This document shows, piece by piece, positions 1-64,000 of a stretch of 64,000 nucleotides of DNA (position 1 is the stretch's first letter; the number at the start of each line of letters is the position of its first letter). Origin of the DNA: Stylophora pistillata (taxonomy: Eukaryota); the NCBI RefSeq assembly GCF_002571385.2, contig NW_019218153.1, positions 70,907 to 134,906 on the forward strand. Reading direction: 5' to 3'. The notes beneath the pieces were generated by a model, which ran no database searches, was not told the DNA's origin, and saw nothing but the letters and a program-made list of their open reading frames with translations. Position numbers and translations under genes: made by a program.

Positions 1-1143
1 ACGGGCTTCCTTCCGAACAACACGACTTCGTAAACTAATCTCCAATAAGAATAAAACCGATTGTTTGTAGACGTGTTTTCAAAACATCGATAAGCTGACG
101 TACATAGGAGGTTACAATTATAAAATTTCCGTCACCTTACGTGGTAAAATCTTCAAAACAACTTGCCAGGAATAGATGTTTTAAAAGTTCGGCTTGAGAT
201 TGGCTGAGTAAGCGCGCTTTAAATTTTTTCACACTTCTTAAATTCTACATGAAGTGAACACAGCAATTATTGCAAGAATTGTAAAGGAAGCGCTCCAACG
301 ATGTTTTGCCAAACTCAAAAAAAAGAACTAATCCATATTTCCATATTTACAAAATTCAATGAACTGGTTTGTCCCGAAAGCCATAACTACTAGTACAACA
401 GCTCTATTTCTCCGGTATATTGGCACGCTGCTATAATCTTAGAATCGTCTGGATATTTTCCAGAGCCAATCTCAGGTATGGCAGGGATTTCCGTGCCTGA
501 AAACTGGGAGAAAAGGGCTTTAACTCTATGATTTACCGTGTCTTACATCGGAGTGGAAGTGTCTCACAAATTGGAAAAAAAAATAGTGTAATAATGAGAA
601 CAGGTAAGCCACAAAGTCATCAGCCATAGACTGTATTTGCTTGTCTTACGCTGTGTGTAAAACTCTTTAGTATGGTAATATCGATTCAGAGTAAGCCTGA
701 GCCAGCTGTTTAGCTCGAGGCTATTTGTGAGGTAACCGATGCTTTTATGAACGTTACAAAACAGATGAATAAATGAACATAGATCTAACATCCTTGCCCA
801 AATTTTAGTTCTATAGGGACTAGCTGCCGCGCAAATTTTTAGATCTCTGCAAAAAAGGGCTGCCATAGACGGCTTTCAAAAATGGCGGCACAGTGCGACC
901 GGAGTTGGAAAACTGGTAACGAGTGCATCGAAACGAGGCATCAAAGGCCTGATCAAAACAAATATCTTTCACGTGTAGCGCGATCAACTTGTCAAAGTTT
1001 GGAAGTTTTATTAGTACATCCTTCATAACGCTTCGAATTTGAAAAAATCCACGCTGAAAAACTGAATCACAATGTGAACAAGTCAAGATTTCGATTGATT
1101 GGGAAATGGTGATTATTTCAGGGCAAATTTTTTCGTCGAAACA

Positions 1144-2622
1144 ATGCCTACGCACTGCTGTGTTCCCGGCTGCACCAAGAAAGGCTATCTTGAAGAGGGT
1201 AAAAAAATTTCTTATTTTATTTTCCCTACTGATAAATCTCTACGAAAACAGTGGAGTCATGCAATCAGGAGACATGAAGGGAAAAACTTTCAGATAAGTA
1301 AATCCACTAAGGTATGCTCGAGGCATTTTAAAACGGAGGACTTTCAGAGATCGCTAGGTGGAAGTAAGATAAATCTCAAACCTGGAGTCGTTCCTTCAGT
1401 ATTTTCGTGGCGCACGTCTCCTCGTAAACGAAAGCCCCCGCCATTCAGACATTTAGTAGCAACAGGTTTTGACGATATCTCAGAGGCTGTTAGCGAGAAT
1501 GAAGATAATTTGGAATCGATTGAACAGCCACCATACCAAGAAATATCAACTCAAACGGACGAGACTTCGGTCATTGAAAATACAACTCAGACTGAAGACA
1601 AAGTATTCGAAGACAAAGAATCTCAAACAGAACATAACGATTTAATTGGAATAATGGAAAAAGAGATTGCTGGTTTGAAAGCCGAGATTGATAAACTTAT
1701 GAAACAGACTGATGCACTGAAAGCTAAACTATTCAATGTTGATAGATTTCGTTCCAACTCATCGTCGATCAGCTTTTACACCGGATTTCCTGACTTTGAG
1801 GTGTTTAAAACAGTATTTGACTTCCTTGATCCTGGCGAATATGGTCAAAACATTAGGTACTGGACATCTTTAAATACCAAGGAACCTTTACTTGATATTT
1901 ACGACAACGAACACTACAGTAAATCAGAAAAAGGACGACCAAGAGCTCTTAAGGCAATTGATGAGTTTTTCTTAGTGATGTGTCGTCTAAGACAAGGCTT
2001 TGCTGAAGAGCACCTGAGTAATCTGTTCCATATTTCATTATCAACAGTAAGCCGAGTTGTTATATCCTGGGTCAATTTTATGTACCTTAAATTTGCTCAG
2101 ATTAATATATGGCCCTCAAGAACAGTAATTGACAACACCATGCCAGAAGCTTTTAAAGCAAAATACTCAGCAACAAGGGTTATTATTGACTGCACTGAGG
2201 TACGATGCCAAATGCCAAGCAGTTTACAGCTTAATGGGGAACTATTTAGCAATTACAAAAATCACACAACACTGAAAGGTTTAATTGGCATCTCACCAGG
2301 CGGTGCAATGATTTTTGTGAGTGAGCTTTACACTGGCTCAATATCTGACAGAGAAATTGTTGTTCGCAGTGGCTTTCTGGACTTGCCATTTGATGACAAA
2401 GATCTTGTTATGGCCGATAAAGGATTTACCATTGATGACCTAATGTTACCTCAAGGTGTGCATGTGAAACTGCCTCCATTTCTTGGTGGTTCAGACCAGA
2501 TGGCTGCAGAAGATGTTGTGGCAACACAAGAAATTGCCAGTCTTCGCATCCACGTTGAGCGGGCAATTAACAAGATTAAGAACTTTCACATATGGGATGG
2601 TGTTGTCCCTCTTCAAGTCTAA
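1144..2622 (+). CDS. THAP-domain DDE_Tnp_4 (Harbinger/ISL2EU-type) transposase; C-terminus abuts assembly gap
   Basis: Likely ATG at 1144. THAP C2CH motif (CCVPGC...FIFP...W...VCSRHF...LKPGVVPS), coiled coil, HTH (EFFLVMCRLRQG...LSNLFHISLSTVSR), catalytic triad IIDCTE / MADKGF / RIHVERAI. Stop lies 4 nt before the Ns, so the true end is uncertain. Confidence 0.9.
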   Translation: MPTHCCVPGCTKKGYLEEGKKISYFIFPTDKSLRKQWSHAIRRHEGKNFQISKSTKVCSRHFKTEDFQRSLGGSKINLKPGVVPSVFSWRTSPRKRKPPPFRHLVATGFDDISEAVSENEDNLESIEQPPYQEISTQTDETSVIENTTQTEDKVFEDKESQTEHNDLIGIMEKEIAGLKAEIDKLMKQTDALKAKLFNVDRFRSNSSSISFYTGFPDFEVFKTVFDFLDPGEYGQNIRYWTSLNTKEPLLDIYDNEHYSKSEKGRPRALKAIDEFFLVMCRLRQGFAEEHLSNLFHISLSTVSRVVISWVNFMYLKFAQINIWPSRTVIDNTMPEAFKAKYSATRVIIDCTEVRCQMPSSLQLNGELFSNYKNHTTLKGLIGISPGGAMIFVSELYTGSISDREIVVRSGFLDLPFDDKDLVMADKGFTIDDLMLPQGVHVKLPPFLGGSDQMAAEDVVATQEIASLRIHVERAINKIKNFHIWDGVVPLQV

Positions 2623-2731
2623 CCGGNNNNNNNNNNNNNNNNNNNNNNNNNNNNNNNNNNNNNNNNNNNNNNNNNNNNNNNNNNNNNNNNNNNNNNNNNN
2701 NNNNNNNNNNNNNNNNNNNNNNNNNNNNNNN

Positions 2732-4230
2732 TGGTTTCTTTTTCTGTGGCTGATCAGATGAAATTTAGATGCAGTAAAACGATGACATCGCTGTTTGTTC
2801 CATTCCTCACAATCAGCCTGGGCCCTGGTGTTAACTTCAATGTCATTGATTTCATTTTCATCCTTTGTAAGAGATGTGATAAATTGTTGTTCTTCAGTGG
2901 AAAGTGTATCTGGAATATTCATATGTTCCTCTTCAATGTGGGGAAACCTTGGAAATTGTTCACAATTGAGTGCTTCAATCCTACGTGGCACTGAACTCAA
3001 GTCAGCTTTGGCTGAAAAATTAGATTCAGTAAATAAAAGCTGATAGGATCCAAAGGAACCTATTGGGCATTTACCAAATTTGGTGTCCACCATGTTGTGT
3101 TGTCTAGTATCTGATGCCATTTGAGATAGTCCCATGTTTGCATAAATTTTACTCAAATCTTGCTTGAATTGTTCAATTTTTTCTTCATGACATACTGCAC
3201 TTATCCTTGCTTCATAAAGAAGTGACTTCACTCCTCCATCTTTAGAAGTTCTAGTAGAACTAGTTTCGCATTTAGTTTTATTTACTATCACACTGGAGAT
3301 GGGCTGTGGTGAAATGTTAGAGCCTCCTCCCTTTCTGTGCCATTTTTGTAGTTCTGAAGTACAAGCTAGACCTTCAGTCTCATCTTTATCTTTACAAAGA
3401 TCCTTCGTCGACTTACAGTCATACAAAGTATACTTGCAAAGTTTTAGCATTAAAGCTAAGATGTGATTGCAATATCCAACGGTGCCAGCGACACAACTAC
3501 AAAATGCATGCAACACTTTACCAGATATAATGCATATTGCAAGCTTAAGGTCATGAGGGGCATCACTCTTTTTAAAACTGTGAGAGCATTTGGCTTTAAA
3601 ATAGAACCCTCGTTGATCACTTGTTGTTATAATTTCGTGAAGATACTCATCTTGAAGAAAAGTCTGTGCTTTCCTCAAGTTGGTTGGAACGCTTGTGCTC
3701 TCTTTGTTCGCGATTTTTTTACCAGAATTTACAATGTGCTCGTCCATTTCAGCCTTTGTAAACAGTGGCATTTTCTCTAGAGAAGTACCCCAGTTTTCTT
3801 CAGGATATTTTACCGATCGTACTCGAGGCTCGTTGGAACAATTACTAGAAGTAGACTTGGTCAAAGAAAGTTTTCTTCGCGTGTACAGTTGATTTGGATC
3901 GGGATCCACGATTTGTTTGTCTTTACCATTCTTGATGAATTCTTCGACTCTGTAAAAAATATTGAACTGTTTTGATTGAACTTACATCAACTACATTGAA
4001 GAGTGAAGCTAGAACTTGATTTTCAGGAGGCAGGCATACTAGTTCACTGATCGACCTCTTCGTGTATCTTACCTTTTCACAAGTTCTGCTTTTGTTTTAA
4101 GTCCTTTCCCAGAGTCTCCTCTACATTTCAACCAAAATTTTAGTTCATCGTTTTTTAATTCTGAAGCATTTCGACCTTTTAGGGAGGCACCAGGAATGTC
4201 ATCTTCGCTTAAGCTGATATTAGATGTCAT
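2732..4230 (-). CDS. Transposon accessory protein: SAP-like domain + SWIM zinc finger + start of YqaJ-type exonuclease; 2 exons (4230-4073, 3949-2732), truncated by gap
   Basis: Exon 1 MTSNISLSEDDIPGASLKGRNASELKNDELKFWLKCRG...KTKAELVKR splices in phase over a GT-AG intron (4072-3950) into the 3909 ORF frame. SWIM motif CSCVAGTVGYCNHILAL. YqaJ N-terminal motif TRAQADCEEWNKQRCHRFTASKF lies just before the gap. Confidence 0.82.
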
Positions 4231-4891
4231 TTCTCAGTATTTTCACGATGGAAAGAAGATAAAAAGACACAAAAAACAGTAATAATTACAGCCACGCTGA
4301 AGAGAACGCTGTTGTTTGGCCTTTGATGCCTCACTTCCATGTTTCTCGTCTCCAGTCCTCCAGCGAACAAGCGTACTGTACCGCCATTTTTGAAAGCCGT
4401 GTATAGCGTCAAGAGGACATTACATCGTGAAATAGTCAAGTTCTATCTATGATTCTTTTTATATCGTTTTACAATGATTGAACTTTCGAAGATGCTTTTG
4501 ATGAAAAAAAAATTAAAACATTTTAGGGCTCTTTTATTTATAAAGAGAATCATTAGCTGCTTACCTCTCATCGCTTCCGTATTTACTACAGTCTCGTTCA
4601 CTGGCTCGAAACCGTGCTATACGTCACGCAACGTCTTCCCTTTTCAAGAGAGTTTAGGAAGGATATTGTTGCGTGACATTTCAAAGAACGGCTTCAAAGC
4701 CATGATTCTATCTCGTCATCATTGCCCCAGGGATCCCATGAGATAGCTAGACGCATGCGCATAGCCAGTGATGTTCGCGCGCAAATCAGTTTAGCACGGT
4801 GACTACTTATGCGAAGAAGATCTTCTATTTTTACCTTCAAGTTTCTTAATATCGGGTCTGCAATAAGATCACCGGGTAGAAAACACCAAGA

Positions 4892-5822
4892 ATGACTACA
4901 CCAGGTTTGGAACCCGATATTCAGTGCTCAAACGATGCTGTAGACCAATCTTCACAGAACACCATGGCGGCGATCCTCAGAGGACTTAACGATACTTTGG
5001 CACAATTGACCAAAGTTTCAGAAAAGCAGACAGCGACGCTCACCAGTCTTAAAGACGACATCCTCCTTCGTCCTGAATCAGACGAGGAGGCAGAAAAGGA
5101 AGACTCAAACACGGGCAATACACAACTAAATATTACTGCCACGTTAAATAATGTGCTCGACCCGAGCGACTCTTGCGTGGTGAAAGAATCTGCTGGCTCT
5201 GAGTCAGAAAAGCAGAATGATGACCTCGAAAGCCTGACTCAGGCATTTGTACAGACCAACAATAAATCTCCTGCCATAACAGAAAAGGTTGCCAGTCTAA
5301 TTGATAATATGGCTTCTGGAAGTCTTTCACCAGAAACGGTGAAGGATCGAGTTGATAAATACCCTCCACCAGAAAACTGTAAGTTCCTGTGTACTACAAC
5401 AATTAACGAGGAGGTTTGGGATCTGCTTCCCAGGAGGAGCAGAACAGTCGACCTTGCTTTTCAGAAGGTGCAAGAATTGCTTGTTCAGGGTTTTATCATC
5501 CCTGTCGATTTTGGGGGACCAGTTGGTAAAAGACCTTCAAACTGGCAAACCCACTAACGTCCGTCAGGTCCTGGACCAGGTCATGGACAGCATTGCCCTT
5601 GTGGCTAATGCCAATTATAAACTTAATATGAAACGACGAGAGCTAATCAAGCCCGACCTCAACCCCCCTTTCACAAGGTTATGCAAAGAGGACATCAAGC
5701 CTTCTACAAAGCTATTTAGGGATGAATTGTCAAAACATCTAAAGGATATGGCAGACCCAAGAAGGCGGGCCAGCAGATGCAGAGGACCTCTGACACCCGC
5801 ACATGTAGCCATAACTACCTAA
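4892..5822 (+). pseudogene. DIRS gag-like ORF1, frameshifted
   Basis: Motifs KYPPPENCKFL...INEEVWDLL...RTVDLAFQKVQ and NYKLNMKRRELIKPDLNP...TKLF-DELSK are split over two frames. Apparent +1 shift near 5490 (GGTTTTATCA) and another near 5757. Confidence 0.75.
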
Positions 5823-5934
5823 AGGCTGGGAGGCAGAAATTTCGACGCTCAAATTTCAAACCATACCACCAGAAATCTACTGGCCAGAAAACATCTCAGA
5901 CACACCCTTTTTTAGGGTACAGCCGGGGACACGA

Positions 5935-6879
5935 GTGACCCGAAAAAACCAGCCAATCCAACAACTCAGATTAAACAATAACCAGGTGAGGACACATCCT
6001 AAATCATTTATGGATGGGGATTATTTGCATCACATGGTCCGTATTTTTTCAGCAGGACAGCTGAAGGACCATGTTGGTTCCTGGGAATCTTTGACAAATG
6101 ACCAAGTCATACTTGATGCCATAAAGCACTACCATATTGAGTTTGAAGCTAATACCCCCGTCCAACCTCACCCACCAAAACAATTCCACCTCTCACCTGG
6201 TGAAAGGGAGATAATAAGTGAAGAAATATCTACACTTCTCCATAAAGGAGTTTTGGAACAAACTGAATATGTAGAGGGGGACTTCCTCTCAACTATATTT
6301 GTGTGGCCTAAAAAAGATGGCAGCTACAGAATGATTTTAAATCTCAAACCTCTTAATGAATTTGTCTCATACCACCATTTCAAAATGGACACTATTAAAA
6401 CAGCTCTTAAACTCATGCGTCCGGGGTGCTTTATGGCTTCAGTTGACCTAAAGGGCGCATACTATTCTGCCCCTGTTGCTAAAGAGGATAGGAAATATTT
6501 AAAATTTGAGTGGCAAGGAAGTTATTATGAATACACATGCATACCCAATGGCCTCGATTGTGCCCCCAGGCTGTTCACAAAAATTTTAAAACCTGTTTAC
6601 TCTCATATCAGATCAATGGGCCATCTTTGCATGGGGCACATAGATGACTCTTTCTTATTAGGATATGACTATGCTGCTTGTAAGAGGAATGTCCAGGACA
6701 CGATTGACACATTCCAAAACCTGGGATTCGTAATTCATCCTGTGAAATCAGTTTTTATTCCCACACAAGAAATAGAATTTCTTGGGTTTTTACTTAGCAG
6801 TATTCTTATGACAATTAGACTTCCCCCTACCAAAGCTGCACGCGTACGTATAGCCTGTCAGAATTTACTACTGTTTTGA
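5935..6879 (+). CDS. DIRS reverse transcriptase (partial, possibly inactive)
   Basis: AGQLKDHVGSWESLTND..ILDAIKHYHIEF, PKKDGSYRMILNLKPLN, FKMDT, ASVDLKGAYY, PNGL..APRLFTK, HIDD, LGFVIHPVKS...QEIEFLGF. Confidence 0.88.
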   Translation: MTRKNQPIQQLRLNNNQVRTHPKSFMDGDYLHHMVRIFSAGQLKDHVGSWESLTNDQVILDAIKHYHIEFEANTPVQPHPPKQFHLSPGEREIISEEISTLLHKGVLEQTEYVEGDFLSTIFVWPKKDGSYRMILNLKPLNEFVSYHHFKMDTIKTALKLMRPGCFMASVDLKGAYYSAPVAKEDRKYLKFEWQGSYYEYTCIPNGLDCAPRLFTKILKPVYSHIRSMGHLCMGHIDDSFLLGYDYAACKRNVQDTIDTFQNLGFVIHPVKSVFIPTQEIEFLGFLLSSILMTIRLPPTKAARVRIACQNLLLF

Positions 6880-6902
6880 CTCCACACCATCNNNNNNNNN
6901 NN

Positions 6903-7352
6903 CTTCCTGATGGCTACGAGTTCCTGCTTACTGCCCATATCAAACAGAGCAGGCCAGGCTACAAAGCACCTACAGTTGTTTTGAGAGCATACCCAGCCAA
7001 TCCATCCCTTTGTGTTTGTACTTGCTTAAAAGAATATCTTAAGAGAACAAAGCCTCTCAGGGGTACGGAAACTAAACTTTTTGTCAGTTTTACTAAGCCA
7101 TATAAACGGGTGTCCAGAGAGACTCTTTCTAGGTGGCTTCGCACTGTCATGACCTCTGCTGGGGTAGACACAACAATATTTAAGCCACACAGTACACGAG
7201 CAGCAGCTACTTCAAAGGCTAAAACAGCCTCTGTTCCAATCCAAGAAATCCTGAAAACTGCTGGGTGGTCATCATCGAGATGTTTTGATAAGTTTTATGA
7301 CAAACCTGTGGAATCCTCCACATTTGCTTCTGCTATTCTCAAGACTGTTTAG
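6903..7352 (+). CDS. DIRS tyrosine recombinase, C-terminal part
   Basis: KQSRPG...LCVCTCLKEYLKRT...LFVSFTKP...LSRWL...FKPHSTRAAATS (H-x-x-R)...AGWSSSRCFDKFY (catalytic Tyr). Confidence 0.88.
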   Translation, partial: LPDGYEFLLTAHIKQSRPGYKAPTVVLRAYPANPSLCVCTCLKEYLKRTKPLRGTETKLFVSFTKPYKRVSRETLSRWLRTVMTSAGVDTTIFKPHSTRAAATSKAKTASVPIQEILKTAGWSSSRCFDKFYDKPVESSTFASAILKTV

Positions 7353-10300
7353 TCCTGAAATTGGACTTGTTGGCAAATAGTTTTTTGTACTACTAGCCTT
7401 AACAAAACATCTTCTAGACAGAAACTTTATTTAACATTAACCAAGGGATCACATGCCCACCCTTGGACAACAAATCATACTTACATTTGATTTTACCCAC
7501 CCATTTATTTGTAGTGCTACTGACATTACAGTTCTTATACAATCTACTTCGTGGTGATCAGACTGTCACATTCGGCTGTAAATACTGGTTATGCGCATGC
7601 GTATAGCTATCTCATGTGATCCCTTGGTGCAGTTGGATGACTCGATAGAATTCCAATCAAACTTCAACTTACAGGTAAGTCTCGTTTAATTTTTCAGTTA
7701 TGTATGTCTACGGGAGACAATCACCATATATGGGTGTGTCAACAAACATTTCCCAATTTTCTCATAAACGTCATCCTTTTCAAGGACAACACCCTGGTTA
7801 AGACCACCCCCGTTGCAAGGGGTGAGAAAATGCGTTTGAATAGCGCTTGTGCTGATTTCACTTTTGTTTAACTTGAATACTGTGTACCTTTTGGAAAGGT
7901 TCAGTGGTTAAAGTTCATTAACTGCCGCATATGAAAGCATCATTCTAATTAAAATTATGTTTGTTCAGGACAAGTAAATTTTTATTCGAATGTGCCTGGC
8001 CTCAATGTTTTTCGGGATCGAGCTTACTGTTGTAAAAGCTTACTGTTGTTAGAGCTTACTGTTGTAAGTAATGCTAAATGCATCATTTTCGTTTTCACCA
8101 CTGATGCCATACAAACTGATTCAGTATTGATTAAAAAGAGCTTTCAAACTGAGTTATTTCTGTATATAAACACTTCGTTTTCTCAACAATTTCTTAAAAA
8201 TAGAATCAAGACAAAAACTTACCGTGTTATCTCCACGCTATTTTTATGTAATTATGAATCAAGAAGCGTCCTCGTAAGCTGCCTATTTTTCCTTGCAATT
8301 TCAATGTAAAAAAAGAGCCATTTATAGTGCAAATTACTGTCAGCTTAGGTAAACGATAATCGCGTCTCTTTCATTTGTCCATTAAATAGTGACACATAGG
8401 AGAAGGACAGCAGGTGAACTTTTTATCTAAACCTACCAATACGTGCTATAGCCGCTGACAGAGAGAGGTCGTTTAAACAAACTGGTTAATTAAACAAGAC
8501 TGGCATCTCAGTCGAAGTCGAGTCATTATATAATTTAGTTTTAGATAAGAGTTGTCAGGCGTCATCGTTTGAAGAAACACGAAGGATCACGGAAGATGGT
8601 TCCTTTAAGAAACTATGAGACCGATCAAATTTTTCTTTAAAGGTCTATATAACTAGGAGGTAAAAAAGATTTCTGGTCGTTTTAATCCCACAAGTCACGG
8701 ATCAGTTAACAGTAAGATGAAATTCCTCGAAAAATAATAATTAAAAAATGAACTTGTGTTTGATTACGATCTTGTTTTGACCTATTCAATGTAGCTCCAC
8801 TTTTGAGACGCTGGTCGTTGTAGGGCAAACTGAGTTGGAAAAACTTGTATTTTTTTATAATTTTGAATACAAATTAATCATATTGTCAGTGCAAACGCCA
8901 ATCGTCTCTTCCGTCAATTATGTGAATAGAAATGGGCGACTGACGCTTGATTAAGCCCAAAATTATTAGGTGACGCGTTTATCTTACAGAAAGACACGGC
9001 AAAGTGAGGTTTAAAGTTTTACCTTTGATTCTTAACGCGGGGGTTTTTCTAAAATTCGTGCGTGGAACGGAATAAGGACCCTCTTACGCCCNNNNNNNNN
9101 NNNNNNNNNNNNNNNNNNNNNNNNNNNNNNNNNNNNNNNNNNNNNNNNNNNNNNNNNNNNNNNNNNNNNNNNNNNNNNNNNNNNNNNNNNNNNNNNNNNN
9201 NNNNNNNNNNNNNNNNNNNNNNNNNNNNNNNNNNNNNNTTGGTCATAAACCAAATTTGTCATAGAACGTTTCGTGACTGAACTCTGAGAAGTTAGAAAGT
9301 TTATGGTTTTCATCTGCATCCTGTATTGAAGTCAACAGGGAGGCTTGCATAAAGGAAAACAAATGTAAATCGTCCCTTTGTGGAGATGGGGTTTACCCCG
9401 TGCGCAAAATGTAAACATTATTTACAGAAAGGAAAACGTCCTGTTCTTAGCGGAATTCTTTTCACACTCGCTGTGCAAATTTAATTCGGTCGAAGTTCTC
9501 CTGGCGATATTTAGATAACTTTAGCTTAATTTATACCGAACGACGCGAATCATGTATTGTCAAGGCTCGTGCAGGGAAGATTTTAAGCTTTATGAAGCTC
9601 CAAAGAACAGTTATTTGGAGGTGCGTAACATCCAGTAAATGTATGATTTCGCCCCCTGTACCGTTGAAAATGTTGAATACATTTGTGTTTGTTGTAGCAA
9701 ACTGTATTTTTGCGCTGTTAATCAACTTATCTAATTCCGGGAGCTGAACAAAACTTCAGAAAGACCACTTTCGACAGGCATCGTCAAATTTACTATATCA
9801 TTATCATGGCCATTTCTCTTATAGACCGTTAACAAAGACTTTCCTTACCTTCGGAGCATTGATTTGTTTGGTTTCGTTCTTTGAATACACAGAGTTCGAG
9901 TCCTAAAATCACTTTTTCTCAGTAATACACCAGTGTTCTACCGCTGTTTGCTTGAAAGGTCTGACAACCACTACACGCTTACAAGGAAGAAGAAGAAGGA
10001 ATAATTTAAATGTCTTGCTGTTTCCTGTCCAGCTGGCTTCGATAATCAATAAATTTAATCCGCGTGAGAAGTAGAAAGATATGCAGTATTAATATTTAAT
10101 TCTTTGACGTCTCTTGCGCGCGTAGCTAGGCTTGACTTGAATTTTAAGACCTTTAAAGTCCGCCTACTTTCTCTTGTATGCGGTCACCACACTGTCATAG
10201 TTCACTTTAGCTAACCGATCTTCTAAAGTGGTGGCTTTTAAGATAACTGAAAGGTTTCTGATAAGATTCCTTGCGGAAAATTTACGTATGTCATACTAAC

Positions 10301-11244
10301 CAAATATTTATTGAATTTTGAAGGTTAATTGCGGTAAATTTAGCCAAACATTCTTCACTCTCTTAGTTCTTGAATAAACACCTTGACACTTGCTGGGATA
10401 AGGAGAAAGTTGGAAAGAGTATGCGTGAAATATTTAAAGACTTAGTTGTGTCTGGAAAGGTTACTTAAAAAAAGTGAGATTTTAATCAAGAAAGCATATC
10501 TGATTCTACGTACCAGCGCCCCGATTGGTGAAACCCTATCGTTTATTGCTTCAGTAAACCCTTTGAAAATCGAAGATCATTTTATAAAAGCAATATGTTC
10601 GTGCGCCTCCAGCTTGTCATTTACAAACTTTTCTCGTGTTCTCCCGACACCCCGCGGAGGTGTTTACACCGGTAAACCGATTGAAGTTGTGGTCTATTGC
10701 TTAAAGAGTTAATTGAAAACATTCTGAGATCACTTTATGATCGGTATCTTGCAACCTGCTAATGGTTTCGCCCTCGAGGCTTGCGCAGGTTGTGAACTCC
10801 GCAGTGCCTAAAACACTCCCGTAGAAATGGTTAAACAATGATATTACTAAGAAATAATTCAAAGCCACCCGAGTAATCTGATGGACTAACACAATGGATA
10901 GACAGCTTATCTGCGAAGGACTCTGCAGCTGAATACACCAATTTCACATGCGATTGATTCACAGGGGGCCCACACAAGCGGCCCACACAAGCGGCCCAGA
11001 CAATCGGCGTGTCTGGTCGTTTGTTCGAAATATAAAGAAATGTATGGGAGAATATTGAAGAGTCGTAATATCGTAAACTTATATCAAGGAATGTCTATGT
11101 TAACGCTCAAAATAAATGTAAACCTACCTCACTTGTTGTGTATTGTCGTTTCTGTGGTTCTAAATGGCGAATTTGAGCGATTTGGTAGATTTTGCGTCGA
11201 CTGTTACTTTACTGTATAAAAAGGAGACATTCTTTGATATAAGT

Positions 11245-11710
11245 TTACGATAGAAGCATACAAAGCCCTTCAGTTCGGTGACACGTTGTTCTTTGTGGAC
11301 AGCGGATAGAGTCTGGTAATTGAAGGACATTTGCCAATAACGTTATGTCCTGTTTTCGCACTCTGAACTCCGCTAAACACTCTGATTCATCCATCTGGTC
11401 GAAATCAAACTTAGGGCATGAGCTGTAAGGGAATTCTGGATTCTTGGAACTGTAACTTTCGTACAAGGTCAAAAATTCTTCGTTACTGATGATTTTACTA
11501 TCGTACAAAAAAAGAAGCAGATTTCTCATCTCACTGAAGGATGACATGCTCTCACACAGCTTATCTTAAAAGCGAACGGAGTTTGCTACCCACGTCGCCG
11601 CCGCAAACCTCGTCTAGCTGCTTAAAGTTTATATTTTGGCGGGAACGACGTTGTTCTCTTCCCAGGCTCTTTCGGTCGCTAAAGTTGCCGTTGCCTCTAA
11701 AACGACCTGA
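11245..11710 (-). mobile_element. Truncated Harbinger-like transposon: terminal sequence plus N-terminal 100 aa of a DDE_Tnp_4-type nuclease
   Basis: ORF 11547-11245 (FDFDQMDESECLAEFRVRKQDI..LANVLQLP..IRC...EGLCMLL) breaks off where this family normally continues RLAYPCR. Probable element end near 11708. Confidence 0.65.
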
Positions 11711-11859
11711 TAACTTAGGGCAAATGCAACACCTGTATTCGAATGAAAACCGCTGGTCATGAATAATGCAACAACAATCTGTCCTTGTTCTACAACCAGA
11801 AACCAAATAAATGTCACATGACTTTCACGGGAAGTTGCATTCGACTACAGAGAAAGAAT

Positions 11860-13575
11860 ATGGCAGTAGGAAGCATTTGTGCGGCATTTTTTCTTGCCTG
11901 CACTGGCCTTTGCACCGCTAAACCGCAGGAGTTCGTGTTCCTGGAAAGCAGTCACGATGTGGAAGCTTGGCGAGAGGAGAGTTGGGAGAAAGTTGAACGA
12001 CTTTCCCCATCGGAAGATGTTTTTCTTACCTTCGCCCTCAAGCAAAGAAACTTAGAATCGCTCGAGCGACATTTCTGGAAGGTCTCCGATCCCAGATCTT
12101 CTGAATATGGCAAACACTTGTCGTTATCCAACCTGACGCAGCTTATATCACCATCTGAGGCAACTACTTCTGCAATCAACGCATGGCTAAGAAGACATGG
12201 CATTCGTCAAAGCGACTGCACGACTACTCTCACCGGAGATTTCTTGACCTGCCGAATGTCTTGTGCAGCTGCAGAGTCCCTTCTTGTTGGGGCGAAATTT
12301 CACCGTTTCAGACATCCAAAACTAACACGGCCAGTGATTCGCTCGACTCATCTGTACAGTGTCTCGAAGATAGTGTCTCCCCATTTGGATTTCGTAGGCG
12401 GGGTGCTTCATTTTCCGGCGGTGAATGGTCCATCCTCACCCAGAGTAAATGAGTACGCGTTCTTCGAGACCGAGACCAAACCATCGGTTAGCGGCCAGGT
12501 ACACATCGGCGTCTACCCAAGTGTTTTACGAGAGCGTTATAATGTTTCTGATGTCGTTGGCACCCATCCCAAAAACTTACAATCTGTAGCACAATTTCTG
12601 GAACAGTACTACAGTCCCTCTGATTTGAAGGAATTCTTAGCTTTGTGGGGTGGTTCTTTCAAGCATCTGGAAGAAATGGCCAAAGTTATTGGGCCTAATA
12701 GTGGTCGCTCTGGCATTGAAGCCAGTCTGGACACCCAATACATCATGAGTCTTGGTGCAATGGTGCCTACTTGGTTCTGGAGCACTGGTGGGCGACATGA
12801 GTCGCAAGAGCCCTTCCTGGAATGGCTCATGGATATCAGTAATCGCACAGAGGTACCCTGGGTGCATAGTGTCAGCTACAGTGATAATGAAGACACACTC
12901 GATGTCACCTACATGAACAGAATTAATGTTGAGTTCCAGAAGGCTGGTGTCCGAGGACTCACCTTCCTCTTTGCCAGCGGAGACAATGGTGCTGGCTGCA
13001 AGAAGAAGAAGTTTCGTCCCATGTTTCCATCGTCGTCCCCTTATGTTACCACCGTTGGTGGAACAGCATTCAATGATCCTTTCACTGTGTCTGGTGAATA
13101 TGCCTACGATATAAGTGGTGGTGGATTCAGTAATGTATTTGATCGGCCCTCTTACCAAACTGATGTTGTGGAGAATTACCTTAAGACCGGGCCACACATC
13201 CCTGCAGCATCTTACTTTAATCAAACTGGACGGGGTTTCCCTGACATTGCAGCTATATGCAATCACTTTTGGATTGTCAACAATAGAATTCCCGTTCCAG
13301 GGGTCATGGGAACATCAGCTTCAACACCAACTGTGGCTGGTATCATTTCATTGGTGAATGATGCACGTTTCCAACGAGGGAAATCTTCCCTAGGATTTTT
13401 GAATCCTTTCCTGTATCAGAATGCTGCAGCAATGTATGATGTTACAACAGGCAATAACAAGGGTTGTCTTGAGGGAGACACTGGATTCTATGCTGCGACT
13501 GGTTGGGATCCTGTGACAGGCTCAGGTAGTCCAAACTTCCCTGAGTTGGTCAAGGCTGCTCTAAGTAATCAATGA
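11860..13575 (+). CDS. TPP1: Tripeptidyl-peptidase 1 (sedolisin/S53 serine-carboxyl peptidase), single exon, 571 aa
   Basis: Signal peptide from ATG 11860 (MAVGSICAAFFLACTGLCTA). Prodomain VSDPRSSEYGKHLS. Catalytic EASLD (Glu/Asp), oxyanion FASGD, nucleophile GTSAS, Ca-binding YDVTTG...GWDPVTGSGSPN. Confidence 0.95.
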   Translation: MAVGSICAAFFLACTGLCTAKPQEFVFLESSHDVEAWREESWEKVERLSPSEDVFLTFALKQRNLESLERHFWKVSDPRSSEYGKHLSLSNLTQLISPSEATTSAINAWLRRHGIRQSDCTTTLTGDFLTCRMSCAAAESLLVGAKFHRFRHPKLTRPVIRSTHLYSVSKIVSPHLDFVGGVLHFPAVNGPSSPRVNEYAFFETETKPSVSGQVHIGVYPSVLRERYNVSDVVGTHPKNLQSVAQFLEQYYSPSDLKEFLALWGGSFKHLEEMAKVIGPNSGRSGIEASLDTQYIMSLGAMVPTWFWSTGGRHESQEPFLEWLMDISNRTEVPWVHSVSYSDNEDTLDVTYMNRINVEFQKAGVRGLTFLFASGDNGAGCKKKKFRPMFPSSSPYVTTVGGTAFNDPFTVSGEYAYDISGGGFSNVFDRPSYQTDVVENYLKTGPHIPAASYFNQTGRGFPDIAAICNHFWIVNNRIPVPGVMGTSASTPTVAGIISLVNDARFQRGKSSLGFLNPFLYQNAAAMYDVTTGNNKGCLEGDTGFYAATGWDPVTGSGSPNFPELVKAALSNQ

Positions 13576-14061
13576 AATTTTTTTAAAAAACAATCTATCA
13601 TTAACTAACCAGAAACACTGGGATGCCAGGGGATTGAAACAAATGCTGAAAAATAGGGTTTTTAGAGATAACACTTTGTATCTTGTCACTCTCGCACCAA
13701 AAAAAATTGTGGTACAAATGTTACAATTTTGTAGGTGCTTATTGTTGATAAGAGTTTTTGTGTCAAAATTTTTTTCATAATTAAAAGTCAATGTTGAAAC
13801 TGCATTTGTATTTTGTGGTAAGTTATTGCAAGGACTATAGTTTTAGTCCTTTGTCCCTTGAACATTAGTACTCGATCAAACTATGTGACACTTCTGTTAC
13901 TGAATATGCATATCAGACTGAATTGCATTACTGCTTAAGGTTGACCCTGTTTCTGTGGCATTAACCAACCAGATGCATTGTTAAAGGGGGTAAATTCTCA
14001 AAGAAGCTGCAGTTTTGCAATGTTGGAAGGTATTGCAAAATGATTTGGTCTGATGAGGGCT

Positions 14062-14374
14062 GTGAAGGCAAGGTGGCCTCATGGTTGGTGCACTCGACTC
14101 CAAAATGAGTGGTCCGGTTCGAGCCCCGGCCAGAACATTGTGTTGTGTTCTTAGGCAAGACACTTTACTCTCACAGTCCTTCTCTCCACCGAGGTGTTTA
14201 AATGGGTAGCGGCAAATTTAATGCTGGGGGTAACCCTGCAATGGACTGGCATCCCATCCAGGAGGGAGTAGAAATACTCCTAGTCGCCTCATGCTACAGA
14301 AACCGGAGTTAAGCACCGGCCTGATGAGCCACTAGGCTCATAAACAGACTTTACCTTTACCTTTACCTTTTTAC
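14062..14374 (+). mobile_element. Full-length tRNA-headed SINE with 12-bp TSD
   Basis: A/B-box head (GTGGCCTCATGG...GGTTCGAGCCC), conserved core, (TTTACC)n tail. TSD CTGATGAGGGCT at 14050-14061 and 14375-14386. Confidence 0.85.
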
Positions 14375-16108
14375 CTGATGAGGGCTAAAGCTCAAAACAT
14401 CAGCTATAAAGTCTGTTTACATCAGCCAATTCACATTATCAAGTCAGCTGATAAAGCTAAATCACAGATAGAATGCTTCTTGTCCTGGAGGGGATTGAAG
14501 TCCATTCCATTCCCCTCTTTCCCACCTCCCAGCAGCATTTCATAAGAGCTACATGTGACTCATTTACATTCCTAAGTGCAGAGGGGCACTGTCACAGAGA
14601 AGTGATGCCACCCAGAAGACAACATGTATACATACAGGTCAGACTCTGAACCAGATTCAGGGTCAAACGGGCTAACCATAAGGCCAGTATCTCCCCCACA
14701 CTTTTCCACTGGAAAATGAAGAATTCTAGATTTTCTAGATTTTAGCACACAACTTGCAAACATTATGTTAATCACCCAGATGATATTTCAAAATTTTAAT
14801 ACTACATTTCGTAGGCAAGGCCTTACTAAGAAGTGTGGCTTTTCTTCATTGCATTGATAGGGATGTAACAAAACCCAACAGAGATCAGCAAAGTCAGCAT
14901 TACCCCTTTCATACAATTCCAAGCAAAAAATGGACAAATATTGGAAAATCATTGACAACAGAAGGTCACTGGATCTAAGACATTTTCCATAAAGTGCTTG
15001 TAAAAGGCAATCCCATGTTGCTTTTATGAAAATGCACATCACTTCACTTGAAAATTGTTGTACCACAAATTGAGACACAAGAAATTTTGTACACAAAACT
15101 TTTTTCAGTTTTCTTCCAGGCACAATGTATCAGTTCATTCTGGGGTAGTCAGTGGAAAATGCTCAAAATTATTGCACCTACTGCATTTAGTTCTTTTTAA
15201 CTGAGTGGGAGGTCTGTATGGGAGAATCTTGACTGAGGTTGCCAGTACAGACCGAATGCAGTGAGGTCTGTACCAGCCACCGAGGTCAAGATTTTCCCAT
15301 ACAGACCGACCTAGCTCGGTCAATAGATGTTTATTATATAGCTGTGACTTATATGCCAATTTTTTATATTCTTTGTACCTTTTTTTTTCTAGACTGGTCT
15401 AGATGCCAGTCTAGTTGGGAAAATCTAGACTGCTTTCAAAATTGATTTCAGCCAATCAAATTCGTGAATTCGGTAGTTTCCAGTCCTTGTGAGTCACAGC
15501 CATATAATAATGAACAGTAAAAAATCAAATCGGTTTTATGAAACAATATCAAGGAGAAAAAAAATGAAATAACTCTTAAGCCTTTAAGAGTGACTAGCAT
15601 CAATTTCCTCCAACAATATTACCCTGAATGAAACCTTAGGGTCTTGAGAATAAAGGAAATGATCACCAACTAAAGAAGCTCTTGATTGTTAAACAAATTC
15701 TCCTTCTCAGCACCTTAGGGAATGTATAGAGAACAGTATGGAGAATATACATACTGATGTTAGGGAGGAAAGCACCTTAGGGAATGTATAGAGAACAGTA
15801 TGGAGAATATACATACTGATGTTAGGGAGGAAAGAGATAATGAGTGCTATCCATGGTTGATACTGCTTTGTAAGAATTCAGGAGGTAAAAAAAACCTGAT
15901 AACTTTAATTGTTTTGATTTCTCAATCTTTCACCGTGTTACAAACAATATTCACAGGAAACATTTGTAGGCCAGCGAGTTACAACAGTTGTGTTGATTCA
16001 AACAGGGTCTTCCCAATTTTTATTTAACACCCAGGTATTCTAGTGTGTATCTGCTGGAAATGGCCTCATCTATGTTTGAATTGCATTTTATGCTCCAAAT
16101 TTCCAGTA

Positions 16109-16246
16109 TTATCGTTTTTTGTAAAGACATGGCTTAAGTCTTAAGCCCTCCAGTTTGCTGGCTGAAACTGACTTGCAGTGTTATCTTTTTTTGTAAAGAC
16201 ATGGCTTAAGTCTTAAGCCCTCCAGTTTACTGGCTGAAACTGACTT
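16109..16246 (-). repeat. 72-bp-period tandem duplication of the RRP8 C-terminal coding sequence including the stop codon
   Basis: 16109-16174 and 16181-16246 are identical except for two substitutions. Confidence 0.95.
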
Positions 16247-19200
16247 TCTATTGTCCTGAACCTTCACAAAATCAAACAGCACAAACATCTTGTTGGTAGA
16301 GTCCTAGGAGATAAAAAATAAATTAACCCATTGACTAGTTTAAAATTTTTGGCTGAGTAAATGTGATAAAAGAAAAATACTACATAATCTTCAACCAATT
16401 GGAGAGTACTGCTGTCATGGTAACCCATGCAGAAATAACATCATACCGAAGCATAATTTCACTGCTGACTGAAAAATAAAAAAAATAAAAAAAGGAAAAA
16501 TAAAGTAGTGAAAATCACACCTCATTCTGCAGTTTAAATCCAATTCTAGTCAAAGACTTTACAAACTCAGATGTGTCATTGATACGACTCGCCACTTCAG
16601 CCACTTTTAGAATGCCTCTACAAGATAAATTACACCATCTTATTATTAGATGAGAATCTTGAATCTTAAACCTTTCTACTCCCAAGATCTTGTTCATAAT
16701 TCTCCTAACTGTCTGCTTTACAATTCTTATGTTGGTTTGGAGAATTTGGTATTGCATCAACCAATAATCCCCTCATTGATATTTTTTCTTGATTCTCATC
16801 ACTTGTCTGCTAGAGATTGTATTGATATGGTAAGGAGAAATTCTGTATTGGTCACTCATGGAAGTAAAAGAGTTATGAGCAGTGGTGGCTCATTGAATTT
16901 TCTGTACCTTCACCAATTTCTTGGTCAATGGAATCACCACAGCTTCATTGCAAATTGGGAGTAGGTAACAAGACACTACATGTAAGCACTTCTGTATGTA
17001 ATGGTTAGGTTGGAAGGGGGTACTTTGAACAAATATAAATAAACAAGAGCTCTATTTTGCAGCCTAGAAGTGTACCAAGGTGTATACAAGGGAAGGAATC
17101 TCACAAAGTGCTGTACAGAAAAGCACACGTGAAAAAAAAATTCGTTAGGCTTGTAATGGGGTGATGAGAGAAAACTCTAGTAATCCAATAATAAGATGTA
17201 ATCTTTGCTCTAACAAAGAACTTCTTATTGTCGACAAGTTATCCATAATACATTTGTGTAAAATCAAAAGAAAAAAAAGTTTTAAGTGTATAACTGTACC
17301 CTGGTTTGAGAACTCTGTGTGCTTCCCTCAAGAAATCAACAAGGTTGGTTCCCATCAATGAAAGACAGAAAACAGCAACATCCACACTTGCAGGGCTTAA
17401 GGGGACCTAAAATGTAAGAGACAATAATTCACCCTTTAGAGCCTAACATCAGAATGCATATTTTCCATACTATTAGCCATACATTTCCTAAGGTGCTGAC
17501 AAGGAAAATTTGTTTAACAATCACAAACTTTTTTCGTTGGTGATCAGTCCTCTTATTCTCGTGACCTTAATGTGTGATTCTGGGATGATGTTATAGGGAG
17601 AAATTAGATGGTGTCATTTGTAAGCCAGGGTCAAAAGAGTTAAAAGCCAGCCACTACAGTTGAACCTTGATTATCTGGACTCGCTGGGGCTAGAAAAAAT
17701 AGTTCAGATAATCGAGGGTCTGGATAATCGAGAATATTGAATATTAACAAAAAACAAAAACTGATTAAATCAACAAAGCAACATTTAATCATGAAACCAA
17801 ACATTTACAAATCGTTTTTAAAAAAATAAGGTCACCGCACTAGCGAATAGATTGTGAAATCTTACTAAGCAACATAGCAACTCAAAGCGAATCAGACCTC
17901 AATAAAATGTTCTTCATTAGTTACAACACCTGTGAGCGCTGCTTTTGCTTTTTGAAAGTGAAACAAACTTGCCTTTACTTCACTTTTCTACGCTGTAGTT
18001 TTAAAATGAATATGGTTACAGAACTTGATCATGACCAATTAGGACCAGAGGAAAAGGCAGGGTAATCAAGAAATCTGGATAATCAAGGTCCAGATAATCC
18101 AGGTTTGACTGTACAGACTGATCAGAGTTAAATCTCTGCACTAACAGTAAATTAAAGACAACACTGACTTTTTCACCTTTGCCATGTCGCATGCTGTAAT
18201 AAACTTGTTCTTGGCAACAAGATCAAACGAATGCACTTTGTTTGCAACACTCTGAGCAATTGCTGCTTCTCCACAACCAAAATCTGCGACCACTTCAGAT
18301 ACTGGTCTATAAATAAATAATTAATAGTAGCAATGAATGATAAAATAATTACAAAGATATACAAAAAATTACCCGCAACATTGTTTGGGCAAACACACAA
18401 GCCAAAATGATAAAATTTCTGTGTAACCTTAGTGTTCACAGTCAAGCCCCAAATATGTGACATGTAATTCTCCTTCCTTCTCCTAGACATATTCGTTTAA
18501 ATCAGAAAAGAGATGTGGGTGACTTACATGTACATCAAAACAACAACCTCAAGCTGATAACTTTATCTATTTTGAATACAGTGGAATCCCGATTTCTCAA
18601 ACCTCCAGGGGAAACCCAAATTGGTTAGAGAAACTGGGAGTTCGAGAAATCGGGAGTGGAGTTACAAGTGAAGCAAATCCAAGGGAAACAAGGTTTGGTT
18701 CGAGATATCGGGAAGTTCTCGAAACTGAGGGTTCAAGAAATCGGGATTCCACCGTACTTGTTTTTGGGGCAATGTGTCTATATCTTATAAAGGAGTTACA
18801 TGACCTTTTAACCTGTTAACTCACATGAGTGACCGAGAGAGATTTTCTCATGACAATATCAATACAATATCAAGCAGACAGGTGACAAGAATAAAGAAAA
18901 ATATCAGTTAAAGGATTATTAGTTGATCCGATATGAAATTCTCCAAACCAATATCATAAGAATTGTATTGGACAGATTAAGGAGAATTGCTAATTAGATC
19001 TTGGGAGTGAAAGGGTTTGTTCGAGTCTTAGGAGTTAAAATTACTGAATTTTAATACAGGTATTTTTTACCTTTTCTTCAACCATTCTATGATTTTGTCT
19101 ACAGGATTAACTGGCCATAATCTGACTTGATTGGTGAAACCTCTGTGGTAAATATCAAACAAGTTTGGGTCTTTGGAAAACATTTCAGCTGCCTCCTTCC

Positions 19201-20137
19201 CTGTTGTGGTGTAGAGTTGTTCATTTATCCACCTGAATCGAGAAGATTCCAACTGCTTTGTCATCTTTTCATGAATACCTGACTTACTTTGAAGACCAGA
19301 GGGCGGTACAATGTTTTTACTTGTGACCTTGAAGTTTTCAAAGTTCTTTTCTGATACTGGTTCTTCATAAGGGATACTGTGATCTTGCTCCATGTCTTGA
19401 TTTTTCTTCCTTCTTTTTTGCTTTTGATTTGCCTCTAGAGTTATTTGCCCTGAATTTGTTATTGTAGAATTGTCTTCACAACCATGCCCTTTCTTTTTCT
19501 CTCTTTGCTTCTTTTTCTTTGCTTTCTTACTTTCAGACTGATTTACCACTTCCATGGTTTGAAGATTTGAAGGAATTTCTTTGTTATCTATAGCAGCCTG
19601 AATCGTGGAATCAGTACTTTTATAACATCGATTGTCACTAACACACTTTATTTTATCCTTCTTCTTGTGCTCATTGCTGTCTTCTTCCTTACTTTGATTC
19701 ATAATTATCTTCTTAGTTTCTTTCTTGCTCTTGTGGTTATTTAATTTCTCACTGTGTTCTTTTTCTAGAGCTTTTGCCATAAGTCCCGTACTTCTAGTCG
19801 CTATGTCAACCTCTTTCAAGGTAGTGGCATCACTCTTTTCGTTTTCTCGGCATTCAAAACCTTGGTTTTGCACTATTTTAAATTTATTATTATCTCTTTT
19901 CTTTTTCTTTCTTTTCTTTTTCAACTGTCCCGTTTCATCATTGCTTTCTGTTGCTTTTCTTTTCTTACTCTCTGAAGTATTCATCTCATTTTGGAGTGGC
20001 ACATTGTTCGACACGGAAGCATGATATTTGCAGTTTGTTGAGGATATACCGCCAAAAAGATGAAGAATAAGAGAATCCTGTTCCTTGGACGTGCTTTCCC
20101 ACTCCAAAATCTCGAAATAGTTTTGCATTTCTGTCAT
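16181..20137 (-). CDS. RRP8: Ribosomal RNA-processing protein 8 / nucleomethylin (rRNA m1A methyltransferase); exons 20137-19071, 18306-18177, 17406-17300, 16617-16521, 16303-16181
   Basis: Lys-rich N-terminus, then [13 protein letters not shown]...FDIYHRGF...[15 protein letters not shown] (SAM motif I), [37 protein letters not shown] and terminal LKPCLYKKR. All introns GT-AG and phase-consistent. Confidence 0.95.
17657..18111. mobile_element. Tc1/mariner (pogo/Tigger-like) MITE; related copy at 51577-51945
   Basis: TA-CAGTTGAACCTTGATTATCTGGAC ... GTCCAGATAATCCAGGTTTGACTG-TA termini. Confidence 0.8.
18579..18754. mobile_element. Tc1/mariner-type MITE
   Basis: TA-CAGTGGAATCCCGATTTCT ... AGAAATCGGGATTCCACCG-TA. 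Confidence 0.8.
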
Positions 20138-20281
20138 TTCAAGCTGAATCTAGAAGACTTGCAAAAGACCACGCGCGTCCGCCATGCTTGAAAAACAGTT
20201 AATGTGGACAGCGTGCATCCAAAGTGTTTTGCGCCAGAGCGAGGCTGGAAATAGCCTCTTCGGCTCCATCCACGATCCATC
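20138..20281. promoter_or_regulatory. Bidirectional promoter/5'UTRs shared by RRP8 and RPS3A
   Basis: Only 144 bp between the divergent ATGs. Pyrimidine tract CCTCTTC near 20254 resembles a TCT/TOP start for the ribosomal protein gene. Confidence 0.75.
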
Positions 20282-23200
20282 ATGGCGGTGGGAAAAAATA
20301 AGAGACTGACTAAAGGAAAAAAGGGACTTAAAAAGAAGATGTGAGTGGAAAAATTAAAAAATTTTCTTTTAGAGCTGTGTTTCCTTTGTGTAAGATTCAT
20401 TCTATGAAAGTAGATTTCGTGGATGGCGAGAATTGGTGAAGGATTCGAGTGGATGTACACTTCGTGTTTTTATTTCAGTCAGCGAGTGGAGATTTTTAGT
20501 GAGGTGTTTGACGTTTTAAAGCTAGTGGAGTGTCATGGAAATTGAACTTTCTGATAAACGCTAGATCTGAAGGTGGCTCCCAGGTGTTGCTCTGCTTTAA
20601 TTATGCGACAGTTAAGAGCTTATTTTTTTGTTTTTGCTAGCGTTGACCCCTTCACCAAAAAAGATTGGTACGATGTCAAAGCTCCGTCAATGTTCACTAT
20701 CCGACAGATCGGCAAAACCATGGTGACCAGGACTACTGGAACTAGTAAGTCTCATTATTTGAAGCGCTATGCTTGAGATAGGTAAAAATTTAATTTAATT
20801 GGAACAATTTTGGTATTCTGATTAGCCTCTGTAAATTTCGAAATGTTAGCCTGGAGTCTAATCTCTTTTATTCCCAAGATTCGTAAACTGATCTTTGGAG
20901 TTTGTTTGTGAAATTAATTTAATGATTATGTTTCATCCACCATTTGCAAAACTTAGTTTCTTTCTTTTCGCTCAGAAATTGCTTCTGATGGTCTCAAGGG
21001 ACGTGTGTTTGAAGCATCATTGGCTGACCTCCAAAATGACGAGGTTGCTTTCAGGAAGTTTAAGCTTATTGTTGAGGATGTCCAGGGTAAGAACTGCCTC
21101 ACAAACTTTCATGGCATGGACATGACCACAGACAAGCTCAGGTCATTGGTTAAGAAATGGCAGGTTAGTGCAACATTGGTGAATTTCTGTTGAGTGTGCA
21201 AAACGATGAGGAAAAAGCCTCTTAATAATTTTGTCATCAGACAGGTCATCTTTTAGGCAGTACAGTCAAACCTCAATCATCTGGACTTCAGTTATCCAGA
21301 TTTTTCCACTATCTGGGCTTGCTTCTCTGATTCTATCCTTTTTTTTTTTTTTTTCTAACACATTGACACCTGAACCGCCCGTAACCGCTCGAAGCTCGCG
21401 ATCGCCTTGCGCGAGAACGCTTTCCCCCTACCTCCCCTACTAAGTGGAGTTTTGTCCCCAAACTTCCTCTATAGTTTGGAGATCAATAAGCCAATCAGAA
21501 TGCGTTGTTTGCACATATATTTTGTCGACTTTAGGTGGTACTAGAGGGGCATTATTCTATGCGTCTTCACTAAATGATCAAATTTGAAAATATGGCGTCC
21601 ACGCGGCCGACCCTCAAAATTTTCAAGTCGGATTTTTCGTTCATTTGCGATTGAGTTAGACCTTGTGGAATTCAGAATGTAAAGTAACAATGGTATAGAA
21701 TACTCTGCTGGGAAAAGAATGGATATTCAGGTCTTAAAAGTGACAGAATGAGCTCTCAAGTCAACGACACTACGATTCTCTAAGGCGATGTGAATTATAG
21801 ACGTAAAGTGAAAACCGAACTTTCGGACTTCAAGCAGGGCCTGGCGACAATTTAACGATTCGATGGCCCGGTAAATATTATGTTTGAGTAACAATGTGTT
21901 CAAAAAGTATAGTTTAATAGAAGAGTTTGCCTCAAATCTAAGTTTTTTCAGAATTTTCATCATAATGCTGCGCAATTTCTGGCCATGAAGGCAAGTAAAC
22001 AACGATCTAAGCATGATGAATTTTACTGCATGGGCTTTGTACAGGTAAGAAATTTGTACGTTTTTCGCTTATAACAGCAAATCAAAAACTGTTTTGAATA
22101 AATCTGACATCCCAAAATATTTCTTGGCCATTTTAGTCTTGCTTCCTGTTAATAGATTCCATGGAACTTGAGATTTCTTCACACAAATTTGCATATTTCC
22201 TTTTGAAATATGATCCACATGCCCATTTTCACCCATTCAAAAATATTTAGCAATTTTTATCTTTCATCTTGATTTTTGAGTTAAAATGTAATATGCACCC
22301 ATCGCTTTTTTCGCCGGAAATAAGTTCTTTAATTAGTCCTCTTTCACTGGAGCTTGTTTTTTGGAAAAGATGATTTTTAAAAATTTACTGCGCATTGTGA
22401 TTGCCTTCTTGGTTTCTCCAAAATTTTGACTTTTCGTTGGCACGTGTTACATGTAAGCGTCAATGGGTTGATATGGGTCAATCAGCCCAGTCCCCAGGAA
22501 TTCAACAATAATTTGAATTTGTTGCACCATTAATCAATTGCCTTTTGCCACGAGCTTCCACTAGCTAATAATCTTTTCTTTTAAATCCCAACTCCTAAGA
22601 TCTGAATGTTCATTCTCCTCTTAAGCTGCCATGCATTTCCTTGTCAATTAGTGGTGAGAATTTGTTGTTAGATCAGGATAACAACTTCTACCTGATAAGT
22701 TTGAGTATTCTCATTACCTGTTTGCTGGATTATGTATGGATATTATAGGGAGAAGTTGCTTCTTAATCACACACTGTATTATAGGGAGAAGTTGCATGTT
22801 AATCACCTCTGGGAGTTAAAGGGTTAATCAGGGCTTGAAGTTAATTTTTGGATCACTAACCCATTGGGTTAGTAGACATCTTTTTTGCTAACCAAATTAT
22901 TAAGTTTGGTATCCAAGCTCACAAGTTAGGACATCTCAAATATTGAACATTTTGATAATAACGACTAGGACAAATTAAAGAGTAGCTGACATTGCATGGT
23001 GACCTTAAAAACGTTGACAATTATGCACCTATTTTATTTCCTCCCGTTTACTCTGATTAGTCAAGAACAGTACATCTACAGCACATTCTCTAAAAAGAGT
23101 TTAAATTGATTAAACAACTTGAGTATATTAAGTATTCCTCTAAGAATTGGGTCCATATGCTCTTTGTCCTGAGGTCTACCAATGTTTAAATATATTAGAA

Positions 23201-26200
23201 AATTTTACTAACCATGTCGGGTTAGTTGGACACATTTTTAGTAACCAAATGTTGAAAATTACTAACCATTGGTTAACGGGTTACCATTAATTTTGAGCCC
23301 TGTTATTAATGTCCCATGCTGCAAAAAATTTCTATACAGAAGGAGAATTGGAAAAAGTGGCTGAGAGAAAGGATTTGTGCATTATATTGTTCAACCTGTA
23401 TTCTTAATCTGTGCATATGTTTTTCTGTCTTCAATTTAGACCCTGATTGAGGCGGCTGTTGATGTGAAAACCACTGATGGTTACCTATTGAGGTTGTTCT
23501 GCATTGGTTTTACAAAAAAGCGAGCCAACCAAATCAAGAAGACAGCTTATGCCAAGCATTCACAAGTGAAAGCCATTCGCAAGAAGATGGTGGACATCAT
23601 TACACGTGATGTGAGCACTGGTGACCTCAAGGATGCAGTTAACAAATTGTAAGTAATGTAACACTGTAGAAACTACACCACTGACAACAGTCCATCTCAG
23701 GATTACCCTCACCTGAAAAATCAGACTACATGTACACAATCAAATGTAAAAATTGTACATGGTGAAAGAGCAGTGTAAAGAGTATGGGATTGAATGTCTT
23801 ACTAACGTCATTTTCCCAGTCTGTACTATAAGTTACAGAACCATGCTTTTTCTGCTCAGATTTATGGTGCATGTTGTTTGTGCTTGGGCTTTGCAGTTGG
23901 CTTATGAATCTGAGCGGAAAAAAAACTTGTTCTACAACTTACAACCAGGAATGTAAAATGGTCACTGCTATGTGGTGGGGATGAAAAAAGAAAGAATATG
24001 TTTATTTAGCTTAGGAAGATTAATTGTTTTGTTTGCTCTAGATTTCTGTTTTCAATACCTGGATTTGAAATTGTTTGTGAAAGGTGAAAGTTTGCATTAC
24101 TAGCTCATTTCCCCCCCCATTTCCATGTGATTGTCTCTGTAGGAATTCTGAAGGTATTCAGATTTTCTTTAGAGGCATTGGTGTTATTGTTGGTGGTTCA
24201 TGTAATTCCTCAATGAACAATAGTAACAATACAATTAATTATAAAGAATCTTGCACCAGAACCCTTGCAAAACTGCCCTATTTACTTGAGAGAAAGCTGT
24301 TGGTCATATACTTCAAGAGAACGTCATAGCCTATTTTGGTTTCATTCCTTAGAATTCCAGATGCATTTGGCAGAGACATAGAGAAGGCATGTCAGTCCAT
24401 CTACCCTCTTCATGATGTGTTCATCAGAAAGGTCAAGGTTCTCAAGAAACCTAAATTTGATAGTAAGTTTGCTTTCCATTGCTTTTACAGGGTTCCTGCA
24501 CTCCTTGATAATCCTTGAAAGTCCTTGAATTTAAGTTTTTGTTTTCAAGGACTTGAAAACCCTTGAATTTAGTCTCACGTCCTTGAAAATTTGTGAAAAG
24601 TCTTTGAAAATAAGTGAAGATGAATCAAAGTCAAAGTTTTCTTTTTGATGTTGAAAGTATAAGTTTCTAGCACAAATCTTGAAAACAAGTTTTTCCTTCA
24701 AGTCCTGCATCCAATTATGATGTGTGATATGTGATAAAGAGCAATGTTTTTTTATTTCTGTTAGCTCCTATTTAGTACAAAAGGCTCTTGACTTTGAGAG
24801 CCAAGGTCCATGAAAATGACCTAAAAAGTCCTTGAAAGTCCTTTAATTGGGTTTCTGGAAAAGTGCAAGAACCCTGCTCTTACAAATGGGCATCAAAACA
24901 ATATGATGTGTATTGGTTTTTACACTGCATTTACTGAAATCAGGGTCACCAAGACATAAGACTAAGAAGGGACTTTGTAACATTTAACACCTCAAATCTT
25001 GCATGGTCTTAAGCCATGGTTATTAAATACAGCCATTCAATCTGTACCTCTAGAGTGCAAAAGCACTTATTACCAATAAGGTAATAGGATAAAGCACCTA
25101 CTTGATAGAAAGACTCTACTTACTGTGATTAGTGCTTTTGTTTTCAGTAAACTTTTTTACTGTTCGACCGTTTGGGGTAATGCTTCCAAAACTAATGTAA
25201 AAAAGTTACAGTTGGTTCAGAACTTTGCTGGCAGGATAGTTCGTAGTCTTAGAAAATATGATCACATTTCCGAAGGCTTAAAGTCACTTAAATGGCTTTC
25301 CGTTTCTGATAAATTATTTTTGTACGATTCCATTATGGTCCATAAGTGCATGAATGGTAGAGCTCCTGGCTATCTTATTAAGAAATTCATGCGTAGATCA
25401 GAACTTCATGACAGAAATACGCGATTTAAAAAAGATCTAAATCTGCTGAGATGCAGATTAAAAACTTGGCAACGATCTTTTGCCTATAGAGGGGCTACCT
25501 GCTGGAATAGACTCCCCAAAGACCTTAAAAGAAGTGGTGAACTCTGGTACTTTTAAGAAGAGACTTGTAAATATGCTTTTACCGGAAAATTGAATTATCT
25601 TTATTTCCCTTGTTGTTAATTTCATTAGTTGTTACATTTCATTCCTTTGTCTTATCTTGTAATTTTAATATATTGTGGCTGAAAAGCCCTGTAAAGGGAG
25701 CTTCAATAAATGTATGTAGGTATGTATGTATGTATGTACCAAGGGTTTGAACTTGTCATTAAATACACAGCACAGTCCAATAACCATTGTTCATCACACA
25801 AGTTAAGATTACTGCAGCTAATATTTGATGGACTTAATTTGGAAGCATTGGGAATTGTTTTCTTAATAAAGGCTTTTTGGTTTGTTTTCATAGTCTGGGT
25901 TGCCCCAGTTTTAGTAGCTGGATTGAAAAATAAGAAAATTGATATCATTAGGGAGAGTTGATACCATGATTTATCTAAAGCCAAGTAACGCAGGCATCTT
26001 GCTCATGGAACTTTCCCGCAACATTTTGGCTCTAAAAATTGTGGCAACATGTTAATAGTAATTGCCAGATCAAGTTTTTGGAACACATTTTTTCAACTTG
26101 CAACAACAAGTTGCACACATGGGGTAATACAGGTCACTCCTCTTTCAACTTTCAGTACAACATTATCTTGCAACAAGTCGAAACAAAAGACAACTTGTAT

Positions 26201-26367
26201 AGTTTGGTTGTAATGGTTTAAGATTAATAAACATATCCTGTACTTTTTTTTCAGTTGGAAAGCTAATGGAGATGCATGGCGAGGGAGCAAGCCACACCAC
26301 CACAGATGAGAGTGGCACCAAGATTGAGCGTGACAGCTTCGAGCCACCTGTGCAGGACTCTGTGTAA
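20282..26367 (+). CDS. RPS3A: 40S ribosomal protein S3a (eS1), 260 aa; exons 20282-20340, 20641-20744, 20976-21163, 23440-23648, 24353-24462, 26255-26367
   Basis: [35 protein letters not shown]...[24 protein letters not shown]...[21 protein letters not shown]...FEPPVQDSV. Six exons sum to 783 nt in phase. Confidence 0.98.
21359..22468. mobile_element. Non-autonomous piggyBac-like element in RPS3A intron 3
   Basis: Imperfect termini (c)TAA-CACATTGACAC ... GCGTCAATGGG-TTGA resembling TTAA-CCC ends; no coding capacity. Confidence 0.5.
22829..23302. mobile_element. hAT-like MITE (CAGGGCT termini); similar elements at 24488-24876 and 26628-26813
   Basis: CAGGGCTTGAAGTTAAT ... ATTAATTTTGAGCCCTG; CAGGGTTCCTGCAC ... 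GTGCAAGAACCCTG; CAGGGCTTGACACTAAC ... GTTAGTGTTGAGCCCTG. Confidence 0.7.
25060..25738 (+). mobile_element. 5'-truncated L2/CR1-group LINE 3' end in RPS3A intron 5
   Basis: ORF 25125-25556 [11 protein letters not shown]...[13 protein letters not shown]...YDHIS..LKSLKWL...[15 protein letters not shown]; tail AATAAA(TGTA)n. Confidence 0.85.
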
Positions 26368-27688
26368 AAATATGCAGTGAAAATTGAACATAGCAAATTA
26401 AACTTCTGAAAGAAAAGTTGTGATTGTGTTTATTGCATGTATCAAAGAATGTTTTAGTAACAGTGTTTAGGCCCCAATTACAGGAACGACATAGGGTAGG
26501 TCAAATGAAATTTCTGATCTTACATTTGTTTCGTTTTTGATATTTCTGCCACTCTAATTCCATCAAAGTCGAAGGATTATTATGGTAAACTAAGTTTGGG
26601 TGAAGTCATATTTTTCTTATGGGCTATCAGGGCTTGACACTAACTTTTCAACTTACTAGCCAAATGGCTACCGACATCTTAGATGTTTTTAGATGTTATG
26701 ACAATTTCAGTCTGTTTACTAGCCAAACTGGCTAGTGGAAATTGAAAACCACCAGCCAAAACTGAATTTCTACTAGTCTGTGGCTAGTGGGCTACCGTTA
26801 GTGTTGAGCCCTGGCTTTGTAGAAATGGAGCAGAAGCTGCAGCATCTTTGATAATATTAATGTTGTTGAAACATTTTCAGAGATCCTGCCAAGGGAAATT
26901 ACAAGAACTAGAATAGTAAAAAGTTGATATGTTATTATCTAAGGAGAAACAGTTCGGAAAGTTCTAAAATATCCCAAAAGCGCATGCGTATGGAACACTA
27001 CAATAAGTTCTACCAATGAACATAGTACACAGTCTGATTGGTCTCTTCAATTTCCAAGCGATGCTTCACCTGGTCATATAGCTCGCTTGTAACTAGTTGT
27101 GTCATTAAAGAAATAGAACGCATTTCTTCTGGGCTCTACAACGTGAAACAGCCACACGGGATGTTGGAAGAACACTCCAAAGCATATAAATCACACGCCT
27201 TCAGCTTGTAATTTCTAAGCTTTCCTCGTGTTCACTCAACATTCCAAGTGGCTTTATCACATTACAGAGCCTAGGAAAATGTGATCTATTGCCCAAACTT
27301 GACAGGCCAGTGACTTACAAGAGATAATCATTGTTTTTTTTCATTAATCCGAGTAGAATTATTTGTGGAAGAATAAGTTATTCTCGTTATTTACACACTT
27401 ATTTCTAGCTATAAAAGATCACTTTAGATAATATTTGCCAAAAACTGTAGAAACAAAATTATTCGCTGAATTTTATACGGATGAGCTTAACGTCATGTTG
27501 AGTAATCTTCCCAGGAAGCCATGACCAGACAAGTGACGTGACACTTATTTCCCTGACAAATTTCCATTGAGACCTTGATTCGTGCCGTCACAAAACATTA
27601 AATACGATGATTTGGGGTGTTACGTGATGCTCTCACTTGAATCCCAATTGAACTGTCACGCAAAGCTCACAAGTGGTTTCCCGAGCCG

Positions 27689-30600
27689 TTAGTCATTTCC
27701 CTCCAACATGTCCTTTACAGTTTGATAAGTGCACCTATCCATCTCAGGACCGATTTCTGCCAGAACGTCATCCACTAAAGCGCGTTGTCTGGGTTGCTGA
27801 GAAATGATCAATTCACCAAAAAGGTAGATACCCATTCCCTGCAAATGGAGACAAAACATGATAAAGCAATTGATAACGTTTAAAAAGTCCCCTTCACCTA
27901 GCTTGGCGGGGACTTGACTTACGCATGAACAGAATTCCGGGTTATTTAAACAATTCAGGTCTTGTCCAGCTTGAAAAGTTTAACCAATTTGTTTTAAAAT
28001 ACTTTTTCAATCATTGCCAATCTTCGCCATCCTTCACCATTCCTGATCCTTACCATTTTATTCTAACACCTTCAGCTTATCTACCCTGGCTAAGGATTAT
28101 TTCATAGCAATCCAATTGACTTGAAAAATAATGATTACAGGTGGAATTCGAGCAGTTTGCCGTAACCAAGACCTATGTAGAGGACCCCGGGGCAAGTGAT
28201 TGGAGACAATTTCAGTAATGTGTTTTAAAAAATCTTTGTTGCCACCTAAGAGTCCTCTTTACAGTTGTGGGCTTGGTGGCCAAGCCTTTGAACAGGAGTG
28301 AGGCTAAAGGTGACCTTGTTATGATACAGCTGTTGCTGCTTTTCAAATGCAAATTTCTTTGTATCATGCTAACTAGATACTGGTCTCTATCACAACAATG
28401 TCACCCCCAGCCTAACTTCGAATCAAAGGCTTGGCAACTAAGTACACAACTGTGAAATGGTCTATTCAGATCAAGAGGTTACAAATGTTGTTCGCAACTT
28501 TGTTCCCAGGGCGTATAATAAATAATAATAAATAATGGACTTATTTAGCGCTATATCCGACTGCTCTATGGCGCTTTACAATACTGAGTTAAAAAGATAA
28601 TGACTACAATTGATTAAAGACAAAATAATTAAGACAAACAATCACATAAAATCACAAAATATTTGAAAAGAAAGCTTTTTCAAAAAGGCAAGTCTTCAGA
28701 CATTTCTTAAAAGCAGCCAAAGAAAAACCAGGCTACGTACAGGCCTGATTTTTTTCAGGTCTGATTTTCGCTATTGCCTAAATAGCGCTATCTACTGCGA
28801 GGATCGTGCATCATACGTATCTAATACCGCAGTTCAAAATATATGAGCTTCACATATTTATTCTATCTCAAAAACCAGGCTGTCTCATATGAATGGGTAG
28901 AGCATTCCACAACCGTGGGGCAGCCACCGCGAAAGCTCTGTCACCATAAGACTTTTGAATAGACCTTGGGACAACCAGAAGAGACTGTTTGGATGACCTG
29001 AGACTACGACTGGGGATATACGGTGTTAGCAAATCACTAAGATAAGAAGGGGCTAAATTATTCAGAGATTTAAAGACCAACAACAAGATCTTAAAAGCAA
29101 TGCGATGCTCTACTGGTAACCAATGGAGCTCCCAAAGTAATGGTGAAGTATGACCAAATTTGGGACAACGCTTAACAAGACGAGCGGCACAGTTCTGTAC
29201 AGACTGTGGCCTCTGAGTCTGGTATTTTGGTAGCCCGTATAAAAGGGCATTCCCATTGTCTAACCTGCGAGTTATAAGAGCTATTGTAGACTCCTCTGAC
29301 AGATAGCTCCTAATTTTGGCGATCTTCCTTAGATGATAAAAAGCCGATTTACATATAGCACCAATATGCTTCTCAAACGTTAGACCATTGTCGAAAACTA
29401 CACCCAAATTACGAGCTGATGTTGATGAATGTACTACGGAACAACCAATTTTAAGAGAAGATAACACGGGACGAGGCCGATACTGAGAACTAATAACAAG
29501 TAGCTCCCATTTGTCGCCGTTCAGCTTAAGCTTATTACAGCACATCCAGTTGACTATCTCACGAGCACAGGCTTCAACCTGAGAAACTGCCAAAGCCTCC
29601 GTATCACGACCCCGGGAATCGAAGGACAAGCACAACTGGGTATCATCGGCATAAAAGTGATAACCCATGTTATACCTTCCAACAATATCCCCGAGTGGTG
29701 AAGTGTGCAGTAAGTAGAGTATGGGACCTAAAACAGACCCCAACAGACACTGGAATCGAGGTTGATCTGTTTGTAATTTGGTAATATCAACTAAGTTGAA
29801 ATTAGATACAATGGATATATGAAGTTCATATATTTTGAACTGCGGTATTAAATACGTATGATGCAGGATCCTTCGCAGTAGATAGCGCTATTTATGCAAT
29901 AGCGCTATTGCGTAAATAGCGCTATCTACTGCGAAGGATCGTGCATCATACGAAAGTTGAAATTGTAAATTGGCCACAGTAAAGGTTTTATAAAACCCAC
30001 ACAACCCACAATTCCTCCACTCGCTCTGAAGAAGGGCTAGCGCTCGAAACATCAGCTCTTAAACACTTTACGGTGGCCAATTTACAATTTCAACTTAGTT
30101 GATATTACCAAATTACCTTGGTACCCCCACCGACGCAGCACCACAGTTTCTTTACAAACTTACTCCCATTATTCATTGATCTATTTGTGTACGGGTAATC
30201 ACCATATTGTAACCTCATAGGAATCACCACGTGATCTGAACTGAGTGACAAGGATGTAAACACGTTGGCCAGATGTACCTTTTGATCTCTACGAAGTGAT
30301 CTGAAACGCCCGACTAAATATTAATTTAAGGATACTACCAGAAATTCAAGAGAGAAAATGTCTTTCGGGTTTTTTTCTACGTACCTGATCCTCTACCAAA
30401 AATTTTTGTACATCTGGTAACCCAGAAGTGTAACTATAACGAGAAAGTAAGGAAATAACTATTTTTAGTAAGAGCGATTATCGAAAAAATCCGGAAGTAT
30501 GTTGGTTTGCTTCCTCTCACTCTATCATTGGTCTGGAAAACTCGCGCCAGACTCAACTAATCAGATGCAAAACGAAAACAACTGCGAATTTGTCACTAGT

Positions 30601-33600
30601 GAATGATCTAAAAAAATTCGCGCAACCCTCTCAGCCAATCAGATGTAAGAGTACAGCAAATTCGACGTGGTCGCTTACGCTCCTCCACAATTCCCACTGT
30701 CTATGAAGCACGACTCTCTTTGGCTCCACTCGCCATTTTGATTTTTTTGGTTTCGTTTTGACGATACTCAGTCGAAAGGCACTCTAACTATCCTTTCGGA
30801 GACGACATTATATCAACGGTGAACACTTGGTATACTTACTTATGTTTTACCACGAGTTCACACCAGCGATGTCGAATCTGCAGAAATGAAACACACGATC
30901 ATTGCCTTAGCACTAAAAATCCAAGGGCTGAGCTATCCTCGTGCTCAACAAACCTTTGTTTCGCTACGTTCTTATTGTCGTCGTAGTCGCAGATTGCTTA
31001 AAGTTACTTTTACGATAATCGGAACGAGCACTGTTGCCACGGAAAAGAAACTTCCATGATTTAATTCAAATTACAAATTTAGTTATAAAAGGTGAAGGGC
31101 AGAGAGACTAAAAATTAAAAGAACATAAAAAGACAATTAGAGTGGTTAAAACTGGAGGATTTACTGGTAAACTGTCTTCAAGGGAACGACGAAATGAGCA
31201 TAGCGACAAAATATTTGACGAACCTCGGCATTTCCGTTTGATAAGTTGTAGCATTTGTCCAACTGACGCAGTGTGTTATGGGATATCGCCTCTCGCTCCA
31301 AAAGTTTTTCCAGCAACAAAACAACTTGTTCAGCGACCTCCTATAAAAGGGAAAAAAGAAAGAAAAGAAACCGCTACATTAACCGTCCGGTAAGGCTTAT
31401 TTGAGATTCCTGAGGCACCGAAGGGAGAACTAAATCGTCATTTGACGTCGGAATTCTTCGGGTCGGTTTGGATCGTTCCGAAATGTACCGACAATAGGTT
31501 AAGACGCTTTTCGGAACGGTACGAGTAAGAACAATGGGCTGCTGTTGTATTTGCATTAAAAATCTTAGAACTCACCAAATTGGAGCTGGGAGGTTTCTTT
31601 CTCTTTCGAACTTTGAGCGTCTTGTTCCGTTTGTTAATCGTATCTTGTTTCTTCCAGACCTGAAACTAAAAATATCCGACAATTTCCCAAAATCAGCACT
31701 TAGATATCGGCATTCAATAAATCAATAAACGCCAATGAAGTAGTTTTCTTCAGCTAAGTTAACCGGGCACACACCTCGTTTTCCACCTGAGAAACAAGTT
31801 CATTGTCCGGGCTGTCAAACCTCTTCGGAAAAGACTGGGAGCAAACAAATAAGAATTTCATTTTAGTAGCACTAATAGCGCTATCTACTGCGAGGATCGC
31901 ACATCATACGTAAATAATAAGCATGCAAAAAATTCATCATGCTCTCTGACTGAGAGGACTTTAATTAGTCCCGAACAGTTCAAAACGTTGAAATAAAATG
32001 TATAATCATTGAAAGGCAATCAAAGTATTTCTCGAGGAATCTGGAATAAGTAAGCATTTGAAAAATATTTACAGACACTAACACCACTAATAAGCTGGGG
32101 TCTCCAGAGCTTTGAAAATCTACACATTTATTCGAGTTTGATATCAAAATCATTTGATTAACTGTATAGAAGTGAAAATTTGAAAACCTTATCAATCTTA
32201 AACTTCAAGGAGTCAGTAAAATGCAATCTAGTCAAAGACTATTAGCTACTTATAGACTTATTAGCAACTTATGTACTTATTAGCAGTGTATTGTTTTCCA
32301 ATTTACAGTAATCTAGTCTCCTGTTAATTTCTGTAACCTTTTTTAAGTACTTCTTTATTTTGTGCTCTTCTTATATTAATGTTTAGTATTCAAAAATAAC
32401 TCTAACTATTTTAAACTTCCTTCATATCTTATAAATTCCGTTTGCTTTTTCTTTTTTCTTGTGCGTGTGTGTGTGCATTTGTGCTTCAATCTTCTTGCTG
32501 ACCTGTATTTTAATTTTATTTAATGCTGATGTTAACCAGCTGCCTGGCTCCGCTAGTTCTTATGGTTAATCCAGGCTTCTAGTACTCCAATTTTTTTCTA
32601 ATAATTTCTTTCAAATTTGTAACTCTTTTGCTTAGAGCAAGTATGAATGTGAGTACAAATAAAGATTATCCGTTGTCCGTTAAACACATCCAGGTCGTTC
32701 AAAACACGATGACACTTCAACGACTTTTTTTAATTCAGTTTTTAGTTACGCAAGTTTAATAAGTATATTATTTTGTTCCTAGCTACATAACAAACTTACC
32801 CTAGGTAATCCAGGGCTTTCCAGCCATTCATGCGTGAGCTTGTCCTTCATTTCTCTTTGACATGAAAGAAGCCAACAATTAATAGAGTATAAGGAAAATG
32901 AAAACGAAGGTAGACGTTGTATCCATCGGTTACGATAGAAGCTCTTGAGTCTTACCTTGGCACATTGGGAAACCTTTCCATAAAGAGGCCGAAGAAGTCC
33001 TATATGGTTATCAAAAAAGAAATAATAAAAAATACAGATTTTACGACATCTTGATAGCCCACAGGCAGAACAGGCCATGTGGAAGCATTTTAGAATATGC
33101 ATTTCACTAAAGCCGTTTCGAATTTCCATTTTATAAAGGAATATACCTAGATAAAGAAATTATGTCTTCAAATTTTGCCGTCAGTAAAAAACTACTTACT
33201 TTGCTTTGCAGCTATTTCTTTACCTATCTTTTTGTGTCTGAAGCCGTTTCAATATCCATTTAGATTTCGAGTTGTACTTCCAATAACAATTACTTTCACT
33301 CTAAATAGACAGTCACAGAAATAACTCATACACAAACTCGTCCTTATACTTGGACATAACATTTAATTACATAATAAAGTCGATCATAAAATTACTTCAG
33401 ACGGTTTTTTCAATATGATGAGAAACTAAATGATCGCAGCACAAACCACTACATCGAATCTTTAACCCTTTACACCCTAACATCAGTATGCATATTCTCT
33501 ATACTGTTCTCTATACATTTCCCAAGGTGCTGACAAGGAGAATTTTTTTTAATAATCAAGAGTTTCTTTAGGTGATGATCATTTCTTTTATTCTCGTGAC

Positions 33601-36600
33601 TCTACTGTTTTATTCAGGGATCACTCTTAGGGTTGAAATGGTTGAGCCATAAAAGTAGACACGGAACTTGCCTCTGAAGTAACAAGTTGTTCTTTGAAAT
33701 GCTGCACATACTCGAACAAAAACTGATCAAATTCTTCAAGTCCAACCATATTCGCCATGCGATGAAGCAAAAAGTAGCCCTGAAAGGAAACAAGACATGG
33801 TTATACTACCATGCGCTGTTGTACAGCGGTTGTATGTAGTATGGGTTACGAATAGGTTCTCATTGAACACAGTTGTCAAACATTGGGCATGCGCACGGGG
33901 ATCAAATTTGGCCGGCCGCACACTCAAAAAAGGTAAGGTCTGCACTTTTATCAAATGGACCATTCAGCCGGAGTTTATCTCGACTTCTGTAAACATAAAG
34001 CGACTAGGATCACGATAAGGAATATTATCACCTCAAAGCCCCCTCTCCCTCCCCACCCTCCTACTCAAAATTTGATCAAGGCTTCCCTGACATTCGGCTA
34101 GTGTCCACCTATTTTTGCCCGAAACATATTACTCGGCCAGGTCTCGAACCCAGACCTCTCGACCCGTAGTCCAGCACGCTGACCATTACACCGCCGCGTC
34201 ACGGCTTCCGCCACTTTCTGTTCAAATGAATATGAAGCAAACAGGGCACACCTTGAGGTAATGAACTTGTGTCCATTTTTTGGAGCAGATTTGACCGAAC
34301 TGGACCACAGTGTGCGGTTTGATAGATGAAGAATCCGGCTGACAAGAACTCCTCTCAACAGCTTCAGCCACCGAAATAGCTGTGAATCATAAAAGCAAAC
34401 GTCAGTGGGACTGTTGTGAAGGTTGCACTAGCTTCCCTGCGTACCAATCTGGTTTCTCTCTCTTGCTGCTCTTTCAAAAGAAAAAAACCTGTCTTTAAAT
34501 GGGCAATGGCTTGTTCGGAAGCCTCACGGTTCCTTTTACCTCGAGGCTCCAGTCCAATCAAACTATGTATTTATCCAAACATATGCTATATATCATACAT
34601 AATTTTCTTGTAACCTCTTTGTAATGGCATTCTTTCTGAACTATAACAGATTTGTTTGTTGTTAAGAGTTTTTGTTACTTGAACTAAAAGGACAGGCTCT
34701 TACCAGATTTCGGTTTCACGACTTTAGGCCTGTAACGAAAAGAAAACATCCCGTTTTGTTAGCTTTACATCCAAAATTATAGGCTTGTCTTGAATTCTGT
34801 ATTACATCCAAAATTATAGATCTGTCCTGAATTCTGTATCAACGATTTCTTTGTTTCTTAGTGTTACAATATTCAAAGCAAGACGTGTACTTAACTCTTA
34901 CAGCTGCAGGAGCCTACTCCCTCTAAGTCGCCTCCATCCCCCACCCCCAAAATGTACTACCTCGTTTGGCTTGTGCCGCCATTCATGGTGAGGTTTTCGG
35001 AGGTAAAGTCATAGCTGAATCTTCATTTCTAAGTCACTGTTACTTGCCACTCCAGAGATTTTCAGCTGTAAGATTTTCTTACCTCAAACACTTGAGACTG
35101 TCATCACATTCTTTGATTTCAGACAACAAACATCTGTGCCGAAGAATTTGCCTCATTTCTCGAAAAAACCTGTCTTTATCCCTGGACCACTACGGGGGAA
35201 AAAATTGAGCAGAATACAGGTCACACAAATACTGTGTCTTAAAACCTGCTTAGTTGACAGTTTTGTGTACGCTGAAGCGATGGGTGGCAAAAGCACGAGT
35301 GGCTTGAGACTGAAGATACTCGCACCTTCGCAGTTCGCCTCTTAGCGCACACAAACCGTAGATGGTGCACAAAGAACGCAGGCTGACAGTCTCAATGCCC
35401 ATTTAGGGCACTTTACGGTCGCTGTAAAAATACCAATATAAAAAAAAGGTATCAAACCAGAAAGAGAGAGGTGGTTCAAAAAAGCAGACCCACCGGCCAT
35501 TTTACAAAGCGCAGCCAAGAAGGAGAACTTGGGGCAATCAAGAACAAATACAGTGAGTAGCATGGTGAAGGTTTTGGACCCAGGACCCCACCAGTGCCCT
35601 AACCACTCGGTCTCTCCCCAGTTCACTCTCCTTCGTGGTACACATAGGTTACATGTTAACCACTTCTGGGAGTTGAAGGGTTCAGTAAGTAAGTAGGTAA
35701 ATAATTGTAAGTATCCAACCTCCTCTGATTGTAAGTCTCCAAGTGTCGATGAAAGTGGTGAAAATTCACCGCTTCGTATGTCGGCAAATTTCCGTCACTA
35801 CTCACCTCCACTTCGGCTATCAGTGTTGGTGCGTTATTTTTTCAGTGTATGTAAGAAACACGAATTGTGCACGCACCCTCTCAGCCTTTGATTGAATCTT
35901 CTCTTCGACGAACGTGGCGAACCCCTCTGAAAGCCATTCCTCTCTCCAATCCTTGGTGCCAACCAGGAGCCCGAACCAGGCATGCGAGATCTCATGTGCA
36001 AGGCGTACACGCATGCTCGCCTCACCAGAAAGAAGAGACTGGGACAGAAACACCAGATTGGGACTATAAGACCGAAAAAAGATGAATATCTCAAAACTCA
36101 ACTTTGAATTTCAATTGTTTGGAACCTGGATTCAAACTAGTCGGTAAGAATGGAATATACACCAACCTTTTGAGTCCCATGCAAGCGAAACACTTTGGCA
36201 AAACCAACATGTCCAACCTTCTGAATGGAAAAGGACCCAACAACTCGCAGGAAGCTTCTAGAAATTTAGGAGCGTATCCTAGCAACTCCTCTGCCGCCCT
36301 GTCAATCAAACTAGGCGGAGCAAACAAACGACACGTTACCGGCACGTTGGGGTTATCACCATTTTTAGTGTCGGCGGTTCTTGATAGCCGGCACTGCCAC
36401 CACCCCACAGCCAATGCCAGAGTTGAGCAGGGAAGAGGACAATCCATCTCATAGTGGTACGTCACTGAAAAATGATTTTAAAAAAGTTTTTTTTTTTCTA
36501 GAAATTTCACGATACGGAATTTAGTTACACACTTGAGGTATGCTGTTTGGAGTAGATGAGACTTATTTTTACGAATATCTCCGTTAACTTCTGAATTTAA

Positions 36601-39600
36601 AATTCCCAACTATAGCAAAAGTCAACAGCGAAACTTGAACAAAACGTCGCACGAAAGAAACCACCTAACAATCTCATTAAAACTCAAACTGATTAGTCAA
36701 ACGGCACCAACATTTTTGGCGAGTCACCGAGGCAGTAAAGGAAAACCAACGACATTCCGGATCACTTCTGACAAACGTCTCCCATTCAATGGGTTAGCCC
36801 ATTCAATATTTCTGTTTTTAGTGATCGTGCATTGCATATTCGCACCATGTAGCTACCTTTCCGTCTATCAAACTTAAGTTTTGAAGTTATTCGCCTGCAG
36901 TCTGATTCAATCTCCTCGATCCATATTCATTCCCCTTCCCTTTTGATTTATCCTTAATTTTATGGTACTCATCACTTCTGTCAAATATTTTTATACCGGA
37001 ATTAATCTATCTAAAGGCGATTCTCTGTGACGGTATGATTGTTTCTTAAATGTAACGTAGTTGCTTTTAAACCTACCTTTCGTGACGTGGATTATAATGA
37101 CGGCCAACGATATGACTGACCAGGAGCCCCATTTCTCGAATGTCCCGGTGAATTAACGGGCCCGAAGCTATATTTTAGAATCAGAATTTGATTTAAAGAA
37201 TAGAGAAGCATATTGTGGCTTCCTGACCAGTCCATTTTGTTTCTTTAGCTGAAAGTTTTACTGAACAATTTTCAAAACTTTTTAAACCTTCATCTCGAAT
37301 GAAACCAGAACAGCTTTACAGGCCCGACGAGTTACCGGGACGCTCAAGAAAGGGGGCCCAGAAAAGAAAAGAATTGAAGTGTTACCTTGATCACCATTCC
37401 CAGTGGTTTTCCCAACAAACTGATTCCCACTCATTAAGACAACGCAGCCCTCCGGAACGTGGATGGATGCCTGCCATGTTGACATGGCAACAGGAGGCTC
37501 CTGACATGGCATCAGAGAACGATTGTTGATGTAAGCACCGGGCGAGAATACAGAGGGCCTAGTGCAGAGGGAAAATAACACAAGTTCAATTCATTCAATC
37601 TCCTTGAAAAATTCCTGGCTGTTTTACATTTTTTCACAAGATAACAAGGAGTATATGGCGTTATATCAAGACAGGATTCCACCATCTAACTGACCACGTT
37701 GTCTTCTCTGATCAATTGTTCTCTAGATAATGAATTGATCTCATAAGGAGAGGTTACAAATTCTGAATCAGGTCCAGGTTCACGCCTTACTTACTTGCCA
37801 TCTTGATCAGTAGCCCAAGTCAATGACGATCCTTCTGGACTGGTGTGGTATTTAATCCACACACATCTTGGCCACGCCTTGCCAGTTGCTTCAGGTTTCG
37901 AAATCTGTACAAACCAACCATACACTGAATACGACAGGCCCTTAAACGGCAAAGGCGTATGGGATTTGTCGCCAACAATGTTCCCTAAGAAGCCGAGTTG
38001 TACCTCTGAAAAAGACATTTCGGGTGTCAAAAGGCCGCTTTGTTTCTGTCCGCAAAATGTTACCTGGAAATCATCTGGAAGAACAACTTCGCTCACAGAT
38101 TCAATGCTCACCAAGGTACTGTCCAACGTCATTTGAAATTGCTTTTTCGTGACCTCCTCGTTGCGAGGTTCAAGAAATAGCACTATGTTTCCTTTCATAC
38201 TTTTTTCATTGAATTCGACAGACAAGTCAAGAATGTAGTGATACACGAGAACTTCGTCGACGTTTGCCATTAACGGCAGATCGTCGCTTTTATCCCATTT
38301 ACAGCTAATAAATCTTTCATCGTTCCTCCTTCCTTTACAATCAGAATCAGATTCGCTTTTTGTTCTCTTAGTTAGATTTTGAGGTACGTCGCAAACGAAA
38401 TCAGTCAATAGAGGCCTCTTCCCCCCACAACTGCCTTTTCTATCTGCTTTTTCACCAACATTAGTGGCATCATCAGTTTCGACTTCTTTGCACTCCACCT
38501 CATGGTTTCCTTTACAATAATCCGTAAAATTCTGAAGCCATGATTGGAATGACATCTTCATTTGCACTCCATTCGGCAGAGTGCAGGAACTTGTGTCACT
38601 TACGGTTACCGCTGACCTAATCCTATCCTTTTTCTTGTTTTTCTTCTTTTTATCCTTCTTCTTCTTCCTCTTTTCCAGAACTGCATGTTTATCTGCCCCA
38701 CATTTTCCAGGAGACGAGGGAGGAATCGTGGGTGCATTTTCATCCACTATAGTTTCCCCTGAGGTTCCTTCTACCATTGACGTGCTCATGTTCGTAGCAT
38801 CAAAGCTACTAATCGACGATAAATGCTCAGGACGAGGCCCATCCTCAGCTCGGTACATTGTAACTTCTGCATCCTGGGACCCCTCCCCTAGGTTTGCGTC
38901 TGCCCTAACCGGCACAATGGCTGGACTCAGTTTGTTGCAGCATATCACACCTTCCGAATCCTTACGCAAGACATCTTCATAGTTTGTCAGTTCCATTTCT
39001 CCTTTTTCCTCTGTTAAACTCTTACCCTCCCACTCTTGGGTCACGCACGGGTTAGGGCTAACAGCTGTACATGGATCCTTACGAACCATGGATCCTTTTT
39101 CCTTGTGACACAAACCATTGTCTGCTTCTTCAAAAAGCCGAGATTCATCACCAATCGGCTTCATTTCACTTTCGTTCCTCTGTACCGAGACTGTGCTCAT
39201 CCCATCTGAGCCACCGTCCACGAATGGCTCCTGCTGAAAAGGTGCTCCATCTGCCTCCTTCACACACCTGCTTCTCTCCTGACTGTATTCTTCCTCCTCC
39301 TTGAACCCCGCTTCCTCCTCCTTGAACCCCGCTTCCTCCTCCTTGAACCCCGCTTCTTCCTTCTTGAACCCCGCTTCCTCCTCCTTGAACCCCGCATCCT
39401 CCTTGTGTACGGTCGCAGATAAACTGAAAATTGAAGGTGAATTCTCCAAACACGTCGCGCCACATGGTTCCTCAACAAGCCTTTGCTTGTCATGATCTGT
39501 CTTAAAGTTGCCATCTTTTTCCTTTGATGATACTGAATTTTTTCCCAGTGGATAAGTTGCTAACAAATAGTTTGAGGCTGACGATGGAATGCTTTGACTC

Positions 39601-42600
39601 ATGACATCGTCAAGCTCATTTCCTTCAGTAATGGTAATGTTTTCAAGCGAAGACTTATCGCTGTTGTTGAACACTTCCTCAGCTAACGCCTTAGCGCATG
39701 TCACAATGTTAGAACCAGAGCTACATGCATGTACAGCTTTATCTTCAGTTCTCTCTGCACTGGAAGTTGTGGGTGTCTCGCACTGCCACATTTTACGGCC
39801 TTGCTCCTTTCTTACTGTAGTGGGCAGAGTGCTTGGCACATTATTCCCTAAATTGTCGTGAAACGATTGACATGCGTTTTCGTTTGTTGTAGATGTGCAT
39901 ACAATTGAAGGTAACGTTACGTGAGAGGAAGAATCTTCCTCTGGATTGCGCGCTGGGGGTTGGACGTCACTATTGGAAAGACAAGTGGAAACTCCTTTCT
40001 CGTGAACAGATTCCAACTTGTTTCCTCCACTGGAAGTCATGTGGGTAGCTTTCCCAAATGTTTCAATCGTAGATTTGGACTCTACAGGCTTTGGCGCCGC
40101 TGATAACAAATGGAGTCCACACTTTCTACCCAAGCCTGACAAAACGTAGCAAGTCTCCATGTACACTTCTTCCAACGTCCACGATGATAAACCATGTCCA
40201 ACTGGCTTTTTACTGTAAACAGCTAGAAAAGGACAAAGACATACATTATTAACACATGGCAGAAGTCCGAATTCTGTGACAAGGGCCGAAGTCAAAATCG
40301 AGTTCATGAAGTGTTTTTCTGATGCAAAAGCATCTGTTACTAGTTTCATAAGCACCAGCTTCTTTCATACAACAAAAAAGGAAATACCAGTCTTAATAAC
40401 GCCAATTAATTTCATCTTCGCCTTACTTTCGTACATAACCTTACATAGATTAAAACTGGAAAGAAAGCAACCCGTAAAATGGAAGTTGATGCCGTCGGAA
40501 GAGATTCTCGTCCCTTTAGAGTACTTGTTTCCGCAGGCTACTGTTACTTTTTACGTCGGTTGGTCACAAAAAATATTTTAAAAAAACTTTAAGGCTTCGT
40601 TATATTCTTTCTTTTTCTTTCTCGTATCTTTACTCGGGGTGCTTTCATAATTAATGATGGGGGGGGGGGGGTGGTTACTTTAGTTCTGATTTCACGACCC
40701 TGAATTAAAATGGTTACTCCTTTCTCACCTGAGGGAATTCCTTTCCCAGCTAATCGGTTTCCATTCTCCCCAATGGCAAGATGAATCATGTAGAGAAGTA
40801 CTGGGAATGAGGCAGAACAGTCTGCTCTGTTGTCATCTTCTATAAGCCCAGTCACCGCAAGATGTCCGTTACCAGACGTCGTTTCGCTATTTTCCTGGAT
40901 CTCTTTGAGCTTATTTTTCATTACAAAGGCCTGCATAGCTGTAACATGTTGAAAGTGAATTCCATAACAAATATCACCTGTTCTGAGATCGTTCCACTCC
41001 TTGATAAGCTTAATAAGCTCTAAGTTCGGCCTGGAAAACATTGGTCCTATTGCTACGAAGATAACTTTGAGGTTATCATTGGGCAAATGATCTAGATAGT
41101 TCTTCAGTGACTCTTGGATGAGGCAGATTTCACCGACTTTCATGTGGAAAACCATATCCTCGAATTTAACGTCCGAAGCTTTACGCATTCGAAGATTTGC
41201 AACAATAGCGTCAGCCAAGGCAATATACGATCCAAACTGCTTAGAATTGTAAGCCTCTTGGTTTAATGCAGAAGGAAAGTCGTCCTGGACAAGAAAAATG
41301 ACCCTCATAGATGACATGACCAAACCAGGAGGAGTGACCTAGAAATGGGTTAAAAATATATGACGAAGTTATTCTTGCAAAACGAATATAGTTAAAAAGT
41401 AGGACAACAAAGGCCAACATTAACAAGCGATCACATGAAAAATGGCATTCAGAAAGATTTTAAACCCAACATTTCCACGGCCCCGGCAAAATGTAGCCGG
41501 TTTTTCAGCGAGATACAAAAAGTGGGAACGTTATTTCCCTAATCAGAATTTTCTCATTTCGTTGTTGCGTTAAAAGTCTTCTGGTGACACACGCCGCTGC
41601 CTACCAAGATTCCCTCAGAATCTGATCCGTGTAACATGGATAAATATTAGGGTTCCTAACAACAATACTGAATCAAAGATACAGCTGAATTCATCGCCAC
41701 ACCCAATCTCACAAGGTAAAAGCTCTTGCCTGCATTTCTCCATGACAAACAATCTTCCCAAACAGCAGGAAAACGCGAGAAGCCAGGGTGCGATTGTTAT
41801 TAGTTTTGCATCCAATTGGTAGAGAAAATGGCGCGAGTTTTTCTGGACTAATCACGAAGCGGAGACATGCAAAACCAACTAAAAAAAGAATATGACAACA
41901 ATGGTACATGTACCTGATCTTCTTTGCCTTCTGTTGAAAGCCTTTCCTCGACATTATCTCGGCCTAAGAACCCTAATCCCATCTCCCTTGCTAGATCTGG
42001 AAATCCCTCAGCGCATGCTCTGTTCACGGTATCCTTCAGTCTTGTACCACATGTGCCGGTCGTCTTATTGCAAACCATTGTCGAGAGCATCAAATGAAGA
42101 TCAGCAACTTGGGAACCAGTCTCGTAAACTTCTTTTGTACTACCGCAAAGAATGGAGCGAAGTCTTGTCTTCAGCCAATCAGCATCTACGGGCCAATCCT
42201 AAACAGGGAAAAAACGATTTTGCAAACCTATCGAGATTCGTAAACAATAAATACTAGTAATCTGGAAAACTTGAGGATGTTTTGGTAAGTTAAGGAGCAA
42301 TGCATCCAAGCTATCCTTTAAGATAAACTCTGGTGATTTAAATTTCTAGTCTCCAAGCATAAAGGCTGGGACTCATAAGGAATAAAGCAACTAATCTCAA
42401 ACAAACCCCATGCGTACTGTGTTGGAAAGATTTTTCTGGGACACATTTTAACATAGAAAACATTGAACAAATTTAGTAAACCAGGGTTGAATGTGTCCAT
42501 ACTGTTGGGGAGGTTGAAAGCTCTGTTAAAAGAACAAAGATTTTTTTCTCCATGTCACATAAAGGAAATTTCTGCATCAACTAGTCACCATGAGGAGATG

Positions 42601-45600
42601 AATGATCTTTATCCAGTGTTTCCCTCCTTTAATTATCAACAAGAAACTTACCACGTGAGAGCAATCTAATTTTAATGTGAAACAAGATGAGATATGGGTA
42701 GCCATCAGAACATCTTTCAGCACTGTCTGACTAGCCATCACAAAGTCATGGAGAGAACAAAATTCCTCAAATCCACTCTCTTTTCCAATGGCAAATGGAG
42801 TGCATGAGAAAACTTGACCTTGACAACTTGAGTGACAGCTCAATACTGCGACAACTTCAACTGTGAGGAAGCAAACATAAGAAATCCAGTAACAAATTTA
42901 ACTCAAACTGCATAAAAAGCAAACATTTAGTGAAGAAGAATATATTCAAGCCTTTCCAAAGAAAATTAAATATTGTAAATGGCCAAAATTTCTTAATGAT
43001 GAAAAAATTATCATCAAATCAGGGTTGTTAGGTGTTCAATTCTAAAAGAATTGGCATGTGTGGCAATAATTGACATGAAAGGTGGTTGCGTTAAAGAGGT
43101 TAGGAACACTTATGACTGACAAATAGATTCCATGTTGTCTTGTGTCTGTCCAGTTATAGATCCCAGATGAAATGAAAATGTGGCACAAACAAAAGATAGT
43201 CCTCCAAGAGGACATGTGCTCACTGTTATTGGATGGTATACCTAGTTACATTGTGCATGTGACTGCAGAATTGTTATCAGTAAACTTGTTCACAAAATAA
43301 CATTTCCACAATGTGATGTGATCCCAGTAAAAATAAACTTCGGTTGCTAGTTCACTTTCAGTCAATCTCACTTCGGGATCCAGAAGTCTTCAGAAGTTAC
43401 AGACTATCTTTTTTACAACATGATGACATATTGTGTACTGGTCTTGTGCCAGAAAGCACAAAAAGTAGCACACAAGGTGAAGATGTGTGTGTCAATGATG
43501 TTCTTCCCACATTTTCAAGTCATTTGTTATCTGTTACTGTACAGAACCATGGCAATATGGAATTTATCTGTTAGCTGTAAGTGTTCTTTACCTCTACAAA
43601 GCAATCATCTTTCATTCATATTTCAAAAGAATTGTTAATACATTTTTTAGATTTAAATCAATTTGTTAAAACCAATCAAAATAATCCATACATGGCTTAA
43701 TAATTAATAGATACAGCTCTTTTACTTAATAGTTGATACCTGTTGGCCAGTGACTGTTCAAGAATGACAGCTTTGCAATTGACTCCATCAGTTCTTGACG
43801 ACTCACAAAGTTCTGAGTGATGACCATGCAATCATTATTGTGAGTCCCTGGGTTACAGACCAACTAATATCAATAATGCGCAGATCAATTCAAAGCTTTG
43901 ACATCCCCCCCCAACCTGGGGTCACCCACAGGCATTTGACCATTATCCCTGCCTGGGGGGGGAGAGAAATTATGCTGGTGGCTTAAATTTTAAATGAGAC
44001 AGCTCAAAGGTGGTGAATGATTGTAAGTGTGTAACCTCGGAAGTACCCATTGTGCTTTAACAAGCGATCCCTGGCCAGAAAATCCAGCCGAGGATTGCTG
44101 CTTGTTCATCCAGTGAATTTTGCTGGAAGCTGGCAATTAGCAACAACCCTGATTCCCTTCTTGCCTGATTATTTACCTCCAAGTGGCCATGGTTGAAGTT
44201 CAACATGCTACTCACTAGTTCACAAAATGTCTCATTATTAACCATTAAAAGTGTCCAATAATGAACAAGAATCAAAACATGGACATCGCATTTGTATAAA
44301 TTATTTTGGTGAAACTATAGAATAAACCCCCAATTGTGGACTTAATATATAACACTTCACCAAGATCATGGCATTTCATACCTTCAGCCCTAAGAGCAGC
44401 TTTCAGAAACAAGGAAATCCAATCCCCAAACTGAGATTGTGGGTCTTTTAAATTAAACACAGCAAGAACCTAGAGATATATCCAAAGATAAGCTATTCCA
44501 TGATAAAGATATGAAAATTAGTTTGAGCACATTGTATCAAAAAAAAACAAACAAACAAACTAATGAATGAAAGGTATTTAAATTTGTTCTAATCATATCA
44601 CTTGTGATCTACACACATTACTGATTAGAACTAATGAGTAGTCATCTGTTTCCTGGATAACATATTATTTTGTTTCTAACACATCTTAGCGGGCCAAAAT
44701 CTTAAATCCTCAAATTTGACTGGCCAATTGTGTGATCAGACCTAATCTAGCTCTTTGTAATAAAACCCCCAATCCTTTTTGGTCACTCCGAGGAGTTCAG
44801 TGGCTAGAGGGTTAAATTTTGTAAACTAATAGCAGGACAGTGAGAATTGGGGAGTGAACTGATGATATTTAGCATTTAGGTATTTATTTATATACTATAA
44901 TTCACAAAGGTTTCTCATCACTGTGAATTTGCATGTGAAAAACTAAAAACTACAAGAAATAAACAGTGCTATAACGTTGCAAGGAGAAATAAGTAAATGC
45001 ATGAATAATAATAATAATGACAATAATAATAAATATACAAAATCACTGGAGGGAACTAAGATAATTTGTTATAGTAGATTTAAAATCGTCCACAGATGGC
45101 TGGTCTAACAAAAAAGAAGGTAGTGTGTTCCATTCTTTTATAGTTCTGGTAAAGAAGTTATAGACATTACTGTTACTGCCAATGTTAATGAATTTACTGC
45201 TATGGTAGGAGTGTGTAACACGTGTGGGCCACGCTATGTACTTTGGGATATTGACCGCAATTTTTTTCTTCACTATCTTGTACATGGTAGTAAGTCTCGC
45301 AATTTTGGTAAAACATTTTTCTTAACTGCAGCCACACCTTTCTGACTCCATTGGGTAACCATTGCCTCTCAATAAAATCCTTGCTATCAACAAGATGAGA
45401 GTTGCTGAACGGATCATCAGTTCCAGAATCCCTTTCTTTCATGTAATGATGAACTTCTTTGCCCACATGTCTTTCTAGAAATTTTACGTTCTTTATGGTG
45501 TTGAGGAGCCAACAAGGTTTCCCTAGAAGATCAATGGTTAAAATTTTAGGTTAAGTGGTTTTAACTTTGATAGAAACAAATAGAATTCTATCCAAGATGG

Positions 45601-46488
45601 TCTATAGATTTCATTCTAGAATCTTAATGGATTCATCTATCTTTTTATACCCCTTCCCTAGAAACCTTTAAAAGGTGTTCACCTCAGTGGGTAATGTAGT
45701 CTGTTTTGGACAATATAATTTGGATATATCAACAAAGTTGAAATGTTAAATTAGCCACCGTAATGATTACAAAAGCTGACGTTTCGAGCGTTAGCCCTTC
45801 GTCGGAGCAAGGGCTAACACTCGAAACGTCAGCTTTTGTAATCATTACGGTGGCTAATTTACCATTTCAACTTTGTTGATATATCCAAATTATTTCGTTA
45901 CTCCCACCGACACAGCCCCAAACAGTTTCTTTCGAAACTATCAGCCTTTATTCATTTGTGTTTTGGACAATACCTTGTAAAGCTTCTGAATGCTGCTTGC
46001 ATTGTGGAAAGTCGCATCTTATGTATCTTGTGTCTGGAGATGTGTCAAAAGCAAAAACAGTACTGGAGAACCGCGTCAGAAGTTCTTGAGTCTACAGGAC
46101 AACATACAGAAAATTAAACACAAATAATTACCAGGACAAGAAAATGAATGAATCTGAATCACGCAGACAAACAAAAAATGATATGTCTGCTATTATGCAT
46201 AACGAAACGTTCAGATTTCGCTCTGTAGATGACCAGCTATCGTTCTCTACATGCAAATGCCACGGCAGCTGTACCTCAAAGTCACATCACACCTTGATGC
46301 ACTTTAACTTGTGCTTGGTGTTCTCAACAAATTTCATTGATTGGAATTTGACACGTTGATTTTCATTCAATAAAAGATTCAAGTTAGAAGTTACAACTCT
46401 CCATGGACTAAAAAATAAACACGGGAATCCTTACCTTCGTAGCATTGCCGTTATCTTCTCCTTTTGATCTTACTGTTTGGTCCGCCAT
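27689..46488 (-). CDS. AOPEP: Aminopeptidase O (M1 family) with ~1200-aa N-terminal extension, ~1901 aa, 24 exons: 46488-46435, 46091-45974, 45522-45338, 44469-44382, 43847-43740, 42860-42652, 42198-41914, 41338-40729, 40222-37795, 37558-37386, 36464-36167, 36063-35877, 35189-35083, 34562-34540, 34379-34252, 33779-33672, 32999-32956, 32854-32800, 31834-31775, 31659-31576, 31340-31224, 30877-30840, 30433-30385, 27838-27689
   Basis: AOPEP signatures DDLPLMAN..LVYHYILDL, INNRSLMPCQEPPVAMSTWQA, HEISHAWFG...EEWLSEGFAT (HEXXH-X18-E), QVHYLKGYFLL, RHRWCELVVKH, GMGIYLFGELI. Exons total 5706 nt with consistent phases. The AOPEP half is very secure; the first 8 exons are predicted from splice signals and frame continuity only. 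Confidence 0.85.
28515..29743 (-). mobile_element. 5'-truncated L2-type LINE (RT C-terminal half) in the last AOPEP intron
   Basis: GSVLGPILY, FYADDTQL, KLKLNGDK, ARNLGVVFD, LHWLPVEHRIAFK, GDRAFAVAAPRLWNALP; (TTA)n-like 3' tail near 28515-28537. Confidence 0.9.
28735..28869 (+). mobile_element. Short SINE-like 3' fragment inserted in the L2, with 12-bp TSD
   Basis: AAAAACCAGGCT at 28723-28734 and 28870-28881. Related sequence at 29810-29952 and 31873-31912. Confidence 0.8.
29773..30175. mobile_element. Penelope-like terminal remnant with inverted arm and hammerhead-like motif, interrupted by a fold-back SINE-like insert
   Basis: Arm GTAATTTGGTAATATCAACTAAGTTGAAATT is inverted relative to 30086-30117. 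CTGAAGAAGGGCTAGCGCTCGAAACATCAGC at 30026-30056. Near-TSD TTGATCT(G/A)TTT. Inner insert flanked by AAGTTGAAATT (29783-29793, 29954-29964). Confidence 0.7.
33462..33645. repeat. Representative of abundant ~200-bp TTAA-CCCTT (piggyBac-like) MITE families; further copies near 15575, 16660, 17425, 18810, 22580, 47250, 49555, 50890, 51962, 63740
   Basis: Recurrent TTAACCCTT...ATATTCTCTATACTGTTCTCTATACATTTC...GGAGAATTTG...AAGGGTTAA-like sequences in introns of all the multi-exon genes. Confidence 0.75.
39290..39404 (-). repeat. Coding 21-bp minisatellite, ~5.5 units, encoding (EEAGFKE)n in the AOPEP linker
   Basis: TTGAACCCCGC recurs at 39301, 39322, 39343, 39364 and 39385. Confidence 0.95.
45005..45310 (-). 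mobile_element. LINE (CR1/L2-group) 3'-end fragment
   Basis: RLTTMYKIV...TRVTHSYHS...FFTRTIKEWNTLP...DDFKS followed by a (TTA)n tail. Confidence 0.75.
45716..45958. mobile_element. Penelope-like insertion: inverted terminal fragments with hammerhead-like motif, 14-bp TSD
   Basis: ~85-bp inverted arms (45715-45799 / 45809-45893) containing AAGGGCTAACGCTCGAAACGTCAGC. TSD TGTTTTGGACAATA at 45702-45715 and 45959-45972. Confidence 0.85.
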
Positions 46489-46563
46489 CTTGGACCATGT
46501 TGGTGCCCGCAGCAGCACGATGTCTTCCAGCGGTATTTCCATGACGGCAATTTTCAAAACAAA
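46489..46563. promoter_or_regulatory. 75-bp bidirectional promoter between AOPEP and ZMYND10 with an X-box-like (RFX) site
   Basis: Divergent AAGATGGCG / AAAATGGCG starts. GCCGTC-AT-GGAAAT on the minus strand at 46535-46548 has one mismatch to the X-box consensus. Confidence 0.6.
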
Positions 46564-49500
46564 ATGGCGGGCATCTCGAACTCGGAAACGAAGCAAGTTT
46601 TGTTAGCTTCAGAGGCAGAATTGTACATAGAGGAGCTGAAAACATATCCTTTGAAGGAAATAGGAAGTCCAAAGTGAGTGTATACTAAGTTTTTTTTTAG
46701 AGCTTTGAGTGGAGTATTTCAGATTTTGATCACTCCCAATTTTTTCGCAAGTAAGGTATGAAACTAAGATTATAAACAAATGTGTCCTTCTCATTTTGCC
46801 CAGATGGATGAGTCAACATGAATACATAGAAAAGCTTAACATGCAGGTGAGAGTGTGAGCTAAATTGCTAACCCTTAGGCAAATCATTATTGGCCAAAGA
46901 TTTTCCTAAATGAACTGTGCCTAGGGGTATATTCTTATCAGTATTTTTTGTTTGACAGGCAATAATAAGCGCTTCATCGCAAGCAGACGAATTTATCAAG
47001 GAACTGCTCATAACCTTGGAGAAGGTGCCCACTCAAAGTCAATTGAATTTATTGATAGCATTTGTCTATAACTTAAAAATTAATCTGGTAAAACATATTA
47101 ATTATTTGATAATTAATAAATTGGTAGTGTCATGAATTTATATGATATATGTTTTTAAGAATCATAGCATTCCATGAATAGCTGTTATCTGAGCTAAGAG
47201 ACATTACTGCAATCATGCACTTGTGAGTTCCAGACTTTTGGTTGTTTACCTCAAACTCCCAATATCTACAGCTGATTGTTAATTCTCCCCTCTTGCTGCT
47301 ATACATTTTCTTCTTAAGTATAGTTACAAGAATTTGATGTTAGATCAAGGTAACAACTTCTAACTGATAAGTTTGAGTATTCTCATTACCTCTTTACTGG
47401 ATAATATATGGATATTACAAGGAGAAGTTACCTGTTAATCACTTCTCAGGGAAGTTTTAAGGGTTAATGCCATTTGGGGCAGGTGGCTATGGGTAGTTGT
47501 GTAGCCGTGAGGTCTCATTAAGTTATGGTATACTTGGCAGACTGGAGAATGGATTGTGGCTGTTTTTAAGACTACTACCTGATTAAGAACCTTCTATTTT
47601 GAGACCTGGACGACAGAGCTGAATAACGGATACGCATGCGCCAGGTTTTGCTGTGGAAACACGGATTTTGAGTAGTTTGCATGGTTGATTTCCTATTCTG
47701 TTGCTTTGAGGCATCGTTTTCCTTGCCGCTTTTCTTTTACAGAACAACCTCCAAAAATTTGGTACACCCCCTAAAAGTTTTCAAAAATTAATTTTCTCCT
47801 TTAAACCTTTGGAAATAGGAAAGTGCCTACGATGAAAACAGAGTTCCTCAGTTTTAAAGGTCAGCCCTTATTATTTTCCACTAATTTCGCAAAATTTTAG
47901 ACCAAGGACACTTGAGCCTGCGTTGTTGACCGCATACCCGCTGACGTAGCATTTCATTATTCAGCTCTGTCGACCTGGACAGGTCAATGATTGGGTTTAA
48001 TGGGTAAGAAGTCACCTTTACTCTCCTTGTGGCTCCCTCTTGATACTGGCAAACTGGCAGGGACACCTAAAAAAAAAAATAGTGGAAGAGGAATACCCTG
48101 AGGTAACTAGCATCTCATCTAGGGGAACCACAAGTAGCAATACTTTTTAAAGCCATTAATCATGCTAGGAAAAAAACAGGAATAAGCTTTGGCCAGATCA
48201 GAAATATGACCATAGATGTTACTTACCTTAGCTGCTTTCCTTACAAACAGATCCCTGTTCTGATTCACGAGTTACTAGCTGTGGAGCTTTGGAAAAGCAA
48301 GGTGTTTCCAAAAATTTTAGAGTCAGGCTTCAACCCATCAACAACCTTACCTATTTACTTTGTGGTAAGTATCACAATTGTGCTGTGTTCACCTGAAGGT
48401 ACAATGTTTTAAGAATTTTTTTGAATCTCCCAAATTCCTGCCAAACTGTACTAGTTTTAAGTATTTTTATTGATTTGAGATTTTCATCTGGAAGACTTTG
48501 TGGCATAATGGTTGGCAAGCTGAACCCTAAATTCATAGGTTCTGGATTTGAGCCATCTACTAACATATTATGGCAAAGAATCTCTTCCACCAACACTGCG
48601 TTGAGCGATCTCTTACCTCCCCAGAGAACACAGCAGTTGAGAACTAGGTTGCATAATTATATTTTACCTAAGGTTCAGACAAGCCGTTTTAAATCAGTTT
48701 TTATTAATTAATAGATGTCTTTTCAGTAGTAATTAATACCTTTTCTTTTTCTGTATTCATTCTATTCATGTTAATTGTTGCACGTCTGTTTGCAAAATAA
48801 TTCTTAATAAAGACCTTTATTATTACTTGTAGTTGGAGTAGACATATTTTCTCCCAATTGCTTTGGGCTCCAAAAAAGTTGGGGCAAACAAGTGCAGGCT
48901 CTTAAAGGCTTTTTAGCCCCTAGAGTAACAAATTACCAGTAACCTAAGATCTACCAATGAACTAAGATCTTCTGCAGCCTTCTAGGACATTGTTAAAGTA
49001 GTGATTAATGCAGCTGCTTCTTGGCAGCTCAAATACTTCCTAATTTAAAAGATATTTTGTGACACTGCAATATTAAATTAGAGAGCAGGGCTGGGTTGTT
49101 CAAAGCTGTGTTAAGATAACCCAGGGTTAGTGTGAAATTTGATTTCAGATCTGAAAGCTCTGAAAGAAAATTCAGCTTAATTCCATTTGTCTACAATTTG
49201 ATGATTGAATGTCCTAAAAAGAACTAGGAAAATTATCTCAAAATGGCTTTTGGTGAGAGAAATTTAGAAACCTGGATTAAAATTTAACCCTGGGTTAGAG
49301 CTAATCGGCCTTTGAACAACTGGGCCCAGGAGAAAAGACAAATTCTGCTTGTTGTGTTATGAAGATCTAGTCATTTTTTTTTTTTGCCATTTTCTAGCTT
49401 TTTCATGAAGCAACAGTCATAAGCCTGTTGGAAACTGTTCTTTATCATAAGGTAAGGTTAAATGTGGTATCATCTGTGCATCCATCTTCCGATAGATCAT

Positions 49501-52500
49501 AAGTTAAGTGAGAACCAATCAAAGTGTGGATAGAATTCAGCTCATCCTATTAAACCCTTAACTCCCAAGATTTAGATCTGATTGTTAATTCTCCCCTCTA
49601 GCTGTTACACATTTCCTTGTAAGTTAGTTATGAGAATTTGGTGTTAGATTAAGATAACACTTGTACCTGATAAATTAAAGTATTTTCCGGCATTCTCTGT
49701 TTGCTGGATAATGTATGGATATTATACATACCTACAGACATAGGTTAATTGACCACTCCCCGTAAGGGCTTTTCAGGGCCAACACCCACCCATCCCACCC
49801 AAGGGGAGGACATCCACCACACAGTAATCTCATGCGTGGGAAATTAACATCTCCTACCCCTAACCCTGCAGGAGACGGGGCCTACGGTTTATTCGTCCTT
49901 ATCTGAGAAGACTAGCCAGAATATCTATTCATTTCTTGTTAAGGAAAGGTAGCAAATTCTCCTCAGTTATTTTAAGACCATGAGTATTGGTCCAGCCGCA
50001 ACTTGAACCCTCAACCTCCCACACAACACAATCCGGCACTCTAACCAATTGAGCTATATTCTACGCGCCTGAGCGTATATAAGGAGAAGTTACATGTTGA
50101 TCTCTTCTGGGAGTTAGATAGTTTGATAGCCCTAGTGTATGAACAACTCTTTGTACTGCTGTCTGAATGAATAGACTGACATGAGTGCATTTTATCATAG
50201 GAATGTAAATGCAGATTTACATCAACATTGTAATAAAATAAGTAGTACTGAGACCCATTTTTGAGATCTAGGTTATTATTTGAAAAATTATGGTCACTGG
50301 TAAATCAGATCTTTTGGAGAAGAGTAACAAAGAACAATTAACAGTTGTTTTGCCTTTTGCATTCTGCAAATCCTCCAGAATCATCAAAGTGAAAGCTTAC
50401 AGTACAGAATTCAAACTCTTTTAGTAAGAGGATATATGTTGTATCCACAGGAAGCGTGTGAAGCAGCTGGTGACAGCATTCTTGATCTGGCCGATTACTG
50501 CCTTAGAAGAATATCACTGCTTATTGCTCAGTATGTACTAATGTTGGACTGGTTTTAGGGAACATCCAGGATGTTTATCAAATCATATTTTCCAGTTTGT
50601 GTTATTGATACCCTCAAATGAATTCGATTCTTTTTTGCGAGCTTTGAAACAAGCAACTGATTTGTTATTGAATGTGAAACTTTAAACTCAAACTTACAGA
50701 CATGATGAGGTTAACAGAGAATCAACAGATTGCTGTGATAATCTCTCAAGCATAGAGGTATTTTTTTATCTTACTGTATGAATTTGATGTGATAAAGTAA
50801 AGAATGAGTAATGTTCAGTGTTTTTTTATACAGAACTTTTGTTGCAAGTCAGAGTAAAGTAACTTTTAGCAGCTTTCTTTACTTCTTAATTGCACCTAAG
50901 AATTCCCAGCATTTTATTTCTCCTAATTGCAAAATCAACTCTGAATCATGCATTAAGGTGATGAGAATAAAGAAAATGATCAGCAACTAAAGAAGCTCTT
51001 GATTGTGAAACAAATTCTCCTTGTCAGCACCAAAGGAAATGTATAGAGTAGAGTATGGAGAAAGTAGATAATGATATTAAGCAGTAAATTTTAGCCACAA
51101 AATTGTGTTTGTAAGCCAGAGAAGTCTTTGTTTTCTAATGTCTAATTGACACCTTGAATGGTGATATAATTGATTTTTCAAGGTTAACTAATATGTAAGA
51201 AAGCCTTTTTTATGTTCTTTCAGGAGTTAAAGAAACAAGATAAAACAATATTCTTTACTGTTTGTATCAAGTCAGTGTCAATTCTTAGATACATCACAGA
51301 CTCTCTATCAAGGTAACTCAAATTATGAATTAAACAGAAATTCTAGTTCTGATGATTTGACTTTTGTAACTGTTGTTTTTTTTATCCATTCACTTCCCAA
51401 ACTTTCAAAAGGCCCGTGATAGTAAAGATCTGCATTTTTTTTTTTTTGTAGTTTACCCTTGAGTGTCATGACAAGGCTTCTAAACACTCACAGTAAGTAG
51501 AAACTGTTTGTAAGCCTGAGTTTATAGTCATTTTACTTAGACTAAGAGGAGTCCAATTTGGTCTGTAATCTTACTACAGTCGAACCTCGATTATACAGAC
51601 TCATTGGGACTTTGGTAAATAGTCTGGATAATCAAGAGTCCAGATAATGGAAAATATGAAATTAATGAGACAATAATGTAAACAAAAGAAATAACATTAC
51701 ACATTTTTTATTCTAAAAGTCTGTTTCATTGACTCTCCAAGAGCTTGATCTTTTGAAAGTGGAGGAGGTAATGCACTGTTTTAAACGTACTTTTCCTGAC
51801 TTTAAACATAATCTCTGAATTTTTTACCTATTAAAGTTTTGAAGATCAAAGCTCATTAATATTCATGAAAAAAACGGGATCAGAGAAAAAGTCCAGATAT
51901 TCAAAAAGTCCAGATATCAAGGTCTGGATAATTGCGGTTCAACTGTACTGATTGACACTTCGTTAACCCATTACACCCTAGTATCCGATTCAGTATGCAT
52001 ATTCTCTATACTGTTCTCTATACATTTCCTAAGGTGCTGACAAGGAGAATTTGTTTAACAATCAAGAGCTTTTTAGTTGGTGATCATTTCCTATACTCTC
52101 ATGACCTTAATGAATGATTCGAGGGTGATTTTGTTAGGAGAAACTAAATGTAAGGCACTCGTAGTGGTCAAAGGGTATGATTACAGCCAGAATTGGCAGC
52201 AGGGAATCCTGTTACCAATTGACTAAAACTGACAAAAATTTGAGAAGCAAAAGATCCCCTTGTTTATTGTAATGGTAAATAAAAGTGTGATGATTAACTC
52301 TAATTTTTCCATAAAGAAAATGAACTAAATAAGCTACATGATTTGTACAGTGTATGTCAAATGCAAGTGTTTTTTTATCTCATGTGCTTGAATGTGTAGA
52401 GAGATAGCACTTTAAGTGAGAGAATTAAAGACATCCCTAAATGAAGTTTGTTCTGTTTCACACTCGTAGATACCCCTGTGGTACTTGTTCAGTTGGTAGA

Positions 52501-55500
52501 AAATCCTCCTTGGATAAAAAGAGACAAAGGTGAATTTCTTTTTTATCATGATCATGTTAGAGTAAGTATAAGCACAGCACACAACAGTAAAAGTGTCATT
52601 TGTCTGAGAAAAAAACTATAAGTTAGAAGTTTGTAAAGAACCTTTGAGTTGCAACAGTTGGTAAATGAAAGACCATGCAAACAATTGCAAGCCATTGCAG
52701 CAGGTTGTGCATGTATCCAGTCATATTAACTCTAGTACTGGTTCTTTTCCTGTATAAAGTTGAAATTATGGTGACATGTGCATCTTTGTGATTTTTTTTT
52801 TTTTTTTTTAATGGGTTCACATTTTTACACTCCAGGAAAATTGATGAAATTCATTGATAATGTGTGGAAAGAAATATCAGAAAGAGAAAGACTTCAGCTC
52901 AGCAAAACAGAGGGACAAGTAAGTTAATATTTAGTGTTTGCTGTTGTACTATTAATCATTTTCATTTGAGTCCAAACTAAGTTTATTCAGCAACTCAAAG
53001 GTCTAATGTTTTGCACAAACTGCATATAATTATAGTATGAAACAAAGAACGTTCCATCAAGGGAATAACCATAGTATGCGTGGTAATTTAACATACAAAG
53101 GCATACTACAACTGTCAGTGTTAGGGAACATTAAATCTCAAGATGTTGTATTTCATGTGTTATCCCAGGTCTGGCTTGCTATTCATCAACTCCTTATGAA
53201 TGAAGACTGTCAAAGAAAGTATGAGTTCAACTCCTATAGTAAAGAGCAAATATTAAAGGTAATTAGACAGAAGTTTCTTTTTATTAAGCAAGAACTACAT
53301 TTGGTGCTATGGCAGATCCAGGGGAGGGAGGGGGTGTCTAGCATCCCCCTGCCCCATCCCCCCCCTTAATCAGACCAATGGGTCTTCTTTCACTACCTGT
53401 CTGTCTTTAGGAAACTTTTAAATGATATGTACTTCCAGTAGTATGGTTAATAAGCAGCTTGGTTGAAAGGTGATGCCCGTATTGTTGTGAATGATTTTCT
53501 TGACTGTATTTTCAGCTGCGAGGTTTTATGAATGAAGTTCTTCTGGATCAGATTCCCAGCTTGATAGATCTGCAACGATACCTTGAACAACTGTCCATCA
53601 TGGAGCCACCAGCTATAAAAAAGGACATTATTTTGGAACAGGTAAGTGAATGAATGCATAGGAATGTTAGGCCGTCTTCGCCATAATTTTACGACTCAGA
53701 GTGCCAATGTTGTCTTCATACATACATACATACATACTTTATTTAAGTCGTTAGTGGAACTCTCAGGCCAACAAAGGTGCACCGCGCCAGGAGGATCAAT
53801 AAAGATTCGCAGTCCAAACCTCACAGCAAACACGAACGTAGAAAGTGTAAAAAATTGCGAGGATGGACAACTTCTGACGTAAAAAATATAAAAAATGTTT
53901 TATATTTTTTACGTCAGAAGTTGTCCATCCTCGCAATTTTTTAAACTTTCTACGTTCGTGTTTGCTGTGAGGTTTGGACTGCGAATCTTTATTGATCCTC
54001 CTGGCGCGGTGCACCTTTGTTGGCCTGAGAGTTCCACTAACGACTTAAATAAAGTATGTATGTATGTATGTATGAAGACAACATTGGCACTCTGAGTCGT
54101 AAAATTATGGCGAAGACGGCCTAACATTCCTATGCATTCATTCACTTACCTGTTCCAAAATAATGTCCTTTTTTATAGCTGGTGGCTCCATGATGGACAG
54201 TTGTTCAAGGTATCGTTGCAGATCTATCAAGCTGGGAATCTGATCCAGAAGAACTTCATTCATAAAACCTCGCAGCTGAAAATACAGTCAAGAAAATCAT
54301 TCACAACAATACGGGCATCACCTTTCAACCAAGCTGCTTATTAACCATACTACTGGAAGTACATATCATTTAAAAGTTTCCTAAAGACAGACAGGTAGTG
54401 AAAGAAGACCCATTGGTCTGATTAAGGGGGGGGATGGGGCAGGGGGATGCTAGACACCCCCTNNNNNNNNNNNNNNNNNNNNNNNNNNNNNNNNNNNNNN
54501 NNNNNNNNNNNNNNNNNNNNNNNNNNNNNNNNNNNNNNNNNNNNNNNNNNNNNNNNNNNNNNNNNNNNNNNNNNNNNNNNNNNNNNNNNNNNNNNNNNNN
54601 NNNNNNNNNNNNNNNNNNNNNNNNNNNNNNNNNNNNNNNNNNNNNNNNNNNNNNNNNNNNNNNNNNNNNNNNNNNNNNNNNNNNNNNNNNNNNNNNNNNN
54701 NNNNNNNNNNNNNNNNNNNNNNNNNNNNNNNNNNNNNNNNNNNNNNNNNNNNNNNNNNNNNNNNNNNNNNNNNNNNNNNNNNNNNNNNNNNNNNNNNNNN
54801 NNNNNNNNNNNNNNNNNNNNNNNNNNNNNNNNNNNNNNNNNNNNNNNNNNNNNNNNNNNNNNNNNNNNNNNNNNNNNNNNNNNNNNNNNNNNNNNNNNNN
54901 NNNNNNNNNNNNNNNNNNNNNNNNNNNNNNNNNNNNGTTGGGAGATCAAATTAACACAGTATTTTACGAGATTTGACGTAATAGTATTGTCAGACATATT
55001 TAGATTGAATGTACTGTAAGTTTTTTTATTACACGACTCGGGCAGTCAGAGGGCCAATAACTAAAATCAACCAATCAAAATGCTCTATTGCCGGTCAATA
55101 TTCTCTCAGTATTGGACCGGGCACTGTCCCGAATGGTCCCGAATGATACCGCACTTGTGTCCCTTTGAACTTCAGTCGTATAATAAATCTCTTATTAACC
55201 AAGCTTGCTCGGGACCGTACTGGAAGAATATCGGCCCTCGGTCTTTTTTGTACGGACCTCGCTGCGCTCGGTCCGTACTGTCAAGACCTCGGGCCGATAT
55301 TCTCCCAGTACGGCCCTCGCGCTTGGTTAATAAGATATATGTAATCTGTCTGATGCTTACTTTTCAAATCCAGGTTTTTTTCACTTTCTCTGATCGCCTT
55401 GTTTGTTTGTTTGTTTGTTTGTTTGTTTTTCCTTATTTGTAAAACAAAACTAAGTACAGGTTCCAGAAATCAGAGAAAAACTTTTAAAGGATAATCAAGG

Positions 55501-56519
55501 CAAATGGGAGAAGTTTGCAAAATACCAGAAGAAGGCTTTCTTTTCGCCATCGGCCGAGGATATTAAAAAGCAAGCTAAAATGTGAGTACACTTGACAACG
55601 AATATTTCATATTTCATAACTCTCAATGTTACGCTTACAGTATTGAAAAATATTGTCTAAAAACATTTGTTGTACCTGTAGAGTAACTGTACTTTCGACT
55701 AGTTCGGCAAACAAAATTAGTCGCTTAAAGAAAAAGTGCAGAGCGCTTTTTCTAAATTTTGGCTGTAGGAGGAGCGCGCTTTTCAAAGGGGTGCACTTGT
55801 TCGGTTTTTGATTTGAATTCGTTGTTAGTTCTCTTTTTACTCTAGGGGTTTTCTCGTGGTACGGGTCTTCTCTTTTCCTCCCTTTGCGAAAATCAATACT
55901 CCGAATTGCCCCCTCTTCTCAAACTTAGAAGCAATCTTGATGAAGATCTGTCTGTTTTTAGGTGGGCAGATACGTACAATTTGGATATGCTGGAGGAACT
56001 TGTCAGTGAACCCCCAAAATGTGCCTTGTGTGGCCAGCCAGCAACAAAACGGTGCTCAAGATGTCAGACCGAATGGTACTGCAAGAGGTAAAATGATAGA
56101 GACATTATTATTAGCGAAACGTGTTAGACAAACGGACGTTAGCCGGAAGTTGAGGGTCCCTTTCCGTTGCGCTGACTACGGAGTACTTGCTGGATTACTT
56201 TCGACTATTATCGATGAATGGCTTTTCTTTGCCATGCTCTGGTCTGTCAAGAAAACCCGCGCCTTTCTCAACCAATCAGAGTTAAAAACTTAGACCAATC
56301 GCGAGTTGTTCGCGCACATTTTCCCGCGCTTGGGCTCGGTCACATGTATGAGCTTTGAGTTCTGATTGGCTCCTTGTGATGTTTACCTTTGTTTTGATTG
56401 AGCATGATGATGGTTTAAATTTTTACCTAACGGCGGTCTTTTCTTTTAGGGAATGCCAGGTCAAGCACTGGAGCAAGCACAAGCCTGCTTGCAATCTCGT
56501 CGTAGAGTCAAAAACATGA
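46564..56519 (+). CDS. ZMYND10: Zinc finger MYND domain-containing protein 10 (BLU), axonemal dynein assembly factor; ~16 exons (46564-46673, 46804-46846, 46959-47024, ~48251-48364, ~49398-49451, ~50451-50530, ~50699-50757, ~51224-51312, ~51452-51492, ~52470-52529, ~52836-52918, ~53169-53258, ~53515-53641, ~55460-55581, ~55962-56088, 56450-56519)
   Basis: [97 protein letters not shown], and C-terminal MYND finger [37 protein letters not shown]. Confidence 0.95.
48575..48826 (+). mobile_element. LINE 3'-end fragment
   Basis: [33 protein letters not shown] followed by AATAAA and a (TTA)n tail. Confidence 0.65.
49088..49326. mobile_element. Harbinger-like MITE
   Basis: GGGCTGGGTTGTTCAAAG ... 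CTTTGAACAACTGGGCC termini with internal AACCCAGGGTT / AACCCTGGGTT palindromes. Confidence 0.6.
53329..54462. repeat. ~565-bp-arm near-perfect inverted duplication containing a ZMYND10 exon, ending at an N gap (probable assembly artefact)
   Basis: Symmetry centre near 53895; mirrored ORFs in the track; one visible mismatch (ESVKN vs ESLKN). Confidence 0.9.
54463..54936. other. Assembly gap (others at 2627-2731, 6892-6902, 9092-9238)
   Basis: Runs of N. Confidence 1.
55026..55340. repeat. Interspersed repeat with long internal hairpin; diverged relative at ~15190-15510
   Basis: CTTATTAACCAAGC..CCGTACTGGAAGAATATCGGCCC ... GGGCCGATATTCTCCCAGTACGG..GCTTGGTTAATAAG nested palindrome; class uncertain (Crypton-like non-autonomous is a guess). 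Confidence 0.6.
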
Positions 56520-57153
56520 TTTACACTGAAGATAGTGGCAAAGATAACATAGGAATGAACGCCGTCATTAGAGAAAGTCGTCAAGTGGAAAATAATGCAG
56601 ACAATAAACATAGACCCCATCACCAGTCGCTGTTCGGGAAACGAGCCCACACTGACTTGACTCGGTAGGGCAGCAGAAACTAAGCCTTCTAATGATACCA
56701 TTGGAATGACGAGACAAACTTTCAAGGGCGTCCTAAATGTAAATATTTCGTACCGAGGAAGTAAATGTCGCTCTCAGTCGCGCATCATGCTATTTTATTT
56801 CAATTATTTTGTCAATTTGCTCCGATTTGCCGTGGAGCGAGTTTAAACTTGGTGACACAACAACCGGAGCGTACGCGAAGCTAAGATTTTTCAAAGGGTG
56901 ACGCGTGAATATTGGCTTAGATCGCTGCTCTTCTTATGTATCAGCGGACTTGTTTTCATGGTCTTAATGCTGTGCAGCAAAAAGGGCGAGCAAATGGGAA
57001 AGACTGAGACCATGTAAGTTCTTCAGATTCACGCGTCTTCAATTGTTCAGAAGCACTCATGCTTCGAGGCAAGGCCCCTGTTGTAACGATTGAACATCGA
57101 GTTTATTTTCTGTCGTTTGTCTCAATCGTAGAGATTCACCTCAACTCCCTTAA

Positions 57154-57651
57154 GAGGGTCTCAATGGGGGGGGATCACGTTGACGGTTGACGGTTAAAAA
57201 TACCCCCTTTAGACGGCTGGCGGTTAAACTTCGGATCATTTGACGGTTAACGATTAATTTTTTGGAATGTCGTTTATAAAACGAACCAAACGCGCGAATT
57301 AGGCTGTACCTCTTACAATACCCTATAACACCTTTTTTTAATAAATGACGAACGTTTTACGTTGCCGGAAGTGTTTCCACACCGGAAGTCAGTTCTGTCG
57401 CTAACCCGCTTTACTCGCGACTAGAAGTTCAAAGACTTACGTATATGTATTTTTGTGATAAATCAAGACTTTTATTTAAAAAACAACAGAACTTGACCCC
57501 AATTGAGGCAATCATCTAGTTCGTAATTGAGAATATTTGAGACATTTGACTGCTAACATCGGCTTGCTTATTCAACGGTAAAATTACTGCTTTTGTGACG
57601 GTTGACGGTTAATATTTAAGCCATTTGACGATTAACCTCATTGAGACCCTC
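57154..57651. mobile_element. MITE with GAGGGTCTCAATG termini and subterminal TGACGGTT repeats
   Basis: 13-bp perfect TIR; CCTTAA on both flanks (57148-57153, 57652-57657). Confidence 0.8.
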
Positions 57652-58063
57652 CCTTAACGGCCATTGACGCAAATGTAGAAGACACCTTCTCTTCTTTCGT
57701 CTCTTGGGTCTTCCTTTTTTGGCAAAGCGTTCAGAAATTTTAATTTCAATTTTTTTGGCAAAATAGCAAGGCACACTGACCCCGGTGAATTTATTTAAGA
57801 GCGATTAGCCCTTGATCAGCCATTCGCTCACCTTATCCTCTTTGCATTCATTCATTGTACAAAATTTTTCCTCTCCTAGTGAAGGTATTCAAACGATTTC
57901 GAGTTCAATTTGGAATCTATCAAGGACCAACAAAATTGCACTGGCCGGAAGGGCGATTTCTATTTATTTCTATTCATAGACTTTGGGGAAAAAGTTAGGA
58001 GTGCCTGTTTCTGACAAGAGGCACGAGGAAAATCATGTGATTACTCAGTCGTAGTAAACTTAA

Positions 58064-58703
58064 AGTGCACCTACACCCAAAAAATTTTTTTCGCTTAACG
58101 AAGTAAGCTTATTTTTTTGAGTATTTCTGCGCAAAAATTTTTTTATTTGCTCAAATCTTCAATTTTCTATGCCCAGTCAAAATACGGAAAATTGGCCGCC
58201 ATCTTGCCCCACGACCGAGTTTAAAGAGGAATGGCTCTAGTGGGTAATGTGACGTCAAATCGAGAACACGAAAGTCTGCTTTTCACACATTTTCACTTGT
58301 TTGGGAAGGTTGTAGTCGATAATTGTCCGAAAATATGCCGACTAAGTGTGTTGTAGAAGGATGTAGCAACGTGCGAAATTTGCAAGAGGGTATCGCGCTC
58401 CATACAATCTTCATACAACACACCTAGTCGGCATATTTCGGACGATATCGACGACAATCTTCCCAAACAAGTGAAAATGTGTGAGATGCAGACTTTCGTG
58501 TTCTCGATTTGACGTCACATTACCCGCTAGAGCCATTCTTCTTTAAACTCGGTCGTGGGGCAAGATGGCGGCCGATTTTCCATATTTTGACTGGGCATAG
58601 AAAATTGAAGATTTGAGCAAATAAAAAAATTTTTGCGCAGAAATACTCAAAAAAATAAGCTTACTTCGTTAAGCGAAAAAAATTTTTTGGGTGTAGGTGC
58701 ACT
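58064..58703. mobile_element. Kolobok-like non-autonomous fold-back element with ~290-bp inverted arms and a THAP start remnant
   Basis: TTAA-AGTGCACC ... GGTGCACT-TTAA. Centre encodes MPTKCVVEGCSNVRNLQEGIALHTI from ATG 58335. Confidence 0.8.
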
Positions 58704-60037
58704 TTAAGAATAAGTTGAGATGCTTTTTATAGATAAAACAAAAGCAAAGCGTGTGAATCACGTGCAACTGAATAATCAATTTTGTGTTCGGTAGAAACAC
58801 GCGTTCAATTAAGACAAAATTGTCTCTAACTTTTTCCGACCCAGGAATGGGTCAAAAGCCTTGATGAAAGGTTTGCTACCTTGTGTTGAAGTGGATTGAC
58901 CATTTTCCTCACTTATTGCATTATGTTAAGGGAAAACCGCATTTCTCTTGCAAGCCAGTCTGAATAAAGAAAAGTTTTTTTTATGTCTATAAATATAGAC
59001 GAAATTGATGACTAATTGATGTGACCGACCCCATCCTAAGTGTTAATAGAGACCTTGATAGGTCGCGTGACTTCCATTAACTGAGAGAGCATTCCTTATT
59101 CCAATCTAATATAATTGGTATGAAAAATCGCCTTGAAATGTGACCTCAAAATACTTATGGTGCCTTGTTAAAAAATACCGGTAAACCGACAGTCTCTGCC
59201 GCGTCCCAAGGAAAATGAATGTCCACTGAGTAATTTCCTTTACTGAAAAAGCGTACATTTATCTAATTTTGTCCCACCAAAAAATTTTGTTACCGGTAGC
59301 TTGAACTATTTCGTTCAAAAAACTTACCAACTGATTAAATTTAGCTAATAAAATAAATCCATATATCATACTTTGGTTATAAAGCAGAAAAAATCAAAAT
59401 CGAACAAAAAGTGAAAGGCGACTGAATAATCGAGTTCCTGCTTTAGAACCAGTTCCCCTTGAATTCAACGCGGAAAAAAAATATAAAGAAATTCGTCCTA
59501 AAGCTAAAGGTGCGGAGTGTAAAAAAAGAATCGGATTCTTGGATCCAAAAGTACCGTGAATTGTGGCTTAAATAAGAATTTTAGAAAGGATTCCGGATTC
59601 TCTCCTTTGAACTTCAGATAAAGAATTTCTACGAGGCCTTACCCACGCCCCACCCTCGCTCAGAAGGCGTGGTGAACTGGAGGGAAGGACTGTTTAAATA
59701 AATCCAAGATTGGATAAGAGCGGGATTATGACAAAAACAATTTTTAATAGACAAGGTTTTGTTCGAAGAATTATTGTCGAGACACTGCAATAACAGACAA
59801 ATAACCAATAGAAAAGATTAGGAAACAGAGAAGTCGGCGTGATGCGCAGGCGCAGTAGTGTCGCGTCAGCTCAGCGACCTCGTGTTTGCCTTCTTGTCTC
59901 TTCCCTTGTGCTCTTAAAGTAAGAGAAGCTGTGAGGTAGTGAAAAAGACCTTGGCGGATCGAAAGTATCAGCCTTGCAAAGTCGACAAAAGCAAAAAGAC
60001 AAGTCGTTCTACACCTGAAAAGCGCAAATCCGGTGAA

Positions 60038-63007
60038 ATGGAAGGTAATTTCGGGATTTCGTTGCATTGCGCCTCTTTTATTTCCAAATCTCAGTCAAAC
60101 TCTTATTATGAGGGACTCCATGAATTGTTCTCCCTTGTTGTCTTATATTTCTTACAAGCCTCATACGAGGCCTTATGAAGCATATAGGACATGTGGAAGT
60201 GTGCACGACCGTAGTCAGTTCAGAAATTTATTCGGTTTAAACGACAAAATACGATCCGATAGGCCCTAGATTTGTCTTCTAAGCTCTTCTTCTCGGATTA
60301 AACGGCGAAAAATGTCTGCTGCGTTTAATTTCAAAGCGATTTCCACGGTGTTCTTTTATTCAAATTCGCGCTCAGAGATTGCACAGACTACTATAAATTA
60401 TGCCTCGGGGACTTACCATCGCTTACGCTTAGCCAAATTTTCGATCTTTGCTGCCATTTTATCGATGGAAAGGGCTAAAATTTGGAGACAAATGATACTT
60501 TCAAGTCGTTACGACCTGGAAGACGCGAAGACATGATGTTGTTCTTCTTTACTCGAAGGAGCGAAGTCAAAGAAACGGTCCGCAGAGGTAGCGTTGTCCA
60601 AGTCCAAGCCGAAGAAAGCCAAGGCTGTAAAAGATGGGAAAAGAAAGAAGGCTAAAGGGGACGGGCCCCAAGTGAAGAGAGCCTCCTCTGCCTACATTCA
60701 CTTTACCACAGATTTTCGAAAGAAGCTCAAAGAGAAATGCGAGAAGAAGGGCGATTCTCTTCCAAAGGCGAACGAAGTCGCGAAGATGGCGGGCGAAGCG
60801 TGGAAGAATCTCACGGACGAGGAGAAAAAACCGTACAATATTTTGGCCCAGGAAGACAAAGAGCGCTACCTTAAGGAGGTTAGTAAGCATAACCGGCAAA
60901 ACAAAGCTCAAGTGTAAGATAAAATTACTCATTCTTCGTGAGTCAACATGGCCGCCACACTTCCAACCTTTCCCTGTTGGAGCAAGTGTTGACGTCACGT
61001 GATTTTTTAGTTTCTAAGGAAGGTGTGAACTCTTTCAAGGGAATTTCCTAATGATTTCAAAATTTTGAATTCTTTAATGCCAGAATGGGCTTTGACTTTC
61101 GTGATGAATAGAACTATTATTTTGAAGTAGACATTTCTTTTTTTTTACAAAAAAGCTGATTACAAATGCAGAGACCAGATAGTGAAATACCAATACAATC
61201 ATTTTCTTTTCTGAAAAACAAATTTCATATAAAACTATTTTTTTTCCATTGATCTCTATCATAAATAAATTCTTTCCTTTTTTTGCACCTCATGTGTATG
61301 CAATTTTAGAAATAACTTGATAAAAGCTAGTTTCTCAGAATTTCATAGCCAAGTTGGTTTAACTTGACAGAAAGACCATAACAAGTTTGAGTTTTGCAAA
61401 AATGAGAAATTCTTTGACCTAGTCACTATGCATAAAGACAGGGTAACTGTAGGAGCCATGCAGAGTTGAAATGGACAGTAAACCAGTGGTAAAGGTGACC
61501 GAGCTTAAATTCGATGAAGTGTCAAGCAGTTTCCTTTTATGGTCTTTCCAATAAAAGTTGGAGACACTACCAAATTGCTACACCTAAGAATTTTGTTTTG
61601 TGTGAAAAACATTGGTAAAAATTTTTAACAGGACAAGTGACTAACAAAAAGTTAGTCTTCTTCAAGAGTATTAAGGTTTTGGCAGAATGTGGTTTTGATC
61701 TTTGTTATTAAAAAAAAAAAAGACCCTCAAAAAAACTCTTCTTGGTCACATTTTTGACACATTTTTACCATACATTAAAAAATATGTGAAATTGATTACT
61801 AGACTACTAATAAATTTCATTTCAGTCAACCTAGAGCAAACTTGTTTCCAGATATTTTATTATACACCACTTTGATGTGGATCTTTCCTATATGTACTTT
61901 TAGAATTCTTTGCAATGACAAACTCTAAACATAAGAGAAGGTTCACCTCCTCACTTTTGTCATTAGAAAATGTAACAAATGCATGATGCAGCCTGAGTTC
62001 AGGTTAGATTGTGTAGGTGACTGAATTGAATGGTACTTGAAAAGCAAAGCAAATACACCCTCCTAGGTGGGTCCAGGGACATAGTGCCCCAGAAAATTTG
62101 AAATTTGAAACTCTCTGAAACGTGATTTCAAGCATTCTAGGACATCTTTGAAAATTTTTTTAGCCATGCCTATTTTCAGTCTGATCACAATTCATTAAGT
62201 AGCCAGCACAAAATTGTCTGATAGCAAGGAGGTTTCGGGGGCTTACTGACCTCTAATGACAACTTTGCACTTTGATTTGTTGCTCCTAGAAAAAAATCAA
62301 GGAAAATGGCTTCAAACAATCTGTATAAAATTTAAGTTTGAAAGAGTATGAACCTTAATCTTAAATCTTTCTCTATCCATATAGAGTGGGAAATTTGCTA
62401 AGAAAGAATCAGATAAACCCAAGCGCGCTCCTACAGCTTATTTCATATTCCTTGCTGAATTCCGAGAGCAAATGAAAGGGAAAAAGATTGATGATAATCA
62501 GAAAATTCCTGCCTTGGCTGGAGAGAAGTGGCGAACCATGACTGATAAGGACAAAGAGAAATACAAACAGCAGGAGGCAGTAGCTAAAAAGAAACATGAA
62601 ACTGCAATGGAAGAGTGGAGGAAGAAGGTCAGTGTCTGCTGAAATATTGAAATCATTTCTACCAGCACATTAAGAGATGCTCTGCGAGACTCAAGCATCA
62701 ATCCAAAAACACAACACAATGTGCCTGACAGATTCTGAACCTGGACCTCTTGGCATAGGAGTGTGGCATGCTAGTCACAGGCCTGCCACCTTGTTGTTGA
62801 GTTGGTAGCTTAATTGCACTTTATCATCATTTTATTTATAGAATGCTGGAAAGGAGGTAGTAGCTGCACCAAAAGCAAAACCAGAGAAGAAGAAGCCTCC
62901 ACCCAAGAAGGAGGTTCCTAAACCATCAGAGTCGGAAGACGAGGATGATGACGATGAAGATGATGAAGAGGAGGAAGAGGAAGAGGAGCCTGAAGATGAC
63001 GATGATG
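60038..63007 (+). CDS. HMGB-type high-mobility-group protein (basic N-tail, two HMG boxes, acidic tail); exons 60038-60044, 60559-60878, 62385-62627, 62842-63007; 3' end not identified in window
   Basis: Box 1 VKRASSAYIHF...AKMAGEAWKNLTDEEKKPY; box 2 PKRAPTAYFIF...AGEKWRTMTDKDKEKY; Asp/Glu tract at 62930-63007; phases consistent. Confidence 0.88.
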
Positions 63008-64000
63008 GTATGTTGAGGATAATTACAGAACTAATTAGAATAAGAACGATTGTTAATTTTGAGCTTGGTGACGAGGTGGAGAATTTTTTGTCTTGTTGCA
63101 AGCATGGCACAAGGAAATAATTCTGAGTCCCCATGAGGAATCAAACCTCAGACCTGCAGATTCCAGAGCATTAGAGTCCAGAATCTGAAGGTCTGAATGG
63201 GGTTCAATCTTACATTTTTGAAAGCTCCAAGATAAAATAGTTGTGGAACACCTTCATAATGGAGTCGAAAACTACTTTCTGGCAGACTCCATCAGCTGGC
63301 AAAATGTTTCAGTTGGCTTATCTTCAAGCTGTGCTCTTGGAGGAATCACCAGTTGTATTTTTTCTCTGTTTTTGTTTTGTTTTATTTTCCCTCTACATGT
63401 TATCATAGTATCATTTCTAAGACAGCAAGGGAATGAGTTCCAAAGCATTGTACTAACAAGGCTCTAGCTCTACTCTTATGCAACTGATGTTTTTCTGGGT
63501 ATCAAGTTCACAGTGGTTTGGTGTGGTCTGTTCTCTTATGGACTGCAACATCACTGCTAATTGTGGTAAAAATTAAATTAACCCACTCCAGGAGTTTCAA
63601 TAAAAGCCAACTTCTGCCCTTTATAAGCCTACCAGTGTCCATTTAGCCTGCAGGCAGACTCGTGTGTTTGGTTCATGGCCCCTTTCCAGGCTCCTTTGCA
63701 GGCTCAGTCACCTGTCACACCATTAGCAACTACTTATCCCTTTCCCTACCAAGATCTCATTAGTAATTCTCCTCACTGTCTGCCATAGAATTCTTATGAG
63801 ATTAGTTTGGAGAATTTGTTATTGGTTAAACTGATAATCCCCTGACTTTCTTTTTTCCTTATTCTCGTGACTTGTCTGCTTGATATTGTATTGTTATTGT
63901 AAAGGGGAACTCTGTCTTAATCACTAATTGGAGATAAAGGGTTCTGGGAAAAGTTATTTATCAGAAACCTGACCTGATTTTGGCTTTGTAATTACAGAAT

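What the first reader, a model, noticed from the sequence alone, without database searches (positions are those of the whole stretch)
37795..46488. Aminopeptidase O fused in frame to a ~1200-aa N-terminal extension: candidate two-protease polyprotein
Seen: the motif that begins vertebrate AOPEP (DDLPLMAN, ~38286) lies ~645 codons inside a 2.4-kb stop-free exon. That exon splices in phase to eight upstream exons starting at ATG 46488 beside the ZMYND10 promoter. The product is ~590 aa of globular-looking sequence, a ~600-aa low-complexity linker, then complete AOPEP. I know of no described M1 peptidase with this architecture. Inference: a lineage-specific gene fusion, or an ancestral form lost in vertebrates.
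Basis: partly seen in the sequence, partly recalled or inferred. Interest (0 to 1): 0.8.

Follow-up and report, generated by a model that had tools for sequence, protein, structure and literature searches.

The report
Caspase-like module fused to aminopeptidase O
This coral gene really does encode one 1904-residue protein in which a previously unnamed caspase-fold domain and a long floppy linker sit in front of a complete aminopeptidase O; jellyfish, sea anemones, soft corals and a sponge have the same layout, so it is probably the old animal form of an enzyme that vertebrates, from recall, keep only as its second half.

Summary
A 2428-nt stop-free exon (40222-37795, minus strand) carries DDLPLMAN 645 codons in and is spliced in frame to eight upstream exons starting at ATG 46488. 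RNA contigs from three studies and stranded raw reads show three of the upstream splices and the exit splice into the next AOPEP exon. The model equals the RefSeq model LOC111338453 of Stylophora pistillata ("uncharacterized protein", 1904 aa), which maps to the window at about 100%. The fusion is not specific to this lineage. The N-terminal unit is joined to Peptidase_M1 plus Leuk-A4-hydro_C in Rhopilema, Nematostella, Dendronephthya, Actinostola, EukProt models and the sponge Oscarella. No stand-alone copy was found. The linker diverges fast (11-45% identity) yet stays open in six genomes, and 14 of 14 indels against a relative are multiples of three. The N-unit has no Pfam family. AlphaFold models place a caspase/CHAT (clan CD) fold at residues about 110-330, with the conserved His and Cys at the dyad positions, followed by a generic alpha/beta domain. 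"Two proteases in one chain" is therefore plausible. Catalysis and self-cleavage are untested, and a shorter internal-start isoform is not excluded.

The parts
46435..46488 (-). Exon 1, coding part, starting at ATG 46488 (18 codons), donor AAG|gtaagg
   Evidence: Sequence. tblastn of P0136 residues 1-20. The 2506-nt X3 contig reaches about 46 nt into this exon by length arithmetic.
45974..46091 (-). Exon 2 (..STVFAFDTSPDTRYIRCDF..), ends in phase 1
   Evidence: 100% tblastn match to P0136 residues 19-58. The motif is conserved in cnidarian and sponge homologues.
45338..45522 (-). Exon 3 (..WLLNTIKNVKFLERHVG..), needed to restore the phase between exons 2 and 4
   Evidence: Phase scan. Homology to P0052 and P0060. 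tblastn 98%.
44382..44469 (-). Exon 4; the caspase-fold domain starts here (first strand, ..VFNLKDPQSQFGDWI..)
   Evidence: Domain limits come from the AlphaFold models of the homologue P0052.
43740..43847 (-). Exon 5
   Evidence: The RNA loose end at 42864 reads the last 30 nt of this exon.
42652..42860 (-). Exon 6: core of the caspase-fold domain, with the candidate catalytic His (codon 42834-42832, motif LSCHSS) and Cys (codon 42684-42682, motif HISSCF)
   Evidence: RNA splice. Codon positions. Cys invariant; His present in every sequence that covers the column. Single copy in the genome. hhalign places both residues on the caspase SHG His and QACRG Cys.
41914..42198 (-). Exon 7: rest of the caspase-fold domain (invariant GSxKEVYETGSQxAD and PDLxxEMGL)
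   Evidence: RNA splices on both sides. Invariant columns.
40729..41338 (-). Exon 8: second alpha/beta domain of the N-unit (203 codons plus 1 base)
   Evidence: RNA splices on both sides. Only exon-sized relatives, with no named family. Fold matches are generic alpha/beta.
37795..40222 (-). Exon 9, the 2428-nt stop-free exon. It holds the conserved tail of the N-unit (SSWTLEEVYMET at 40187-40152), an E/S/K/T-rich linker of about 600 codons, and the first ~164 residues of AOPEP from DDLPLMAN (38285-38262)
   Evidence: The homologous exon is open in L001, L002, L006, L007 and L008. 14 of 14 indels are in phase.
39290..39403 (-). 21-nt tandem repeat, 5.4 copies (EEAGFK units), inside the linker; this is where the assembled RNA contigs break
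38625..38666 (-). Lys-rich basic cluster in the linker (KKKKDKKKKNKKKD). It could be a nuclear targeting signal or a cleavage site; this is inference only
37386..37558 (-). Exon 10, the next AOPEP exon (..PGAYINNRSLMPCQEPPVAMSTWQA..)
   Evidence: RNA splice 37795 to 37558 in four runs. Weak Peptidase_M1_N hit. tblastn.
35877..36065 (-). Zinc-site exon of AOPEP: HEISH at 35996-35982, followed 18 residues later by the Glu of WLSEGF
   Evidence: Peptidase_M1 E 7.5e-13. Sequence. tblastn 100%.
27692..35189 (-). Remaining AOPEP exons down to the C-terminus, covering the Leuk-A4-hydro_C-type domain (P0136 residues 1582-1904)
   Evidence: tblastn of P0136. PF09127 and PF01433 are precomputed for P0136 and were scanned here in P0060.
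46564..46674 (+). First coding exon of the divergent neighbour (MYND-finger gene, taken to be ZMYND10); its ATG is 75 bp from the minus-strand ATG
   Evidence: The name ZMYND10 is from recall.

Best explanation
One gene on the minus strand (46488 to 27692; identical to RefSeq LOC111338453 of Stylophora pistillata) makes one mRNA and one 1904-residue protein with three parts.

(1) An N-terminal unit of about 600 residues. It contains a caspase-hemoglobinase (clan CD) fold with a conserved His/Cys pair at the catalytic positions, followed by a second alpha/beta domain.

(2) A disordered, fast-evolving acidic/Ser/Lys-rich tether of about 600 residues. It is kept in frame but not in sequence.

(3) A complete aminopeptidase O: an M1 zinc aminopeptidase with HEXXH-X18-E and an LTA4H-type C-terminal domain.

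The architecture is old. It is shared by cnidarian classes and a homoscleromorph sponge. From recall, vertebrate AOPEP starts a few residues before DDLPLMAN, so it lacks parts 1 and 2.

Most likely mechanism (inferred): a tethered pair of peptidases. A site-specific cysteine endopeptidase module cuts substrates, or cuts its own linker as many clan CD enzymes do, and the M1 module trims the new N-termini.

Shown: transcription, splicing, frame, conservation, and the fold prediction. Inferred: catalysis by the N-unit, any self-processing, and the coupling of the two activities.
For: Transcript:
- Spliced contigs from three studies and stranded raw reads join exons 6-7-8-9 and 9-10.
- The exon 8-9 junction is in frame.
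- P0136 maps at about 100% from 46488 to 27692.

Coding linker:
- 0 stops in 808 codons, against 21-68 in the other frames.
- The homologous exon is open for 625-950 codons in five other genomes, with linker identity of only 11-45% where measured (four of them) against 53-88% in the flanks.
- 14 of 14 indels against L006 are multiples of 3 at 71.5% nt identity.

Distribution:
- N-unit plus PF01433 plus PF09127 in one protein in Rhopilema, Stylophora, Nematostella, Dendronephthya, Oscarella, a JGI model and two EukProt models, in Actinostola and in EukProt 'Aminopeptidase O' of 1819 aa.
- The sponge linker is only about 60 residues.

Fold:
- AlphaFold of the N-unit: pTM 0.78. The domain alone: pLDDT 80, pTM 0.85.
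- Foldseek on the domain: every match printed (ranks 1-50, near-duplicate chains omitted) is a caspase or MALT1, E 6e-6 to 9e-5, TM 0.35-0.53.
- VIA-align: ranks 1-16 are all clan CD-type (SAVED-CHAT Z 11.0, metacaspase 4 and caspase-3 10.7, MALT1 10.6, legumain 9.4, PIGK 9.1).

Dyad:
- The His follows strand 3 and the Cys ends strand 4, 50 residues apart.
- hhalign against five coral caspases puts them on the SHG His and the QACRG Cys.
Against: - No sequence model recognises the N-unit: Pfam gave nothing at E<=1-10, and it is not among the genome's Peptidase_C14 matches.
- hhalign to caspases is not significant (probability 1.8%, P 0.028).
- Structural Z of 10-11 is only 1-2 units above unrelated periplasmic-binding-type folds.
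- The residue after the His is Ser, not the Gly that, from recall, is usual in clan CD.
- Caspase-fold pseudo-enzymes exist and match equally well (Raptor Z 9.9, c-FLIP Z 10.2).
- No contig crosses the repeat at 39320-39365.
- RNA depth 3' of the repeat is about twice the depth 5' of it. One poly(A) run has only the 3' part, ending at 39355 in adapter. A shorter AOPEP-only isoform from an internal start may therefore coexist.
- No protein-level evidence was available.
Confidence: 0.8

Rival explanations
1. Two functional products from one locus. Besides the long fused mRNA, an internal promoter in the big exon, near the tandem repeat at about 39.3-39.4 kb, gives a shorter mRNA. Translated from an in-frame Met (first candidates at 39200 and 39164), it would yield AOPEP with only part of the linker, much like the vertebrate enzyme. 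The fusion protein would then be a minor form.
For: - Contig depth 3' of the repeat is 2.2 times the depth 5' of it in X1 (20 vs 8.9) and X3 (54.9 vs 25.1).
- X13 (poly(A)) has 51x on the 3' part, essentially nothing upstream (one bin at 0.74), and its contig ends at 39355 in adapter sequence.
- In-frame Met codons lie downstream of the repeat.
Against: - Raw stranded reads show no pile-up of starts (table 6 is empty).
- Depth falls back to about 4 at 37800-38200, so the profile is noisy.
- 3' bias on an mRNA of more than 6 kb explains the same pattern.
- The frame of the whole linker, including the part 5' of the repeat, is conserved in six genomes.
- The Oscarella sponge model has a linker of about 60 residues, which leaves no room for an internal promoter.
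Confidence: 0.3
2. The N-unit is a caspase-fold pseudo-enzyme or scaffold, like the Raptor N-terminal domain or c-FLIP. It would serve for docking or regulation of AOPEP, so the protein has only one protease activity.
For: - Raptor (Z 9.9) and the c-FLIP protease-like domain (Z 10.2) match as well as active caspases do.
- The His is followed by Ser rather than Gly.
- There is no significant sequence similarity to any peptidase family.
Against: - The Cys is invariant, and the His is present in every sequence that covers the column, from sponge to coral, inside blocks of near-invariant residues (LSCHSSxQGQVFSCTP, HISSCF, EVYETGSQxAD).
- From recall, pseudo-caspases usually lose at least one dyad residue.
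Confidence: 0.35
3. The fold assignment is wrong. The N-unit would be a generic Rossmann-like or periplasmic-binding-like alpha/beta module, and the His/Cys agreement would be coincidence.
For: - Foldseek on the whole 629-residue model returned only PBP-type receptors, with TM 0.14 and rmsd about 20 A.
- PBP-type chains reach Z 8-9 on the isolated domain.
- The alignment used for AlphaFold has only 10-11 sequences.
Against: - On the isolated domain, every match Foldseek printed (ranks 1-50) and the top 16 VIA-align matches are clan CD-type.
- The order of strands and helices follows the caspase order.
- An independent sequence-profile alignment hits the same two catalytic columns.
Confidence: 0.12

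Closest known systems
Vertebrate aminopeptidase O (AOPEP / C9orf3, MEROPS M1 family)
   Same: The C-terminal ~710 residues share the DDLPLMAN start motif, the Peptidase_M1 domain with HEISHAWFG...WLSEGF (HEXXH-X18-E), the CMGLxSPN segment and a Leuk-A4-hydro_C-type C-terminal domain. Three sources name the orthologues 'aminopeptidase O(-like)'.
   Different: The coral protein carries about 1190 extra N-terminal residues (a caspase-fold unit plus linker). That the ~819-aa human protein starts about 10 residues before DDLPLMAN is recalled, not tested here.
RefSeq, JGI and EukProt gene models: LOC111338453 (Stylophora pistillata, 1904 aa), LOC5513554 (Nematostella, 2051 aa), LOC135685920 (Rhopilema, 1577 aa), 'aminopeptidase O-like' (Oscarella lobularis, 1261 aa), EukProt Seg2252.4 'Aminopeptidase O' (1819 aa)
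   Same: LOC111338453 is the same gene, at about 100% identity to the window. The others are orthologues with the same three-part layout.
   Different: All are automatic models without a domain call for the N-terminal half. No paper mentions these loci.
Clan CD cysteine peptidases (caspases, paracaspase MALT1, metacaspases, CHAT proteases, legumain, PIGK)
   Same: The predicted fold and strand order match. A His follows strand 3 and a Cys ends strand 4, about 50 residues apart. A G-x-V/I-F/Y hairpin follows the His.
   Different: No HMM-level membership in C14, CHAT or any other Pfam family. Ser rather than Gly follows the His. An extra ~110-residue N-terminal segment and a C-terminal alpha/beta domain are present. 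The unit is always fused to an M1 aminopeptidase.

Membership tests
Aminopeptidase O / peptidase family M1 | Zinc-binding HEXXH followed 18 residues later by Glu | tested here: met
   HEISH at 35996-35982, then the Glu of WLSEGF after 18 residues. Nearly invariant (>=90%) in the alignment; the one shortfall is the row without an M1 half.
Aminopeptidase O / peptidase family M1 | Pfam Peptidase_M1 above the gathering score | tested here: met
   Window exon 35820-36101: 49 bits against a cut-off of 27.7, E 7.5e-13. Orthologue P0060: 87 bits.
Aminopeptidase O / peptidase family M1 | LTA4H-type C-terminal helical domain (PF09127) | tested here: met
   P0060: 59.6 bits against a cut-off of 27. Precomputed for P0136, which is the window's own protein.
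Aminopeptidase O / peptidase family M1 | Orthology to vertebrate AOPEP rather than to LTA4H, RNPEP or RNPEPL1 | tested here: inconclusive
   Only the source names 'aminopeptidase O(-like)' and the recalled DDLPLMAN start. No tree with vertebrate sequences was built.
Clan CD (caspase-hemoglobinase fold) peptidases | Caspase-type alpha/beta/alpha sandwich | tested here: met
   Foldseek on the domain: every printed match (ranks 1-50) is a caspase or MALT1, probability 1.00, E down to 5.8e-6. VIA-align: Z 9.1-11.0 for 16 clan CD-type chains, 163-199 residues aligned. This is a predicted model of a homologue (P0052), not of the window protein itself.
Clan CD (caspase-hemoglobinase fold) peptidases | Catalytic His after strand 3 and Cys at the end of strand 4 | tested here: met
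   P0052 H190 follows strand 182-188, and C240 lies in strand 232-242. The Cys is invariant and the His is present wherever the column is covered. hhalign puts them on the SHG His and the QACRG Cys. No 3D superposition or side-chain distance could be computed.
Clan CD (caspase-hemoglobinase fold) peptidases | Gly directly after the catalytic His | tested here: not met
   The motif is C-H-S-S in every homologue that covers it (S-H-S-S in Nematostella). That clan CD enzymes usually have His-Gly is recalled.
Clan CD (caspase-hemoglobinase fold) peptidases | Membership in a described sequence family (Peptidase_C14, CHAT, C13, C11, C25, C50) | tested here: not met
   No Pfam hit for the N-unit at E<=1 (P0060, P0052) or per exon at E<=10. 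The locus is absent from the genome's PF00656 matches. Atlas leads to CHAT/DUF6642 clusters score only 0.80-0.81.
Clan CD (caspase-hemoglobinase fold) peptidases | Cys-dependent peptide-bond cleavage | not testable with these tools
   Needs recombinant protein and substrates or probes.

The most novel reading that the evidence does not exclude
The N-terminal unit is a catalytically active, so far undescribed family of clan CD cysteine peptidases. It would exist only in non-bilaterian animals and only as the front half of aminopeptidase O. The ancestral animal AOPEP would then have been a tethered endopeptidase-aminopeptidase pair, possibly self-cleaving in its linker, of which the vertebrate lineage kept only the M1 half.
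Probability: 0.4. Interest if true: 0.72.

Novelty: new variant of a known kind. Interest (0 to 1): 0.6.

Why it matters
AOPEP is a poorly understood M1 aminopeptidase that is linked to human dystonia and to the renin-angiotensin system (papers listed). If its ancestral form was physically coupled to a caspase-fold module, that points to a lost partner activity and to the kind of substrates it trims, namely new N-termini made by a site-specific cut. It would also add a new, animal-specific branch to the caspase-fold superfamily, in the very lineages used to trace the origin of apoptosis and immune proteases. Finally, it gives a natural example of a ~600-residue tether whose length and sequence drift while its reading frame is kept.

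Tried and rejected
- Pfam on every N-unit exon and on the big exon gave nothing, apart from a meaningless Ferlin_C hit at E 2.5.
- PDB sequence search with exon 8 gave nothing at E<=10.
- Atlas: exon 8 gave nothing. P0052 residues 1-540 gave only sub-threshold leads at 0.80-0.83, some to CHAT/DUF6642 clusters. I treat these as leads, not evidence.
- P0052 (629 aa) looked like a stand-alone N-unit. I rejected this. Its stop lies in a retained intron (donor A|GTAAGT at L003:2162, acceptor near 3127) and the frame reopens to the end of the contig.
- Word search for stand-alone N-units of 346-1100 aa found only a truncated Actinostola model that still carries the M1 domains.
- Foldseek on the whole 629-residue model gave PBP-type hits at TM 0.14 and rmsd about 20 A, which are uninformative. 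The domain had to be folded alone.
- hhalign against coral caspases is not significant (probability 1.8%). I use it only for which columns pair.
- The open frame reaches 40355, but the real acceptor is 40222.
- The very deep 32-nt RNA spot at 37229-37260 comes from a gene on another contig.
- I did not build a joined spliced protein or send one to any search tool. Searches used single exons by reference, or database proteins (P0136, P0052, P0060).
- The search of earlier findings returned nothing for this place.


Full report
**What is there.** On the minus strand, the ORF listing shows an open frame at 40355-37791 that ends in the AOPEP-like sequence ..DDLPLMANVDEVLVYHYILDL... The next small ORFs downstream carry Peptidase_M1 (HEISHAWFG; E 7.5e-13) and a weak Peptidase_M1_N signal. 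The finding's region contains no N runs.

**RNA evidence.** I laid contigs from three RNA data sets of different studies, plus stranded raw reads, on 37200-43199. They show four GT..AG introns on the minus strand. After resolving the ambiguous bases these are 42651-42199, 41913-41339, 40728-40223 and 37794-37559.
- One assembled contig in each of two runs passes from 42864 through three splices to 39366.
- A second contig passes from 39319 through the 37795/37558 splice and on for about 1.9 kb more.
- The break between them coincides with a 21-nt tandem repeat at 39290-39403. Raw reads cover that stretch at the same depth as its surroundings.
- All raw reads have the polarity expected for a minus-strand RNA.

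The exon 8 to exon 9 junction reads ..CCC TCA G|CT GTT TAC.., so the upstream frame continues into the long open frame. The real exon is 40222-37795, or 2428 nt.

**Upstream exons.** With splice signals and phase arithmetic I placed eight upstream exons. The third exon (45522-45338) is required to restore the phase, and homologues confirm it. The RefSeq protein LOC111338453 of Stylophora pistillata (P0136, 1904 aa, "uncharacterized protein") maps onto the window at about 100% in 22 pieces from 46488 to 27692. The contig lengths upstream of 42864, and a loose end that reads the last 30 nt of exon 5, agree with it.

**Is the linker translated?**
- The exon's frame has 0 stops in 808 codons. The other five frames have 21-68, and 2000 shuffles gave a mean of 50 and a minimum of 28.
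- Five other genomes were reached through exon-8 homologues of 38-78% identity (L001, L002, L006, L007, L008). Each has the same layout: the exon-8 homologue, then one stop-free exon of 625-950 codons, then the Peptidase_M1 exons. That exon starts with the conserved S-x-W-T-L-E-E-V-Y-M-E-T segment and ends with D-L-P-L-M-A-N and the AOPEP N-terminus.
- In the four of these loci that were aligned to the window (L001, L002, L006, L007), the linker between these anchors is only 11-45% identical and full of gaps. The anchors themselves are 53-88% identical.
- A codon-blind nucleotide alignment of the window exon with L006 (71.5% identity) has 14 indels of 3-189 nt, and all 14 are multiples of three. 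If one indel in three were in phase by chance, that outcome has a probability of about 2e-7.

The tether's sequence is free to drift, but its frame is under selection.

**Distribution.**
- An all-against-all HMMER search with exon 8 found only 16 cluster representatives among 1.84 billion proteins, nearly all exon-sized ORFs.
- One cluster holds a EukProt model of 1819 aa named "Aminopeptidase O". Pfam finds only Peptidase_M1 and Leuk-A4-hydro_C in it, and both lie in the last 410 residues.
- A word search with its first 620 residues found eight long proteins that all carry PF01433 and PF09127: Rhopilema, Stylophora, Nematostella, Dendronephthya, two EukProt models, a JGI "aminopeptidase O", and "aminopeptidase O-like" of the sponge Oscarella lobularis (36% identity over 90% of the N-unit).
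- In the sponge the linker is only about 60 residues.
- The only apparent stand-alone copy (P0052) ends in a retained intron.
- A search in the 346-1100 aa range found only a truncated Actinostola model that still carries the M1 domains.
- The coral genome has a single copy of the exon-6 sequence.

So the fusion is shared by Hexacorallia, Octocorallia, Scyphozoa and Homoscleromorpha, and the lineage-specific reading is refuted. No bilaterian hit appeared. This is weak evidence of absence, because the searches were word- and length-limited. That vertebrate AOPEP starts just before DDLPLMAN is recalled knowledge and was not tested here.

**What the N-terminal unit is.** No Pfam family matches any exon or the full-length homologues, and no PDB sequence matches exon 8. 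The alignment of ten homologues shows blocks that are invariant or nearly so and are rich in His, Cys, Ser, Glu and Asp: LSCHSSxQGQVFSCTP, EEFCSxHD, HISSCF, GSxKEVYETGSQxAD, PDLxxEMGL and LLYxIHLxxGENG.

AlphaFold2 on the homologue P0052 with this alignment gave a confident fold for residues 1-540 (pTM 0.78). An exhaustive structural comparison split it in two:
- Residues 111-328 match SAVED-CHAT (Z 11.0), Dronc, caspase-3, caspase-4, MALT1, Raptor and a metacaspase.
- Residues 349-540 match many unrelated alpha/beta folds.

Folded alone, the first domain gave pLDDT 80 and pTM 0.85.
- Every Foldseek match printed for it (ranks 1-50, near-duplicate chains omitted) is a caspase or MALT1, with E 5.8e-6 to 9.3e-5 and probability 1.00.
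- Its 16 best VIA-align matches (Z 9.1-11.0) are all clan CD-type proteins, including legumain and the GPI transamidase subunit.
- The secondary-structure order follows that of caspases.
- The conserved His follows strand 3 and the invariant Cys ends strand 4, 50 residues apart.

A local profile-profile alignment against five intronless caspases of the same genome is not significant (probability 1.8%, P 0.028). It nevertheless pairs LSCH-S..GQVF with LLSH-G..GQIY and HFSSC with FIQAC, which are the catalytic His and Cys columns.

In the window the two codons are 42834-42832 (His) and 42684-42682 (Cys).

Points against a canonical enzyme:
- Ser follows the His, where clan CD enzymes usually have Gly (recalled).
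- Pseudo-caspases (Raptor, c-FLIP) score as well as active caspases do.
- The margin over periplasmic-binding-type folds is small.

**How it probably works.**
- Shown: one transcript, one frame, three conserved parts.
- Inferred: a cysteine endopeptidase module and an M1 aminopeptidase held together by a disordered tether. Either the first activity feeds new N-termini to the second, or the first cleaves the tether to release AOPEP. Self-processing is common in clan CD (established knowledge).
- The Lys-rich cluster at 38666-38625 could be a targeting signal or a cleavage site (speculation).
- I put the fused protein at about 0.93, the caspase fold at about 0.85 and catalytic activity at about 0.5.

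**Open point.** RNA depth 3' of the repeat is about twice the depth 5' of it in two runs. A poly(A) run holds only the 3' part, and its contig ends at 39355 in adapter sequence. This could be 3' bias on a long mRNA or a second, internal start.

**Neighbour.** A plus-strand gene starts at ATG 46564, 75 bp from the minus-strand ATG, and ends in a MYND finger. The name ZMYND10 rests on recall.

**Novelty.** The gene models exist in RefSeq, JGI and EukProt, but half of each is unannotated. I found no paper on the architecture or on these loci. I rate it a new variant of a known kind: AOPEP with an undescribed caspase-fold partner domain.

Exons were searched one by one by reference.

Noticed in passing
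window 37229-37260 (+): A 32-nt spot inside an AOPEP intron has very high RNA depth of the opposite polarity (contig depth about 350-500 in X13) and loose ends on both sides. The upstream loose end maps to another contig (G000:C217:46548-46577) and there are no splice signals here, so the reads come from a highly expressed gene elsewhere that shares 32 nt.
   Followed up: yes
window 45740-45870 and 45046-45320 (-): Intron 2 of the gene holds a near-perfect hairpin (inverted repeat of about 60 nt arms, MITE-like). Intron 3 holds an open frame that resembles the C-terminal tail of a retroelement reverse-transcriptase protein (..FFTRTIKEWNTLP..).
   Followed up: no
window 39290-39403: A 21-nt tandem repeat of 5.4 copies (94% matches) encodes EEAGFK units inside the linker. 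All Logan RNA contigs break here. In an octocoral-like relative (L001) the linker instead holds about 40 copies of a 10-residue TTDILPSQEG-type repeat.
   Followed up: partly
window 39355 and 37200-40222: RNA depth 3' of the repeat is about twice the depth 5' of it in two runs. One poly(A) run has only the 3' part, ending at 39355 in Illumina adapter. This could be an internal transcription start or 3' bias.
   Followed up: partly
ENA ERZ25878582, contig of 1.76 Mb (no DNA served): A distant exon-8 homologue (P0049, unknown taxon) is followed 4.4 kb downstream, on the same strand, by a called open frame of 3371 residues that runs off the fetched range. It may be an extreme version of the linker exon.
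   Followed up: no
G000 contig C67, 665-740 kb: There is a cluster of at least five tandem caspase-domain matches (Peptidase_C14, E 1e-29 to 1e-56) within 75 kb of the coral genome; four are intronless and full-length, the fifth is partial with internal stops.
   Followed up: no
L001 2172-3707 (+): In the octocoral-like relative, a 511-residue single-exon ORF with an EF-hand-like C-terminus lies about 5-6 kb upstream of the first N-unit exon recognised in that locus. It was not examined.
   Followed up: no

What the first reader, a model, noticed from the sequence alone, without database searches (positions are those of the whole stretch)
41914..44469. Caspase/CHAT-like (clan CD) domain with candidate His-Cys dyad in the AOPEP extension
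Seen after splicing: hydrophobic strand then His (VEVVAVLSCHS, His at 42832-42834). Fifty residues later a strand then Cys (LMATHISSCFTL, Cys at 42682-42684), then SILCGSTKEVYETGSQVADLHLM. Known: caspase-hemoglobinase-fold proteases place His and Cys after successive core strands at about this spacing. From memory, the pattern HxxSCxTL...GxxKxV...S..xDL resembles bacterial CHAT-related DUF6642 proteins. Inference: an unrecognised animal caspase-like endopeptidase tethered to an aminopeptidase, able to self-process or to cut then trim substrates. The usual Gly after His is Ser, so activity is uncertain.
Basis: inference. Interest (0 to 1): 0.85.

Follow-up and report, generated by a model that had tools for sequence, protein, structure and literature searches.

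The report
Caspase-fold domain on coral aminopeptidase O
In this coral, and in sea anemones and a jellyfish, aminopeptidase O carries an unannotated N-terminal caspase-like domain related to the bacterial DUF6642 family, with the catalytic His and Cys kept, so it is probably a two-protease enzyme, though cutting activity is untested.

Summary

**Gene and expression.** The four exons at 44469-41914 (minus strand) belong to an expressed gene. RNA reads join them, through two more exons, to a coral aminopeptidase O (AOPEP, M1 family).

**Conservation.** The His codon (42832-42834) and the Cys codon (42682-42684) are 50 residues apart. Both are invariant in about 30 cnidarian sequences, from stony corals to a 1819-aa Aurelia protein named "Aminopeptidase O".

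**Fold.** An AlphaFold model of a natural homologue has pLDDT 75-95 over this domain. It shows a six-strand alpha/beta domain with His just after strand 3 and Cys at the end of strand 4. Foldseek and an unbiased VIA-align search both rank caspases, MALT1, metacaspase and SAVED-CHAT first.

**Family.** Pfam finds nothing. A profile-profile comparison with bacterial DUF6642 (PF20347) gives:
- 89% probability, P = 2e-6, over 183 columns;
- His aligned on His and Cys on Cys;
- score 46, against 13.6 ± 3 for 150 shuffles.

**What it is.** A divergent, intron-bearing, cnidarian DUF6642-like clan-CD-fold domain fused to AOPEP.

**Open points.** Catalysis is untested. The Gly after His, invariant in the 67 bacterial DUF6642 sequences examined, is Ser here. 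No sequence link to CHAT (PF12770) or caspase (C14) models was found. I found no published description.

The parts
46435..46488 (-). Tentative first coding exon. ATG at 46488 (M-A-D-Q-T...). Two in-phase GT donors are possible: after 46474, or after 46435.
   Evidence: Sequence. The homologues P0017 and P0093 also begin M-A-D/N. No read evidence was obtained for this exon.
45974..46091 (-). Exon 2. Conserved N-terminal segment (S-T-V-F ... R-Y-I-R-C-D-F-P-Q-C-x-x-H).
   Evidence: ORF and splice sites. Aligns with residues 9-33 of P0093, which are invariant in A4.
45338..45522 (-). Exon 3. Conserved helical segment that precedes the caspase-fold domain.
   Evidence: Homologous to P0017 and P0093.
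44382..44469 (-). Exon A. Strand 1 (V-F-N-L-K-D) and helix 1 of the caspase-fold domain.
   Evidence: Stranded RNA depth. Corresponds to model strand 116-123 and helix 130-145 of P0015. Colinear with the I-F-C-L-E-G-D-W start of DUF6642.
43740..43847 (-). Exon B. Strand 2 and helix 2.
   Evidence: RNA depth. Transcript-derived P0033 and P0041 join it directly to exon C.
42652..42860 (-). Exon C. Strand 3 plus the candidate catalytic His (42834-42832), a Cys-rich loop, helix 3, and strand 4 plus the candidate catalytic Cys (42684-42682).
   Evidence: His and Cys kept in every homologue that covers them. RNA depth with empty flanking introns. hhalign places His on His and Cys on Cys of DUF6642. 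Single copy in this genome.
41914..42198 (-). Exon D. Strand 5, the G-S-x-K-E-V-Y-E-T-G-S-Q-x-A-D-L helix, the F-P-D-L-A-x-E-M-G-L motif and strand 6. This is the end of the caspase-fold domain.
   Evidence: 42 homologous exon fragments. Matches DUF6642 profile positions 127-181. The D->E junction is seen in 8 RNA reads.
40729..41338 (-). Exon E. A second conserved alpha/beta domain of unknown family (203 codons).
   Evidence: 16 homologues among 1.84 billion representatives. AlphaFold pLDDT 80, pTM 0.80. Only generic three-layer alpha/beta matches. The E->F junction is seen in 3+4 reads.
37795..40222 (-). Exon F, one open frame of 808 codons. It holds a short conserved segment, about 585 residues of Ser/Glu/Lys-rich linker, and then the start of the AOPEP homology (D-D-L-P-L-M-A-N at 38285). 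The linker has E-E-A-G-F-K repeats near 39395 and a Lys-rich stretch near 38672.
   Evidence: The same order of parts is seen in the 1819-aa Aurelia protein P0093.
35862..36005 (-). M1 peptidase exon with the H-E-I-S-H zinc motif of AOPEP.
   Evidence: PF01433, 46.3 bits, E 7e-10, at G000:C369:106768-106911. ORF translation.

Best explanation
Exons 44469-41914 encode a caspase-hemoglobinase-fold (clan-CD-like) domain of about 230 residues. It is a divergent, intron-bearing, cnidarian relative of the small stand-alone bacterial DUF6642 proteins.

**Order of parts along the polypeptide.**
- a conserved leader of about 100 residues;
- the caspase-fold domain;
- a second alpha/beta domain of unknown family;
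- a disordered linker of about 585 residues;
- the M1 zinc aminopeptidase AOPEP.

**Shown.**
- The exon structure and its expression.
- The fusion to AOPEP.
- The fold of a homologue's model.
- Homology to DUF6642.
- Invariance and canonical placement of His and Cys.

**Inferred.**
- His (42834-42832) and Cys (42684-42682) form a working thiol-protease dyad.
- The protein then pairs an endopeptidase with an exopeptidase. The endopeptidase either cuts substrates whose new N-termini the tethered aminopeptidase trims, or cuts the protein's own linker to release or activate AOPEP.
- A conserved acidic residue just after strand 1 (D in V-F-N-L-K/R-D, E or D in DUF6642) hints at a basic P1 preference. 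This is speculation.

**My odds.**
- Clan-CD fold and DUF6642 homology: about 0.85-0.9.
- Part of the AOPEP polypeptide: about 0.9.
- Catalytically active: about 0.5-0.55.
For: **Gene model and fusion.**
- GT..AG sites and matching phases.
- RNA junctions D->E (8 reads) and E->F (3+4 reads), plus strand-specific depth on exons A-C with empty introns.
- Exon F is one 808-codon frame that runs into the AOPEP N-terminus.
- The M1 HExxH exon lies downstream.
- The Aurelia protein P0093 (1819 aa, named Aminopeptidase O) and the Actinostola protein P0017 (881 aa, PF01433 + PF09127) carry the same N-terminal module.

**Conservation.**
- His and Cys are invariant in the exon-C fragments that cover them and in P0015, P0017 and P0093.

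**Fold.**
- AlphaFold model of P0015: pLDDT 75-95 over residues 110-340, with a beta-alpha pattern of six strands. His190 lies two residues after strand 3. Cys240 lies at the end of strand 4.
- Foldseek against PDB: caspase-11, -3, -4 and -8, MALT1, CED-3, C11 and SAVED-CHAT, probability 0.96-1.0.
- VIA-align second look: SAVED-CHAT Z 10.4 (rmsd 3.4, 163 aligned), MALT1 9.6, caspases 9.0-9.6.
- Unbiased VIA search of 48,161 chains: ranks 1-8 are all clan CD.

**Family.**
- ESM Atlas lead to DUF6642/CHAT clusters, score 0.92-0.93.
- hhalign of the N-module alignment against 67 DUF6642 sequences: 89% probability, P 2.2e-6, score 46.1, 183 columns, His on His and Cys on Cys.
- 150 column shuffles: mean 13.6, sd 3.0, max 24. 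The reversed alignment scored 10.4.
- The unrelated exon-E domain scores only 21.7.
- An HMM of DUF6642 hits P0093 with P about 4e-5 and touches exons A to D in colinear order.
- The independent tool run (A4 against A7) gave P 3.2e-4 over the C-terminal half.
- His, the following Gly, and Cys are 67/67 in DUF6642.
Against: - No biochemical data exist.
- The residue after His is Ser in every cnidarian sequence. It is Gly in 67/67 DUF6642 sequences, in the CHAT sequences fetched here, and (from general knowledge) in most clan CD proteases.
- Pfam models (DUF6642, CHAT, Peptidase_C14) give no hit even at E <= 10.
- The PDB sequence search gives nothing.
- VIA Z scores of 9-10 are only about 1 above periplasmic-binding-protein-like folds (8.8-8.9). 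The unrelated exon-E domain also reaches Z 8.2 to SAVED-CHAT. So the structural match alone is not decisive.
- The model rests on a shallow alignment of 51 rows, nearly all from corals and sea anemones.
- The model was made for a homologue, not for this coral's own spliced protein.
- The His-Cys distance was not measured.
- The loop between His and helix 3 is about 13 residues longer than in DUF6642. It holds conserved Cys and His residues that could bind a metal instead.
Confidence: 0.6

Rival explanations
1. The domain has the caspase/DUF6642 fold but is a pseudo-protease. It would serve as a binding, scaffolding or regulatory module for AOPEP, for example docking substrates or partners. His and Cys would be kept for structure or for metal binding.
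For: - His-Ser replaces the His-Gly that is invariant in DUF6642.
- Extra conserved Cys and His residues lie in the loop after the His (invariant columns C173, C184, C199, H202 of P0093).
- That loop has lower model confidence (pLDDT 55-69).
- Inactive caspase-fold domains exist: the c-FLIP protease-like domain is among the top structural matches (Z 8.9).
Against: - Both dyad residues are invariant over the anthozoan-scyphozoan split.
- They align exactly with the invariant pair of the bacterial family.
- Pseudo-enzymes usually lose at least one of them.
- Ser keeps a backbone NH for an oxyanion hole.
Confidence: 0.3
2. It is a generic three-layer alpha/beta domain (periplasmic-binding-protein-like or flavodoxin-like) with no evolutionary link to clan CD. 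The His and Cys positions would be coincidence.
For: - PBP-like and receptor ligand-binding domains score Z 8.0-8.9, close to the caspases.
- There is no Pfam or PDB sequence hit.
- hhalign against CHAT gives P = 0.37.
Against: - The profile-profile match to DUF6642 covers the whole domain and pairs both catalytic residues. It lies far outside the shuffle controls.
- Foldseek probabilities near 1.0 are specific to caspases.
- The DUF6642 profile's only PDB hit at E <= 10 is a caspase, aligned at the H-G motif (E 0.36).
- DUF6642 against CHAT aligns H-G and S-x-C correctly, though weakly (P 0.0065).
Confidence: 0.07
3. The caspase-fold exons belong to a separate upstream gene. The join to AOPEP would be read-through or an annotation artefact.
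For: - P0015 transcripts (629 aa) stop after the second domain.
- Internal Met codons in exon F could start an AOPEP-only product.
- No single read or contig spans the whole gene.
Against: - Spliced RNA reads link D->E->F.
- Exon F has no stop for 808 codons up to and into AOPEP.
- Independent gene models in Aurelia and Actinostola carry both parts.
Confidence: 0.03

Closest known systems
DUF6642 (Pfam PF20347), bacterial stand-alone proteins of about 190 aa
   Same: - Colinear over the whole domain.
- Strand 1 ends in an acidic residue, then G-x-W.
- His follows strand 3 and S-C ends strand 4 (I-H-F-S-S-C against H-I-S-S-C).
- The G-Y-x-x-x-V-D-W-x-x-S-x-x-F-D helix matches G-S-x-K-E-V-Y-E-T-G-S-Q-x-A-D.
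- The terminal P-D-L-x-x-x-L-G-F motif matches F-P-D-L-A-x-E-M-G-L.
   Different: - About 19% identity, and the Pfam model does not detect it.
- Ser instead of the invariant Gly after His.
- About 13 extra residues between His and Cys.
- Split by introns and fused to other domains in an animal.
- DUF6642 itself is uncharacterised. It is rare: 2 of 301 Planctomycetota and 0 of 401 Pseudomonadota genomes sampled. It has no conserved gene neighbour.
CHAT proteases (PF12770), including SAVED-CHAT (PDB 8tl0) and the TPR-CHAT genes of this same coral genome
   Same: - Best structural match: Z 10.4 in the second look, 9.7 in the unbiased search.
- Same His/Cys topology.
- Some DUF6642 cluster members are auto-annotated as CHAT.
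   Different: - No sequence-level relation (hhalign P 0.37; Pfam none).
- Much smaller than the 289-position CHAT model.
- No TPR or SAVED sensor.
Caspases, paracaspase and metacaspase (family C14)
   Same: - Six-strand alpha/beta fold.
- After the His comes G-x-V-F-S-x-T, which resembles the caspase H-G-x-x-G-x-I-x-G-x-D loop.
- G-S-Q-x-A-D-L resembles the caspase G-S-W-F-I helix start (my reading of the sequences, unquantified).
- Foldseek probability up to 1.0.
   Different: - No Q-A-C-x-G pentapeptide and no Arg/Gln S1 residues.
- No Pfam C14 hit.
- No evidence for an inter-subunit linker or for dimerisation.
Vertebrate aminopeptidase O (AOPEP, M1 family)
   Same: The downstream exons encode the AOPEP N-terminal motif, the M1 HExxH domain and the leukotriene-A4-hydrolase-like C-terminal domain.
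   Different: From my own knowledge, human AOPEP (819 aa) begins at the point that here lies after more than 1100 residues of extension. The caspase-fold module, the second domain and the long linker were seen here only in cnidarian sequences.

Membership tests
Clan CD (caspase-hemoglobinase fold) cysteine peptidases | Alpha/beta/alpha sandwich with a six-stranded sheet that matches solved clan CD structures over the whole domain. | tested here: met
   AlphaFold model of homologue P0015, residues 110-340, pLDDT 75-95. Foldseek probability 0.96-1.0 to caspases, MALT1 and SAVED-CHAT. Ranks 1-8 of the unbiased VIA search are all clan CD, Z 8.9-9.7. Caveats: the margin over PBP-like folds is only about 1 Z, and the strand order was not read from coordinates.
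Clan CD (caspase-hemoglobinase fold) cysteine peptidases | Catalytic His directly after strand 3 and catalytic Cys directly after strand 4, both conserved. | tested here: met
   His190 lies two residues after strand 182-188. Cys240 lies at the end of strand 232-242. Both are invariant in about 30 cnidarian sequences. Spatial distance was not measured.
Clan CD (caspase-hemoglobinase fold) cysteine peptidases | Small Gly after the catalytic His (H-G). | tested here: not met
   C-H-S-S in all cnidarian sequences. H-G in 67/67 DUF6642 sequences.
Clan CD (caspase-hemoglobinase fold) cysteine peptidases | Cys-dependent peptide-bond hydrolysis. | not testable with these tools
   Needs expression and assay.
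DUF6642 (PF20347) | Score above the Pfam gathering threshold (27 bits). | tested here: not met
   No hit at E <= 10 for P0015, or at E <= 1 for P0093, P0017 and the window exons. A six-frame search of the genome found only chance hits elsewhere.
DUF6642 (PF20347) | Homology over the full domain length, with the family's invariant His and Cys aligned. | tested here: met
   hhalign: 89% probability, P 2.2e-6, 183 columns. Shuffles: mean 13.6 ± 3.0, max 24, against 46.1. hmmsearch: P about 4e-5. Tool hhalign: P 3.2e-4 for the C-terminal half.
DUF6642 (PF20347) | Stand-alone single-domain protein of about 190 aa. | tested here: not met
   Here it is one module of a multi-exon protein of at least 1800 aa.
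CHAT (PF12770) | Sequence match to the CHAT profile. | tested here: not met
   Pfam found none. hhalign against 18 CHAT domains gave P 0.37, and the alignment was misplaced.
Caspase family C14 (PF00656) | Profile match and the Q-A-C-x-G active-site pentapeptide. | tested here: not met
   No Pfam hit. The sequence around the Cys is S-S-C-F-T.
Aminopeptidase O / M1 family (host gene) | M1 catalytic domain with HExxH, plus the Leuk-A4-hydro_C domain, downstream on the same strand and the same transcript. | tested here: met
   PF01433 exon at 35862-36005. H-E-I-S-H in the ORF. Junction reads link the upstream exons to exon F. P0093 and P0017 carry PF01433 and PF09127. The C-terminal domain of the window gene itself was read only from ORFs.

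The most novel reading that the evidence does not exclude
Before the anthozoan-medusozoan split, cnidarians took up a DUF6642-type thiol protease, a family otherwise seen here only in bacteria. They welded it to aminopeptidase O. The result is a single-chain enzyme that cuts internally and then trims the new N-terminus, or that frees its own aminopeptidase by self-cleavage. This would be the first eukaryotic and the first functionally tractable member of DUF6642.

A bolder, low-odds extension concerns the unidentified enzyme behind the 'unorthodox' N-terminal processing of cnidarian neuropeptide precursors. That enzyme has been proposed to be either an aminopeptidase or an endoproteinase (PMC9545775). 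This protein could be a candidate. However, it has no visible signal peptide, which argues against that.
Probability: 0.35. Interest if true: 0.78.

Novelty: new variant of a known kind. Interest (0 to 1): 0.63.

Why it matters
**New domain architecture.** Clan CD proteases (caspases, paracaspases, metacaspases, separase, legumain, CHAT) are central to cell death, immunity and protein maturation. A further animal lineage of this fold, fused to an M1 aminopeptidase, is a domain architecture for which I found no published description.

**A handle on two poorly understood proteins.**
- DUF6642 is a bacterial family with no known function.
- AOPEP has a poorly understood cellular role. From my own knowledge, loss of AOPEP causes a human dystonia.

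**Concrete experiments.** If the domain is active, the coral, anemone and jellyfish proteins are a natural endo-plus-exopeptidase tandem. A Cys-to-Ala mutant, tests of self-cleavage, and P1 specificity profiling would all be informative.

**Annotation.** Current family models miss this domain entirely, so it is probably unannotated in cnidarian proteomes.

Tried and rejected
- **Pfam on single exons and on the long homologues:** nothing.
- **ESM Atlas on exon D alone:** score 0.82, at chance level.
- **PDB sequence search with the cnidarian profile:** nothing meaningful.
- **First alignment A1:** it misplaced the exon-E fragments and the leader exons, so it was dropped. A2 still misplaced two rows. 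A3 was used.
- **The search for related loci with A3:** With A4, 50 pattern matches were found in bacterial genomes, but none was a relative.
- **Pfam DUF6642 search in five arbitrary bacterial genomes and in 401 Pseudomonadota:** none. The order around one positive genome added none.
- **Conserved neighbours of bacterial DUF6642 genes:** none across 35 loci.
- **hhalign of the N-module against CHAT:** no relation.
- **hhalign of the exon-E domain against DUF6642, the N-module and CHAT:** no relation. This served as a negative control.
- **A weak DUF6642 hit elsewhere in the coral genome (C2211):** chance.
- **Fold of the exon-E domain:** only generic alpha/beta matches.
- **Rfam on the odd read pile-up at 44000-44150:** nothing. 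It turned out to be an interspersed repeat.
- **Literature:** no paper on DUF6642, and none on a caspase-like part of AOPEP.
- Natural full-length homologues (P0015, P0017, P0093) were used instead. The window exons entered alignments only as separate rows.

Full report
**1. Setting**

The window is G000:C369:70907-134906 of a 398-Mb genome. Sequencing-run labels identify it as a coral. The finding lies on the minus strand, inside a multi-exon gene.

**2. Observation**

- Translating 42858-42652 (-) gives E-V-V-A-V-L-S-C-H-S ... T-H-I-S-S-C-F-T-L.
- The His codon is 42834-42832 and the Cys codon is 42684-42682. They are 50 residues apart.
- 42198-41914 (-) gives D-W-P-V-D ... S-I-L-C-G-S-T-K-E-V-Y-E-T-G-S-Q-V-A-D-L-H-L-M.
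Two small corrections apply: exon D starts at 42198, and exon B starts at 43847.

**3. Gene model**

From GT..AG sites, matching phases and homology, the exons are:

| Exon | Coordinates (minus strand) | Note |
|---|---|---|
| 1 | ATG at 46488 | donor after 46474 or after 46435; tentative |
| 2 | 46091-45974 | |
| 3 | 45522-45338 | |
| A | 44469-44382 | |
| B | 43847-43740 | |
| C | 42860-42652 | |
| D | 42198-41914 | |
| E | 41338-40729 | |
| F | 40222-37795 | |

- Exon F is one open frame of 808 codons.
- After a Ser/Glu/Lys-rich linker of about 585 residues, exon F runs into D-D-L-P-L-M-A-N-V-D-E-V-L-V-Y-H-Y. From my own knowledge this is the N-terminal signature of aminopeptidase O.
- Further exons continue with P-S-V-F-S-P-G-A-Y-I-N-N-R-S-L-M-P-C-Q-E-P-P.
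- The M1 zinc motif H-E-I-S-H lies in the PF01433 hit at 35862-36005.

**4. Expression**

- Two raw-read RNA-seq runs of the same species give spliced reads for D->E (8 reads) and for E->F (3 and 4 reads). Both introns have GT..AG ends on the minus strand.
- Strand-specific depth is seen on exons A, B, C, D, E and F. The intron bins beside exon C read zero.
- Junctions that touch exon C stayed below the tool's 3-read listing threshold.
- Transcript-derived proteins from other cnidarians cover those junctions. P0033 and P0041 join exon B to exon C. P0015 joins exons C and D; the gene-model proteins P0017 and P0093 read through the same junction.
- Exon C is single-copy in this genome.

**5. Relatives**

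- A search of 1.84 billion representative proteins with exon E found only 16 hits. One of them is the 629-aa transcript product P0015.
- P0015 led to P0017, an 881-aa protein of the sea anemone Actinostola. It carries Peptidase_M1 and Leuk-A4-hydro_C behind the same N-terminal module.
- A cluster look-up gave P0093, an 1819-aa protein whose source label (GoldUCD) I take to be an Aurelia jellyfish genome. Its source names it "Aminopeptidase O". It has the full order of parts: leader, His/Cys domain, exon-E-like domain, long linker, AOPEP.
- Exon-level searches found 26 homologues of exon C and 42 of exon D.
- Every sequence that covers them keeps L-S-C/T-H-S-S, Q-G-Q-V-F-S-C-T-P, F-E-E-F-C-S and H-I/F/L-S-S-C-F. 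His and Cys are invariant.

**6. Fold**

I folded the natural homologue P0015, using an alignment in which the window exons and the fragments are separate rows (A3).

- *Model.* Residues 110-340 have pLDDT 75-95. Their pattern is strand-helix-strand-helix-strand(His)-helix-strand(Cys)-helix-strand-helices-strand. His190 lies two residues after strand 3. Cys240 lies at the end of strand 4.
- *Foldseek against PDB.* Caspase-11, -3, -4 and -8, MALT1, CED-3, drICE, a C11 protease and SAVED-CHAT come out with probabilities 0.96-1.0 (E 3e-4 to 5e-3; TM-score normalised to target 0.43-0.53).
- *VIA-align second look.* SAVED-CHAT Z 10.4 (rmsd 3.4 Å, 163 aligned), MALT1 9.6, caspases 9.0-9.6, all over model residues 111-329.
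- *Unbiased VIA search of 48,161 chains.* Eight clan CD proteins rank first: SAVED-CHAT 9.7, Dronc 9.5, MALT1 9.1, caspase-4 9.1, a chain of entry 4jj7 (titled caspase-3-specific peptides) 9.0, metacaspase-4 8.9, c-FLIP 8.9, and a chain of entry 4pry (titled caspase-8-specific peptides) 8.9. Periplasmic-binding-protein-like folds follow at 8.8-8.9.

The margin is small. The structural evidence is therefore good but not decisive on its own.

**7. Family**

- *Pfam.* It sees nothing in the module.
- *Lead.* An ESM-Atlas feature search with P0093 residues 95-345 returned bacterial proteins of about 200 aa at 0.92-0.93. Twelve of the 30 hits were in DUF6642 (PF20347)/CHAT clusters. I treated this as a lead to test.
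- *Collecting DUF6642 sequences.* I obtained two DUF6642 genes from Planctomycetota genomes. I obtained 80 more from metagenomes, of which 67 distinct sequences were used.
- *Resemblance by eye.* The following motifs correspond (left: DUF6642; right: cnidarian module):
  - A-F-H-G / S-C-H-S
  - I-I-H-F-S-S-C-G-T / T-H-I-S-S-C-F-T
  - G-Y-T-E-S-V-D-W-L-E-S-A-A-F-D-L / G-S-T-K-E-V-Y-E-T-G-S-Q-V-A-D-L
  - Y-P-D-L-V-R-R-L-G-F / F-P-D-L-A-R-E-M-G-L
- *hhalign.* The cnidarian alignment against the DUF6642 alignment gives 89% probability, P 2.2e-6 and score 46.1 over 183 columns. It covers DUF6642 positions 4-190 and pairs His with His and Cys with Cys.
- *Controls.*
  - 150 column shuffles of the DUF6642 alignment: mean 13.6, sd 3.0, max 24.
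  - The reversed alignment: 10.4.
  - The unrelated exon-E domain: 21.7.
- *HMM.* A DUF6642 HMM scores P0093 at P about 4e-5. It touches exons A, B, C and D in colinear order.
- *Second tool.* The session's own hhalign tool, run on cruder alignments, gives P 3.2e-4 for the C-terminal half.
- *Invariant residues.* In DUF6642 the His, the next Gly and the Cys are 67/67.
- *Links from DUF6642 to better-known families are weaker.*
  - Against 18 CHAT domains: P 0.0065, with H-G and S-x-C correctly paired.
  - Its only PDB hit at E <= 10 is an ancestral caspase-3/6/7, aligned at the H-G motif (E 0.36).
  - The cnidarian module itself shows no sequence relation to CHAT (P 0.37).

**8. What it is**

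It is a divergent, intron-bearing, cnidarian member, in the wide sense, of the DUF6642 lineage. It has the caspase-hemoglobinase fold and forms the N-terminal module of cnidarian AOPEP. It fails strict Pfam membership of DUF6642, CHAT and C14.

**9. How it probably works (inference)**

- The invariant His/Cys pair sits at the canonical positions and is shared with a bacterial family in which both residues are invariant. The simplest reading is a working thiol endopeptidase.
- It is tethered by a long flexible linker to a zinc aminopeptidase. It could create N-termini that the aminopeptidase trims. It could also cut the linker to release or regulate AOPEP.
- Against activity: the residue after His is Ser, not the otherwise near-universal Gly. 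The loop after His is about 13 residues longer than in DUF6642. That loop carries conserved Cys and His residues of unknown role.
- I put activity at about 0.5-0.55, and the pseudo-protease alternative at about 0.3.

**10. Origin**

There it is sporadic:
- 2 of 301 Planctomycetota genomes;
- 0 of 401 Pseudomonadota genomes;
- 1 of 40 genomes in the order of one positive genome;
- no conserved neighbour.

The cnidarian module has several introns. It is shared by Anthozoa and a scyphozoan, so it predates their split. An ancient transfer from bacteria is plausible but untested.

**11. Novelty**

Full-text searches found no paper on DUF6642. They found none that links AOPEP to a caspase-like domain.

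A review notes that the enzyme behind the unusual N-terminal processing of cnidarian neuropeptide precursors is unknown. It says the enzyme could be an aminopeptidase or an endoproteinase (PMC9545775). The protein here has no obvious signal peptide, so I rate that link as unlikely. It is testable.

**12. Verdict**

- Catalysis is open.
- I class the finding as a new variant of a known kind and rate its interest at 0.63.

Noticed in passing
window 41338-40729 (-), exon E: A second conserved domain of 203 residues, with motifs S-D-V, K-V-F-F-V-x-L-G, Y-G-x-H-F-Q and F-P-V-L-L-Y-x-I-H-L-A-x-G-E-N-G. It has only 16 relatives among 1.84 billion representatives. AlphaFold gives pLDDT 80 and pTM 0.80. 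Only generic three-layer alpha/beta matches appear (flavodoxin, dehydroquinase, PBP, alpha/beta-hydrolase; Z up to 9.6). There is no Pfam family and no relation to DUF6642. Its function is unknown.
   Followed up: yes
window 46091-45338 (-), exons 2-3: A conserved leader of about 100 residues lies ahead of the caspase-fold domain. It has a C-x10-C-x4-C-x2-H pattern in the Aurelia, Actinostola and P0015 proteins. In this coral the first Cys is Phe. It may be a zinc knuckle, or it may not. Model confidence is low to middling.
   Followed up: partly
window 40040-38290 (-), inside exon F: A disordered linker of about 585 residues, rich in Ser, Glu and Lys. It has tandem E-E-A-G-F-K heptad-like repeats near 39395 and a K-R-K-K-K-K-D-K-K-K-K stretch near 38672 that looks like a nuclear or nucleolar targeting signal.
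   Followed up: no
window 43990-44160: RNA reads on both strands, with loose ends and an 84-base skip, pile up here in the intron between exons A and B. The stretch is an interspersed repeat of about 150 bp, with at least 40 copies at 76-83% identity across the genome. Rfam finds no family.
   Followed up: yes
window 45046-45321 (-) and 28871-29887 (-): Retroelement remnants. The first is a short ORF ending in the F-F-x-R-T-I-K-E-W-N-x-L-P tail typical of reverse-transcriptase elements, inside an intron. The second is a 339-aa reverse-transcriptase-like ORF (Y-A-D-D-T-Q) near the 3' part of the gene.
   Followed up: no
window 42860-42700 (-), loop after the His: The stretch between the His and helix 3 is about 13 residues longer than in DUF6642. 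It holds conserved Cys/His positions (S-C-H, F-S-C-T-P, F-C-S-x-H). One otherwise conserved Cys (M-A-C-Q in other corals) is Ser in this coral. A possible metal site; unexplained.
   Followed up: partly
L233 and L234 (Logan transcript contigs carrying P0015): In one unidentified cnidarian the assembled transcript ends the reading frame after the second domain (629 aa, hydrophobic tail). More than 1 kb of further sequence follows. This is either a retained intron or a genuine short isoform without AOPEP.
   Followed up: partly
window ~54453-54950: A run of N (part of 737 N in the window).
   Followed up: no
L122:46-1470 (+), beside a bacterial DUF6642 gene: The upstream neighbour of one Planctomycetota DUF6642 gene is a 474-aa protein. 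Its C-terminus looks like a nuclease or DUF3883-type domain of defence-island helicases (my impression only). No neighbour is conserved across 35 DUF6642 loci.
   Followed up: partly
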